Shown here in pieces: positions 1 to 56,252 of a DNA stretch of 56,252 nt. This DNA is from an uncultured Bacilli bacterium (GTDB lineage Bacteria > Bacillota_I > Bacilli_A > RF39 > UBA660), in assembly GCA_947625575.1 (NCBI GenBank), contig CANQOV010000004.1, positions 1 through 56,252 of the forward strand, read 5' to 3'. Numbering within the stretch: position 1 is the first letter of the stretch; the number at the start of each line of letters is the position of its first letter. The notes beneath the pieces are model-generated. The model saw only the letters and a list, made by a program, of their open reading frames with translations. It had not been told where the DNA came from and did not search any database. The position numbers and the translations under genes are program-made.

Positions 1-81
1 ACAAAATTTATAAATTACAAGAAGTTGTTAATACTATTTGATTATTCTTTTGTTGCACTTGACTTTTTAATTAATAAGAAA

Positions 82-309
82 CTAGTCCATTTCTACTTCT
101 TTTTCTAAGTAAATATTAATTAATTTATCAATTAATTGTTTATCCTTAACACCACAAATATAAGTCTTATCCTTATCTTTCATCTGTTTAAGTATTGAAA
201 ACTTATTACCATCAACAGATATAGCATATAAATAATCTTCATTTTGATAATTTATTGTGTCCATAACAACAAAATCAGTAGAATCAATTGTTATAACTTC
301 ATCAACCAT
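82..309 (-). CDS. small acidic hypothetical protein, DUF1292-like
   Basis: 'ITIDSTDFVVMDTINYQNEDYLY' pattern resembles DUF1292; ATG at 309 overlaps upstream stop. Confidence 0.5.
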   Translation of the reverse strand: MVDEVITIDSTDFVVMDTINYQNEDYLYAISVDGNKFSILKQMKDKDKTYICGVKDKQLIDKLINIYLEKEVEMD

Positions 310-886
310 TTTTTCTTCCATCATTAAGACCCTCACTTTCTTTCAAACCTGAAGATAGAGTATTTTCATTTGCTGTTTCACTACCTAAATAACTATGAGT
401 AAACCAATAAAATGTCCACTCGATATGATTTTCCTCGGCATATTTTTTTGATGATTCTAATTGATCAAAATAGAAACTTTCATAACTTTTTACACTCTCT
501 TGATTAAAATCATATAGTCGTTTTGCTCCAATAGTAATACTAACACATGCTGCCACTATTAAAGCTGTTTTCTTTAACTTATCTTTTAAATCAAGCGAAC
601 TTCTTCTAACCAGCATCTCTTGCACAGGTGGACAAACATATTGATATTGCTTATCTAATTCAATATGTCTTAAAATTTCACTCATTTTATGTTTTCTAGT
701 TAATTCCCATGTATCATCTTGCTCATCTTTTATAACTTGGCCGTCGTTTTCTTTAGAAACTGGTTGTTCTACTTCACCTCCAAAATATTTAATAGCCTCA
801 TTAAGATAACTTTCTTTTGCTTCCTTAGCATGAAGATTAACCAAATCCATTACTTCTAAATCTTTATCATCGTTCACTTCTATCAC
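302..886 (-). CDS. hypothetical protein with one TM segment
   Basis: 194-aa ORF; hydrophobic 'ALIVAACVSITIGA'. Confidence 0.6.
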   Translation of the reverse strand: MIEVNDDKDLEVMDLVNLHAKEAKESYLNEAIKYFGGEVEQPVSKENDGQVIKDEQDDTWELTRKHKMSEILRHIELDKQYQYVCPPVQEMLVRRSSLDLKDKLKKTALIVAACVSITIGAKRLYDFNQESVKSYESFYFDQLESSKKYAEENHIEWTFYWFTHSYLGSETANENTLSSGLKESEGLNDGRKNG

Positions 887-992
887 CTACTATAATTTTA
901 AACTACCACCAAAACAAAGTCAATAATCACTAATAATATTTTCCAAACAAATTACATATCTTTATAATGAACAAAGAAAGGAATGATAAAAT

Positions 993-1253
993 ATGGATAC
1001 ATTAAAAGTATCAACAAAATCTAATCCAAATTCAGTTGCAGGAGCAATAACAAATGTCTTCAAAGATAAAGGAACAGTAGAAATCCAAGCAATTGGTGCT
1101 GGAGCCTTAAACCAGGCTATCAAAGCTATAGCAATAGCAAGAGGTTTTATTGCTCCAACTGGTAAAAACTTAGTTTGTATACCAGCATTTACAGACATAA
1201 TAATTGATGGCGAAGAAAAAACCGCTATTAAATTAATAATTGAAGCTTCCTAA
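993..1253 (+). CDS. spoVS: stage V sporulation protein S
   Basis: 'LKVSTKSNPNSVAGAI...EIQAIGAGALNQAIKAIAIARGF' matches SpoVS. Confidence 0.95.
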   Translation: MDTLKVSTKSNPNSVAGAITNVFKDKGTVEIQAIGAGALNQAIKAIAIARGFIAPTGKNLVCIPAFTDIIIDGEEKTAIKLIIEAS

Positions 1254-1297
1254 GCTTCTTTTTTTATAAAAATGCATATAATTAATTAGGTGATCAT

Positions 1298-1645
1298 ATG
1301 TCAATTGAAAATTTTAAATCATTTGTAAGAACAAAACCTAAATTATTGGATTTCATAAATAATAAAACAATGACTTGGCAAGACTTTTATAATATGTATG
1401 AATTATATGGAGAAAATAGTGAAATATGGCAAAAATATCTAACCCAAGAAACACCAAAAAAAGCCATAAATTTTAAAGATATCATCTCCTCTTTTCAAAA
1501 CATGAACATGAACGATATCCAAAAAGGAATAAACTCTCTTCAAAAAGGAATAAACTATGTTAAAGAACTAGTAGATAATAAAAGTACAACCACTCCAAAA
1601 ACAAACTATGAGCCAAGACAAATATATAAATATTTTGATGACTAA
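1298..1645 (+). CDS. ylbD: YlbD-family putative spore coat protein
   Basis: 'FKSFVRTKPKL...TWQDFYNMYELYGE..IWQKY'; followed by ylbE-like gene. Confidence 0.8.
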   Translation: MSIENFKSFVRTKPKLLDFINNKTMTWQDFYNMYELYGENSEIWQKYLTQETPKKAINFKDIISSFQNMNMNDIQKGINSLQKGINYVKELVDNKSTTTPKTNYEPRQIYKYFDD

Positions 1646-1866
1646 TGCAAGTATTTATCCAATATAAAATAAAACAAAATCCAATATATAGACAATTTTT
1701 AAATGAAAATTCTTACTGGTACAAATATTTAAATAGAAATCCTCTTTATTTTAAAGATTTTGAAAAAGATTTAAAGAAAAAATATCGTTTAACTACCGAA
1801 GATAGACTAAATAAAATGGCAGATAGTCTAGATACTATTTCAAAAATAATGAGTATTTTAAATTAA
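1645..1866 (+). CDS. ylbE: YlbE-like protein
   Basis: 'FLNENSYWYKYLNRNP'; coupled to ylbD (TAATG overlap). Confidence 0.8.
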   Translation: MQVFIQYKIKQNPIYRQFLNENSYWYKYLNRNPLYFKDFEKDLKKKYRLTTEDRLNKMADSLDTISKIMSILN

Positions 1867-1880
1867 AAAAATATAAAGAT

Positions 1881-2696
1881 TTATAAAATCTCTATATTTT
1901 CATCATTTTTAGTATTTGTTTTAGGAATCTGATAATTAGTAATATCATCTTTCTTTGTATAATCTTTACTATATGCTTCATGAACTTCATCAGTAAAGTT
2001 CAAATCTATATTTTCTAAAGGTCTAGTACCACCATAAACAGTTCTAGTAGCCTCAAGTTCTGGATTGTACGTAGGCTTAAAATCATCAATTTCTTCTTCA
2101 TAAGTAGGCATCTTTAAATACTCATCTTCAGTTAAAACTGTATTAACATCATCATCAATATATGAAGGTGTATCAACAAGTATTTCACTAAATGTATCAT
2201 CTTTAGCTTCTTCTTCCACAAATTTTAAATTTTCGATTTTTTCTTTTGGAACATCTTCTTCAACCAAAACTTCATTAATAGTTACTTCTTCTTTTTCTTC
2301 AATATTTTTAGTAATTTCACTAGCGATAGCTGTATCATTAGGAATAGTTGTATCACTAGCAATAACTGTATCATTAGAAACAACCGTATCACTAGAATTA
2401 CCTTCATCCATAGATGTATCTTCTTTAGTAGGACTATCTTCTACTAAAGGTGTCTTTTCTACCCTAGAAACATCCTCACCATTAGAAGAATCTTCTTTTA
2501 CTTCACTTACTTTTTCTAAAACTGGCCTTTCCATAACTTCATCTTTTAAAGTTATGTCTTCTGCTATTGTATCATCTACATCATCTTCATCTTCTGATTT
2601 ATATGCGATAATACCAACAACCAAAGCAATAATAAGTAAGACAAAACCAATCAATATTAATATCCCAGGAAATTCAAATAACATACTAATATTCAC
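1881..2696 (-). CDS. membrane-anchored acidic low-complexity protein
   Basis: N-terminal TM, then D/E-rich region with short 'NDT.IA' repeats. Confidence 0.65.
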   Translation of the reverse strand: MNISMLFEFPGILILIGFVLLIIALVVGIIAYKSEDEDDVDDTIAEDITLKDEVMERPVLEKVSEVKEDSSNGEDVSRVEKTPLVEDSPTKEDTSMDEGNSSDTVVSNDTVIASDTTIPNDTAIASEITKNIEEKEEVTINEVLVEEDVPKEKIENLKFVEEEAKDDTFSEILVDTPSYIDDDVNTVLTEDEYLKMPTYEEEIDDFKPTYNPELEATRTVYGGTRPLENIDLNFTDEVHEAYSKDYTKKDDITNYQIPKTNTKNDENIEIL

Positions 2697-2757
2697 AGTA
2701 ACACTCCCTTATCCTAACAATATAATATCAAAAAAACAAAATTATTGCAACATTAAT

Positions 2758-3048
2758 TTAAACAGTTTTACTATTCTTTACTTTCTTTAAAATTATATAT
2801 TTACAACCATAACTACAATAATTACTAATATAATCATCTATCAATTTAAAATCATTAATCTTTCGAAAATTCTTATTATCTTCATCATTAAATCCCTTTA
2901 ATCTAAACTTATTATAAGATTGATCTATTAAAATATAATCAAAATCCTTATAATAATCCGTAACCTTTTCTTTTAACAACTCATAATCAAAAATATTACT
3001 CTCATCTTTTAAAATTATATATTTTTCATCATTAAATAAATATTCCAT
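2758..3048 (-). CDS. yutD: YutD (DUF1027) family protein
   Basis: 'FDYILIDQSYNKFRLKGF...DYISNYCSYGCKY'; next to yunB as in Bacillus. Confidence 0.8.
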   Translation of the reverse strand: MEYLFNDEKYIILKDESNIFDYELLKEKVTDYYKDFDYILIDQSYNKFRLKGFNDEDNKNFRKINDFKLIDDYISNYCSYGCKYIILKKVKNSKTV

Positions 3049-3083
3049 TACTTATCACCTATAAATATCTTAACACAATCTAA

Positions 3084-3755
3084 TTAATTTAGTAAAGATG
3101 GCACTCCCAAAGAATAACCACCATAATAATCTGGTACTTTACCACTTACAATCTTATAAGAAAAAGGTATCTTATTTATAACATTTATCTCTTTACTAAT
3201 AATGGGTAAAACAACTTTTTGTTTAACTTCTACGTAAATAGATAACTCAATTAATGAATTATTAATACCATAATCTTTTACATCACTAATCATTTTTGTA
3301 TTAACTTTTCCAACACTTTGTATTTTAACTTTTATCTTTGGTCCATAATTATTAATAATAGGATTATTAAATAAAGAAAGAATTGGTACTTCAATATTAC
3401 TATCGCTATCTTCCAAAGTATTTAAAGCACTTTGAATATTATCCGTAACATCTTTTAAAATAACATTAACTGCTAAAGAATTATAATCAATCATTAAAAC
3501 ATTACCATTTTTATCAAAAGTAACATCATATAAAGACATATCTTGAAACTTTTCTAATAGATTATTTGTTGTAGCGTCATTAATAATATTAGTAACTAAT
3601 CTTTCTGTTTCTATTAAAGCATAAGACATATATAAATTACTAGCTCTTTTAGTAACCCCAAACAATAATTGTATAGTAAAAATAGCTATTGTTAAAACAA
3701 ATAGCTTTTTTATTTTTTTACTTCTTTTATTGTTTTTAAGATGCATTTTACTCAT
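3084..3755 (-). CDS. yunB: sporulation protein YunB
   Basis: N-terminal TM; 'GPKIKVKI..VG', 'YGINNSLIE', 'IVSGKVPDYYGG'. Confidence 0.85.
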   Translation of the reverse strand: MSKMHLKNNKRSKKIKKLFVLTIAIFTIQLLFGVTKRASNLYMSYALIETERLVTNIINDATTNNLLEKFQDMSLYDVTFDKNGNVLMIDYNSLAVNVILKDVTDNIQSALNTLEDSDSNIEVPILSLFNNPIINNYGPKIKVKIQSVGKVNTKMISDVKDYGINNSLIELSIYVEVKQKVVLPIISKEINVINKIPFSYKIVSGKVPDYYGGYSLGVPSLLN

Positions 3756-3788
3756 AGTAAATTATATTAAAAAATATGAATAAAATTC

Positions 3789-4496
3789 TTACTTACTCTC
3801 TACTAAAGTACCAACATACTCTCTTTTCAAAAACTTACTTAATGCCTTGCTATCTTTATTAGAGTATAAATATAATGGTATCTTATGTTTATATAGCATA
3901 CTAATAGCTTCAAAATCCATAACACCCATTGAATCAATTCCATTTTTTATCTGCAAATTAATTAAATCTTCATGAGTCATCTTATCAAATTTTTTAGCAC
4001 TGCCCTTATTTGGATCTCCATCATAAATTCCGTCAATATTTTTAGCCATTAAAATCATATCGCAAGATAATTCAATAGCTTTCTCAATAGTTACCATATC
4101 CGTAGTAAAATTAGGTGTTGCAATACCTCCAGATAAAACTATAACACTACTAGTTATATCTTGTTTTACTTTCTCATAATTAAACTTCTCCACTATCCCG
4201 GGTATTTCTACCATAGAATAAGAAACACTTTTAATTCCATGATTATTTAAATAATTAGTAACTGCAAGAGCATTAATAACTGTAGAAAGCATACCCATAT
4301 AATCTAAAGTTGCTTTATCTAAATTCACTTTATTTCTTCCTCGAAAGAAATTACCTCCCCCTAAAACAAGTACAACTTGATTATTACACTCTACAAGCTT
4401 CTTAACATCACCAAAAACACTATCAAGCATTTTATCACTTATATTACTAGTTTCATCTTTTAAAGACTCACCACTTATTTTCATTATAATTCTCAT
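3789..4496 (-). CDS. pyrH: UMP kinase (divergent)
   Basis: 'KISGESL', 'GGGNFFRG', 'DYMGMLSTVINAL', 'FTTD', 'DGIYDGDP'. Confidence 0.85.
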   Translation of the reverse strand: MRIIMKISGESLKDETSNISDKMLDSVFGDVKKLVECNNQVVLVLGGGNFFRGRNKVNLDKATLDYMGMLSTVINALAVTNYLNNHGIKSVSYSMVEIPGIVEKFNYEKVKQDITSSVIVLSGGIATPNFTTDMVTIEKAIELSCDMILMAKNIDGIYDGDPNKGSAKKFDKMTHEDLINLQIKNGIDSMGVMDFEAISMLYKHKIPLYLYSNKDSKALSKFLKREYVGTLVESK

Positions 4497-4531
4497 ATTT
4501 CACCCAAAAAAATTCAAGAATAAATCTTGAA

Positions 4532-5083
4532 TTATCTATAATTTTCACTCTTAACTTCCATATAACTTCTAGGATGATTACAAACAGGACATACATCTAA
4601 AGCATCTTTTCCAACATATACATGTCCACAATTTCTACAAATCCAAATCTTATCTTCATCTTTATGGAACACTTTATCATTTTTGACATTTTCTAACAAA
4701 GTTAAATATCTTTCTTCATGTTCTTTTTCAATCTTACCTACTTCTTCAAATAAATAAGCAATCTTATCAAATCCCTCTTCTTTAGCAACCTTTGCAAACT
4801 CAGCATACATAGTAGTCCACTCATAGTTTTCTCCACTTGCAGCATCACTAAGATTATCTAAAGTAGATAAAATATCCCCTCCATTTAATTGTTTAAACCA
4901 TAATTTTGCATGTTCCTTTTCATTATTAGCAGTTTCTTCAAAAATAGCTGCTATCTCTTCATAACCATCTTTTTTAGCTTTTGAGGCATAATAAGTATAT
5001 TTATTTCTAGCCTGTGATTCTCCTGCAAAAGCAGTCATTAAATTTTGTTCTGTTCTACTTCCTTTTAATTCCATATCATACAC
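4532..5083 (-). CDS. rbr: rubrerythrin
   Basis: '[12 protein letters not shown]', 'EKEHAK', C-terminal CxxC...CPVC. Confidence 0.95.
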
Positions 5084-5154
5084 TCCTATTCTTATCTAGA
5101 GAACAACTCTCTAAAAATATTCTATCATTTATTTAAAACTCATGCAATTATTTT

Positions 5155-6243
5155 TTATTTATTTTCCAAATCTACAAAATCACTTAAAATATAATTAGAA
5201 ACATATAAATATTTCTTAGGAATATAAAAATAATTTTTATTTTCTTTCAAATACCTAACATCAAAAACTTCTTTAATATTCTTCCCATATTTATCATAAA
5301 AAACTTTTTTAGAAATCCCCCTTATCTTTCTTAAAGACAAAATCATCTCATTTTCCATAAGTTCATTTAAAGAAAGTCTTTCATCAAAAGAAACATATTC
5401 TCCATTTAAATACTTTTTCATACTTCTTGTATTAGTATATCTATAATTATTATCAATAAACCCTGAAGAAGACAAACCAAATCCATAATACATATTATTA
5501 TTCCAATAAGTAAGATTATGTCTTGATTGATAACCCTTTTTACAAAAATTACTTATTTCATATTGAATATAACCATTACAAGATAATACCTTTCTTATAT
5601 AATCATACATCTTTCTATTTAAATCACTACTAGATTCTACATAATTATTTATCTTTAAAATAGTTTTATCTTCAATAATCAAAGAATAAATAGAAATATG
5701 CTTAACATCTAACTTTAAAAAACAATCTAAATCTTTCTTTAAATCTAAAAATGTTTCATTATTCGAGCCAAATATCAAGTCAATATTAATATTATCAAAA
5801 TATTCTTTAGCTAAATTTATTTTTTTAAAAGAAGGTATTTCTTTTCTTCCAATATTATCTAATATCTTTTTTTGAAAAGACTCTACCCCAATACTTAAAC
5901 GATTTACCCCATTATCTTTAAGTATTTGTAATAATCTTTTATTTAAATTAGAAATATTGCACTCAAAAGTAAATTCAATATCCTTATCTAAACGAAATAT
6001 CTTTATAATATCAAATAATTTCTTAAGTTGTTTACTATTAAGACAAGATGGACTTCCTCCTCCAACATAAACTGTTTTAATTAATTCATTTTTATAACGA
6101 GTTTTTACCTCTTTTTCTAAAATAGCTAAATATCTATCCACTAAAGAATCATTATAAAACAATTTACAAAAATCACAATAAGCACAAATATTTTTACAAA
6201 AAGGTATATGAATATATACACTTTTTATTTTATCTAGCACCAT
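5155..6243 (-). CDS. hemW: radical SAM heme chaperone HemW (HemN-like)
   Basis: 'YIHIPFCKNICAYCDF', 'YEISNF', 'HNLTYW'; downstream of lepA. Confidence 0.9.
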   Translation of the reverse strand: MVLDKIKSVYIHIPFCKNICAYCDFCKLFYNDSLVDRYLAILEKEVKTRYKNELIKTVYVGGGSPSCLNSKQLKKLFDIIKIFRLDKDIEFTFECNISNLNKRLLQILKDNGVNRLSIGVESFQKKILDNIGRKEIPSFKKINLAKEYFDNINIDLIFGSNNETFLDLKKDLDCFLKLDVKHISIYSLIIEDKTILKINNYVESSSDLNRKMYDYIRKVLSCNGYIQYEISNFCKKGYQSRHNLTYWNNNMYYGFGLSSSGFIDNNYRYTNTRSMKKYLNGEYVSFDERLSLNELMENEMILSLRKIRGISKKVFYDKYGKNIKEVFDVRYLKENKNYFYIPKKYLYVSNYILSDFVDLENK

Positions 6244-6712
6244 GATTATAATTCTTTCTATCGCTGATAGTTCTTTTTCCTATAGTATTATTATAACTAA
6301 AAATATACTTTAACATCTTAAGTTGTTCTTCATTTGCACACTTAATAAGTCTATCATATAAAGAACTTTTTGGTATTCCGTACTCTTTTTCTAACTCTCT
6401 TAAAGATTGATAACTAAAATCTTCATAATGCTGTTGATTATTGTATAACTGTTCCAACTTTTCCAAAATCTCTTTGGCAACAGAATCATAACTAGATGTC
6501 CTCTTACCCTTAATACCCATACCATATCTTGTTTTAGCTATAGAATCAATCTTTTCTCTTACTTCACTATATTTAACAGGATCACTTTCTTTTAAGGCCT
6601 GTAATCTTTTTTGAATAGTACTTTTACTAATATTTAAACTATTTGCAACTTCCAAAAGAGTCATATTTCCATTTAATATAGCTTCTACAATAACTTTAGT
6701 TTTGTTATCCAT
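6230..6712 (-). CDS. double-HTH protein, N-terminal half SpoIIID-like
   Basis: 'TLLEVANSLNISKSTIQKRL...DPVKYSEV' and second HTH 'SLRELEKEYGIPKSSLYDRL'. Confidence 0.6.
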   Translation of the reverse strand: MDNKTKVIVEAILNGNMTLLEVANSLNISKSTIQKRLQALKESDPVKYSEVREKIDSIAKTRYGMGIKGKRTSSYDSVAKEILEKLEQLYNNQQHYEDFSYQSLRELEKEYGIPKSSLYDRLIKCANEEQLKMLKYIFSYNNTIGKRTISDRKNYNHGAR

Positions 6713-6722
6713 ACCTACCTCA

Positions 6723-8516
6723 CTAATCTTCTACTTTTAAAATACTTAAAAATGCTTCTTGTGGCAACTCTACATTACCAATCATCTTCATCTTCTTTTT
6801 ACCCTCTTTTTGCTTCTCTAAAAGCTTTCTTTTTCTAGAAACATCTCCACCATAACACTTAGCCAACACATCTTTTCTCATCGCTTTAACCGTTTCTCTT
6901 GCTATAACTTTACTAGATATTGCTGCTTGAATTGGCACTTCAAATAACTGTCTTGGTATAATCTCTTTTAAAACTTCACAGATCACTCTTCCTCTTTGAT
7001 AAGCAAAATCTTTATGAACAATAATACTTAAAGCATCAACAACTTCTCCATTAATTAAGATATCTAACTTTTCCAAATTACTAGTTTTATAACCAATCAT
7101 CTCATAATCAAAAGAAGCATACCCTTTAGTAAGACTCTTTAACTTATTAAAAAAGTCATAAACCACTTCTGATAAAGGTAATTCATATAATATATTTACC
7201 CTAAGACTATCAATATAACTTAATCCTAGATAAATACCTCTTTTATTTTGACATAATTCCATAACTTGACCAATATAATCTTTTGGTGTAAAAATACTAG
7301 CTTTAATATATGGCTCTTCCATTAACTTAATCTTTCCTTTATCAGGCATTTTACTAGGAGAAGAAAGAAAAATAACTTGATTGTCAGTTTGTGTTATCTT
7401 ATATATTACCGATGGTGAAGTTGCAATCACATCTATATTAAACTCTCTTTCTAGACGTTCTTTTGTAATATCCATATGTAATAATCCTAAAAAACCACAT
7501 CTAAATCCAAAACCCAAAGCTTTAGATACTTCAGGTGTATACTTAAGTGAAGCATCATTTAAAGTCAATTTTTCCAAGGCTTCTTTTAAATCTTCATACT
7601 TCGTAGATTCCATAGGATATAACCCTGAATAAACAAATGGTTTAACCTCTTTATAACCAGGAAGTGCTTCTTTAGCAGGTTTATCTTTAAGAGTAATTGT
7701 ATCTCCTACTTTTACATCTTGAATACTTTTAATACTAGCAGTAACAAATCCAACTTCTCCAGCACCCAAGCAATCAGTTAAAACTTCATATGGTGTATGT
7801 TTTCCAACGTTAATAACTTCATAACAAGCTTTAGTTTCCATCATCATAATAGTATCTTTTGGCTTAATTGATCCTGATTTAACCCTAACTTGCACCACTA
7901 CACCACGATAAGCATCAAAATAAGAATCAAAAATAAGAGCTTTAGTAACATCTTCATCTACTACAGGACTAGGTATTTTTTCTACTACACTATCTAAAAG
8001 TTTATCAATACCAGTTCCCTCTTTAGCACTACATAAAATAATTTCTTCTTTTTTAAATCCTAAATTATCTTCAATTTCTTTAATAACTCTATCTACATCA
8101 GCATTAGGTAAATCAATCTTATTAATAACAGGAATAATCTCTAAATTATTATCAATTGCCAAATATAAATTAGCTAAAGTTTGAGCTTCAATTCCTTGAG
8201 TTGCATCAATTAATAAAATAGCACCCTCACAAGCCGCTAAAGACCTACTAACTTCATAAGTAAAATCAACATGACCAGGAGTATCTATTAAATTAAATAA
8301 ATAATCTATTCCATGATAATTATATTTTAAAGAAACAGCATTAAGTTTAATTGTTATGCCTCTTTCTCTTTCAATATCCATAGAATCTAATAATTGATCT
8401 TTCATCTCTCGCTTAGAAATAGCATTGCATCGTTCTAATATTCTATCTGCAATTGTACTTTTTCCATGATCAATATGTGCAATTATGCAAAAATTTCTAA
8501 TATGCTGTGTATCCAT
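6723..8516 (-). CDS. lepA: elongation factor 4
   Basis: '[16 protein letters not shown]', 'DTPGHVDF', '[11 protein letters not shown]'; start placed at ATG 8516 after GGTGA. Confidence 0.98.
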
Positions 8517-8589
8517 TAATATCACCATTTAAATTTTATCATATTTTTTAAGCATTTAAAAGAATATAAAAAAAGAACTCTAATCTAAA

Positions 8590-9501
8590 TTAAAGATCTC
8601 CAAGTTCTCTTACTTTATAATCTTCTTCATTGACACACCAGTGCATTGGTGAAAAAAATTTATTTCCTCCCTCAACATAAGTAACTGCACCTTCTATATC
8701 AACAGAACTAGCTCTATATTGTAAATAATTATGAATCGAGCCAAAACAGAAACAATCAATAATTGCTAAAGTATTAGGTAAATATAATTTATCTTCAATT
8801 GAAGAAGAAACAAAATTCAAATAATGCCTACTATTAAAATCAATAAATTGATTAGGTCTAACAACTTGAGAATATAAGTCAGTTCCGCAGCCCCAACCCA
8901 TTACTCTATTAGTATCACTAACCCAAACACTATCATGTATTCTGTTATATAAAACACTAGCAACAGCATAAGCATCAGTATAACTATTATATTTAGCTTC
9001 AGACAAAATACCAGAAATAATAACATTTAACTCATCATAAGTAAGATTATATTTTTCCATAATATACTCTATTCTTTCTTCATAAGTAAGCATACTAGGA
9101 TCTTTACTAGTAATTTTAATAAACGTATTAGCTTCTTGATTTATATCACATGGTAAAACATCACAAACTGGTTTAGGAGCATTTATTAAAAATTCACTAT
9201 TTTCTCGATAAATAAAACCAACATTAGTACTATCATCACGAACATAAGAATACCAATTTTCACAAAAAGCATCATTTTTTATTGCTTTATACTTATTATC
9301 TTCCCAATTTTTTGACATATCCCAAAGATAACATTTATTCTTATATTCCAAAGCATTAACCCGAAAAGATAAAAGAAAAAGAATAGTAACAGAAAAAACA
9401 CTAATATCTTTTCCATGCATAGAAATAAATTGTTTTAACAAAACCAATAATTTTTTATCATGAATATTTTCTATAATATGTTTAAAACTGTTTTTATTCA
9501 T
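8590..9501 (-). CDS. cell wall hydrolase (SleB/CwlJ-like Hydrolase_2 domain) with N-terminal TM
   Basis: 'ILSEA', 'AVASVLYNR', 'VVRPNQF' motifs. Confidence 0.7.
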   Translation of the reverse strand: MNKNSFKHIIENIHDKKLLVLLKQFISMHGKDISVFSVTILFLLSFRVNALEYKNKCYLWDMSKNWEDNKYKAIKNDAFCENWYSYVRDDSTNVGFIYRENSEFLINAPKPVCDVLPCDINQEANTFIKITSKDPSMLTYEERIEYIMEKYNLTYDELNVIISGILSEAKYNSYTDAYAVASVLYNRIHDSVWVSDTNRVMGWGCGTDLYSQVVRPNQFIDFNSRHYLNFVSSSIEDKLYLPNTLAIIDCFCFGSIHNYLQYRASSVDIEGAVTYVEGGNKFFSPMHWCVNEEDYKVRELGDL

Positions 9502-9638
9502 AAAACTATTCTTCTCCTTTCGACAAAATCTTTACTAGATTACCACACAAGACTCTTTTTGTCAACCAAAAAAACACATATTTATTACCAAATATGTCAA
9601 AAATAAAACCCTTATAAAATAAGGGTATTAATTACTAA

Positions 9639-9714
9639 TGGTGTCCTGCTAGGGACTCGAACCCTAGACCCACTGATTAAGAGTCAGTTGCTCTACCAAC
9701 TGAGCTAGCAAGAC
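9639..9714 (-). tRNA. tRNA-Lys(CTT)
   Basis: 76-nt cloverleaf GTCTTGC...TAGCTCAGTTGGTAGAGC...CTGACTCTTAATCAG...GGTTCGAGTCC...GCAGGACACCA. Confidence 0.97.
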
Positions 9715-9830
9715 AAATTAAATTGCTATTTAATTATAACATATTTAAATAAAATTGCAATATTTTTAAAAATACTTTTAATTCGACATATTTTTCTTCT
9801 AACTACGTTGATAATAAAAATGGTGATAAT

Positions 9831-10262
9831 ATGAAAGAGTTATATATATTTAATTTAAAAAAAGAATTTGCAAGATTATATCAAGATAAACCAAGTGAAT
9901 TATTCTATATTTTTAACAGAATTTATTATATGAAAGAAATAGATAAAAACTATGGTTATAATTTATTTGAACAAATAAGTAATTTCTATGATAAAGACTT
10001 AGTAAATAGATTCTTATCTTATAGATATAAAGATAAAATGATGTATTCTTGCATAGACAACGAACATATAATAAATGATTTATATCTAAATGAAATAACT
10101 ATATTAAAAGTAAAACCCTCAAATATTAGAATTGAAACAAATGTAGAATATCCAAGTTTCTTAAAAGAATTAAAGTATTTTCAAGGAAATCTATTTGTAT
10201 GTAATTTTAAAGAACAGGAATACTTTTTCTTAAAAAATATAAAAAATAAAGTAAATAATTAA
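9831..10262 (+). CDS. sirA: sporulation inhibitor of replication SirA-like
   Basis: 'YIFNLKKEFARLY..KPSELF..F' N-terminus, 'FVCNF..QEYFFL' end; upstream of yneF as in Bacillus. Confidence 0.7.
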   Translation: MKELYIFNLKKEFARLYQDKPSELFYIFNRIYYMKEIDKNYGYNLFEQISNFYDKDLVNRFLSYRYKDKMMYSCIDNEHIINDLYLNEITILKVKPSNIRIETNVEYPSFLKELKYFQGNLFVCNFKEQEYFFLKNIKNKVNN

Positions 10263-10316
10263 TAAATTACTTGTTAAAACAATATAATTTTAATACAATA
10301 TATTTGGAGGTAATTT

Positions 10317-10526
10317 ATGGGACATGATATTTTAATGGTAGTAGTAGGACTTGTTATAGGTTTAGTAATTGGATTTTTCTTAGCAAGATATTTTATGAAA
10401 AAATATATGAAAAAAAATCCACCAATAAATGAAAATATGATTAAAGCATTAATGAGTGGTATGGGAAGAACACCAACTCAAAAGCAAGTAAATCAAATGA
10501 TGAAAAACATGAATAAATATATGTAA
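10317..10526 (+). CDS. yneF: YneF (UPF0154) family membrane protein
   Basis: '[24 protein letters not shown]...[14 protein letters not shown]'. Confidence 0.92.
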
Positions 10527-10543
10527 AATAAAAGAAGCTCAAA

Positions 10544-11314
10544 TTAAGCTTCTTTTTTAGTTACTTTTTTAGGTTTTCTACTAGTAGTAGTTTTTTTACT
10601 AGAAGTAGCTTTTTTAGTAGAAGTTACTTTTCTACTAGAAGTTGTTTTCTTAGTCTTTGTAGAGCTAACATCTTCTTCATGTTCTAAAACCATATTTTCT
10701 AGCATCTCACTTTTTTTGTTAGAAGTAACTACCGCTTTGATAATATAGGCAAAACATAAAGAATAAATAACTGTAGAGAAAATATTCAAAACATACTCTC
10801 CTACTGTTAAATCCACCAAAGTTTTGAAACTAACCATATTAAAATTAGCTAAAACTACAAATAAGATACTATGAATAGTAACAGCAATCACACTAGAAAC
10901 CAAGAAATTTAAACTTTTGTTTTTCTCAAGGTAATAATATACTTTTATATTTACTATCTGACTTACAAAGAAACCAACAATAAAAGCAAAAACACCTTGG
11001 AAAGTAAATCCTAACCCCATTAAATCACTATTATTATTTCCGCTAATAGGTAGTAAAGATGTCAAACCAATAAGTACTGAGCAAAAAATAAGTGAAAATA
11101 CTGCAAACACTAAAAGATTAAACAGTTTTTCTTTACCATATCTTTCTGTATAAAGTGTAGATAAAAAATAAGTCATTGGAAATATTAATACACTAGCAGT
11201 ACTAACGATTGAGCCAATGTGTATGCTCCTAGTAGTTAAAGCAAAAGAAGTAACAAAACAAATTACAAAACAAATTATAACAAAAATATAATAATAATTA
11301 TTCTCTTTTCTCAT
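10544..11314 (-). CDS. VUT/YhhQ-family queuosine precursor transporter-like protein
   Basis: multi-TM; 'LIFPMTYFLSTLYTERYG', 'FFVSQIVNIKVY'; queH present in window. Confidence 0.7.
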   Translation of the reverse strand: MRKENNYYYIFVIICFVICFVTSFALTTRSIHIGSIVSTASVLIFPMTYFLSTLYTERYGKEKLFNLLVFAVFSLIFCSVLIGLTSLLPISGNNNSDLMGLGFTFQGVFAFIVGFFVSQIVNIKVYYYLEKNKSLNFLVSSVIAVTIHSILFVVLANFNMVSFKTLVDLTVGEYVLNIFSTVIYSLCFAYIIKAVVTSNKKSEMLENMVLEHEEDVSSTKTKKTTSSRKVTSTKKATSSKKTTTSRKPKKVTKKEA

Positions 11315-11415
11315 TTCAGTCCTCCTATTATAAATTATAACTTCTTTTTTCTATTAACACAAGAAATTTTAAAATAAAATATCATAAAAAAATATTGCGG
11401 TTGACACGCAATATT

Positions 11416-11676
11416 TTAATTATTATTTAAATCATCTTGTAGTAGTTGTTGAAACATTGGTATAACTTGAACTAATATATTCTCATCAACTACTCTATCC
11501 AAAGTTCCAGTAGAATAATCAGCAACTAATATTTCATATTCTTCTGTTGGAGTTTCTTCATCATTTTTTAATCCAACACAATATAAATATTCAGACCCCT
11601 CATATTTTAATGCTGCTAAAACCAAAACTTTTTCGTTAGTATCAAAAGTAATTATATCATTTTTCTTAAAACTCAT
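11416..11676 (-). CDS. small acidic hypothetical protein, DUF1292-like
   Basis: 'IITFDTNEKVLVL...YEGSEYLY...VIPMFQ'. Confidence 0.55.
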   Translation of the reverse strand: MSFKKNDIITFDTNEKVLVLAALKYEGSEYLYCVGLKNDEETPTEEYEILVADYSTGTLDRVVDENILVQVIPMFQQLLQDDLNNN

Positions 11677-11706
11677 AACCTATTCCCTTTCTATTCTAAT
11701 TTGCTT

Positions 11707-12993
11707 TTATTGTTTATATCCTTTATAAACTTCTTTACCTGCTAATCCGATACCTAATGCCTTTAAAAGTTCTGGATTAGTAGTAGCAACTAACATAGAT
11801 CCTAATACAGCCAAACCAGCCGCTATAGTAGCAGCACTAATTTTTACAGCATTTTTAATACTAACCACACCACGTTTTACAGATTTTTTAACTTTAGATT
11901 CTTCTTTCTTTCCAAGAAAGTCATCACGAACAGGATCTTCACTAGAAATATTACCACTTTCGCCTTCTGCTTGATTAACAGTTTCTCCTAAAACAGGTTG
12001 TTTGTCAATATCCTCTTGATTAGTAACATCTCCATTACTAGGTTGTTCTTTTATTTCTTCGGAAGCATTTAATACAGATTTAATAGAATCATCAAAATCT
12101 TCAACTGGCAATACAGGAGTAATAACAGGACTAGTCATTTCTTTAGGTTGTTCTTCATCACTTGGTACAGGCTCAGTAGCACCTAAAAAATTTTCAACTG
12201 GTGATACAGGTGTGATAACAGGGTTGTCATGAACAACAGGTTTGTCTTCACTAACAGGTGACTTTACTACACTACCATTAATACTTCTATCATAATCAGC
12301 TAAAGATGTATATTTAACTTCTTTTAATTTGCTAGCATATTCTTCTTTTTTCAATTCTAATTCGTTTATATATCTTTGTTTATCTTCTGCTTCTTTAACA
12401 AAATTACGTTTCTTTAACTCTTCCAAAGATAAATATTCTTTCTTTAATTGACCATTAATAAATGTTATATTAGATTTTAATTTTCTAATCTCATCATTTT
12501 GTAAAGAAGAAACCAATGATAACTCAAAACTCTCTTTATCGTTATTTGCTTCTTCCCTTTCAACTTCTAATTCTTTTTGTAGACTTCCTAAATTATCTCT
12601 AAAAGTCTTCATTTCAGCTTTAATAGAAGTAAGTTGTCTTCTTTCTTGTGGTGTTAATTTTCTTTCATTAGCAGTTTTTTCTAACTCATACATCTCATCT
12701 AAATCTCTTTTAAGCATCTCTTGATAATAATCAATCCAATACTCCATATCAGAAATATAAGCTTCAACTTCCTCTAATCTTTTCTTTACAATTGCTGGCT
12801 CTTCCATTTCTTTAAAAGCTCCAGCACCATATCTTGATTCAATATAATGTTGTAACTCTAAATACTCTTTCTTTGCATCTTCACTCAATACATCAAAATT
12901 TCTAACCCTAACAAGATCATCCAAAGGTTTAAACAATTCAAGAACTTGTTCTTTTTTCATGCTTTCATATTTTTTAACATCTTCATAATTCAT
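11707..12993 (-). CDS. hypothetical coiled-coil protein with Pro/acidic linker and C-terminal hydrophobic segment
   Basis: heptad-rich N-half; repeat 'PVITPVSPVENF'/'PVITPVLPVEDF'; 'AATIAAGLAVLGSMLVA'. Confidence 0.65.
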   Translation of the reverse strand: MNYEDVKKYESMKKEQVLELFKPLDDLVRVRNFDVLSEDAKKEYLELQHYIESRYGAGAFKEMEEPAIVKKRLEEVEAYISDMEYWIDYYQEMLKRDLDEMYELEKTANERKLTPQERRQLTSIKAEMKTFRDNLGSLQKELEVEREEANNDKESFELSLVSSLQNDEIRKLKSNITFINGQLKKEYLSLEELKKRNFVKEAEDKQRYINELELKKEEYASKLKEVKYTSLADYDRSINGSVVKSPVSEDKPVVHDNPVITPVSPVENFLGATEPVPSDEEQPKEMTSPVITPVLPVEDFDDSIKSVLNASEEIKEQPSNGDVTNQEDIDKQPVLGETVNQAEGESGNISSEDPVRDDFLGKKEESKVKKSVKRGVVSIKNAVKISAATIAAGLAVLGSMLVATTNPELLKALGIGLAGKEVYKGYKQ

Positions 12994-13408
12994 AAAAACT
13001 CCACTCCTTTTTATGCCAACATATTATAACACTTTCTTTTAAAAAATGCAAGTAATATTATCAATGTAATTATAACATTAATATTTTTGTTTGCAAACTA
13101 TTTTTTTCCATTTTTTATTTAATTTTCCATAAACTTGAATTGATTACAAAATTTTCAAATCTACTTAAATTATACTATTGACATCACAAAAGTAAATAAA
13201 AATTACTATAAAATTTATCGAAAATTTTATAAATAATAAGATAAATAAAATTAAAAAATTATTAAATTTTGATAAAAATTTATAAACTTTAACACAAACT
13301 ATACGCAAATTTCAAACATTTATTGAATTCTGATTAATTATAAGTTATATTCAAATTATAAGAATATAAAGCGGTTAACTAATAAATATAATAAAAGTGA
13401 GGTAAAAT

Positions 13409-14079
13409 ATGGATTACAAAACCGCAATAAATGAGTTTATAAAAAGAAGAGAATATCTTAATAATCAAAATTTGGAGGGAATAGTATTATATGGATCATA
13501 TAATACGTGATTTGCCACTAAAAATTCTGATATCGATCTACAAATAATTTTTAATAACGAAACAAATAATCAATTTCGTGGAGCTGAAATGATTGAGAAT
13601 TTTAGAATAGAATATTTTGAAAAACCTTTGGAAGACTATTATAAAAAACTAGTTTATGATTTTAATCATCAAAGCAATGTATTATTATCAATGATAGGCT
13701 ATGGAACTATGATAATTGATAAAAACGGGAATATAAAATTACTAAAAGAAAAGATAAAGGAAGTTTATAGTAATCCATTACCTAAATTAGATGAAGATAC
13801 TATTATCGAGCAATTATCTATATTAAGTAATAGAATACATAACTTACAAGTATTAGCTGATAATAACGACCCTTATTTTAATCATTTATATCATTTACCA
13901 TAGAAAAAATCAAAAAAAATTTTTAAAATTAATCCACCTCAAGAATTTATTAACATTTTCATTGCTAGCCTAAATGAACAATTAGCCCCACAACAAAAAA
14001 TGCAGATAATTACTCAAAAAATGAAGTCTCATTTGACAATAATAACCATCACATTAATATTAGAAAAAGAAGCTATTGA
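13409..14079 (+). pseudogene. nucleotidyltransferase-domain pseudogene
   Basis: RBS+ATG 13409 gives MDYKTA...GIVLYGSYNT*FATKNSDIDL (GS..SDxD motif) with TGA at 13508; in frame with ORF 13589-13903; further frameshift near 13900. Confidence 0.75.
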
Positions 14080-14108
14080 GAAAATAATTTTCCTCAATAG
14101 CTTCTTTT
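14065..14108. terminator. bidirectional intrinsic terminator
   Basis: AAAAGAAGCTATTGAG-N12-CTCAATAGCTTCTTTT between convergent genes. Confidence 0.8.
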
Positions 14109-14177
14109 ATTGATGTAAATATTTTTTTACAAATTTTCTATATTTACATTTTTTTCTACAACAACATATACATCTTA

Positions 14178-14765
14178 CTATTTAAAATCTGATAATTTAT
14201 ATCCTAATTTACTAAGTTCCTTATACACTCTACTAATTGGCATACCCAAGATATTATAAAAATCTCCATTTATTTTAGATATATAAATTGCTGATTTTCC
14301 TGCTATTGAATAACCACATCTTTCAAATATATATTGTTCATTTTCAATATACCAATCAATTTCTTCATCGGTTATCTCATCAAAATAAACTTCTGTTACC
14401 TCGTTTAGTGTAATTGATTTATTTTGATACAAGTCGATAATTGTTACTCCTGTAACTGCATAATTAACTCTTCCTGATAATTTTTTTAACATTTCCTTAG
14501 CCTGTGCTTTTGTCTTTGGTTTTTCTAATTTTTTGTCATCTATATAAATAATAGAATCTGCCGAAATTATAACACCCTCTTTTAACCCATTAGATACAGC
14601 CTGTGCTTTTTGTTTTGATAAATCCATAACATATTCAGTTGGGTCTGTTTTATCTGAGTGTTCTTCGATATTGCTCGGAATAACATCATAAATTAAACCT
14701 ACTTTATCTAATATTTCTTTTCTAGTTCTAGAATTTGAAGCTAAAATTAATTTCATATTTTTCAT
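14178..14765 (-). CDS. maf: Maf-family nucleotide pyrophosphatase
   Basis: 'LILASNSRTRKEIL', 'ISADSII', 'LEKP', 'GDFYNILGMP'. Confidence 0.9.
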   Translation of the reverse strand: MKNMKLILASNSRTRKEILDKVGLIYDVIPSNIEEHSDKTDPTEYVMDLSKQKAQAVSNGLKEGVIISADSIIYIDDKKLEKPKTKAQAKEMLKKLSGRVNYAVTGVTIIDLYQNKSITLNEVTEVYFDEITDEEIDWYIENEQYIFERCGYSIAGKSAIYISKINGDFYNILGMPISRVYKELSKLGYKLSDFK

Positions 14766-14884
14766 CCTCTCGCTTGATACAATTATAACATAAATTCTAA
14801 CAAATCGTTAATCAATTTATTACTTGACATTTTTTGATTTTTAAATTTTTTATAAAAACGTATTTTTTATTTAATTTATATCAT

Positions 14885-15142
14885 TTACTGTATTATATTA
14901 TTATAAAAATTAAACTCACTAATATTTTCTAAAATAATTTCCAATTCTTCACTATCATTATCTTCTAAAAAAGTTTCAATATCAAACATCAAATCTTTAA
15001 TATTTTTATACTTTTTTATATCAAAACCATAAGATAACAATATTTTAACCTCTTCATCTGTTAAATATATTCCTCTATAATTCTTATGAAAAGAAAACTT
15101 TATCTTCTTTAACTCTTCCCAAAAATTATCCTCTTTATTCAT
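14885..15142 (-). CDS. hypothetical protein
   Basis: 85-aa ORF overlapping upstream stop. Confidence 0.6.
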   Translation of the reverse strand: MNKEDNFWEELKKIKFSFHKNYRGIYLTDEEVKILLSYGFDIKKYKNIKDLMFDIETFLEDNDSEELEIILENISEFNFYNNIIQ

Positions 15143-16070
15143 ATTTTCTTACTCTTACTATATCATCAAATGTAACTTGCTCGTTATCTTGATTATTTTT
15201 CTTATTTATATTAATTAAATTATCAAGTGGTAAAACCCCTACTTGAGATACAAACTTATTTTTTAAAATTTTTGCCATTTTTCTTACTTGTTCTAAAAAT
15301 AAATTATATTCTTCTAATTTATAATAATCTTTATATTTATTAATAAAATTAATACCAGTGTAGTAATATTTTAAATGTTCATTATTAAGTAATTCTACTA
15401 AATTCTTATTAGATGTCTTAACCCCTCTTCTTGCTAAAACTTCTATAAGTTCACTTGAATTAAAACCATAAAATTCTTTAACAAAAATACCAATTATAAC
15501 ACCATAACTTATTTTTTCATTAAACATTTTAGGTAATTTTTCTTTTAATTCTTCTTTAGCAGTATTTATATTATCCATTAATTGTCCATTACTTAAATTA
15601 TTAGTATTTATTAAACTTCTTGTAAGTACATCTTCAATTTTAGAAATACCACTAACGTTAATAAAATCTCTAAACGGAGTAATTCCCGTCTCTTGTTTAA
15701 ATTTCATTTTAAGTTTTAAAGCAATTTGTCTTGCGTCAAACCTCAACATTTCCATATCTTCTTCATTTCCAATTTGAAAACTCTTTAAATTACCTAATTT
15801 ATTAGCAAGTATCGTTAAAAAACTCAATCTATATATTAAATGTTTAGAATTCATAACTGAAACAGGACTACCACTATCATCTATATTTAAATATTTTTTT
15901 AAAGTACAAGATCTATGATCATAAAATCCTACATAATACTCTTTACACAATATAGAATACATCTTACATTTCTTTTTATTATAATCAACAATAAAACCTA
16001 ACTTCTCAAGATTTTTAAACAATAACAACTCTTCTTTATGCATTAAATAAACAATTTCATTTCTTTTCAT
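15135..16070 (-). CDS. hypothetical protein (C-terminus ...DDIVRVRKYE)
   Basis: 311-aa ORF with RBS and upstream TGnTATAAT promoter. Confidence 0.65.
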   Translation of the reverse strand: MKRNEIVYLMHKEELLLFKNLEKLGFIVDYNKKKCKMYSILCKEYYVGFYDHRSCTLKKYLNIDDSGSPVSVMNSKHLIYRLSFLTILANKLGNLKSFQIGNEEDMEMLRFDARQIALKLKMKFKQETGITPFRDFINVSGISKIEDVLTRSLINTNNLSNGQLMDNINTAKEELKEKLPKMFNEKISYGVIIGIFVKEFYGFNSSELIEVLARRGVKTSNKNLVELLNNEHLKYYYTGINFINKYKDYYKLEEYNLFLEQVRKMAKILKNKFVSQVGVLPLDNLININKKNNQDNEQVTFDDIVRVRKYE

Positions 16071-16171
16071 ACTACACCTACCACTAAATCATATTATACC
16101 ACATTAACATAAAAAATACAATTTTTATATGACTAGCAATCTATGTTATAATTGTAAAAGAGGAATAACAT

Positions 16172-16486
16172 ATGTATATAAAAATTAATAATAAAAAATT
16201 ATATGTAGAAACCTGTTCTAATATCTACACCAAATTCAAAGGTTTTATGTTTACCAAAAATATTAATTATGGTAAAAGATTTAAAAGATGTAATAAAATA
16301 CATACCTTTTTTATGAAAGATACAATTGATATATTTATGACAGATAAAAATAATAAAATTACCTTTATCCAGAACAATGTTAAAAAAAATAAAATTATCT
16401 TTGGCGAAGGTTATTACACCTATGAAATACCAAAAGGATTAGGAAAAAACTTAAAATTAAATGACTATATCGAAATAGAAAAATAA
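16172..16486 (+). CDS. DUF192 family protein
   Basis: 'KFKGFMF', 'IHTFFMKDTIDI', 'YEIPKG'. Confidence 0.8.
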   Translation: MYIKINNKKLYVETCSNIYTKFKGFMFTKNINYGKRFKRCNKIHTFFMKDTIDIFMTDKNNKITFIQNNVKKNKIIFGEGYYTYEIPKGLGKNLKLNDYIEIEK

Positions 16487-16492
16487 GAACAA

Positions 16493-17665
16493 TTACTTCT
16501 TGTTCTTATTTTTTATTTTCTTACCATCTAATATATCATACGCTTCCAAAAGATTACCATTAAAAGCCTCAATTTTTTCTTTTTTAGCATTATGATAATT
16601 CATTGATATATTAATCAAATTTTCAATTAATTCGCTAGCTTTTTTCTTTTTATTAAGCCATATATAACAAGCTAAATCTCCAGGAATAGTATTTATTTCA
16701 TTGATATATACTTTATTTGTTGCATCATCAAGTAAAAAATCAATTCTCACAACTCCCCTACAATCAATTAATTTAAATACTTTTATAGCAAAAGATTTAA
16801 TATCATCAATTAATTCTTTAGAGAAAATCATTTTAGAGGAATCTTTTTTACTAAGATGTTTATTATATCCTTCAACATACTTTTCTTTGAAAGAATAAAA
16901 CTCTCCCGATACATTAATTTCTTCAATATCAGATACTTCTTGTTTTTCCTGATCACCTAACACACTTATATTTACCTCTTTAGTATTAGGTACACACTCT
17001 TCAATTAAAACTTTCCTATCTAAAGAAACAGCAAGTTCAATAGCCTCCACTAATTTAGACTTATCACTAACTTTACTAATTCCAATACTTGAGCCTAAAG
17101 AAGCTGGTTTTACAAAAAGAGGATAACTGAACTCTTTAGTAATTTTATCAATTAATTTACGTTGTTTGCTCTTCCAGTCAACATCATAAAAATACATATA
17201 TTTTGTTGTGGGTAAGTCATTAGCTTTTAACAAATCTTTAAACAAAACTTTGTCCATGCCAACAGCACTAGCTAAAACTCCACTTTGAGTATAATCTATC
17301 CCAATCATATTCAAATACCCTTGAATAGATCCATCTTCTAAATATGCTCCATGTCCAATAGGAAAAACAAAATCTAAAACATGTAAATTTCTTTTAAACA
17401 AACCCAACTTTTGTAAAACAATTCGATTACCATCTCTAATTAAAGCAACTTTTGTTGCATATCTTTTAACAAGAGCAATATCTCGATAATTGATAATATC
17501 TTTTAAATGTTGTCCACAATACCAATTATTTTCTTTATCTATATATATAGGAATCACATTATATTTATCTTGATCCATATTACTCATAATTTCAACTGCA
17601 GACAAAATACTTATCTCATGTTCAACACTTTTTCCTCCAAATATAACACCTATATTAGGACGCAT
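16493..17665 (-). CDS. ddl: D-alanine--D-alanine ligase
   Basis: 'FGGKSVEHEISILSA', 'HG..LEDGSIQG', 'GSSIG', 'RIDF', 'NEINTIPG'; start at ATG 17665. Confidence 0.92.
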   Translation of the reverse strand: MRPNIGVIFGGKSVEHEISILSAVEIMSNMDQDKYNVIPIYIDKENNWYCGQHLKDIINYRDIALVKRYATKVALIRDGNRIVLQKLGLFKRNLHVLDFVFPIGHGAYLEDGSIQGYLNMIGIDYTQSGVLASAVGMDKVLFKDLLKANDLPTTKYMYFYDVDWKSKQRKLIDKITKEFSYPLFVKPASLGSSIGISKVSDKSKLVEAIELAVSLDRKVLIEECVPNTKEVNISVLGDQEKQEVSDIEEINVSGEFYSFKEKYVEGYNKHLSKKDSSKMIFSKELIDDIKSFAIKVFKLIDCRGVVRIDFLLDDATNKVYINEINTIPGDLACYIWLNKKKKASELIENLINISMNYHNAKKEKIEAFNGNLLEAYDILDGKKIKNKNKK

Positions 17666-17754
17666 AAAACCACCTTCCACATCAAATTATAACAAAAACT
17701 TTAAAAATTAATCAACAAATTTACCCAACTTAACATCTATTATGTAAAATGCTT

Positions 17755-19578
17755 TTAAAATCCTCTTCCTCCACCACCAATGGAGCCTCCTCCACCGCCA
17801 CTAGAGAATCCTCCTCCAAAGCCACTTCCACTTGAATAATTAGAATTGGCTATCGTAGCATTGGAAATACTAACAGCTTTGCTAACACTATTAGATACTG
17901 TATGATAAATACTATTATTTATCAAATAATTAGCAAAATAAATATCTGAAATTGTTAAATCATTATTTTCAATATTCTTTAACTTGATTTTCATTGTTTT
18001 TTGTAACGACTCAGCAACACCAAGCACTGTTGCATACACCAAATATTTACTCCATAAAACAATTTCTGGCAATTGTTTTTCATCTAATCTACCAAAATCT
18101 AATAAAAACTTTTTAAAGGCCATCCACTTTTTATATTCTAAAGCACCATTTTTACTTCTTTTAGTAATCATTGATAAATAAATTACCGCAATAATAGATA
18201 GCATAACTATTAAAACGAAAAGGACAATATGATCTTCACATAATATAAATGAACTAATAAATGCTAAAATAACTAAAATAACAATTGATCCAACTGGTTT
18301 ATTATTACCCTCATAAAAATCATATTTTAAAGAATCTTTTATTGATTTAGCTTGCCACTTTTGATAATGCGTTAAAAACTTTCTAGCAGTTTTTTCTTTA
18401 CTACTATAATCTTTTAGACTACTTAAAGTAAACATCTCTCCATTTCCAACTTCAGTAAATAAAAAATTTAAAATTTCTTCTTCATAATCATTTAATACCA
18501 CAAAAATATTTTTGCTTTTTCTTAAAATATAATCATTTTTCTTATCAGCAATCTTTTCTACAGTAATAACTTTTTTATCAATCAAATCTAATATACAAGA
18601 TGAATACCCAACATTAGTAACATTTTTCTTTAACAAATACTCTAAAACTACAGGTCCATAATCATTAGGTATCTCTCTATAATATTCCATATCAAAACTA
18701 ATTTTATGTTCTTTATCATATTTAAAATAAGCCCTAATAACTAAAACAATAATAACTAAAACATTAAAAACAAAAATTCCAATTTGAACAGTATCATAAA
18801 GTTTAGCTTTATCTCTTTGTCTATTAGCAATAGTTGCGTACTCTTCCTCTTCTTCTAAAACACTATCAAACACTTCATTTTGATCAGTCTTTTTAGCATC
18901 TTTAACCAAATCTTTATTAAAAAGCATTCTAACTTCTAAATTAGTATAACTATCTAATTCATCAATTGTAGCTTCAATATATGAAACATCACTTTTCTTC
19001 CTACTGACATTTCCATAAAGTGGTCCATGGACAAACACTCTTAAATCATTGTCAACAGAAGGAAGATTAATAACTACTTTTACATCTTCTAAAACATCTT
19101 CCATACCACTTGGAATCGCATTAAAATATAACTCAGCAACATCACTATGCACTAAAACCATATCATTAAAAGTATAACATAAAGCATATCCTACTTCTTC
19201 ATAATTAGCTTTGTTATACATCCTAATAACTACATTATCTCCATTATTATAAATAAAATATTTATAACTATCTCCATTTGTAGCATTATTATCTAATTTA
19301 TATTCTCTACCCAATTTCAAAGTATCAAAATCATAGTCATAAACTCTAATATTTGAAAGACTTGAAGGAGCAAAATTACCTCCCAAAGATTTATAATCTA
19401 TTTCTCTTTCATACCCATTAAAACTACCATCTTGTCCAATATATTCACATATATTTAAATCTCCAGAAGAAGTAACATCACCTACTATATGATAATGCGT
19501 CATTTCATAATCTACATCACTAGCCAAAACACTAATTGGAAACAACAACATCACTAATAATAGCAATATCTTTTTCAA
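17755..19578 (-). CDS. DUF2207 family membrane protein
   Basis: signal peptide, TMs, 'W.AFKKFL', 'WSKYLVYATVLGV', Gly/Ser C-terminus; downstream of lemA. Confidence 0.88.
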   Translation of the reverse strand: MKKILLLLVMLLFPISVLASDVDYEMTHYHIVGDVTSSGDLNICEYIGQDGSFNGYEREIDYKSLGGNFAPSSLSNIRVYDYDFDTLKLGREYKLDNNATNGDSYKYFIYNNGDNVVIRMYNKANYEEVGYALCYTFNDMVLVHSDVAELYFNAIPSGMEDVLEDVKVVINLPSVDNDLRVFVHGPLYGNVSRKKSDVSYIEATIDELDSYTNLEVRMLFNKDLVKDAKKTDQNEVFDSVLEEEEEYATIANRQRDKAKLYDTVQIGIFVFNVLVIIVLVIRAYFKYDKEHKISFDMEYYREIPNDYGPVVLEYLLKKNVTNVGYSSCILDLIDKKVITVEKIADKKNDYILRKSKNIFVVLNDYEEEILNFLFTEVGNGEMFTLSSLKDYSSKEKTARKFLTHYQKWQAKSIKDSLKYDFYEGNNKPVGSIVILVILAFISSFILCEDHIVLFVLIVMLSIIAVIYLSMITKRSKNGALEYKKWMAFKKFLLDFGRLDEKQLPEIVLWSKYLVYATVLGVAESLQKTMKIKLKNIENNDLTISDIYFANYLINNSIYHTVSNSVSKAVSISNATIANSNYSSGSGFGGGFSSGGGGGSIGGGGRGF

Positions 19579-19618
19579 AAAATCACCTCTTTCAAAAAAA
19601 AAGGCTTATACAATAAGC

Positions 19619-20170
19619 CTAAAAACTAACTTTTGGAGTTTTTCTTTCATCTTCATTTGCTTCAATAAACTCTGCTTTCTTAAACTTAGCCATTTTAGCA
19701 ACAATATTTGATGGTACCATCTCCACCTTATTATTATAAGTTAAAACTGTATCATTATAAAATTGTCTTGTTACTGCAATCTTATCTTCTGTTTCTTTTA
19801 AATCACTTTGTAAAGATAAGAAATTTTGATTAGCTTTTAAATCAGGATAAGCTTCAGTTAAAGCAAATAATTTTCCTAAAGCTTGAGTTATCTGATTGCT
19901 AGCTTCTACCTCTTTTTCCATAGTATCCGCTGTAAGATAAGTATTTCTAGCTTTAATAACCTCATCTAAAGTAGACTTTTCATGTTTGGCATAACCTTTT
20001 ACAGTCTCTACTAAATTAGGTATCAAATCAGCTCTTCTTTTTAAATGAACATCAATCATAGACCATTGATCTTTCACTCTATTTCTTAAACTAACTAATT
20101 TATTATAAGTTAAGAAATAATATAAAACTAATAAAACAACAACTGCAATTAAAATATATAAAAATTCCAT
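19619..20170 (-). CDS. lemA: LemA family protein
   Basis: 'YNKLV..RN', '[22 protein letters not shown]', 'EAYPDLKAN'. Confidence 0.95.
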
Positions 20171-20301
20171 TTTTTAATCCTCCTAAAATAAGTATAGTAT
20201 ACTTTTTCTTTTTTTAAAAGTTTTTTTGAATATTTTCTTTCAAAATTACCAAAAATATAAATAGTAATAATTTAATAAAATGAAAGGAACATAAAAATAC
20301 T

Positions 20302-20514
20302 ATGGATTTAGATATTAGAACACATGTAATAAATAATATTAAAAATGATGACAAACAATCAATAATAAAAATGCTTGATTTAGGTGTTCAAGATAATGAT
20401 GAACTAGCCTTACCAGGACTAGGTGTCATCTTAGAATTATTTTGGTTAAAACTATCTATAGAAGAAAAAGAAAAAATTGCTAACATAATAATTAAACAAA
20501 TAAATTCTAATTAA
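20302..20514 (+). CDS. sspI: small acid-soluble spore protein SspI
   Basis: 'MDLDIR..V..N', 'ELALPGLGVILELFW'. Confidence 0.85.
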   Translation: MDLDIRTHVINNIKNDDKQSIIKMLDLGVQDNDELALPGLGVILELFWLKLSIEEKEKIANIIIKQINSN

Positions 20515-20792
20515 CTTTTTAATAAAACAATTATAACTCCTCCATTATATATATCTGTTTTATATTCTAAAACATTATGATTTTTTTTAAGACAGTCACT
20601 AACTGTCTTTTTTATTATACCAGTTCCATAACCATGAATTATCTTAACTAATCGGTATTTTAAAGTAATAGAATTATTAATAAACTCATCAATTAAAACC
20701 ATAGCCTGATATCTATTCATACCATGTAAATCTAACTCTGGCAAATTTTTATAAAAAACATAATCATCTATTTTTACCATACGAAACCTCAT
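20511..20792 (-). CDS. stand-alone Smr domain protein
   Basis: 'LDLHG', 'IIHGYGTGI', 'NGGVIIV'. Confidence 0.88.
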   Translation of the reverse strand: MRFRMVKIDDYVFYKNLPELDLHGMNRYQAMVLIDEFINNSITLKYRLVKIIHGYGTGIIKKTVSDCLKKNHNVLEYKTDIYNGGVIIVLLKS

Positions 20793-20896
20793 TAAAATAC
20801 ATCAATAAAATTATACTATTATTAAACTAAAAATAAAAGAACTATTCCCTTAATTTAAAAATCAATAAAAAACAAAGACTTAACTTAAATCTTTGT

Positions 20897-22978
20897 CTAT
20901 TTATTATCTTTAGAAATAAATCTAACATAACCCCTATTATTTTCTATAATATTTTTATCTTCACAGCTTACTATATTTTTATAATCTTCTAATATTCTAT
21001 TAAACATTACCCTTATTACACTTTGTCGCATATGATAATATTTTGAAAGCAAATTGTAAACAAAACTATTATCTTCAAAATTAAGTAGCAATAATAAAGC
21101 AAAAGACTCTTTAAAAGTAAAATAGTTCAATAATATTTCAAATGCTTTTGAATTAATTAAATTTAAAATTTTAATATACTCTTCTTTTTCTAAAACATCA
21201 CAATTAGTATCATTAGATAAATATTTTGTCAATTGTTCTAGGCTTTGCTCCTGTTGATTTATATCCAAACATTTTAAAAATCTACTCATTTTTGGCAAGA
21301 TAACATCATGAAATAAATTATTTTCGCTTTTAGTTATTACCTGTTCATCACTATCTCCATACATTTTATTAACTACTGCTATTTCATCTTTAGATAACAA
21401 TTTTAAAATTTTTGAAACTTGAGAAGTAGTATAACCATTAAAAATAGTATAGATAGTAAATCTTAATCTTGATTTTCTTATTGCTCTTACATGTTGTTTG
21501 GCTTCTATCGTTGATGTCCTTTCATCTTTAATTCTTTGAATTGTTTTTTTAGCTTCTGTTGGATTTTGCGTATAAATAACAAGATCATCAGCCAAACCAG
21601 AAACTATTATTTTATTTAATGCCGCTAACTCTATTGTTCTTACCCTTTCTCCAGTTATATTATATTTATTACCAATAACAGTTCTTGCTACTGGATTAGC
21701 TACTCCAAATCTTAACTTTAAAATAGTCCTTTCCCTTTCAGACAAACTACTATCATTAAATAATTTTTCTATTTCCGATTTTATAGATTCATTTACTACT
21801 AAATCATCAGGAGAATCATCATTACTGGCTATTAAATCCCCGAGTTCAGTACCTTCATCATCTAAGACGGTATCATTAAGACTAGATAAATCATAATTAA
21901 TAAGTTCCAAATTTTTAGCCATTTGCAAAGAAATTCCTAATCGATCTGTAACTTCAGACATCTTTGGAACTCTTTTATTGTTCATCTGAGCTTTCAATAC
22001 AATCTTTTTATATTTAAAAATTGCAAAATATGCATTATAAGGAAAAATAATACCGTTTCCCTTTCTACTAATTGCATCACTAATATAATGTTTTATCCAA
22101 GAAGTAGCATAAGTTAAAAATCTATATCCCTTGTCTGGATCAAATTTATCAATTGAAAATATAAGCCCCATATTCCCCTCTTGAACTAAATCAAGATAAT
22201 CCAAACCACGACCAACAAATTTTTTAGCAATTAAAGCAACAAATTTTAGATTTCTTTCAACCAACATATTCTTAGCACGTTTATCACCATCACTAGCCTT
22301 TCTTACCAATGCTTTTTCTTCTTCAATTGATAAGACTGGTATACCTTTAATTTCATTTAAATACATTGTTATGTCACTAGGCAATTCTTCTTTTTCATCA
22401 TAACTAATACCATTAAAATGCACATTTTGAACATTATGTAACATACAGTAACTATCAATTGCCATTGCCATTAAATCATTATCAAATATTTTCTTTTTTT
22501 CTAAATTTGTTTTTGTCTGATAAACTTTAAACACTACTTCAACAGCTCTATTAAAAAGAACATTTTCACGTAACAAATTCATTATCAAATCAATAGTAGG
22601 AACAAAATTACATTTTTCAAATAACTTAATTAATTTTGTAAAACAACTCATTACTTCATCATAGCTTGAAACATCAGTAAATTCCTGATTTATATAACTA
22701 TTCAATAAATCAACAACAGAGTCTTTTTCATTAATAAAAACACATACTTTTTTTATTAACTCTAACTCTATTTTCTCATTAATAAAACTTTCATAATTTT
22801 CATTACCTAAATAAGTGTTTTTAGAATCTTTTATCTTCTCTATCACTAATCGATAAAATTCTTCATCACTTAAATTCAAACATTTAAAAGCATCTTTTAA
22901 TTTGTTAATATTTGGTAATATCAAATTATATATTTGTTCTACACTCAATTGTTTTACTTTCTCTAAATCTAAGTCCAT
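20897..22978 (-). CDS. RpoD-like sigma-70 factor with long N- and C-terminal extensions
   Basis: region 1.2 'MYLNEIKGIPVLSIEEE', region 2 'RGLDYLDLVQEGNMGL..SIDKFDPDKGYRFLTYATSWI', region 4 'LSERERTILKLRFG...ITGERVRTIE'; AGGAGG before ATG 22978. Confidence 0.85.
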   Translation of the reverse strand: MDLDLEKVKQLSVEQIYNLILPNINKLKDAFKCLNLSDEEFYRLVIEKIKDSKNTYLGNENYESFINEKIELELIKKVCVFINEKDSVVDLLNSYINQEFTDVSSYDEVMSCFTKLIKLFEKCNFVPTIDLIMNLLRENVLFNRAVEVVFKVYQTKTNLEKKKIFDNDLMAMAIDSYCMLHNVQNVHFNGISYDEKEELPSDITMYLNEIKGIPVLSIEEEKALVRKASDGDKRAKNMLVERNLKFVALIAKKFVGRGLDYLDLVQEGNMGLIFSIDKFDPDKGYRFLTYATSWIKHYISDAISRKGNGIIFPYNAYFAIFKYKKIVLKAQMNNKRVPKMSEVTDRLGISLQMAKNLELINYDLSSLNDTVLDDEGTELGDLIASNDDSPDDLVVNESIKSEIEKLFNDSSLSERERTILKLRFGVANPVARTVIGNKYNITGERVRTIELAALNKIIVSGLADDLVIYTQNPTEAKKTIQRIKDERTSTIEAKQHVRAIRKSRLRFTIYTIFNGYTTSQVSKILKLLSKDEIAVVNKMYGDSDEQVITKSENNLFHDVILPKMSRFLKCLDINQQEQSLEQLTKYLSNDTNCDVLEKEEYIKILNLINSKAFEILLNYFTFKESFALLLLLNFEDNSFVYNLLSKYYHMRQSVIRVMFNRILEDYKNIVSCEDKNIIENNRGYVRFISKDNK

Positions 22979-23117
22979 TTTGCACCTCCTAAAATACACA
23001 CATATTTTAACACTTTTTTGCAAATTTGTAAACTTTTTTCATAAATAAAAAGATTAAGTTCTAACTCTTAATCTCTATATTATATCCAAAAAATATTGAT
23101 AAATTCCAACATCAAAT

Positions 23118-24092
23118 TTAATTTTGCATTAAAATATGTTGACCTTTAACTAATTCATAATTAATTAAATCTTTACTATCTAAATTTTCTTTATGCATAT
23201 CAACACAAGTTATTTGACTATTTTCATAAGTTGTATAGTAATAAAGTCCTTTATCCAAATTACAGCAAGAGCTATAAATAGTTATCTCATATTGACCATT
23301 ACCCATATGAACACAACCTCTTTGTTGTTCTACAGATCCCAAAATATGGAAAAATTGACTGATACTTTCTAATTCATCATCTTTTGATAAAGAATTCATT
23401 TTAGTAAAAGTTGCTTTTACAAAACGTGATGCTGATGACAAATCTCCAGGTAATCCTAAAGCTCCCATACCACGACTATAAACATCAAAATTTAATTTTT
23501 TTGAAAAATTATTACTTGGTTGTTCAATAGATAATCCCATATAATTATTTAAATTAAACATCTGCATATCAAAGCAAGGATTATTAGTAAGCACTCCAAC
23601 AGGGTTATCGTATACTTTTAAACCCTCTAAAACGCACTCCACTACTACAGAACTATTTTTGTCTGCAATTATCCAGTGCAAAGGAGAAACAGGCAATTGT
23701 TCACTAAAATTTATATCAACTAAATTTATTTTATTTAATAATTCTTTAGCTTCTGATAAAGTAGCACACTGTGATAAAATCCATGGAATAAACTCAAAAG
23801 GAGCCACATTATCTTTACCATCAACTTCATCTTTATATTTGGCATTTTTTGGAAAATTTAATCCAGCCATACCTAAACCCTTTTCATTAATAGCATCATA
23901 ATAAAGTGGATAATTATCTGAAACATAAGCCATGCCAATAATAGCATAATGTTTATTAATATTACCAACTTTTCTAAATTTAAAATCATAATTTCTAGGT
24001 GTTATTGTAACTGTTTCCTTATATGAATATTCTAAATCTAAATTTCTTCCAAAATAATGATCTTTTGTATTATAAGTTATAGCTGTACACAT
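23118..24092 (-). CDS. bsh: choloylglycine hydrolase (bile salt hydrolase)
   Basis: N-terminal nucleophile 'MCTA', 'GRNLD', 'NEKGL', 'LTNNP', 'GLPGD.SS.SRF'. Confidence 0.92.
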   Translation of the reverse strand: MCTAITYNTKDHYFGRNLDLEYSYKETVTITPRNYDFKFRKVGNINKHYAIIGMAYVSDNYPLYYDAINEKGLGMAGLNFPKNAKYKDEVDGKDNVAPFEFIPWILSQCATLSEAKELLNKINLVDINFSEQLPVSPLHWIIADKNSSVVVECVLEGLKVYDNPVGVLTNNPCFDMQMFNLNNYMGLSIEQPSNNFSKKLNFDVYSRGMGALGLPGDLSSASRFVKATFTKMNSLSKDDELESISQFFHILGSVEQQRGCVHMGNGQYEITIYSSCCNLDKGLYYYTTYENSQITCVDMHKENLDSKDLINYELVKGQHILMQN

Positions 24093-24150
24093 AAATATTA
24101 CCTTCTTTCATCTTAGTAATTTTATTATAACATAAAATATTATCCCATGA

Positions 24151-24328
24151 AAAAACTTCATCATAAGGTGAAGTTCTGCATTTTCAACCGGGATTATTTA
24201 TTACTCGCTAGCCACCCGGAAGCGAAAAACACCGTCGACCGGGATTATTTATTACTCGCTAGCCACCCGGAAGCGAGAAACATTTTCAAATGCAATATAA
24301 GTATATAATATTTTTATGAAAATATCAA
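24151..24328 (-). ncRNA. orphan type III antitoxin (CptI-like) unit: promoter + 2.2 x 51-nt repeats + terminator
   Basis: repeats 24178-24288 near-identical to 27204-27314; TTGATA-17-TATACT promoter; terminator at 24151-24175; no toxin downstream. Confidence 0.8.
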
Positions 24329-24420
24329 ATATTATTAATTTTTGACTTATCTATTTTCTTTTTGGTTGCAATCTATAATAAGATTGAAATAAAATATATA
24401 AAACTAAAAGTTTATTACAG

Positions 24421-24518
24421 AAAAATAGGGCTCCATCAATTAGACAGTGCCCTTGCAAAAATGATTTAACATTTTTTCCTCACATAAATAAATATAACAC
24501 GAAATTATAATATGTCAA
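24421..24518 (-). ncRNA. short transcription unit (sRNA or 10-aa peptide MLNHFCKGTV)
   Basis: TTGACA-16-TATATT with TGn, GAGG RBS, ORF 24472-24440, GC hairpin 24427-24453 plus T-tract. Confidence 0.4.
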
Positions 24519-24745
24519 ATATTATTTGATTATCTCAATATTTTTTAAATTATATTTTATTTTAAATTTCATTATTCAATAAAAAATCAATTAAATTTAA
24601 ATGTATAATTCCTTTGCATGATAAATCAATTTTATCTAAAGAAATAACATACATAAACTTTCTTTTTCTTTCCAAAATTATCTTAGAAAAAACATAATCA
24701 AATTCAGCGATTAATTTTTGCTTCCGTTTTTGTTTACAATATTTT

Positions 24746-25996
24746 TCAGTACTCTAAACTATTTGGGTCTAGTAAAAAATCAAATATATTCATCATTATT
24801 ATTCCATCTTCAGTTCTAGTCCTTTTTATGTAGTCTTTTACAATTATAACTTTTTTAAAAGAATCATTAATTTTTAAAAGTGGTCGTTCTTCCTGTTTAA
24901 TTTTTTCTTCATTTGGCATACTAAATGCTGATTGAATATATATTTTATTATTTCCTTTATTTGCAACAAAATCCACTTCTAATTGCTTATAAATATATTC
25001 ATTTTCATTTTTGTCTTTTAATTCTATAAGACCAACATCAACATTGTATCCTCTTCTCTTTAATTCTAGATATATAACATTTTCCATAATATGTGTTTCT
25101 TCATGTTGCCTAAAGTTAATAAAAGAATTGCGGAGTCCTAAATCACTAAAATAGTATTTGTTAGGAGTACTTATATATTTTTTCCCCTTTACATCATATC
25201 TTTCAGCCTTTTCTATTATAAATGCTTCTTCTAAATATTTTAAATACAAGCTTATTGTTTTGTGATCAATATTTATTCCTGCGGTTGATTGAAAGGTATC
25301 CGAAAGTTTCTTGGGATTAGTAAGTGAGCCAATATTGGAAGAAATTATCTCAATCAAATTAACTAATTTACTATCATTTTTTACATTATTTCTTTCAATG
25401 ACATCATTAACATAAACATTTTTTTGTTGTTCTTTTAAATAAGCCTTTTTTCTTTCATCACTATTCATTGAAACAACTAGTGGTAACCCACCATAAGTTA
25501 TATATTCAACCCAACCATCAAGTTTATCTCCATCATATACCGACATAAATTCAGAATATGATAATGGATATATTCTAATTTCTTCGCCTCTTCCTCTAAA
25601 TTCAGTAATTATATCACTAGATAAAAACTTTGAATTACTACCTGTTACATAAATATCAATATTTGGTATTCGCAAAAGACCATTTAAAACTCCTTCAAAA
25701 TTTTCACATTTTTGAACTTCATCTAGTATTACATAATATATTTTTTCATCTACTATTTTTTCTTTAATAAATTTACTTAAATTTTGTGGAATTAATAAAT
25801 ATTCATTATCAGAATCATCTAATGCTATTGATATAATATGATCTTTTGACACATTATTATTTAACAAATATTCATAAAATAATGTATTAAGCAAATAAGA
25901 TTTACCACATCTACGAATTCCAGTAACAACTTTGATAAGACCATCATTTTGTGCTTCAATAAGTCTATTTAAATAATAATCACGATTTATTCTCAT
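24746..25996 (-). CDS. AAA ATPase (AAA_14 + DUF4143-type)
   Basis: 'TGIRRCGKS', 'ILDEVQ', 'VTGSNS', 'KYYFSDLGLRN', 'EVDFV'; start at ATG 25996 after GAGAGG. Confidence 0.88.
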   Translation of the reverse strand: MRINRDYYLNRLIEAQNDGLIKVVTGIRRCGKSYLLNTLFYEYLLNNNVSKDHIISIALDDSDNEYLLIPQNLSKFIKEKIVDEKIYYVILDEVQKCENFEGVLNGLLRIPNIDIYVTGSNSKFLSSDIITEFRGRGEEIRIYPLSYSEFMSVYDGDKLDGWVEYITYGGLPLVVSMNSDERKKAYLKEQQKNVYVNDVIERNNVKNDSKLVNLIEIISSNIGSLTNPKKLSDTFQSTAGINIDHKTISLYLKYLEEAFIIEKAERYDVKGKKYISTPNKYYFSDLGLRNSFINFRQHEETHIMENVIYLELKRRGYNVDVGLIELKDKNENEYIYKQLEVDFVANKGNNKIYIQSAFSMPNEEKIKQEERPLLKINDSFKKVIIVKDYIKRTRTEDGIIMMNIFDFLLDPNSLEY

Positions 25997-26052
25997 ATTG
26001 ATTTTCCTCTCAGTTATCATTATACTCCTATTTAATAAAATTATCATTTAAT

Positions 26053-26092
26053 TATTCCCAAAAAAACTCCAAAGTTGACTTTTTTGGGAATA
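26053..26092. promoter_or_regulatory. 13-bp perfect inverted repeat upstream of the ATPase
   Basis: TATTCCCAAAAAA-N14-TTTTTTGGGAATA. Confidence 0.5.
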
Positions 26093-26113
26093 CAAATAAT
26101 TATCATATATAAC

Positions 26114-26222
26114 AAAAATACCTAATCTCTTAAAAGAAATTAGGTAGATTGACTCAGGGCTTCATAAGTTTCCTGAATACTAATCGTTATAAACTGTATC
26201 ATATATTTATATATAAAGTCAA
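26114..26222 (-). ncRNA. candidate hairpin small RNA, copy 1 (with promoter and terminator)
   Basis: TTGACT-18-TACAGT with TGn; 39-nt stem-loop 26147-26185; terminator 26119-26146. Confidence 0.55.
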
Positions 26223-26289
26223 TACATCTTTTATATTAAATTTATATAATATTTTTGAAATTTTTGCTGCTTCTATTATTTATCCAGTC

Positions 26290-26350
26290 TTTCTTTAATT
26301 GCGGCTTGTACCACAATCTCATTCGGGATGAATAAGATTAAATTTTATAA
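26290..26350 (-). repeat. att-like copy 3 of ppdK 3' core plus conserved arm
   Basis: TTTCTTTAATTGCGGCTTGT (26290-26309) + ACCACAATCTCATTCGGGATGAATAAGATTAAATT. Confidence 0.85.
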
Positions 26351-26408
26351 ATTTACTAATGACTAATGCTTTCAATACTATTAATTATACCACTTTCAAT
26401 TCAAAATT

Positions 26409-26490
26409 AAAACCTAGTTATTAAAACTAGGCTCTCAATGGCCTAGAGCTTCAAAAGTTTTCTAGGCACCACTCGATATATAATATACCA
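26409..26490 (-). ncRNA. candidate hairpin small RNA, copy 2
   Basis: TGnTATATT; 39-nt stem-loop 26436-26474 covarying with copy 1; terminator 26413-26431. Confidence 0.55.
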
Positions 26491-26526
26491 TGTTTATATA
26501 AATTATATTTTTGATTTTATAATATC

Positions 26527-26553
26527 AAAAAAGACTAAGTTTCCTTAGTCTTT
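26527..26553 (-). terminator. intrinsic terminator after the alternative ppdK end (KQGE*)
   Basis: AAAGACTAAG-GAAA-CTTAGTCTTTTTT on minus strand. Confidence 0.75.
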
Positions 26554-26576
26554 AATCATATATTATTCTCCTTGTT

Positions 26577-26637
26577 TTTCTTTAATTGCGGCTTGTACCA
26601 CAAACTCATTTGGGATGAATAAGATTAAATTTATAAA
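26577..26637 (-). repeat. att-like copy 2 of ppdK 3' core plus conserved arm
   Basis: TTTCTTTAATTGCGGCTTGT (26577-26596) + ACCACAAACTCATTTGGGATGAATAAGATTAAATT. Confidence 0.85.
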
Positions 26638-26667
26638 ATATTATTTTTAAAATGACTTATTTGCAAT

Positions 26668-27135
26668 TTACTTCATTTCTTCTAACATTTTTTCTTTTAG
26701 TTTGTCTATATCCGTGAAAAATAAATTTGTGCCTCTCTTTTTTAATCCTATCATATTTTTAAATAAACTTTTAATTTCATTTTGCAAATCTGTTGAAACT
26801 CTTAGTGGTACTCCATCAACAGTATGAACATGGTCTATATATTTTTCTAGTGTTGGAAAAGCATTTTGTAATAAAATAGCAGCATCTTCATCGGCAATTT
26901 TTCTAATAATTATAGTATTACAAAATCCATACTTCTCGACTTTTTTATCAATAATCTTTTGATATTTATCAACTTTAGAACTAATAGGAATAAACCATAA
27001 AATATTTTTATCTTTAATTGTAAAATAAGTAGGTCTCTTCTTTCCTTTTTCATGATTTTGCATTAAATTTTCATCATTAACGACATCAAAATATTCATCT
27101 TTGATGTGATATAAATAACCTGTTTTTATTTTCAT
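26668..27135 (-). CDS. type III toxin-antitoxin toxin, CptN-like endoribonuclease
   Basis: 'G.LYHIKDEYF...LMQN.E...RP.Y...LWFIPISSKVDKY...LLQNAFP'; preceded by tandem repeats and terminator. Confidence 0.85.
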   Translation of the reverse strand: MKIKTGYLYHIKDEYFDVVNDENLMQNHEKGKKRPTYFTIKDKNILWFIPISSKVDKYQKIIDKKVEKYGFCNTIIIRKIADEDAAILLQNAFPTLEKYIDHVHTVDGVPLRVSTDLQNEIKSLFKNMIGLKKRGTNLFFTDIDKLKEKMLEEMK

Positions 27136-27176
27136 TGTCATCAACTCCATAAAAAGTATACCACAAAGCAAAAGAA

Positions 27177-27364
27177 AACTCCACCTTACGATGAAGTTAT
27201 TCTACATTTTCAACCGGGATCACTTATTACTCGCTAGCCACCCGGAAGCGAGAAACATTGTCGACCGGGATTATTTATTACTCGCTAGCCACCCGGAAGC
27301 GAGAAACATTTTCACACTTTTTCAAGTGCAACATAAATATACTACATTTTTATGAAAATGTCAA
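27177..27364 (-). ncRNA. type III antitoxin RNA (CptI-like): promoter, 2.2 x 51-nt repeats, terminator
   Basis: TTGACA-17-TATATT; repeats 27204-27314 with H-type pseudoknot (CTCGCT/AGCGAG, CCGGG/CCCGG); terminator 27177-27198. Confidence 0.88.
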
Positions 27365-27397
27365 ATAGTATACATTAATAGTATATTCATTTTCAAT

Positions 27398-30028
27398 TTA
27401 TTTATCCATTTTTTCTTTAATTGCGGCTTGTGCAGCAGCAAGTCTAGCTATTGGTACTCTAAATGGACTACAAGAAACATAAGTAAGTCCTATATTATGA
27501 CAGAACTCTATAGTTGATGGATCTCCACCATGTTCTCCACAAATACCAAGTTTAATATCAGGTCTTACACTCTTACCCTTACTAATTGCAATCTTCATAA
27601 GTTCTCCAACACCCTCTTGATCAACTTTAGCAAATGGATCAGATTCAAAAATACCTTTTGTATAATAATCACTTAAGAACTTTGTAGCGTCATCTCTTGA
27701 GAATCCATAAGTCATCTGTGTTAAATCATTTGTACCAAATGAGAAGAATTCTGCTTGAGTAGCAATCTTATCAGCAGTTAAAGCTGCTCTTGGAATTTCA
27801 ATCATTGTACCAACATGATATTCTAATTTAGCATTAGAATTTTTAATTATTTCATCAGCAGTTTCACAAACTATATTTTTAACATATTTTAATTCATTAA
27901 CATCTCCAACTAACGGAATCATTATTTCAGGAACAACATTTAATCCCTCTTTATTTACATTAAGTGCAGCTTCAATTACTGCTCTTGTTTGCATTTTAGC
28001 TATCTCTGGATAAGTAATTGATAAACGGCAGCCTCTATGACCCATCATTGGATTAAATTCTTTTAATGATTCAACTCTTGCTTTCAATGCTTCAAAACTC
28101 ATACCTAGACTTTCTGCAAGTGGTTTAATCTCTTCATCAGTATGAGGTAAGAACTCATGTAAAGGTGGATCCAAAAATCTAATTGTAACCCCATAACCTT
28201 TCATAGCTCTAAATAGACCCTCAAAGTCACTTCTTTGATATGGTAAAATCTTTTCAAGAGCCTCTTCTCTTTTTTCAACACTGTCAGCAGTAATCATACG
28301 TCTGAAATTGAAAATTCTATCTTCTTCAAAGAACATATGTTCTGTTCTACACAAACCAATACCTTGAGCTCCAAATTTACGTGCTTGCATTGCATCTTTT
28401 GGACTATCAGCATTTGTTCTAACCATTAATCTTCTATTCTTATCTGCCCAATCCATAAATACTTCAAAATCACCTGAAATACCTGGCTCAACAGTTTCTA
28501 TTTTTTCTCCATAAACATTACCTAAAGATCCATCTAAACTCATCCAGTCTCCCTCATGATATACTTTGCCATCTTTAGTAGTCACTGTTTTCTTTTCTTC
28601 ATCAATCTTTAATTCACCACAACCAGAAACGCAACAAGTACCCATACCACGTGCTACTACTGCAGCATGTGAAGTCATACCACCACGTACAGTTAAAATA
28701 CCATGAGCAAGATTCATACCTTCGATATCCTCTGGACTTGTTTCAAGTCTTACAAGAAGCATATCTTTTTCTCCCTTGCTACTAGCTTCCATAACATCTT
28801 TAGCAGTAAAATAAATCTTACCTGTAGCAGCTCCAGGAGAAGCAGCAAGCCCTTTAGCAACAACAGTAGCTTTCTTAAGAGCCTCTGGATCAAAATTTGG
28901 ATGTAACAACTGATCTAATTGTTTAGGCTCAACTTTAAGAAGAGCTTCTTCTATAGTAATCATACCTTCTTTTACTAAATCAACAGCAATCTTAATAGCA
29001 GCTTGTGCTGTTCTTTTACCATTTCTAGTTTGAAGCATGAATAAATGTCCATCCTCAATTGTAAATTCCATATCTTGCATATCTTTATAATGATTCTCTA
29101 AAATATCACAAATCTTAACAAATTCATTATAACAATCTGGCATAACTTCTTTTAAAGTATCAATAGATTGTGGTGTACGAATACCCGCAACAACATCTTC
29201 TCCTTGGGCGTTCATCAAATATTCCCCAAACAACTTCTTCTCTCCAGTTGCAGGATTTCTTGTAAATGCAACACCAGTTCCAGAAGTATTACCTCTATTA
29301 CCATATACCATTTCTTGAACATTAACAGCAGTACCCCAACTAGATGGTATATCATTTAACCTACGATATGTAATAGCTCTTTCATTATTCCAAGATCTAA
29401 ATACTGCTTTAATAGCTTCCATAAGTTGTACTTTAGCATCTTGTGGGAAATCACACCCAGCATGATTTTTATATTCTTTCTTATAAATTTCTACAACTTC
29501 TTTTAAATCTTCACTAGTAAGTTCTGTATCATATGTTACATGTTTTGCTTCCTTTATTTCATCAAACTTTCTTTCAAAAGATGACTTTGGAAATCCCATA
29601 ACAACATCAGCAAACATTTGAATAAATCTTCTATAACTATCATATACAAATCTAGGATTTTGTGTAGTTTCACTAAAACCTACAGCAACTTCATCATTTA
29701 ATCCCAAATTTAATACAGTATCCATCATACCAGGCATTGATGCTCTAGCACCACTTCTTACTGATACTAATAAAGGATTAGTTTTATCTCCCATTTTTTT
29801 ACCAGTAACTTTTTCAAGTTCATCAAGTTTTTCCATGATTTGACTTACTATTTCTTCATTAATAGTCATATCATCTTCATAATACTTTGTACAAGCTTCA
29901 GTTGTAATAGTAAACCCTCTAGGAACAGGAAGTCCAAGTCCAGCCATCTCAGCTAAATTAGCACCCTTACCTCCTAAAAGATTACGCATATCCTTATTGC
30001 CTTCTTTAAAGTTATAAACGTATTTCAT
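27398..30028 (-). CDS. ppdK: pyruvate, phosphate dikinase
   Basis: 'LLGGKGANLAEM', 'VSVRSGA..SMPGMMDT', 'GGMTSHAAVVARG', 'GICGEHGGDP'. Confidence 0.98.
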   Translation of the reverse strand: MKYVYNFKEGNKDMRNLLGGKGANLAEMAGLGLPVPRGFTITTEACTKYYEDDMTINEEIVSQIMEKLDELEKVTGKKMGDKTNPLLVSVRSGARASMPGMMDTVLNLGLNDEVAVGFSETTQNPRFVYDSYRRFIQMFADVVMGFPKSSFERKFDEIKEAKHVTYDTELTSEDLKEVVEIYKKEYKNHAGCDFPQDAKVQLMEAIKAVFRSWNNERAITYRRLNDIPSSWGTAVNVQEMVYGNRGNTSGTGVAFTRNPATGEKKLFGEYLMNAQGEDVVAGIRTPQSIDTLKEVMPDCYNEFVKICDILENHYKDMQDMEFTIEDGHLFMLQTRNGKRTAQAAIKIAVDLVKEGMITIEEALLKVEPKQLDQLLHPNFDPEALKKATVVAKGLAASPGAATGKIYFTAKDVMEASSKGEKDMLLVRLETSPEDIEGMNLAHGILTVRGGMTSHAAVVARGMGTCCVSGCGELKIDEEKKTVTTKDGKVYHEGDWMSLDGSLGNVYGEKIETVEPGISGDFEVFMDWADKNRRLMVRTNADSPKDAMQARKFGAQGIGLCRTEHMFFEEDRIFNFRRMITADSVEKREEALEKILPYQRSDFEGLFRAMKGYGVTIRFLDPPLHEFLPHTDEEIKPLAESLGMSFEALKARVESLKEFNPMMGHRGCRLSITYPEIAKMQTRAVIEAALNVNKEGLNVVPEIMIPLVGDVNELKYVKNIVCETADEIIKNSNAKLEYHVGTMIEIPRAALTADKIATQAEFFSFGTNDLTQMTYGFSRDDATKFLSDYYTKGIFESDPFAKVDQEGVGELMKIAISKGKSVRPDIKLGICGEHGGDPSTIEFCHNIGLTYVSCSPFRVPIARLAAAQAAIKEKMDK

Positions 30029-30250
30029 TTAATCTCTCCTTTATACATTTAATTGTTTAGCACATTTACTATTTTATCAAAAACAACAATGAAATACTAC
30101 ATTTTTTTAATAAAAAACAAAAATATTTTACATAATAAAAATAGTTTATCAAAACAAAACCAAATTATAACTTTTGCTTAACTTCAACATATAGTTAACA
30201 AATCGTCTTTATAATAAAGGCAAAAAAGGAAAAGTATAAGGAGAAATATA

Positions 30251-30598
30251 ATGTTAGAAAAAAGAATATATGAGCAAAGGAAAAAATTAGGTCTAACTCA
30301 AAAAGATCTAGGAGATGCACTTGGTGTTTCCAAAGTAAGTATTTGTTACTGGGAAAAAGGAATCAAAAAACCAAGTACTAAAAACCTAATTGAATTAACA
30401 AAAATATTAAATGTTTCATTAGAATACTTAATTGGTAATGATGCCTATGTTGTTGCAAGTGAAGATGAATCTTATGGTCTTATGATGACTAAAGAAGAAA
30501 TAAATGTAATCGAAGAATTAAGAAAACATCCAAAACTATATGATATGTTTACCGAAAGTCCTAAAAGAGTTCTAGATAGAATAAGTAAAAATTATTAA
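30251..30598 (+). CDS. XRE-family HTH transcriptional regulator
   Basis: 'RKKLGLTQKDLGDALGVSKVSICYWEKG..KP'. Confidence 0.9.
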   Translation: MLEKRIYEQRKKLGLTQKDLGDALGVSKVSICYWEKGIKKPSTKNLIELTKILNVSLEYLIGNDAYVVASEDESYGLMMTKEEINVIEELRKHPKLYDMFTESPKRVLDRISKNY

Positions 30599-30601
30599 AA
30601 C

Positions 30602-30631
30602 AAAAAAATCTCATTTTTTTGAGATTTTTTT
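30602..30631. terminator. bidirectional terminator between XRE and virB4-like genes
   Basis: AAAAAAATCTCA-TTTTT-TGAGATTTTTTT. Confidence 0.75.
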
Positions 30632-30639
30632 ATTTTTTT

Positions 30640-32436
30640 CTATAGACCTCCACCAGATCCAAAAGACTCTAACTCTTCTTGAGTTAAAATAACACTCATC
30701 CTCATCCTTCTATTACCACAGACAAACAAAGCATCTCCTTGAGAATAACGTTTAATACTTTCTTTCTCATTATCATTTAAATCAATTAATAAAGCCAAAT
30801 CTTCAACAGCTTGTTTCTTAAGACCCATAACTAAGTAATAAGCAGCATTGTCAAATATTGCTTTACCTTGAGTAATAACACTAGAAGGAGTAAAATCACT
30901 AGGTTGTTGAGTAATAATAATATTACCAGTATTATACTTACGACTTCTTCTTTGCATCTGTGCTAAGAAATCAGCACCTAACACATTACCACCAGAAAGT
31001 AAAACATGTGCTTCATCTACCATCATAACAGTATTAATAGAAGAATCTAAGCATAAACTCCATGCAAACTTCAAAATATTGAAAAACAAAGCATTTCTAA
31101 CATTAACATCTGCGTTCATAAGTTCTCTTATATTAAATGCTATAAAATTACTATTTGGATGAATAGTAGTATGACCATTAAAATAAAATCTAAGCTCATT
31201 AGTAAATGGTCTAATCTTAAGTTCAAGACGTTCCATAACATCTCTTTCATGAGTCATATCAGTCATCGAAATAAGTTTACTTTTAATAGTAGTATAAACA
31301 TCATCAAAAGTTGGATAATTTTCAGATTGATAAACAGAAAAATCTGTATTAAAATCAATACCAAATCTTCGATAAGTTTCTTGTACCATCTCTATAAAAA
31401 CATTTAATACATCTTCTTCAATCGAAGGATCATAATACTTCATAAAAGCCTTTAAAAATTGTAAAGTCTTCGTAAGAACAGTATAACCAAGTCCCTCTTT
31501 AACCTCATCTTCATCAGCATCAATTAAAACTTCCAAAGGATTAATAAGTCCAAACTGTCCACCTTTTCCAAGATCAATAGCATCTCCTCCAAATAATTCT
31601 ACCATCTCACGCAACTCATTTTCAGGATCTATTGCTACAACTTGATAAGAATTTCTTAAAGAAGATCTAACCAATAACTTAGCAGCAGTACTTTTACCAG
31701 ATCCAGAAGTTCCTAAAATAATCATATTAGCATTATTACGATTATCTCTACTGTGATCTCCTTTTACTTGATAGAAGAATTGATTAAATAACACAACACC
31801 ACCAGAAAAATCTGTTCCAAGTAAAGTAGATGGTCCTGGATCTTTTAAACTATCAAATATAAATGGATACATCCCCGCCATCGTAGGAGAAGGTATAATT
31901 GTTCCAATTCTATCTTCAATATCTTGTTTAGGGAAAAAAGGTAAAATAGATTTTAAAACTTTTTCCATTTCAAATCTTAAAGGAACTGCTCTTAATCCCA
32001 TCGCTGTTAAATAATTCTTAACTTGAATCTTTCTTACTTCCAAATCTTCTTTACTATCAGCACTAAGTACTAAATGCATTTGAAAATCAAAAATCTTAGA
32101 ATTTGCTGCCGCTAATTGCTGAACAAACTCTTCCAAAGTATCATAATCTTGTCTTAATCTTTCTTGAGTAGTTCTATCTTTTTCTTCAGAATATCTATTT
32201 CTTAAACTAGCAAGCTCTTTATTCAACATCTTAGATAAAGTAGAAAAAGGTACAGGAATATGTTTAACAACAATCTTAACCCCAGGCATATTAGTAATAT
32301 TAGATAAATAACCTACCCCAATACTTCTTGGATAAGATACACAAGTTAAAATAGTCATATACTTTCCACTAACAACTATATCACTAGCTCCAAACTCAAG
32401 TCCTTTTGGAGCAATTGCACTCTTAAATAAACTCAT
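30640..32436 (-). CDS. VirB4-like T4SS/conjugation ATPase
   Basis: Walker A 'ILGTSGSGKS', 'AIDPENE', Walker B 'MMVDEAH', 'RRSRKYN', 'ITQQ'. Confidence 0.88.
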   Translation of the reverse strand: MSLFKSAIAPKGLEFGASDIVVSGKYMTILTCVSYPRSIGVGYLSNITNMPGVKIVVKHIPVPFSTLSKMLNKELASLRNRYSEEKDRTTQERLRQDYDTLEEFVQQLAAANSKIFDFQMHLVLSADSKEDLEVRKIQVKNYLTAMGLRAVPLRFEMEKVLKSILPFFPKQDIEDRIGTIIPSPTMAGMYPFIFDSLKDPGPSTLLGTDFSGGVVLFNQFFYQVKGDHSRDNRNNANMIILGTSGSGKSTAAKLLVRSSLRNSYQVVAIDPENELREMVELFGGDAIDLGKGGQFGLINPLEVLIDADEDEVKEGLGYTVLTKTLQFLKAFMKYYDPSIEEDVLNVFIEMVQETYRRFGIDFNTDFSVYQSENYPTFDDVYTTIKSKLISMTDMTHERDVMERLELKIRPFTNELRFYFNGHTTIHPNSNFIAFNIRELMNADVNVRNALFFNILKFAWSLCLDSSINTVMMVDEAHVLLSGGNVLGADFLAQMQRRSRKYNTGNIIITQQPSDFTPSSVITQGKAIFDNAAYYLVMGLKKQAVEDLALLIDLNDNEKESIKRYSQGDALFVCGNRRMRMSVILTQEELESFGSGGGL

Positions 32437-33116
32437 AAAGGCATCACCGTCCCAGATTCATACTTCGTTCCACCATTTAAGAAATTATCAATAATAGTTC
32501 GTAAATCCTCATTAGAAGTTTGACTAGCAACAAGACCTGCACCAGCCAAACCATTAATCATATCCCTTACTCTTTTTTGTAAAACATCCATTTTCTTATC
32601 TTTAAATAACAAATAATACTCCGTATCTACTACATTATTATTCTTAAAATAATCTCCCTTATCCATATCTTGAGATATAATCTTTCTTAAAGTCTGATCA
32701 GCAGTCTTATTATATAAAAGTTGTAACTCTGCTTGATACATAGCTATATCAACAGGTCTATCTGCAACAACTAACCAAAACTCATAATTAATAGTATTAT
32801 AAAAATTCATAAGACCAATAAGAGTATTATCCATACTAGATCCATCTAAAATAAAAATATTTTTAGGTTGAATCTTAACTCCAGTAACCATATCTCCACT
32901 ATCATTATAAATAATTCCATTAGAAATAGTCTTTACATTAATCCAGTTCTCTGTATACTTTGGATCATTTTTAACACTCTTAGGCATAATCTTCTTTGCA
33001 ATACCACTACTAGATTTACCACTTTGAACTTTATTAACAGAATTAGCATTAGCTACCTTTGCACCACTAACCATTGTCTGTTTAACTTGTCCATCATTAT
33101 TCATCTGATTGTTCAT
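32433..33116 (-). CDS. T4SS-associated protein (PrgI C-terminal / VirB4 N-domain-like)
   Basis: 'WINVKTISNGII', 'VKIQPKNIF', 'EYYLLF'; overlaps both neighbours. Confidence 0.55.
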   Translation of the reverse strand: MNNQMNNDGQVKQTMVSGAKVANANSVNKVQSGKSSSGIAKKIMPKSVKNDPKYTENWINVKTISNGIIYNDSGDMVTGVKIQPKNIFILDGSSMDNTLIGLMNFYNTINYEFWLVVADRPVDIAMYQAELQLLYNKTADQTLRKIISQDMDKGDYFKNNNVVDTEYYLLFKDKKMDVLQKRVRDMINGLAGAGLVASQTSNEDLRTIIDNFLNGGTKYESGTVMPL

Positions 33117-33417
33117 ATTGATAACACCAACCTCTCCAAATATATCTTCTTCTATTCTTAAAAAAATATCTATATACCTCTAATAACAAGATCCTTGAAT
33201 TATGATAATTAGGTATTGGAAACACTAAAAATGCTCCCACAATAGCAGGTAATAAAGTAACAACGACACCCCATAACTCAGTAACAGGCAAAATAGCAAG
33301 TAAAATAAACGTTGCCCCAACAGCTACACAAATAATAGCCAAATCAATTGGTAACAAAAAACCAAAAATTAAACTTTGCTTCTTACTGTTAGCAGGTACC
33401 AAATATGTTTGATTCAT
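33097..33417 (-). CDS. PrgI/VirB3-like membrane protein
   Basis: 'YLVPAN.K...LIFGF...DL', two TMs, 'RRRYIWRG'; between pilin and ATPase. Confidence 0.65.
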   Translation of the reverse strand: MNQTYLVPANSKKQSLIFGFLLPIDLAIICVAVGATFILLAILPVTELWGVVVTLLPAIVGAFLVFPIPNYHNSRILLLEVYRYFFKNRRRYIWRGWCYQYEQSDE

Positions 33418-33444
33418 AAACAACCTCCTCTATTCTTATAAAAA

Positions 33445-33750
33445 CTAACCAATACCACATGTACCATTACTAAAGCCAATAAGTCTTAAAAAGACATTAA
33501 CTAACAATGGAATAAAAAATATAAGTAACCCAATAACGATTCTTTTAATTGCTCTTGTTTGTGCAGCTTTCATATCATCTTCTTTTCCAGCAACAACAGC
33601 TTTAACAAAATCAACCACTACCAAAATAAGAACTAAAACTGGTACAACAATCATAATAATATTACAAGCTTCCTGTAAAGTTGCAGCCAAACCACCTGCT
33701 TCCAAATCTTGACAAGTCAACATAAATAAAGATAAAAAATTAAAATTCAT
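33445..33750 (-). CDS. VirB2/TrbC-like pilin
   Basis: two hydrophobic helices flanking 'DFVKAVVAGKEDDMKAAQ...KRI'; Cys near both termini. Confidence 0.7.
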   Translation of the reverse strand: MNFNFLSLFMLTCQDLEAGGLAATLQEACNIIMIVVPVLVLILVVVDFVKAVVAGKEDDMKAAQTRAIKRIVIGLLIFFIPLLVNVFLRLIGFSNGTCGIG

Positions 33751-33841
33751 AACACACCATCCTACACTATTTACATAACAATTATAACAATTTTAAAAAT
33801 AAATAACAATACATAAATAAAAAAGTTTCAAAGAAACTTTT

Positions 33842-36800
33842 TTATTTTCCACTAGAAGAATTTCTTGCATCATTTGCAGCCTGATTTTTAATAACATCTG
33901 TGTTATTTTTAATTGCATTTATTTCAACATCAATATTACGGCGTTTTTGCTCTGCAGCTCCAACAGCATCAAACGCAGTTGAAACATTAACAATTTTTTC
34001 ATTTCCAATTCCAGTTAAATCTCTAACAACTTTATTTTCTCTATGCAAAGATTGCATATTTTGAACACCAGCAGATAAAATTCCGGCCGTCTTATCACTA
34101 TATTCTATATTTTTAACATAATCTGCAACATCAAAACCACTTGCACCATGATTAAGTAAAACATTAGAGACACGTTCCTGAGCATATGCATTAAAACTTT
34201 TGCCTTCATGATTTCTTGCATATGCATCAGCATCAAGTGATCCATCAGCCTTACGATATTTGTAAGCATCCACTAAAAGATCACCATACTCTTTTTGAGC
34301 AGCTTTTTTTTGATTAGTCTTAAATATAGGATTACCACTTTTATCTCTTACATTTAATATATCTTGTGTAACAGCATCAGCTTCAAGTGCTTGATCCATA
34401 GCTGATTTTGTCTCGCCACCTTTTTTCAATTCATTACTTTGAAGTTCAAGTGCATGTATATTATGTGAAGCTCTTGTTGCCTTATCAAGTCCTACTCTTC
34501 CAAGTGTAGCCGCAGTAAGTTGTTGTTTAAATCCAACACCTTGATTATAAGCGTTTCTTCTTGTTCTATTAATAGCTTGAGTACGTTTGCTACCAGCAAG
34601 TAACTTTCCTTTTGCACCACCACCAGCACCACTCAATGCCGAAACTGCAACATTACCAAGTCCATATCCGAAAGCACCTAAACCAACGCCTAAACTACCA
34701 ATAACGCTTCTACCATTTCGTCTAGCATTTGCAAAAGCAGCACCAGCAGTGAAAGTATTTTGACCTAAGCCCATGCCGCTAGCTATAGCAACACCAGCAC
34801 CAATTCCTAATCCTGCTTTAACCATATTATAACTATCTTTAAATGTACTAGATCCTTCTACACCAAACAATCTACTAATTAAATTAGGAACAGTTTTTAT
34901 AAATACAAGCTCACCCATCATAACAAATATAATTCCAATACCAAGATCATCAAAATTAGCAGTATTAGTAATAGCAGATAAGAAAGCAGCACCAGCCTCA
35001 ATTGCAATCAACTTAAAAAATAAATCAAGATAAGCACTTGCATACATTTTTACCCACGAATTGAAATTTTTATCCGAAGGATTAATATAACTAATAATTG
35101 GAATTGGTGCCATAATTTGTAAAATCCATATTTTCAAATTACGAACTACAACTTCAACACAAATTGTAGCAAGAACAGTAACAGCTAAAATACAAAAAAC
35201 AATAGCAAACAGCCAATCCAAATCAACCTGTTTTTTCTTATATAGTGTCGCAAATTCTTCAATAGTATCAGAAGTATTTAAATAAGCTTTTCTAACACTT
35301 ACAGCAGTTGCATTATCTTTATTTCTAACTGAAGTAAAACCACTCATCAAACTTCTAGCAAAATCAATACCACAATAATTTCTACCGCAATCACTAATGA
35401 CATCAGAATCTATATATCCTTCGCCAACTAACTCTTTAACATCATTTTTTACATTTTCATCATCTGGACAAACATTTTGATACATATCAAGCACATATTG
35501 AGCTTTAGCTTTAGGAAATGTGGCTTGATCATAATTAGTAAAACCAGAATATCCAGAAGTATTTTCTCCTGTATTTAACCAACCTTCGGAATCAAATAGA
35601 ACTTCCCCGTCTTTATTATCATTAACAGTACAATTAAAACCACTTCCGGGATGACTACAAGTTAAACCTATAATAGAATTAGGGCAAACATGTCTATCCA
35701 AATTGGAAATAGCATTAGAATCAAACCAATTATTAGACCTTCTAATAACTCCGTTAGGTATATCTAAATTACTGCCACTAGGAGAAGTTATTTCAAAATC
35801 CCAGTAAACCAAACCCGAAAATTTTGGATTACTCATCTTAGTTTTTGTAAAAACAATATGTACACGATTTGAATTAGACATAGCTAAAGTATAATTACTA
35901 TTACAATATTGCCTATCACCATCTAAATTTGCTAAATTAGAATTAGTATCTCTATAAATATAATCACACTCAAATTTTTCCTCTACTTCTAAATGTTCTC
36001 CAGTATTTTCATCAACCGCATCAGAATTAAATATTACATTTTCGCAATCCTTTTTATCACCATTTTTGCATAAATAAAATTTAGAATCAAAATTAAACTC
36101 TGACATACCACTAACAATGTTTGATTCTGTATCCATTAAACACTTTGTATCATTACAAGCATCAGGAATTCCTACACTAAAACAAGCTTCTTTTCCACCA
36201 CAAGCACTAGGATTATCTTGCCACTGATACTTTCCGTCACTTTCAACAGTCATAAACTCTTTAAATCTATTAATAAAATTCGTTAAACTGCAACCATCAT
36301 AAGCCTCAGCAAAAACTTTAAACTGTGGACCCATATATTGATTATTATATGCATTATCTACCCATTGAGAGCCTGTACCATTACCATAATAATCTTCAAA
36401 TGTGCCAAACTTACCTGCAACATTCCAAGCAAGCCAAGCATATGTTTCTGCACCTTTATAAGAATCTGTACAAGATATACCTATATTAGATTCATTAACA
36501 TCAGCAGAAACATTAACTAATAAATTGTTATCATCTAAATTTAAAGTTTGATTTTTTTCAAAAATTTTATCTATAATACCACTGTCCAAAATACTATCTT
36601 CAAATCTTTTTAAAAATGGGAATATAAAACTTTGTAAAGTTAAAAGAAGTGCAAACGAAACAACTATTCTTACTAAGAGTTTACCTGCTCCAACTTGTTT
36701 ATCACTAACCTTTTCAGGGTCAATCAAATAATTTAACATTGCAACAAGAACTCTAAATAGAACAAATATTCCAACAACAACATAAATACTTGTTGACACT

Positions 36801-36937
36801 TGCATAACTAATTGATTATCGTAACTAAATAATTCATTTAATTTAAGCATCATATCATAAGTACCAGCAAGCATCCCTCTAAACATACCACCAATACTAG
36901 TACCTAAAAATTCCTTTATATTAAACAATAAAAACAT
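33842..36937 (-). CDS. giant VirB6/TrbL-like membrane protein with Cys-rich extracellular insert (paralogue 1)
   Basis: N-terminal TMs, 'VVVRNLKIWILQIMAPI..ISY.NP....F..W.KMY..AY.DLF' core, Gly/Ala-rich tail; start ATG 36937 (MFLLF, as paralogue 3). Confidence 0.7.
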   Translation of the reverse strand: MFLLFNIKEFLGTSIGGMFRGMLAGTYDMMLKLNELFSYDNQLVMQVSTSIYVVVGIFVLFRVLVAMLNYLIDPEKVSDKQVGAGKLLVRIVVSFALLLTLQSFIFPFLKRFEDSILDSGIIDKIFEKNQTLNLDDNNLLVNVSADVNESNIGISCTDSYKGAETYAWLAWNVAGKFGTFEDYYGNGTGSQWVDNAYNNQYMGPQFKVFAEAYDGCSLTNFINRFKEFMTVESDGKYQWQDNPSACGGKEACFSVGIPDACNDTKCLMDTESNIVSGMSEFNFDSKFYLCKNGDKKDCENVIFNSDAVDENTGEHLEVEEKFECDYIYRDTNSNLANLDGDRQYCNSNYTLAMSNSNRVHIVFTKTKMSNPKFSGLVYWDFEITSPSGSNLDIPNGVIRRSNNWFDSNAISNLDRHVCPNSIIGLTCSHPGSGFNCTVNDNKDGEVLFDSEGWLNTGENTSGYSGFTNYDQATFPKAKAQYVLDMYQNVCPDDENVKNDVKELVGEGYIDSDVISDCGRNYCGIDFARSLMSGFTSVRNKDNATAVSVRKAYLNTSDTIEEFATLYKKKQVDLDWLFAIVFCILAVTVLATICVEVVVRNLKIWILQIMAPIPIISYINPSDKNFNSWVKMYASAYLDLFFKLIAIEAGAAFLSAITNTANFDDLGIGIIFVMMGELVFIKTVPNLISRLFGVEGSSTFKDSYNMVKAGLGIGAGVAIASGMGLGQNTFTAGAAFANARRNGRSVIGSLGVGLGAFGYGLGNVAVSALSGAGGGAKGKLLAGSKRTQAINRTRRNAYNQGVGFKQQLTAATLGRVGLDKATRASHNIHALELQSNELKKGGETKSAMDQALEADAVTQDILNVRDKSGNPIFKTNQKKAAQKEYGDLLVDAYKYRKADGSLDADAYARNHEGKSFNAYAQERVSNVLLNHGASGFDVADYVKNIEYSDKTAGILSAGVQNMQSLHRENKVVRDLTGIGNEKIVNVSTAFDAVGAAEQKRRNIDVEINAIKNNTDVIKNQAANDARNSSSGK

Positions 36938-36959
36938 AACACACACTCCCACTATTATC

Positions 36960-36988
36960 AGTATAGCCCCCCCCCCGACCTTTGTCAA
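36960..36988 (-). promoter_or_regulatory. sigma-A-type promoter with G10 tract in 17-bp spacer
   Basis: TTGACA-AAGGTC-G10-C-TATACT. Confidence 0.8.
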
Positions 36989-37116
36989 CAATTAAACAAA
37001 AGAAATCTGAAAGAAATCTCCCAGACTTTTAAATTTAATAACAAATAACAACATATAAATTCAACATAAAAAGAGCAAGCAGATTTTTTGAAATTTCTTG
37101 CTCCTGAACAATTTTA

Positions 37117-46995: not shown

Positions 46996-48379
46996 ACTTA
47001 CTATTTAAATACTCCACAACTTTATCCAAACAAATACCATGAGAAGCTTTTATTAAAACAACATCATCTTTTTTAAGAAGATTAGAAATATTATCAATAA
47101 CTTCTAAATAATCATTAAAAGATCTAACTTTATTACAATCAAATCCACCTTTAATAGCTTCATCTTTAATATACAAAGCCATTTTACCAACAGTTATCAA
47201 TAAATCAACATTATTTAAAATATGTCGTCCTACTTCTTTATGTAACTCTTCTCCATAACTACCTGTTTCTAAAATATCTCCAAGAATTGCTACTTTTCTT
47301 TGCTTATATAATCCTAAAACTTCTAAAGCACTAATCATAGAATCTTTGGAAGCATTATAAGAATCATCAATAATAACTAAATCTTTTTTCTTAATCGTTG
47401 TTAATCTACCCTTAGTAATTTCAAAATTAGCTAATCCTTTAATAATTTTCTCATAAGAAATACCAAGCATATCTCCTACCAAAAAAGCTGCCATAGCATT
47501 ATAAATATTATGCTTAGCTATAGACGGTATCTCTAAATTTAATAAATTATCTTTATATTCCACAACAAACTTTATTTTATCTTCTAAAATTTCATAACTT
47601 TTACAAACAATATCATTATCTAAAGAAAAACCATATGTTAATAATTTAAATTTAAGTTTTTTCTTTTTTAATGTCTTTAAAAATAAATCATCGCCATTAA
47701 CAATCAAAATATTATCTTTATCAAAATAATTAGTAATCTCCATTTTTGCTTTGAAAATACCTTCTTGATTATCAAAATTTTCAATATGCGACATACCTAT
47801 ATTAGAAATAACCGCTATATCAACTCTTGCTATATCCACAAGATGTAAAATATCCCCCTTATAAGATAATCCCATTTCTAAAATAGCAGCTCTATCACTA
47901 TCATCTAATCTAAAAATAGTCTTTGGTAAACCAATCTCATTATTTAAATTACCTTCATTTTTTAAAGTTTTATATTCTTCTTTTAAAACACTATAAATAA
48001 TATCTTTACAAGAAGTCTTGCCAACACTTCCAGTAACTCCAATTGTATAAAGATTAAATTTTTGTTTGTAATATTTAGCAATATCTCCCAAAGCTAGTGT
48101 AGTATTATCTACTTTTATTAAATTAATATCATCTATCTTGCAATCATGATTTCTATCGATTAAAAAGTTTTTACAACCATTATTATAAGCATCAACCATA
48201 TAATCATGACCATCTTTATTTTCTCCTATAATAGGAATAAATATTGAGCCACTATCTACTTCTAAACTAGAAGTTGAAACATTATTTATAATACTTGTTT
48301 TGTCACTACATTTTAATAACGTTCCTTTTGTTGCTAATAAAATATCGTCAATTGATAAGTTTTTTGCAAGATGTTCCAT
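46985..48379 (-). CDS. murF: UDP-N-acetylmuramoyl-tripeptide--D-Ala-D-Ala ligase
   Basis: 'GVTGSVGKTS', 'NLNNEIGLP', 'LEMG', 'DDSYNA', 'KASHG'. Confidence 0.95.
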   Translation of the reverse strand: MEHLAKNLSIDDILLATKGTLLKCSDKTSIINNVSTSSLEVDSGSIFIPIIGENKDGHDYMVDAYNNGCKNFLIDRNHDCKIDDINLIKVDNTTLALGDIAKYYKQKFNLYTIGVTGSVGKTSCKDIIYSVLKEEYKTLKNEGNLNNEIGLPKTIFRLDDSDRAAILEMGLSYKGDILHLVDIARVDIAVISNIGMSHIENFDNQEGIFKAKMEITNYFDKDNILIVNGDDLFLKTLKKKKLKFKLLTYGFSLDNDIVCKSYEILEDKIKFVVEYKDNLLNLEIPSIAKHNIYNAMAAFLVGDMLGISYEKIIKGLANFEITKGRLTTIKKKDLVIIDDSYNASKDSMISALEVLGLYKQRKVAILGDILETGSYGEELHKEVGRHILNNVDLLITVGKMALYIKDEAIKGGFDCNKVRSFNDYLEVIDNISNLLKKDDVVLIKASHGICLDKVVEYLNSKYED

Positions 48380-48389
48380 TAAATTCCTC

Positions 48390-49856
48390 CTATTTTTCTG
48401 TAACTAAATTAAGAGCTTCCTCTACTACTACTATATCAGATTTATAAGGAACATATTCCCCATTTACAATTTGATAAGTTTCATCACCTTTACCAATAAT
48501 AGCAATAACATCATCACTATTTGCTTCATCGATTGCTCTTCTTATAGCCTTTTCTCTATCTTCCTCTACTACATATGGTGTATTATATGGCTCTATATAA
48601 GAAATTATTTCATCACAAATATCTTTTATTTTTTTTGTCTGTGGATCCTCCGCAGTTAAATAAATATAAGAAGCATACTTTCCTGCTAACTCTCCCACAT
48701 CTTTTCTTCTATTAACCCCACGATCTCCAGGACAACCAAACACTAATTTAATATTTTTATTAGGATAATCTTTTCTTAAAGTATCCAATAAAGCTTGAAC
48801 ACTAATTTTATTATGAGCATAATCAACAATAACTGTACACTTACCCTCATAAATATTCATCCTACCTATTACCCAAGTCTTTAATAATCCATTTAAAATA
48901 CTCTTGTAATCAACACCTAAATAATTAGCAACCCCAATACTTGCTGTAGCATTAATAACATTAAAATCTCCTTTTATCGCTATCTTATACTCTTTAGTTT
49001 CATTTTTAATCTTATTAAATACCTTAAAACTAGTACTATCGCTATATCTTGTTAAATCACTAAAACAATAATCACAATCTTCTGTATCTCCAAAAGTATA
49101 AATCTCTTTATCCTTTAATTCATTTCTAATATAGTCATAATACTCACTATTACGATATAAAAACACACACTTACACTGTTTTAAAAAAGCAACTTTACAA
49201 TTTAAATACTCATCAAAATCAGCATGTTCCAAATAAGATATATGATCATAACTAATATTAACAAAAACCCCAACATCAAAATTAAGTGTTGCAATTCTCT
49301 TTAACTTACTAGCTTGACTAGAAACTTCTAAAACACAATACTTTAAATTTTCTTCCTTAGCATCTTTTATCAAACTGTATAAATCTACACTTTCTGGAGT
49401 AGTATTATGACTTGAATCACTACTTTTTCCTGTAAAATGATCAACTGTAGTCCAATAAGCATTTTTCTTTCCTGTATACGAATCTAAAATATTATGAATA
49501 AAATCTGCAGTAGTAGTCTTTCCCTTTGTTCCAGTAACACCAATTAATTTTATTTGTTTTGTTTTATCATCATAAATAGCTTCACTAATAACAGCCATAG
49601 CTTCTAAAACATCATTAACAATAAGTTTTAATGCTCCAACATGATAATCAACTTCTGATAAATAAGCACTAACACCTTTTTCTATAGCATTTTCTAAATA
49701 CTCTTTTTTAAAATTTAATCCCTTGCAGACAAAAACACCATCACCTAAAATCTTTCTAGAATCATAATAAACTGCCTGATAAACTTTATCACTACTATCA
49801 CAATCAACTAATAACCCTTTATTTTTTAATAAATTAACTAAATCATTATATTTCAT
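48390..49856 (-). CDS. murE: UDP-N-acetylmuramoyl-tripeptide synthetase
   Basis: 'GVTGTKGKTT', 'TTPES', 'EVSSQ', 'VDYAHN', 'FGCPG', 'GKGDE'; start ATG 49856 after GAGGAG. Confidence 0.9.
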   Translation of the reverse strand: MKYNDLVNLLKNKGLLVDCDSSDKVYQAVYYDSRKILGDGVFVCKGLNFKKEYLENAIEKGVSAYLSEVDYHVGALKLIVNDVLEAMAVISEAIYDDKTKQIKLIGVTGTKGKTTTADFIHNILDSYTGKKNAYWTTVDHFTGKSSDSSHNTTPESVDLYSLIKDAKEENLKYCVLEVSSQASKLKRIATLNFDVGVFVNISYDHISYLEHADFDEYLNCKVAFLKQCKCVFLYRNSEYYDYIRNELKDKEIYTFGDTEDCDYCFSDLTRYSDSTSFKVFNKIKNETKEYKIAIKGDFNVINATASIGVANYLGVDYKSILNGLLKTWVIGRMNIYEGKCTVIVDYAHNKISVQALLDTLRKDYPNKNIKLVFGCPGDRGVNRRKDVGELAGKYASYIYLTAEDPQTKKIKDICDEIISYIEPYNTPYVVEEDREKAIRRAIDEANSDDVIAIIGKGDETYQIVNGEYVPYKSDIVVVEEALNLVTEK

Positions 49857-49896
49857 AAAAACTCCTCGAATTAAGAAAATTATACCACAAAAACGC

Positions 49897-50781
49897 CTAA
49901 TTATCAATACTCTTACCACTTCTAGGATGTGTTTTAAAATAAACATTTTTCAAATGTTCATTAGTAACATGAGTATATATCTGTGTAGCCTTTAAAGACT
50001 CATGCCCCAATAACTCTTGAACACTTAAAATATCACACCCCTCATTTAATAAATGAGTAGCAAAAGTATGTCTTAAAGTATGAGGAGAAATCTTTGTTTT
50101 AAAAGATGCTTTCTTAATAATCTCATCTAATATATATCTAACACCCCTAGTAGTAAGTTTTTCCCCTCTATTATTTAAAAATAAATAGTCACATTTTTTA
50201 TCTAACATATTAATATACATATTTAAATACTTTAAACAGACATCTTCAAAAAAAACAATTCTTTCTTTATTCCCCTTACCCAATATTTTTATTTGTTTAG
50301 AAGAAAAATCAATATCACTAAACTTAATATTAACTAACTCTGAAACTCTAATACCAGTAGCATAAAGCATCTCTAAAATAAGTCTATTCCTACACCCATT
50401 AACTGTTGAAGTATCAACACTATCAAATAAAGAAACAAGTTCATTATAATATAAAAACTTTGGTAAAGCTTTCTCTACTTTAGGAGAACTAACAAGACTA
50501 AAAAAATTAGTTTTAACAATGCCATTACCCACTAAATACTTATAAAAACTTCTAACTGAAGACAAAATCCTATTAATAGACTTACTAGATAATTTTTTCT
50601 CATCCAAATATAGAAAAAAATTAGTAATTTGTCGATACTCAATATTTTTATAATCAATACCATATTTAACAAAATATTGATCTAAAAGACTTAAATCTTC
50701 TCTATAACTAATAATAGTATACTCTGAATAATTTTTATTAACTTTCAAATATTCTAAAAAACTATCTATTTCTTTTTTCAT
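49897..50781 (-). CDS. xerC: tyrosine recombinase XerC-like
   Basis: 'LYATGIRVSEL', 'GKGNKER', 'HTLRHTFATH', 'LGH', 'TQIY'. Confidence 0.9.
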   Translation of the reverse strand: MKKEIDSFLEYLKVNKNYSEYTIISYREDLSLLDQYFVKYGIDYKNIEYRQITNFFLYLDEKKLSSKSINRILSSVRSFYKYLVGNGIVKTNFFSLVSSPKVEKALPKFLYYNELVSLFDSVDTSTVNGCRNRLILEMLYATGIRVSELVNIKFSDIDFSSKQIKILGKGNKERIVFFEDVCLKYLNMYINMLDKKCDYLFLNNRGEKLTTRGVRYILDEIIKKASFKTKISPHTLRHTFATHLLNEGCDILSVQELLGHESLKATQIYTHVTNEHLKNVYFKTHPRSGKSIDN

Positions 50782-50812
50782 AATATCCTCATCATTATTT
50801 TATCACATCTAA

Positions 50813-50841
50813 TAATATTTACAAAGAACTACTCATAAATT
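50813..50841 (+). promoter_or_regulatory. sigma-E-type promoter upstream of sigK
   Basis: TAATATT-N14-CATAAATT matches the Bacillus sigma-E consensus spacing. Confidence 0.55.
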
Positions 50842-50851
50842 TTATTAAGGT

Positions 50852-51550
50852 GTGATGTCAATGTTATATTCACTAATTGAATTTTTAAAAACAGTAATGT
50901 TTTTTAAAATGTCTTACTCTAATAATGTTTTTAAAGAGCCATTAACAAAACAAGAAGAAGAAAAATATATCAATCTTTTATTACAAAATGATCGTCATGC
51001 AAGAAATATTTTAATTGAACATAATTTAAGATTAGTAGCACACATAGTAAAAAAGTATGAACATAATTCTAAAGATAGTGATGATTTAATAAGTATTGGT
51101 ACTATAGGTTTAATAAAAGGAATAGATAGTTTTTCTAAAAATAAAAATGTAAAAATAACTACTTACTGTGCAAAATGTATCGAAAACGAATTATTAATGT
51201 ATTTTAGAAGTAATAAAAAACATAATTTAGATATATCAATAGATGAAGCAATTGGTTATGATAAAGAAGGAAATGATATAACTATCTTAGATGTTTTAAA
51301 AACCCCTTCCCCAGATTATATTGAAGATATGGATACTAAAGACAATATCAAATTATTAAGGAAATATTTAAATGTCTTAAGCCCAAGAGAAAAAGAAATA
51401 ATAGTTAAAAGATATGGTTTAAATAACGAAGAAGAACAAACTCAAAAAGAAATAGCTAAAGATTTAATGATATCAAGAAGTTATGTCTCTAGAATTGAAA
51501 AAAGAGCCACAATGAAAATATTACGTGAATTCATGAAAAAAGAAAAATAA
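50852..51550 (+). CDS. sigK: sporulation sigma factor pro-SigK (uninterrupted)
   Basis: pro-peptide, 'NNVF..PL', 'LIEHNLRLVAHIVKK', 'DLISIGTIGLIKGI', 'TQKEIA...ISRSYVSRIEKRA'. Confidence 0.92.
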   Translation: MMSMLYSLIEFLKTVMFFKMSYSNNVFKEPLTKQEEEKYINLLLQNDRHARNILIEHNLRLVAHIVKKYEHNSKDSDDLISIGTIGLIKGIDSFSKNKNVKITTYCAKCIENELLMYFRSNKKHNLDISIDEAIGYDKEGNDITILDVLKTPSPDYIEDMDTKDNIKLLRKYLNVLSPREKEIIVKRYGLNNEEEQTQKEIAKDLMISRSYVSRIEKRATMKILREFMKKEK

Positions 51551-51573
51551 CTTTCATTATTTTTCTTTCTATA

Positions 51574-52365
51574 TTAATATCTTACTCTTGATAAAGAAGA
51601 TTCCTCTTCTACTTTTATAACTTTTCTACTGATATTATTAGTTATAGAATTAGCATGATTTAACATAAACATATCATAACAAGAACAATATAATCCTCTT
51701 CTAGAAACTAAAGTATCAGACTTTTTATCCCAAAGCCAGATAATTGGAGCATATTTTAACCAAACATAATCTCCACCTTCATATGTTTTACCATTAGATA
51801 ACTTAAATGTAGGAACAGCTTTACTTGATTTAACACGGCAATAATATTCTTTATCAATGTCATAAATTAAACCATATTTTGAATCTCTACCTACAACATG
51901 ATTTCTCATACTTCCAGTGTTATATTGCATTGCTATTAACTTTTCCAATGAATCTGGTAAAGAATTAGATAAACAAGCACCAAATTTTACTATTCCAACT
52001 TTATCATCTTGTGCTAAAACTTTTTCTTTAAAATCCGGAACAACCTTTGAAGCATTTCTAATCATTGGTCTTACAACCCCTGAATTCTTATCTTTAAATG
52101 GATAACACAAACTTCCTAAAGCATTAACTGCATAATACTCACGTTCTTTTCCTTTACCCCTATTAAGCCAGTACCAACAAGTTCTGTTTTTTAAAGTTTT
52201 AACACCATTAACATAATTATTTGTTGAAGCTGACCCCATAACAATGGCAGCATCAAGTGGAGCACATAAAACTCCATATCTTTTAAAAATTTCTAATTGT
52301 TTATTATCTTTACTTCCAAAAACTTCTTCTACTTTTGGTAGTTGATATTTAATTTTATTTCCCAT
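51574..52365 (-). CDS. hypothetical protein (possibly DUF6273-like; C-terminus ...EEESSLSRVRY)
   Basis: 'RTCWYWL', 'VRP', 'VWLKYAPIIW' motifs. Confidence 0.5.
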   Translation of the reverse strand: MGNKIKYQLPKVEEVFGSKDNKQLEIFKRYGVLCAPLDAAIVMGSASTNNYVNGVKTLKNRTCWYWLNRGKGKEREYYAVNALGSLCYPFKDKNSGVVRPMIRNASKVVPDFKEKVLAQDDKVGIVKFGACLSNSLPDSLEKLIAMQYNTGSMRNHVVGRDSKYGLIYDIDKEYYCRVKSSKAVPTFKLSNGKTYEGGDYVWLKYAPIIWLWDKKSDTLVSRRGLYCSCYDMFMLNHANSITNNISRKVIKVEEESSLSRVRY

Positions 52366-52427
52366 TTCTAATCACCACGGCACATTATATCACAAAACCA
52401 AAAAAAAAGCAAATAATTTTGCTTTTT

Positions 52428-53168
52428 TTACTCTGCAGCTTGCTCTGCTACTAACTTAATTTTAAATTTAAACTCTTCAGATTCAGTATGACTTTCGTGT
52501 GTTACATCACCATCAGTTGGTTGATTTTCTGTATCAGTTGTACCAGTTTCAGGAACAGTTGGCAACTTATATGTATCAGCAACCCATGCTTTAACAATAT
52601 AATTCTTCTTTTGTTCAGTTGATCCACCAGTACCAGTAAATTCTCCATTTGTTAATACATAACTATCCATACAACCATTAACACCTGCACTATCCTTTAA
52701 TTCTTTAATTGTACGTGGTGTTTGAGTAATAAGTACTGGTTGATTAGATTGATATTCATACAAAGCAAGTTTAATATAATCTTCTGTTAAAGTTTTTCCA
52801 GATGAAACAACTTCAACACCTAAATCATAAACAATTTTAATTTTTCCAGAAAGTTCAGCAGAAATTGTAAAACCCAAAACATCTTCTGTACCAGTTTGAG
52901 CTAATCCTACTGTATCAGTCATTGGATATTGATTTGTAAGATCAATTGTACCAGAAGCATCATCACCCTCTACACCATCAAAATTCAAATCGCTATTATC
53001 AAAATTTATCTTAACAATACCAGTAGTAATTACGTTTTCTTTAGATCCATTTGCACTGAAAGTATACATTGCATATGATACTCCAACTACTGCAATTATT
53101 AGGACTAAAACACCAAGAATTGATAATATTAAAACTTTCTTATTAGATTTTTCTTTTTCTTCTTGCAT
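52428..53168 (-). CDS. SipW-type signal peptide / TasA-camelysin-like fibre protein B (copy 2)
   Basis: 'KKVLILSILGVLVLIIAVVGVSYAMYTF...NVITTG.V.I.F'. Confidence 0.65.
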   Translation of the reverse strand: MQEEKEKSNKKVLILSILGVLVLIIAVVGVSYAMYTFSANGSKENVITTGIVKINFDNSDLNFDGVEGDDASGTIDLTNQYPMTDTVGLAQTGTEDVLGFTISAELSGKIKIVYDLGVEVVSSGKTLTEDYIKLALYEYQSNQPVLITQTPRTIKELKDSAGVNGCMDSYVLTNGEFTGTGGSTEQKKNYIVKAWVADTYKLPTVPETGTTDTENQPTDGDVTHESHTESEEFKFKIKLVAEQAAE

Positions 53169-53196
53169 ATATATTCTCCTTTCTATAAATTAGTTT

Positions 53197-53883
53197 TTAC
53201 TCAACAGTTCCAATAGGTTTAACTGTTGAATCAACATTAACTTTTAATTTATATGTATATTTTTTTGAAGCATCAACTTGTCCCTCTGGAACAGCTACAC
53301 CTTCACTATCAGGCAAAGTGAATTTTACATCTTTATCAATCCACATCCTTAAGCGATATGTAGTTGTTGTTGCTTCTCCCAAAGCTGTACTCGTATGATT
53401 GTCTGTTTTACTATAAATTACATAACAATCAGTTCTGTCTTGAACTTGAGATTTTGTAAGTGTATCAAGTACCACAGCATCTTTTGCCATAGTTTCACTA
53501 GACTCTTCACCACTTGTGTATGTAGTTAAATAAACTTTAATTTGACTATCTGTCAAAGCATTTTCTACACCATCATTGCTAGGTTGTAAATTTATCTCGT
53601 ATGGTACATCTACCCCATTTGCTGTTGTTGAAACAGTAAACTCAAAATAATCTTCACTAGCTTTTGCAAGAGTTTCATCTGTAACAGGCAATGCATTTTC
53701 TGTACTAATAATATGACTAGTTTCAACATAACTAACAGTTATTGTACCAGTTTTAATTGTGTTTTCATCGGACTCCCTAGTAATTGAAAAAACTGCAAAA
53801 GATACACCAACAACTGAAACAATTAAAATTGCTACACCCAAAACCGCTAACAAAATCTTTCCAGTATCACTTTTTCTTTCCAT
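53197..53883 (-). CDS. SipW-type signal peptide / TasA-like fibre protein A (copy 2)
   Basis: 'KILLAVLGVAILIVSVVGVSFAVF...NTIKTGTITVSY', 'YRLRMW'. Confidence 0.65.
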   Translation of the reverse strand: MERKSDTGKILLAVLGVAILIVSVVGVSFAVFSITRESDENTIKTGTITVSYVETSHIISTENALPVTDETLAKASEDYFEFTVSTTANGVDVPYEINLQPSNDGVENALTDSQIKVYLTTYTSGEESSETMAKDAVVLDTLTKSQVQDRTDCYVIYSKTDNHTSTALGEATTTTYRLRMWIDKDVKFTLPDSEGVAVPEGQVDASKKYTYKLKVNVDSTVKPIGTVE

Positions 53884-53935
53884 ATCATATCCTCACTTTC
53901 TTATCATATTGTAAGCTATTATTCTCACAATTATA

Positions 53936-53965
53936 ATTATAACCCCCCCCCCAGACCTCTGTCAA
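53936..53965 (-). promoter_or_regulatory. promoter with G10 tract in 18-bp spacer
   Basis: TTGACA-GAGGTCT-G10-T-TATAAT. Confidence 0.8.
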
Positions 53966-54022
53966 TAATTATTCAAAAGCAAACAAGTTTGTAAAACAAA
54001 AAAAGCAAATAATTTTGCTTTT

Positions 54023-54772
54023 TTACTCTGTAGCTTGTTCTGCAACTAACTTAATTTTAAATGTAAATGTCTCAGATTCAGTATGACTTTCATGCGTTAC
54101 ATCGCCTTGTTGTGGTTTATCTGATTCATTAGTTGTACCAGTTTCAGGATCAACTGGCAATTTATAATCATCAGAAACCCATGCTTTAACAATATAATTT
54201 TTCTTTTGTAAAGTAGACCCTTCACCACTACCCTCAAAAGAATCATTTGTTAATACATAACTGTCCATACAACCCTTAACACCTGCATTACTTTCATATT
54301 CTTTAATTGTACGAGGAGTAGCTGTAACTAGCACAGGTTGATTATCTTTATACTCATACAAAGCAACTTTAATATACTGTGCAGTTAAAGTTTTTCCAGC
54401 AACAAAACCCGAATCAATTCCTAAATCATAAACTATTTTAATCTTTCCAGAAAGTTCAGCAGAAACCGTAAATCCTAAAATGTTATCTGTGTTTGTTTGA
54501 GCTAATCCTGCATCATTAGTCATTGGATATTGATTTGTAAGATTAATTGTGCCAGAAGCATCATTTCCTTCCTGCCCATCAAAATTCAAATCACTATTAT
54601 CAAAATTTATCTTAACAATACCAGTAGTTATTACATTTTCTTTAGAGCCATTTGCACTAAAAGTATACATCGCATATGATACTCCAACTACTGCAATTAT
54701 TAGGACTAAAACACCAAGAATTGATAATATCAAAGCTTTCTTATTAGATTTTTCTTTTTCTTCCACAATCAT
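54023..54772 (-). CDS. SipW-type signal peptide / TasA-like fibre protein B (copy 1)
   Basis: close paralogue of 52428-53168. Confidence 0.65.
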   Translation of the reverse strand: MIVEEKEKSNKKALILSILGVLVLIIAVVGVSYAMYTFSANGSKENVITTGIVKINFDNSDLNFDGQEGNDASGTINLTNQYPMTNDAGLAQTNTDNILGFTVSAELSGKIKIVYDLGIDSGFVAGKTLTAQYIKVALYEYKDNQPVLVTATPRTIKEYESNAGVKGCMDSYVLTNDSFEGSGEGSTLQKKNYIVKAWVSDDYKLPVDPETGTTNESDKPQQGDVTHESHTESETFTFKIKLVAEQATE

Positions 54773-54792
54773 ATTTATTTCCTTTCTATAAA

Positions 54793-55485
54793 TTATTCTC
54801 CTTTAGTTCCAATAGGTTTAACTGTTGAATCAACATTAACTTTTAATTTATAAGTATGTTCTTTTGAAGCATCAACTTGATCTTCTGGAACAGTTTCTTG
54901 TTCACTATCAGGTAAAGTGAATTTTACATCTTTATCAATCCACATCCTTAAATGATATGTAGTTGTTGTCGTATGATTATCATCATCACTCACAGGATGT
55001 TCATCAGTTGTGCTATAAATCACATAACAATCATTTCTGCCTTCTACTTGAGATTTTGTAAGTAAATTAAGTAAAACCGCCTCTTTTGCTACAGTCTCAG
55101 TAGGCTCTTCGCCACTTTTATATGTAGTTAAATAAACCTTAATTTGGCCATCTTTTAATGCATCATCGTCTTCAGCATTATCTGGTTTTAAATTTATTTC
55201 GTATGGTACATCTACTCCATTTGCAGTTGTTGAAACAGTAAATTCAAAATAATCGTTACTAGTTTGTGCAGCATCTTCATCTGTAACTGGCAATGCATCT
55301 TTTGTATTAATTACATGACTAGTTTCAACATAACTAACAGTTATTGTACCAGTCTTAATTGTATTCACATCAGATTCTCTAGTAATTGAAAAAATTGAAA
55401 AAGATACACCAACAACTGAAACAATTAAAATTGCTACACCCAAAACCGCTAACAAAATCTTCCCAGTATCACTTTTTCTTTCCAT
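54793..55485 (-). CDS. SipW-type signal peptide / TasA-like fibre protein A (copy 1)
   Basis: close paralogue of 53197-53883. Confidence 0.65.
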   Translation of the reverse strand: MERKSDTGKILLAVLGVAILIVSVVGVSFSIFSITRESDVNTIKTGTITVSYVETSHVINTKDALPVTDEDAAQTSNDYFEFTVSTTANGVDVPYEINLKPDNAEDDDALKDGQIKVYLTTYKSGEEPTETVAKEAVLLNLLTKSQVEGRNDCYVIYSTTDEHPVSDDDNHTTTTTYHLRMWIDKDVKFTLPDSEQETVPEDQVDASKEHTYKLKVNVDSTVKPIGTKGE

Positions 55486-55537
55486 ATCTTATCCTCACCT
55501 TCTTATCATATTGTAAGCTATTATTCTCACAATTATA

Positions 55538-55565
55538 ATTATAACCCCCCCCCGACCTCTGTCAA
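55538..55565 (-). promoter_or_regulatory. promoter with G9 tract in 16-bp spacer
   Basis: TTGACA-GAGGTC-G9-T-TATAAT. Confidence 0.8.
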
Positions 55566-55648
55566 CAAAAGAAAAAACGTAACAAAAAAAAACAAATGTG
55601 TTTACTCTCTATTTATAGAATAAACACATTTTTATTTGGTTTAAAATA

Positions 55649-56251
55649 TTATTTTATGGATTTTATTTCTTCAATACTTAATGATGTAATTTCACTTACC
55701 TTTTCTATATCCATACCTTCTTTTAAAAGATTTTTAGCTATTTCTAGTTTTTCTTGCTCTTTTCCCTTTGTAATACCTTGAGAAAGCCCTTGATTATATC
55801 CACTATCATGACCAGATTTATAGCCATTATCATGCCCCTCTTTATAACTTCTTTTTTCTATCTCATCTATCATTGCTAGTCTTAACTTTTCTTGATCAAC
55901 CTCATAATCATATAAACCTAGTACTTCATCATCTGTACTTGCTTTTTCCATATCGTTCCTGAATCTCCTTAATATAGCTTCTTTGTCTGTGAGTTCTTTT
56001 ATTTCTTCTTCTTTTAAGATACCCACCAACAAAAGCTTCTCATAACTTTTTAGTTCAGTTTTATTATACAATTTTTCTTTTATTAAGGGAATACTTATTA
56101 TGTATATTTTTATTTTATCTGTCAATATTGTTCCATCACTTTTATCTACTAATTGGAAATCTCTTATTGACTTTGTATTACCTTCAAAATTATAATTTAT
56201 TATGTTTATTAAGGTTGTACTTTTAAAGTCATATTTCTCATTTGTTTTTAT
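55649..56251 (-). CDS. Rpn-family (PD-(D/E)XK) recombination-promoting nuclease, 5'-partial
   Basis: frame open to the window end; G-x3 repeats and 'EKLEIAKNLLKEGMDIEKVSEITSLSIEEI' tail. Confidence 0.75.
   Translation of the reverse strand: MKTNEKYDFKSTTLINIINYNFEGNTKSIRDFQLVDKSDGTILTDKIKIYIISIPLIKEKLYNKTELKSYEKLLLVGILKEEEIKELTDKEAILRRFRNDMEKASTDDEVLGLYDYEVDQEKLRLAMIDEIEKRSYKEGHDNGYKSGHDSGYNQGLSQGITKGKEQEKLEIAKNLLKEGMDIEKVSEITSLSIEEIKSIK

Positions 56252-56252: not shown

Follow-up and report, generated by a model that had tools for sequence, protein, structure and literature searches.

The window, meaning the whole 56,252-nt stretch of DNA that was analysed, comes from an uncultured Bacilli bacterium, and all features of the locus studied here lie on its minus strand. 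Read 5′ to 3′, they are the gene for pyruvate phosphate dikinase (PPDK), a CptIN locus, copy 1 of a 79-nt repeat, hairpin unit B, copy 2 of the 79-nt repeat, hairpin unit A and an ATPase gene (Table 1).

Table 1. Features of the locus, listed 5′ to 3′ along the minus strand
Feature	Coordinates	Strand	Remarks
PPDK gene	27398..30028	minus	Pfam match; 3′ end is the anchor of a variable island
cptI promoter	27364-27336	minus	
cptI-like antitoxin repeats, 2.2 copies of 51 nt	27204..27314	minus	type III antitoxin neighbour, outside the hairpin system
cptI terminator	27198-27177	minus	
CptN-family type III toxin gene	26668..27135	minus	NCBIfam NF047359, E 1.6e-48, 164 bits (cut-off 90); PDB 4RMO (CptN), E 1.3e-22
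79-nt repeat, copy 1	26561..26639	minus	holds a pseudo-3′ end of PPDK
Terminator directly 3′ of the copy-1 pseudo-3′ end	26530..26553	minus	consensus scan
Extended -10 of hairpin B, TGgTATATT	26482..26490	minus	no clear -35; read from the sequence, predicted
Hairpin B, 39 nt	26436..26474 (26474-26436)	minus	'downstream type', closing pair A-U (AGA...TCT), apex AAACUUUUGAAGC; covariance-model score 56 bits
Intrinsic terminator directly 3′ of hairpin B	26409..26435	minus	consensus scan and fold
79-nt repeat, copy 2	26274..26352	minus	86% identity to copy 1, 287 nt away; second PPDK pseudo-3′ end
Promoter-like site of hairpin A, TG-extended	26193..26222	minus	TTGACT, 18-nt spacer, TG-TACAGT; consensus scan
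Hairpin A, 39 nt	26147..26185 (26185-26147)	minus	'upstream type', closing pair G-C (AGG...CCT), apex AAACUUAUGAAGC; covariance-model score 55.8 bits
Intrinsic terminator directly 3′ of hairpin A	26119..26146	minus	consensus scan and fold
AAA_14/DUF4143 ATPase gene, downstream of hairpin A	24746..26047	minus	Pfam; PADLOC PDLC04787, E 1.2e-120; candidate defence gene PDC-S01

The first-pass annotation of this DNA had described two 39-nt minus-strand hairpins that align without gaps, share an apex, differ by compensatory stem changes, stand between an extended -10 and a terminator and have no associated ORF, and we find this description correct throughout, down to coordinates and letters. The gap-free alignment of A and B has 25 identical columns out of 39, the apex AAACTTnTGAAGC among them. 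Their common fold is an interrupted hairpin, in which an outer helix of 3-4 bp is followed by a G-C pair between two bulges and then by a 7-bp helix, an internal loop with AAA opposite C, a 3-bp apical helix (CUU/AAG) and a 3-nt loop. In five pairs (3-37, 8-34, 10-32, 11-31 and 14-28), both partners differ between A and B. The exact apex AAACTTnTGAAGC occurs twice in the window, and across the 1.15-Mb genome only A and B combine the apex with paired flanks. From the -10 to the first G of the hairpin there are 7 nt in both units, the same spacing as in relatives. The consensus scan found four terminators in 1.2 kb of the locus, against 0.1 expected. Folding energy is ordinary for the bare hairpins (z of -1.7 and -1.6), and for hairpin plus terminator z is -4.3 and -3.8, with none of 200 shuffles equally stable. 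A coding reading was rejected for both units: hairpin B has stop codons in all three forward frames, and the small ORFs that overlap A (20 aa; 49 aa on the opposite strand) are without any support. Judged by the promoter-like and terminator-like sites, the window hairpins would be transcribed as small RNA genes.

Immediately upstream, tandem cptI repeats precede a CptN-fold toxin gene with a terminator between them, as in known CptIN systems. The listed ORF of cptN begins at 27171 and its likely start is the ATG at 27135. This CptIN locus is complete, with an antitoxin of its own, and seems unrelated to the hairpins. Contigs from RNA libraries (three runs, contigs only, DNA carry-over possible) cover cptI/cptN at 26938-27388, and none falls on 26100-26500. 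In both 79-nt repeats, the terminal 20-nt core is identical to the 3′ end of PPDK; these elements are pseudo-3′ ends of PPDK, because the core keeps the PPDK frame and has its stop at an equal distance. Their first 45 nt or so correspond to the stretch 3′ of cptN in genomes G146 and G034. Units A and B are in turn parts of a diverged direct repeat of 287 nt that also includes the PPDK pseudo-3′ ends.

The hairpin family in bacterial and viral genomes

The covariance model used to find relatives was seeded with A and B only, and its scores therefore favour sequences that resemble them. Applied to 151 genomes of the same family, it gave 57 matches, which fall in 34 of them. Within a class-wide sample, 3 of 13 same-family genomes had matches (the window's own not counted), and none of 136 genomes from 25 other families matched the model. 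The 45 matches that were fetched comprise 35 distinct sequences, which form the covariation set. Here 97.3% of the pair cells hold standard pairs, double-sided changes occur at 9 of the 14 pairs and 0 of 500 shuffles equal the observed covariation score; a shift of the 3′ partner by one column lowers pairing to about 55%. Two sequences alone would be thin evidence, and it is because of the relatives that the pairing of A with B can be taken as more than chance. The annotation had proposed a structured non-coding RNA family, and had suggested scanning gut Bacilli genomes with a covariance model and listing downstream genes. The covariation is present, and the neighbours include genes for abortive-infection toxins of the Abi_2/AbiF type, which are HEPN RNases.

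The family apex GAAACUUNNGAAGC and a G-U at positions 6-7 are almost invariant, and a 13-nt apex is nearly constant while the stems vary; the hairpin combines compensatory changes with conserved unpaired nucleotides. G·U cells outnumber A·C cells by 34 to 4 in the covariation set and by 66 to 8 in a larger set; only this strand therefore folds well, which argues for an RNA rather than a double-stranded palindrome. A strict 20-base pattern occurs in at least 128 stretches of public genomes. Among the matches listed are records labelled uncultured Bacilli or Tenericutes bins, and others labelled 'Mycoplasma sp. CAG:472', 'Clostridium sp. CAG:417' and 'Coprobacillus sp. CAG:605', which we take to belong to the small-genome gut order RF39. 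Hairpins A and B are true members of this covarying family of structured RNAs, which is uncatalogued: a scan of the whole window at Rfam gathering thresholds returned one tRNA only. A permissive Rfam scan of 25900-26900 had as its best hit emrB-Lactobacillus (E 1.5) on the 79-nt repeat, which we dismissed as chance.

Viral records contain 18 loci with a model-supported hairpin. Two strict patterns supplied 5 and 7 of these, all 12 confirmed by the covariance model, and a loose 14-base scan, whose hits were mostly chance, supplied 6 from the 79 loci given to the model. There is one copy per record, with the apex shared with bacteria and with new compensatory stems; across the viral set pairing is 92.3%, with double-sided changes at 9 of 14 pairs. 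Completeness is reported for five records; three of these are genomes of 114-121 kb that are 97-100% complete. The hairpin has phage exonuclease and small-terminase genes as neighbours. A tRNA gene of the same orientation is found no more than 170 nt away from 10 of the 12 strict-pattern copies, and for seven copies the distance is 5 nt at most. None of the five viral records tested for Abi_2 contains it. The G+C content of 27-33% at 11 of the 12 strict-pattern loci is compatible with low-G+C hosts and says no more than that. As a clue to the host, the exonuclease of locus L078 gave weak homologues only, 28-31% identical and confined to 2 of the 151 family genomes, and no host link.

abiF genes between two hairpins

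In the family genomes, 13 pairs of hairpins are spaced 951-975 nt apart (about 955), and 12 of the 13 enclose a match to PF07751 (Abi_2). The remaining pair (G068:C44) encloses a decayed abiF, with a 72-aa fragment only. The abiF ORF of the cassettes is 288-298 aa long at the 12 loci fetched, and all five cassette ORFs scanned match Pfam Abi_2 with E of 1e-41 to 1e-44. The association extends to public genomes, where a census took 120 unique hairpins and filtered their neighbours for AbiF-like ORFs: 42 stand directly before such an ORF and 40 directly after one, 82 together. Neither side is AbiF-like for the other 38, at least six of which precede an abiF-like start or the edge of the locus. 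Position beside an Abi_2/AbiF gene is thus a feature of the family (82 of 120; 12 intact cassettes) and not of A and B. Cargo other than abiF occurs in two pairs: G025:C21 holds an ORF of 416 aa that matches no Pfam family, and G018:C3 holds one of 169 aa.

For the comparison of layouts we used 13 cassettes, namely the 12 with abiF and G025:C21, which has another ORF and fits loosely. A TTGACA-like -35 is present in most, followed by a TATAAT-like -10, usually with TG upstream, then by 7 nt and hairpin 1; in all 13 the extended -10 box before hairpin 1 is like that of hairpin B and at an equal distance. A promoter of this sigma-70 type would start transcription at the first base of hairpin 1. 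Between hairpin 1 and the ATG of abiF lies a U-rich stretch of 13-23 nt with a ribosome-binding site. The stop codon is separated from hairpin 2 by 7-56 nt (7-29 nt in the 12 abiF cassettes), with a TATAAT-like box inside, and most cassettes have, judged by eye, a terminator 3′ of hairpin 2. The closing pair of upstream copies is usually G-C (AGG...CCT); A-U (AGA...TCT) is more frequent among downstream copies, where 5 of the 12 abiF cassettes show it. The architecture that the first-pass annotation had in mind, promoter-RNA-terminator-toxin, does not fit these loci, in which the abiF mRNA begins with hairpin 1 and hairpin 2 comes just past the stop.

The cassette AbiFs form one subfamily, with 44-91% identity among themselves and RNxxAH in all. 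They are 30-32% identical to the core AbiF of the window's genome and 28-34% identical to the AbiF of phiC2. Against PbAbiF, the Prevotellaceae AbiF of PDB 8VZ6, a cassette AbiF aligns over its full length with E 5e-14.

The closest comparison is with AbiF proteins and their cis-encoded small RNAs, which are established as type III-like pairs. RCd22 of C. difficile phi027 has two abiF-motif hairpins (RF03085) upstream of abiF; it binds AbiF and neutralises the toxin in cis and in trans, an activity lost with stem-breaking mutations and retained with compensatory ones (PMC12373285). A review describes an AbiF dimer with two ncRNAs bound and an AbiF that processes its own ncRNA (PMC12737573). 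The abiF motif of RF03085, RCd22 and AbiFr resembles the new family in several respects. Both hairpins measure about 37-39 nt and have an internal loop that is asymmetric and an apical helix of 3 bp; both are encoded twice per locus, next to a HEPN gene of the Abi_2/AbiF type, and have a sigma-70-type promoter. The differences are also clear. The consensus sequences are unrelated, the internal loop has its large side 5′ in the new hairpin and 3′ in RF03085, the new copies flank abiF whereas those of RF03085 are in tandem upstream, and the new cassettes, unlike RF03085-type loci, have no separate terminator between hairpin 1 and abiF. The Rfam search recommended in the first-pass annotation found no RF03085 in window or genome. 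At E<=10 the model matched nothing in window positions 25900-26900, three cassette loci or the whole genomes G000 (the window's own), G087, G145, G163 and G036; its gathering score is 37 bits, and the phiC2 locus, as positive control, reached 37.6 bits. Conversely, our covariance model found no match in the phiC2 locus. Because RF03085 fails and sequence and loop side differ, the likeness to AbiF ncRNAs is one of context and not of RNA homology, and the missing RF03085 match together with the differing layout leads us to file the hairpin as a new AbiF-associated RNA variant and not as a member of RF03085.

The hairpins are not repeats of the ToxI/CptI kind either. ToxIN, CptIN and TenpIN likewise combine an RNA antitoxin with an adjacent endoribonuclease toxin, and in them, too, the cell tolerates losing the toxin while keeping the RNA. 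Their antitoxins, however, are tandem direct repeats of 36-51 nt, placed upstream and cut by a ToxN-fold toxin, whereas in the new family a HEPN toxin gene has one single hairpin before it and one after it. By analogy with RCd22 and with AbiFr of PDB 8VZ6, in which two RNAs are bound by a dimer of AbiF, the hairpin would be a type III-like RNA antitoxin. AbiF would hold the conserved single-stranded apex and bulges, which would keep its RNase off, and two copies per cassette would suit an AbiF dimer.

The position of the hairpins could also be attributed to a more general role, in which they are ordinary ends of the abiF transcript, a stabiliser or attenuator at the 5′ end and a structure at the 3′ end, with no specific protein partner, and the window copies are leftovers without function. 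Hairpin 1 does begin at the predicted +1 and runs into a U-rich stretch, possibly a leaky terminator, hairpin 2 adjoins a terminator, and the folding energy of a single hairpin is ordinary. A mere stabiliser, on the other hand, need not keep its loop sequence across bacteria and phages, and the near-constant 13-nt apex over variable stems weakens this explanation. A solo RNA with its own promoter and terminator exists, and single copies are placed in phage tRNA arrays, with abiF absent from the five viral records tested. We regard such a role as improbable.

If the antitoxin reading is correct, it adds a second RNA, unrelated-looking and serving a distinct AbiF clade, to the AbiF RNA motifs catalogued so far, of which RF03085 has been the only one, together with a new layout that has one hairpin at either end of the toxin gene. 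Through the family, dozens of naturally occurring variants of the sequence also become available for binding studies, and its covariance model flags AbiF cassettes, and the scars that they leave, in gut Bacilli with small genomes, whose annotations otherwise miss these loci.

Solo units and the absence of abiF

No abiF remnant was found around the hairpins at 25501-27500 (best AbiF-like E 0.2), and the cognate abiF is absent both from the window and from the genome, which is 94% complete in an assembly of 75 contigs. The sole Abi_2 gene of the genome, located on contig 16 with rpsI on one side and a protease-like gene on the other, shares 32% identity with a cassette AbiF. Neither the covariance model nor a reading of its flanks revealed a hairpin near it. 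Of the 151 family genomes, 150 carry this core type of Abi_2 and 34 carry hairpins, a distribution that makes the core gene, nearly ubiquitous and with no detected hairpin, an unlikely partner for A and B. With no cognate abiF in window or genome, the label 'orphan', applied to the hairpins in the first-pass annotation, fits. Of its proposal of orphan AbiF-like antitoxin RNAs, the link to AbiF and the missing cognate gene are borne out, and the antitoxin function stays an inference. Its statement that the toxins are absent is right for the cognate abiF and overlooks the complete CptIN immediately upstream.

The flanks of A and B suggest how the units may have arisen. Over the 45 nt upstream, unit B agrees with the cassette of genome G146 at 35 positions when compared with the promoter side and at 28 when compared with the hairpin-2 side; over the 45 nt downstream, it agrees at 37 positions with the terminator of hairpin 2 and at 22 with the stretch behind hairpin 1. 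For unit A, compared with the cassette of G036, the downstream flank is again closer to the hairpin-2 terminator (33/45) than to the hairpin-1 side (22/45), with blast hits to match, and the upstream flank does not discriminate (28/45 for the hairpin-1 side, 29/45 for the hairpin-2 side). Each window unit thus looks like a 'solo' hairpin of the kind that would remain after loss of abiF. A hairpin-1-type promoter and a hairpin-2-type terminator in one unit are the expected outcome of recombination between flanking hairpins. Such recombination between direct repeats would delete abiF and keep the antitoxin, and deletion of the toxin with the antitoxin kept would be the only loss that the cell survives. 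Similar solo hairpins follow PPDK in genomes G088, G135 and G028, and cptN in genome G034, and locus L089 is nearly identical to unit B. The many solo copies would then illustrate how a toxin is shed with its antidote retained.

On this evidence, units A and B are probably orphan genes for the RNA antitoxin of an AbiF clade. The orphans may still be active and could, for example, blunt an incoming abiF cassette.

One possible alternative concerns the identity of the partner. The hairpin could be a trans-acting small RNA carried in defence islands that acts with a protein other than AbiF, for example as a decoy or sensor for CptN or another nuclease. CptIN adjoins hairpins in the window and in genomes G034, G146 and G006, and both solo hairpins and phage copies occur where there is no abiF. 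In the window, however, CptN is served by a canonical promoter, repeats and terminator of its own, and the hairpin bears no resemblance by eye to the 51-nt cptI unit. In public genomes, 3 of 80 loci have a CptN-like gene no farther than 1.5 kb from the hairpin, against contact with an AbiF-like ORF for 82 of 120 hairpins, and we rejected the link to CptN on the former count. We consider a partner other than AbiF very unlikely.

For the viral copies there is a precedent in the pseudo-ToxI of phage PhiTE, which is said to be a look-alike of the RNA antitoxin of the phage's host. The viral records here are comparable in that each has one hairpin with the same apex, and Abi_2 is absent from the five tested. 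They differ in that the hairpins occur naturally and widely and are set within tRNA arrays, with an anti-defence effect that is only supposed. The placement among tRNA genes and the precedent together suggest that the viral hairpin may be a phage mimic of the antitoxin, directed against AbiF, and tRNA-processing enzymes would release a small RNA placed among phage tRNAs. The copies offer a testable case of natural RNA-based counter-defence.

A wider reading would treat the hairpin as a portable anti-AbiF RNA that serves bacteria at both ends of the abiF message, phages as a pseudo-antitoxin in tRNA arrays, and solo loci as immunity. The AbiF dimer would be loaded with the ends of its own mRNA, and perhaps trim them. 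Phages would have captured the hairpin and would express it from tRNA arrays, to be freed by tRNA-processing enzymes and to disarm AbiF, and solo bacterial copies such as A and B would be kept to make the cell immune to abiF cassettes that come in. Cas13 is described as a descendant of AbiF (PMC12737573 and PMC12373285), and the arrangement of repeat, gene and repeat could be a precursor of the repeat-spacer-repeat of Cas13 CRISPR loci. In both, a repeated hairpin stands on either side of an intervening stretch, but in the cassettes that stretch is abiF itself, with no array, no spacers and no sign of guiding. We offer this wider reading tentatively and hold it to be rather unlikely as a whole.

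The island behind the PPDK gene

In genomes G036, G087, G025, G088, G135, G028 and G097, PPDK stands directly upstream of hairpins or abiF cassettes. Genome G146 has the order PPDK, hairpin-abiF-hairpin, pseudo-3′ end and CptIN. One metagenome contig fuses position 26098 to position 27410, the end of the core, so that a block of 1.3 kb is absent; being a single contig with only 36 nt on one side, it is a weak hint.

These observations bear on a further possibility, that the hairpins are sites at the DNA level, as the ends of a mobile cassette or as single-strand recombination sites, that move abiF and other cargo, with the solo copies as scars of excision. It would account for cargo flanked on both sides, twice other than abiF, for cassettes in varied genomic contexts, for the commonness of solo copies, for a window region made of repeated PPDK 3′ ends and for the contig just described. 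Against it, the excess of G·U over A·C shows that one strand folds well. A conserved promoter lies outside hairpin 1 and a terminator outside hairpin 2, and because these lie beyond the hairpins, the hairpins are not the outer ends of the conserved unit. No recombinase or HUH ORF was seen beside the cassettes in the ORF lists inspected, and phage copies are single and placed between tRNA genes. We give this explanation very little credence.

Under the preferred reading, with A and B as orphan antitoxin genes, the 3′ end of PPDK would be a place where repeated recombination, by a homologous or a site-specific route, stacks small defence modules of different lineages. Two solo units of different lineages would have been stacked with CptIN behind PPDK in the window by way of copies of the PPDK 3′ end.

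The 3′ end of the PPDK gene

A 20-nt core of the 3′ end of the pyruvate phosphate dikinase (PPDK) gene occurs in three copies in the window, and two of these sit inside 79-nt pseudo-3′ ends that lie between small defence modules. G146, a genome of the family, shows this pattern too. The whole 1.3-kb block at the PPDK 3′ end is missing from one metagenome contig. This points to the end of PPDK as a recombination hotspot. Beside the hairpins lies a complete and canonical CptIN type III toxin-antitoxin locus, consisting of promoter, cptI repeat (51 nt, 2.2 copies), terminator and cptN. Because contigs of three RNA-library runs cover cptI as well as the 5′ portion of cptN, the locus may be expressed, with DNA carry-over being possible. 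Directly after hairpin A is an AAA_14/DUF4143 ATPase gene, and the region looks like a small defence island.

Features by location (family genome:contig, with locus number, outside the window)
Feature	Location	Strand	Detail
PPDK 3′-end core	window 27410-27429	minus	20 nt
PPDK 3′-end core	window 26575-26594	minus	20 nt
PPDK 3′-end core	window 26288-26307	minus	20 nt
CptIN locus	window 27135-27364	minus	type III toxin-antitoxin
AAA_14/DUF4143 ATPase gene	window 24746-26047	minus	matches PDC-S01 (PADLOC candidate defence family), E 1.2e-120
Conjugation-type genes	window about 30640-46334	minus	
Sigma-70 family protein gene	window 20897-23023	minus	
Choloylglycine (bile salt) hydrolase gene	window 23118-24092	minus	
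Hairpin pair, non-abiF gene	G025:C21 (L058 3891-5380)		
Hairpin pair, non-abiF gene	G018:C3 (L047)		
Hairpin tandem	G097:C51 (L069 416-537)		83 nt start to start
Hairpin tandem	G025:C15 (L059 2465-2642)		139 nt start to start
Abi_2/AbiF-like gene	G000:C16 about 20975-21919 (L071 1408-2352)		314 aa, RNLCAH

Hairpins apart from the abiF cassette

Two hairpin pairs flank genes other than abiF. The pair in G025:C21 encloses an ORF of 416 aa without a Pfam family; its second hairpin has a promoter-side flank, as though two promoter-hairpin units had received a gene between them. The ORF enclosed in G018:C3 (169 aa) is HTH-regulator-like by eye. Close tandems with no intervening gene are also found in two loci; that of G097 is positioned after a transposase fragment, and abiF seems to have been interrupted there. 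In phage genomes of about 90-170 kb, a single hairpin copy lies mostly inside tRNA arrays, often 0-5 nt away from a tRNA end (viral loci L078-L082, L211-L217). Tests of five hairpin-bearing viral records turned up no Abi_2 gene.

The Abi_2 gene of the same genome and other genes of the window

The window's own genome (G000) carries an Abi_2/AbiF-like gene on another contig, between rpsI and a protease-like gene. Neither the covariance model nor reading of the flanks detected a hairpin at this gene, and there is no separate RNA. In the window's small-genome family, 150 of the 151 genomes have an Abi_2 match, as if it were a core gene; a toxin family of the abortive-infection type is not usually so widespread.

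Within the window, the run of conjugation-type genes (three large TrbL-like proteins, a type IV secretion pilin and a TraG/VirB4-like ATPase) suggests an integrated conjugative element; one further long ORF lies in the same stretch. The choloylglycine hydrolase gene fits a gut organism. The sigma-70 family protein is unusually long, at 708 aa.

Follow-up and report, generated by a model that had tools for sequence, protein, structure and literature searches.

Recombinase-less mini-cassettes stacked in tandem at the 3' end of ppdK in an uncultured Bacilli bacterium

We examined the 3' end of ppdK, the gene of pyruvate phosphate dikinase, in the genome of an uncultured Bacilli bacterium (G000, contig CANQOV010000004.1). 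The window, that is the whole stretch of DNA analysed, comprises 56,252 nt. Behind ppdK lie two short cassettes, bounded by copies of a 20-nt core taken from the ppdK end. Their features are listed below in the direction of ppdK.

27398..30028, minus strand: ppdK (876 aa; open reading frame, Pfam PPDK_N, PEP-utilizers and PEP-utilizers_C)
27412..27431, minus strand: core copy A, attL-like, within ppdK, codons AQAAIKE
27398-27411, minus strand: tail of core A (KMDK, stop)
26597..27411, minus strand: cassette 1, 835 nt from start to start
27204..27305, minus strand: cptI antitoxin RNA repeats, 2 x 51 nt, 92% (repeat search)
26668..27171, minus strand: cptN toxin, longest ORF 167 aa
26597..26667, minus strand: non-ppdK arm at the right end of cassette 1 (arm B), conserved over 36 nt (26597-26632)
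26577..26596, minus strand: core copy B
26310..26576, minus strand: cassette 2, 287 nt from start to start
26563-26576, minus strand: tail of core B (QGE, stop)
about 26527-26553, minus strand: ppdK-type terminator beyond tail B
26395..26484, minus strand: candidate small RNA of cassette 2 (fold and alignment of 24 copies)
26310-26365, minus strand: arm C, the end of cassette 2
26290..26309, minus strand: core copy C
26276-26289, minus strand: tail of core C (RLDK, stop)
26105..26215, minus strand: second solo hairpin RNA unit, located just past core C and made up of promoter-like stretch, hairpin and terminator

The 20-nt string was found by exact search at 26290-26309, 26577-26596 and 27412-27431 (plus-strand numbering), without a single mismatch. 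No match appeared in 100 shuffles, where none was expected by chance, and no further copy was present in the whole 1.15-Mb assembly with up to two mismatches allowed, giving three in total. Start-to-start distances of 835 nt (A to B) and 287 nt (B to C) reproduced the unit lengths of the original prediction, and translation confirmed its in-frame alternative ppdK C-termini at the three cores (QAAIKEKMDK, QAAIKEKQGE and QAAIKERLDK, each ending in a stop). Copies B and C also share the arm claimed for them, being 96% identical over 56 nt (core plus 36-nt non-ppdK arm) and 86% over 79 nt. The similarity of copy A to B and C was limited to 22-34 nt, and the final 34 nt of ppdK are the docking site for cassettes. 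The palindrome predicted in the arm, ATTCAT-N5-ATGAG, was indeed found in arms B and C, but same-class arms from other genera do not keep it, and it is therefore probably not a key feature. Tail B with its terminator was homologous to the native ppdK ends of two relatives, G021 (80.6% over 93 nt) and G015.

Such a triplication might also arise without any mobile element, by slippage, unequal crossing-over or mis-joined reads. The near-identity of arms B and C, behind each of which lies a small-RNA unit from one and the same family, would agree with a local duplication or an assembly artefact of this kind. However, the three units differ in content, tails and terminators, and their two small RNAs belong to different subtypes. 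Moreover, the region was covered by independent Logan contigs from four runs of four studies (depth in 28-30 of 30 bins), junction B being spanned by contig records 11 and 26; the triplicated core is not a mis-assembly. The same architecture occurs in many genera, and local duplication, already contradicted by the comparative data, is extremely improbable.

Cassette 1 consists, in order, of tail, cptI promoter-like region, cptI repeats, terminator-like hairpin, cptN and arm. Its identification as a CptIN unit was borne out: it scored 164.4 bits with the CptIN equivalog of NCBIfam (cut-off 90), ORF 26668..27171 matched the CptN structure 4rmo (E 1.3e-22), and this CptN-family toxin gene lies behind tandem RNA repeats, as in type III toxin-antitoxin systems. 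The ATG start of cptN is probably located near 27135-27147, as suggested by the G205 homolog and by the PDB alignment, whose first residue is 16. The module (26667-27393) showed 85% identity to its counterparts in G205 and G006, and 83% to that in G011. Neither integrase nor conjugation genes were detected in cassettes 1 and 2 among ORFs, Pfam matches and structure matches; promoter-like hexamers were seen by eye inside both.

Cassette 2 begins with the tail and the terminator; next come a promoter-like stretch, a small hairpin RNA that has a terminator of its own, and arm C. It contains no ORF of at least 30 aa on the ppdK strand, in keeping with its description as a single small-RNA unit. 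The RNA is predicted to fold into a 12-bp hairpin with a conserved 13-nt loop, followed by a terminator-like stem. When 24 copies were aligned, 95% of cells were paired, two-sided changes occurred in 6 of the 12 pairs, and the covariation score was reached by none of 500 shuffles; it is this alignment that separates the two G000 RNAs into subtypes. In relatives (G052, G204, G197, G185 and G080), the conserved hairpin is located both 5' and 3' of Abi_2/AbiF genes. This is reminiscent of AbiF, which, in the part of PMC12373285 used here, is neutralised by an abiF-motif RNA antitoxin. Unlike in that system, the G000 RNAs are solo copies with no Abi_2 gene beside them, and the hairpin lacks an abiF match in Rfam. 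No Rfam family matched positions 24000-30500 at E up to 1, and none, abiF motif RF03085 included, matched loci L193, L195 and L202 at E up to 10; the hairpin was therefore not assigned to RF03085, whose covariance model it does not match. The RNA of cassette 2, as a solo version of the Abi_2-flanking hairpin of relatives, could plausibly be an antitoxin cargo.

The following features are located beyond core C.

24746..26047, minus strand: AAA_14/DUF4143 ATPase gene of PADLOC candidate defence family PDC-S01 (Pfam; PADLOC E 1.2e-120)
24345..24400, minus strand: putative degenerate fourth junction (junction D), with an arm remnant and decayed core and tail (alignment)
24152..24335, minus strand: orphan cptI array, a promoter-like stretch and two repeats with no toxin gene

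The ATPase gene probably represents the cargo of a third unit that is older than the two cassettes. The similarity at 24345..24400 is weak and was read by eye, and a fourth junction at this place is possible. The orphan cptI array was 94.8% identical to 27200-27314 over 115 nt; a choloylglycine hydrolase gene (23118..24092) is located directly downstream of it.

When arm and core were compared with related genomes, matching units were found with new neighbours or in a new order. In G050, cptN with its arm (26601-27120) was 96.3% identical over 520 nt and was joined to a different, host-type ppdK end, then to the RNA found past core C, cassette 2 being missing. The order in G205 was post-C-type RNA, arm/core, unit 2, arm/core and cptIN (85-96% identity); the stretch 26292-26490, 85.6% identical to G205:C90 442-643, precedes cptIN there, whereas it follows cptIN in G000. 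The content downstream of ppdK varied as well. Similarity to G002, of the same genus, ended at 27417, with unrelated DNA beyond; G011 and G018 carried cptIN behind ppdK with no detectable second core. Related strains lacking one or both cassettes were represented by two metagenome contigs. X8 (1527 nt, depth 11.3) joined 27410 to 26098 with 50 other letters between, and is devoid of both cassettes and the second solo hairpin unit, so that the AAA_14 gene lies directly behind ppdK. X1 joined 27410 to 26557 with 16 letters between, and lacks exactly cassette 1. The stretch missing from related-strain contigs was thus either cassette 1 or the whole 1.3 kb, and the break lay at the core. A search for circular junctions gave none among the Logan contigs, which are assembled contigs and not raw reads. 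Two "backward" joints in them appear because arms B and C, and tails A and C, are nearly identical.

Similar arrays were distributed across the family. The core pattern was detected in 89 of 401 family genomes, in at least two copies in 27 of them, while the reversed-pattern control gave 2 matches over all 401; these counts, like the locus counts given below, do not represent independent trials, given the relatedness of the genomes and the choice of wide-flank loci by similarity of their large serine recombinase. In 17 of the 27 multi-copy genomes, the copies shared one contig and strand (survey table read by eye). The largest arrays had seven copies, with single-gene cassettes of 0.5-1.3 kb co-oriented with ppdK. 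Altogether, 64 cassettes of 287-21984 nt were delimited, half of them no longer than 1289 nt, and nearly all of their ORFs were oriented as ppdK. Their cargo included defence genes, toxin-antitoxin pairs, phosphotransferase, acetyltransferase and ABC-F genes. One APH cassette was 99.0% identical over its full 1173 nt in two genera (G158 and G046) with different neighbours, and three more cassette pairs showed 87-92% identity over essentially full length. About eight arm classes could be distinguished, with variable ends just before the core. The motif that opens many arms in relatives, AAGTCATTTTAGTC, was absent from G000 at up to one mismatch.

It could be argued that the small units are dead remnants that never moved by themselves, namely short pieces left between surviving att copies by internal deletions in one or a few large recombinase-bearing islands at ppdK. 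The decayed look of junction D and of the orphan cptI array would agree with this, as would the two small RNAs, which look as if they had arisen from Abi_2 units by deletion. In addition, the cognate recombinase is missing from G000, and truncated recombinase genes precede arm/core in G019:C29 and G316:C16. Against this, small units with the same ends recur across genera with other neighbours, order and host tail, recurring arm classes are combined with unrelated cargo in dozens of single-gene units, and X1 differs by precisely one cassette. We consider the remnant explanation unlikely. The claim that non-autonomous mini-cassettes are stacked in tandem at ppdK is instead supported by the copies in other genera, the core-precise absences and the family arrays.

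As for the recombinase, no integrase had been noticed beside the cassettes, and this holds: no large serine recombinase (LSR) is present at the G000 locus, the five serine recombinases that the genome encodes are all on other contigs, and the nearest tyrosine recombinase, the only one in the window, is an Xer-like gene 22 kb away (49897-50781). Looking for a recombinase next to the arm elsewhere was more productive. Among 14 wide-flank loci, picked for an LSR at least 38% identical to that of G019, 11 had the LSR directly behind ppdK, on the same strand and 2-19 kb downstream. In 10 of these 11 ppdK-linked elements, the ppdK core formed one end and an arm/core the other, 70-2100 nt past the LSR stop. 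The elements at ppdK measure 4.8-22 kb and carry an LSR of one clade at the distal (attR) end, with a resolvase catalytic domain, a Recombinase domain and a zinc ribbon (Pfam), i.e. the domains and the gene position beside one att site that characterize large-serine-recombinase elements. At 13 further loci, the LSRs were more remote (33-43% identity to the query over the matched part) and scored lower than those linked to ppdK. None of these loci had a core within about 1.5 kb downstream; one of them (L174) lies on a contig that ends at the LSR stop and offers no downstream sequence. The best named NCBIfam match of the G019 LSR was CcrB, but its 154.7 bits fall far below the equivalog cut-off of 900, and assignment to the CcrA/B/C family was rejected. 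Adjoining LSRs were seen with some arm classes only, and close homologs (E below 1e-100) occurred in just 3 of the 27 multi-core genomes (G019, G101 and G316). The clade was not found in G000, where the best match, on contig C31, was 35% identical.

A tyrosine recombinase might be proposed instead, either a host Xer-type enzyme, as for IMEX/dif modules, or a PvCTn-like integrase, with the serine recombinases as passengers. PvCTn-like elements use the same 20-nt stretch of ppdK (PMC11005914, as far as drawn on here). The identity between core copies (15-34 nt) exceeds the needs of a serine integrase, G000 has two Xer-like genes, and a truncated Xer-like gene lies behind the G389 array. Nevertheless, the LSR was the sole recombinase in all six annotated LSR-bearing elements, no tyrosine recombinase being found in these six or in the annotated cassettes. 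Moreover, the LSR gene kept a fixed place by the arm in 10 elements, and the core, by eye, does not resemble a dif site. Mobilization by a tyrosine recombinase thus seems very unlikely.

We consider it likely that the last codons of ppdK (..AAQAAIK..) serve as the chromosomal attachment site for a family of integrative elements that use an LSR. The gene-capture system at ppdK is widespread in this small-genome gut family and is most likely run by an LSR encoded on bigger elements. On its left end, each element or cassette would bring a copy of the ppdK end, in which the core is followed by a few codons and a stop and, as a rule, by a ppdK-type terminator; on its right end it would bring a 40-60-nt arm. 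With such a replacement end on each unit, ppdK stays intact and the target next to it is regenerated, which would allow further units to be added in tandem. The LSR would catalyse cassette recombination through a circular intermediate, at a presumptive crossover point, with new cassettes entering next to ppdK. In this reading, G000 holds two mini-cassettes that lack a recombinase, one of 835 nt with cptIN and one of 287 nt with a small-RNA gene, placed in front of an older, partly decayed unit (second small RNA and AAA_14 ATPase) and the orphan cptI array. Presumably, a recombinase acting in trans from a larger element brought these cassettes in, and only such an enzyme can move them. For mobilization in trans, as originally predicted, relatives offer a candidate recombinase at ppdK, but none of its clade is encoded in G000 and present-day mobility of the two units is inferred.

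The ppdK system works like the SCC and pseudo-SCC composite islands or the Dehalococcoides ssrA islands, and unlike an integron. SCC, pseudo-SCC and composite islands occupy the 3' end of orfX/rlmH and employ Ccr large serine recombinases. In the account of PMC6243372 drawn on here, they share with the ppdK units a target at the 3' end of a single conserved housekeeping gene, boundaries that are each marked by direct repeats, tandem stacking of recombinase-less with recombinase-bearing units, and a large serine recombinase, for which CcrB is the nearest name. The ppdK system differs in its target (ppdK, not rlmH), in one recombinase per element instead of a ccrAB pair, in its mostly single-gene units, which measure 0.3-1.3 kb and run in the direction of the target gene, in the replacement gene end and terminator of every unit, and in its hosts, uncultivated gut bacteria whose genomes measure about 1 Mb. 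The ssrA-specific islands of Dehalococcoides, with the CcrB-like serine recombinase DsiB, likewise stand in tandem behind an essential gene present in one copy. Every island is delimited by a 20-bp direct repeat of the 3' end of this gene, with a conserved motif just upstream of every repeat; about half lack the integration module and were read by the authors as cis-mobilisable (PMC3146451, in the part used here). Unlike the ppdK units, they measure about 10 kb or more and target tmRNA, and their six-gene integration module lies by attL, whereas the ppdK-linked LSR lies at the attR end (PMC3146451, same part).

Our cassettes had been called integron-like, and they do resemble integron cassettes in being small, co-oriented and mostly single-gene units at one site, toxin-antitoxin cassettes included. 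Integron membership was nevertheless rejected: no IntI lies beside the G000 array by an attI, the junction repeat is a gene-end copy plus arm instead of attC, and the G000 cassettes are not promoterless but have promoter-like sequences of their own. As the machinery is most likely an LSR of the SCC/Ccr kind, the term fits the appearance and not the enzyme. We can only tentatively suggest, as a doubtful possibility, a family-wide integron-style capture based on a serine recombinase at ppdK in which RNA-only cassettes are stand-alone antidotes. If so, the smallest cassettes, with either an orphan CptI array or a solo AbiF-type hairpin RNA, would owe their retention to a role as anti-addiction or immunity modules directed at toxin cassettes that circulate on the same platform. 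The system would represent a second route to integron-like arrays, a serine recombinase aimed at a central-metabolism gene that stays functional and reusable because each cassette supplies a spare gene end and terminator. In these bacteria, whose DNA totals only about 1 Mb, the end of ppdK appears to be one of the main sites where accessory genes turn over. Pairs of arm/core and recombinase might serve as candidate orthogonal serine-integrase systems, and the arrays as a source of compact defence and antitoxin modules.

Finally, publications describe the ppdK 3' end as an attB for Bacteroidota conjugative transposons only, namely the PvCTn-like elements of gut Bacteroidota; their attB, in the part of PMC11005914 used here, corresponds to the codons A-A-Q-A-A-I. 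These elements share with our cassettes the stretch of ppdK and a stop codon regenerated within a few residues. Unlike cassettes 1 and 2, they are large, encode an integrase as well as a type IV secretion system of their own, and belong to another phylum; tandem mini-cassettes are not described in that part of the source. Since the same codons serve as attB in Bacteroidota, unrelated elements of two gut phyla appear to have converged on one site. The core at 27412-27431 covers the same stretch as the published 20-nt PvCTn motif and differs from it at two wobble positions and at the start of the following codon, which encodes Lys here (PMC11005914, same part).

The end of ppdK recurs twice downstream of the gene, that is, toward lower coordinates. 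A 20-nt string from this end (the core) is present in the window in three exact copies, and none was found in 100 shuffles of the window. Beyond these three, no core with up to two mismatches was detected in the 1.15-Mb, 75-contig assembly of this genome (G000). The features considered here are as follows.

27398..30028, minus strand: ppdK, an 876-aa ORF
27412, plus-strand start: core copy A, inside ppdK
26577, plus-strand start: core copy B; cassette 1 (cptIN) lies between A and B
26395-26484: hairpin RNA of cassette 2, which lies between B and C
26290, plus-strand start: core copy C
26105-26215: second small-RNA unit, of the same kind as cassette 2, after core C
beyond this RNA: AAA_14/DUF4143 ATPase gene (PADLOC PDC-S01, E 1.2e-120)
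near 24345-24400: possible, weak trace of a decayed fourth junction
24152-24335: orphan cptI array (promoter-like stretch and two repeats, no toxin gene)

Start-to-start spacing of the cores is 835 and 287 nt, and in the ppdK frame the three copies run into the ends QAAIKEKMDK*, QAAIKEKQGE* and QAAIKERLDK*. Copies B and C are 96% identical over 56 nt (the core and a 36-nt non-ppdK arm) and 86% over 79 nt; copy A has 22-34 nt in common with them. All descriptive statements of the original prediction were thus upheld, including the triplicated ppdK end, the non-ppdK arm on both downstream copies, the sizes of the two units and the three alternative C-termini. The arm has no additional copy elsewhere in G000 (blastn-short, whole genome), and the arm-start motif known from relatives was not found in this genome.

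Homology places cassette 1 among the type III toxin-antitoxin systems. Its ORF matches structure 4rmo of CptN (PDB, E 1.3e-22), passes the NCBIfam CptIN equivalog (164.4 bits, cut-off 90) and is preceded by two 51-nt repeats. The identification came from PDB and NCBIfam, Pfam and PADLOC giving no match to this ORF. The orphan cptI array is 94.8% identical to the array of cassette 1 over 115 nt, and a choloylglycine hydrolase gene lies directly downstream of it. An extra cptI-like array was also seen immediately 3' of cptN in genome G018.

The same units were found in related genomes with other neighbours or in another order. In G050, which belongs to another genus, cptN and the arm match at 96.3% identity over 520 nt; here, a different ppdK-type end (..AAQVAIRGNENK*) is attached to the arm, an RNA of the post-C type comes next, and cassette 2 is missing. 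In G205, from another genus as well, one contig carries the end of a post-C-type RNA (96% over 53 nt), arm and core, the RNA of cassette 2 (85.6% over 202 nt with arm and core) and cptIN (85.3% over 734 nt). Modules and orientation are equal to those of G000, while their order is reversed. cptIN is situated directly behind ppdK in G011 (83%) and G018 (73%), in both without a detectable second core, and elsewhere than behind ppdK in G006. Behind cptN of G011, the search for a second core yielded nothing beyond a weak, inverted remnant of an arm (score 30), which was not counted. In G002, of the same genus, similarity to the window ends at 27417, within the core, and beyond it lie an unrelated terminator and a NUDIX-like gene.

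Forms of the locus that lack one or both cassettes were found in metagenomes. We used Logan contigs from four runs, representing four studies of animal gut samples, and disregarded joints with a side under 30 letters. A 1527-nt contig of run X8 joins 27410 to 26098 via 50 other letters and hence is without both cassettes and the post-C RNA. A contig of run X1 joins 27410 to 26557 via 16 letters, so that only cassette 1 is missing; this joint is weaker than that of X8 (depth 6.8, shorter side 31 letters). The units are therefore present in some strains and absent from others. No circular junctions were found in the assembled contigs searched. Two backward joints (26586>26305 in run X10, 27389>26273 in run X2) were rejected as circles, both being of low depth and explicable by the near-identical arms and tails.

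An exact 15-nt core pattern was surveyed over 401 genomes of the family. It was present in 89 genomes, 27 of which had at least two matches; the reversed pattern, used as control, gave two matches across all 401. From our reading of the survey table, the repeated cores lie on one contig and strand in 17 of the 27 genomes, and in G080 the second match falls inside ppdK. The largest arrays comprise seven copies on one contig (G019), five (G158) and four plus three (G414). This generic pattern outperformed a scan with each genome's own tail 14-mer, which, over 56 genomes, revealed true repeats in only four (G000, G019, G046 and G053), the remaining matches being A-rich chance matches. Every extra copy consists of an arm of 40-60 nt, the core, three to eight codons and a stop, usually followed by a ppdK-type terminator. 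The arms fall into about eight classes, found repeatedly in different genera alongside unrelated cargo; the class of the G000 arms is also present in G266, G245, G053, G179, G337 and on contig C29 of G019. In locus L122 (G414, contig C33, sense 6897-6923), the core is partly duplicated in tandem with a 12-nt offset (QAAIKAAIKAGKQN*), and a low-depth X10 contig has a duplicated-core form resembling this junction.

Altogether, 64 cassettes of 287-21984 nt (half of them at most 1289 nt) were delimited in 33 of 93 sequences, which were partly picked for arrays and so give no estimate of frequency. Nearly all cassette ORFs point in the ppdK direction. They encode helix-turn-helix proteins with KilA-N or Bro-N partners, Abi_2, deaminases, NUDIX and GNAT proteins, an APH-family phosphotransferase, ABC/FtsX transporters, an ABC-F protein, a CAAX protease and Imm33. 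The APH cassettes of G158 and G046, representing two genera, are 99.0% identical over all 1173 nt and have different neighbours on both sides, and three more cassette pairs match at 87-92% identity along nearly the entire cassette. The cassettes therefore act as discrete transferable units ending at the core. The ppdK end as the site, the boundaries of the units and their transfer between genera are established.

Cassette 2 contains no ORF of at least 30 aa on the ppdK strand. Its QGE* tail is followed by a terminator, a promoter-like stretch, the hairpin and a second terminator stem, and the first terminator is homologous to native ppdK terminators in other genera, namely those of G021 (80.6% over 93 nt) and G015. 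The hairpins of cassette 2 and the post-C unit belong to one family, with 24 copies within the fetched loci, and consist of 12 bp with a conserved 13-nt loop. In the proposed structure, 95% of cells are paired and both-sided changes occur at six pairs; the covariation score was reached by none of 500 shuffles, and slid controls were at most 57% paired. Covariation thus supports the predicted hairpin, although among related sequences it does not amount to proof. Rfam gave nothing relevant on the G000 region or on the RNA loci of relatives and has no family for this hairpin.

Of 200 other genomes of the family that were searched, 32 contain sequences matching the post-C unit. In five genomes (G052, G204, G197, G185 and G080), a 289-aa Abi_2 gene has one hairpin in its 5' leader and a second copy, with a terminator, behind it; such hairpin-Abi_2 units are often the first item after ppdK. 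Hairpins flanking Abi_2 genes on both sides were observed in several genera (loci L202, L195, L199, L200 and L197). In both G000 copies, and equally in those of G050 and G205, a 5'-type left flank is joined to a 3'-type terminator with no intervening gene. We read the G000 small RNAs as solo forms left after Abi_2 loss, or as stand-alone RNA genes. An added feature of the G000 locus is that two of its units carry RNA only. A published AbiF system is reported to be neutralised by an RNA that contains two hairpins of the abiF motif (PMC12373285); the likeness of our RNA to this antitoxin is one of analogy alone, with no match to the abiF Rfam model.

A recombinase next to the arm, also sought on the basis of the original prediction, was found in relatives. 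The first unit of the G019 array, 9.5 kb in length, encodes a 541-aa large serine recombinase (LSR) with Resolvase, Recombinase and weak zinc-ribbon matches. The family was searched with this protein, and 14 loci with an LSR at least 38% identical were taken with wide flanks. In 11 of them (G019, G244, G405, G221, G101, G376, G404, G332, G382, G168 and G334), the LSR is encoded on the ppdK strand, 2-19 kb downstream of that gene. Ten of these 11 carry an element of 4.8-22 kb between the ppdK core and an arm with core starting 70-2100 nt past the LSR stop; in G405, the LSR is positioned behind ppdK and no core was found by the pattern used. G408 and G114 have arm and core on contigs without ppdK, and G345 has neither arm and core nor linkage to ppdK. 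One LSR clade is thus linked to the site. At 13 more distant, lower-scoring LSR loci (33-43% identical over the matched part), no core was found within about 1.5 kb downstream, the contig of one (L174) ending at the LSR stop.

Six elements were annotated (L179, L182, L186, L187, L188 and L192). Each contains one LSR and no tyrosine recombinase, and each begins with a 152-169-aa protein, matching helix-turn-helix families in four of the six; this conserved first gene could encode a regulator or a directionality factor. All six carry restriction-modification or other defence-type cargo, the genes found including DpnII-type and MvaI/BcnI-type restriction-modification, a YobI-like ATPase and DUF4379 zinc-ribbon proteins. 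Within NCBIfam, the LSR comes closest to CcrB (154.7 bits, far under the 900-bit equivalog cut-off). G000 itself encodes five LSRs and four tyrosine recombinases, and its LSR nearest to the ppdK-linked clade is 35% identical and located on another contig. Only three of the 27 genomes with repeated cores have a close LSR homolog (E below 1e-100); in most cases, therefore, the array is maintained in the absence of the enzyme. The five G000 LSR genes lie on contigs C31, C6, C19, C18 and C5, two of them being of 681 aa and 54% identical mutually.

A model of accretion can be proposed from these comparisons. The LSR would integrate circular units, with arm, core and tail set against the ppdK end, and each unit would supply a faithful ppdK end and terminator. 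Because the unit brings this end along, the ppdK-adjacent junction would stay a usable target and units could accrete; those without a recombinase would be moved in trans. The arms end variably just before the core (..GTGGT in G000, ..GCTGC in G050). A dif/Xer reading was dropped, as the core shows no evident resemblance to the dif consensus. The first interpretation, tandem mini-cassettes at ppdK mobilised in trans, is largely right.

The closest known systems are the rlmH islands of SCC, pseudo-SCC and composite type (PMC6243372) and the ssrA islands of Dehalococcoides, whose recombinase DsiB is CcrB-like (PMC3146451). Both resemble the ppdK system in having a serine recombinase, in targeting a single-copy gene at its 3' end, in their direct repeats and in their tandem units that lack a recombinase. 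Compared with both, the ppdK system is new in its target, in its very small co-oriented single-gene units and in the replacement gene end and terminator of each unit. The G000 locus is a small, recombinase-less example of such an SCC-like, integron-looking cassette platform. In the literature searched for ppdK as a serine-recombinase target, attB or integration site, only one report was relevant: the same ppdK codons are a published attB of Bacteroidota conjugative transposons (PMC11005914). No description of the arrays was found in that literature.

Three further observations concern recombination or transfer genes. Locus L055 (G019, contig C29, 1-3760), which is not adjacent to ppdK, contains a truncated gene for a serine recombinase and a deaminase gene, followed by a G000-class arm with core and terminator; this could represent either the G019 array in another strain variant or a site elsewhere. 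In locus L126 (G389, contig C28, 9023-9700), a 225-aa Xer-like tyrosine recombinase ORF with a partial catalytic domain lies 2.5 kb past the last core, and a 95%-identical fragment is found at the start of the same G019 contig. Finally, upstream of ppdK, between this gene and dnaE (30640-42973), the window encodes a VirB4/TraG-like ATPase, a T4SS pilin-like protein, two TrbL-like proteins (1039 and 841 aa) and a 1049-aa protein without Pfam match, a cluster that may be a conjugative element or a conserved uptake apparatus.
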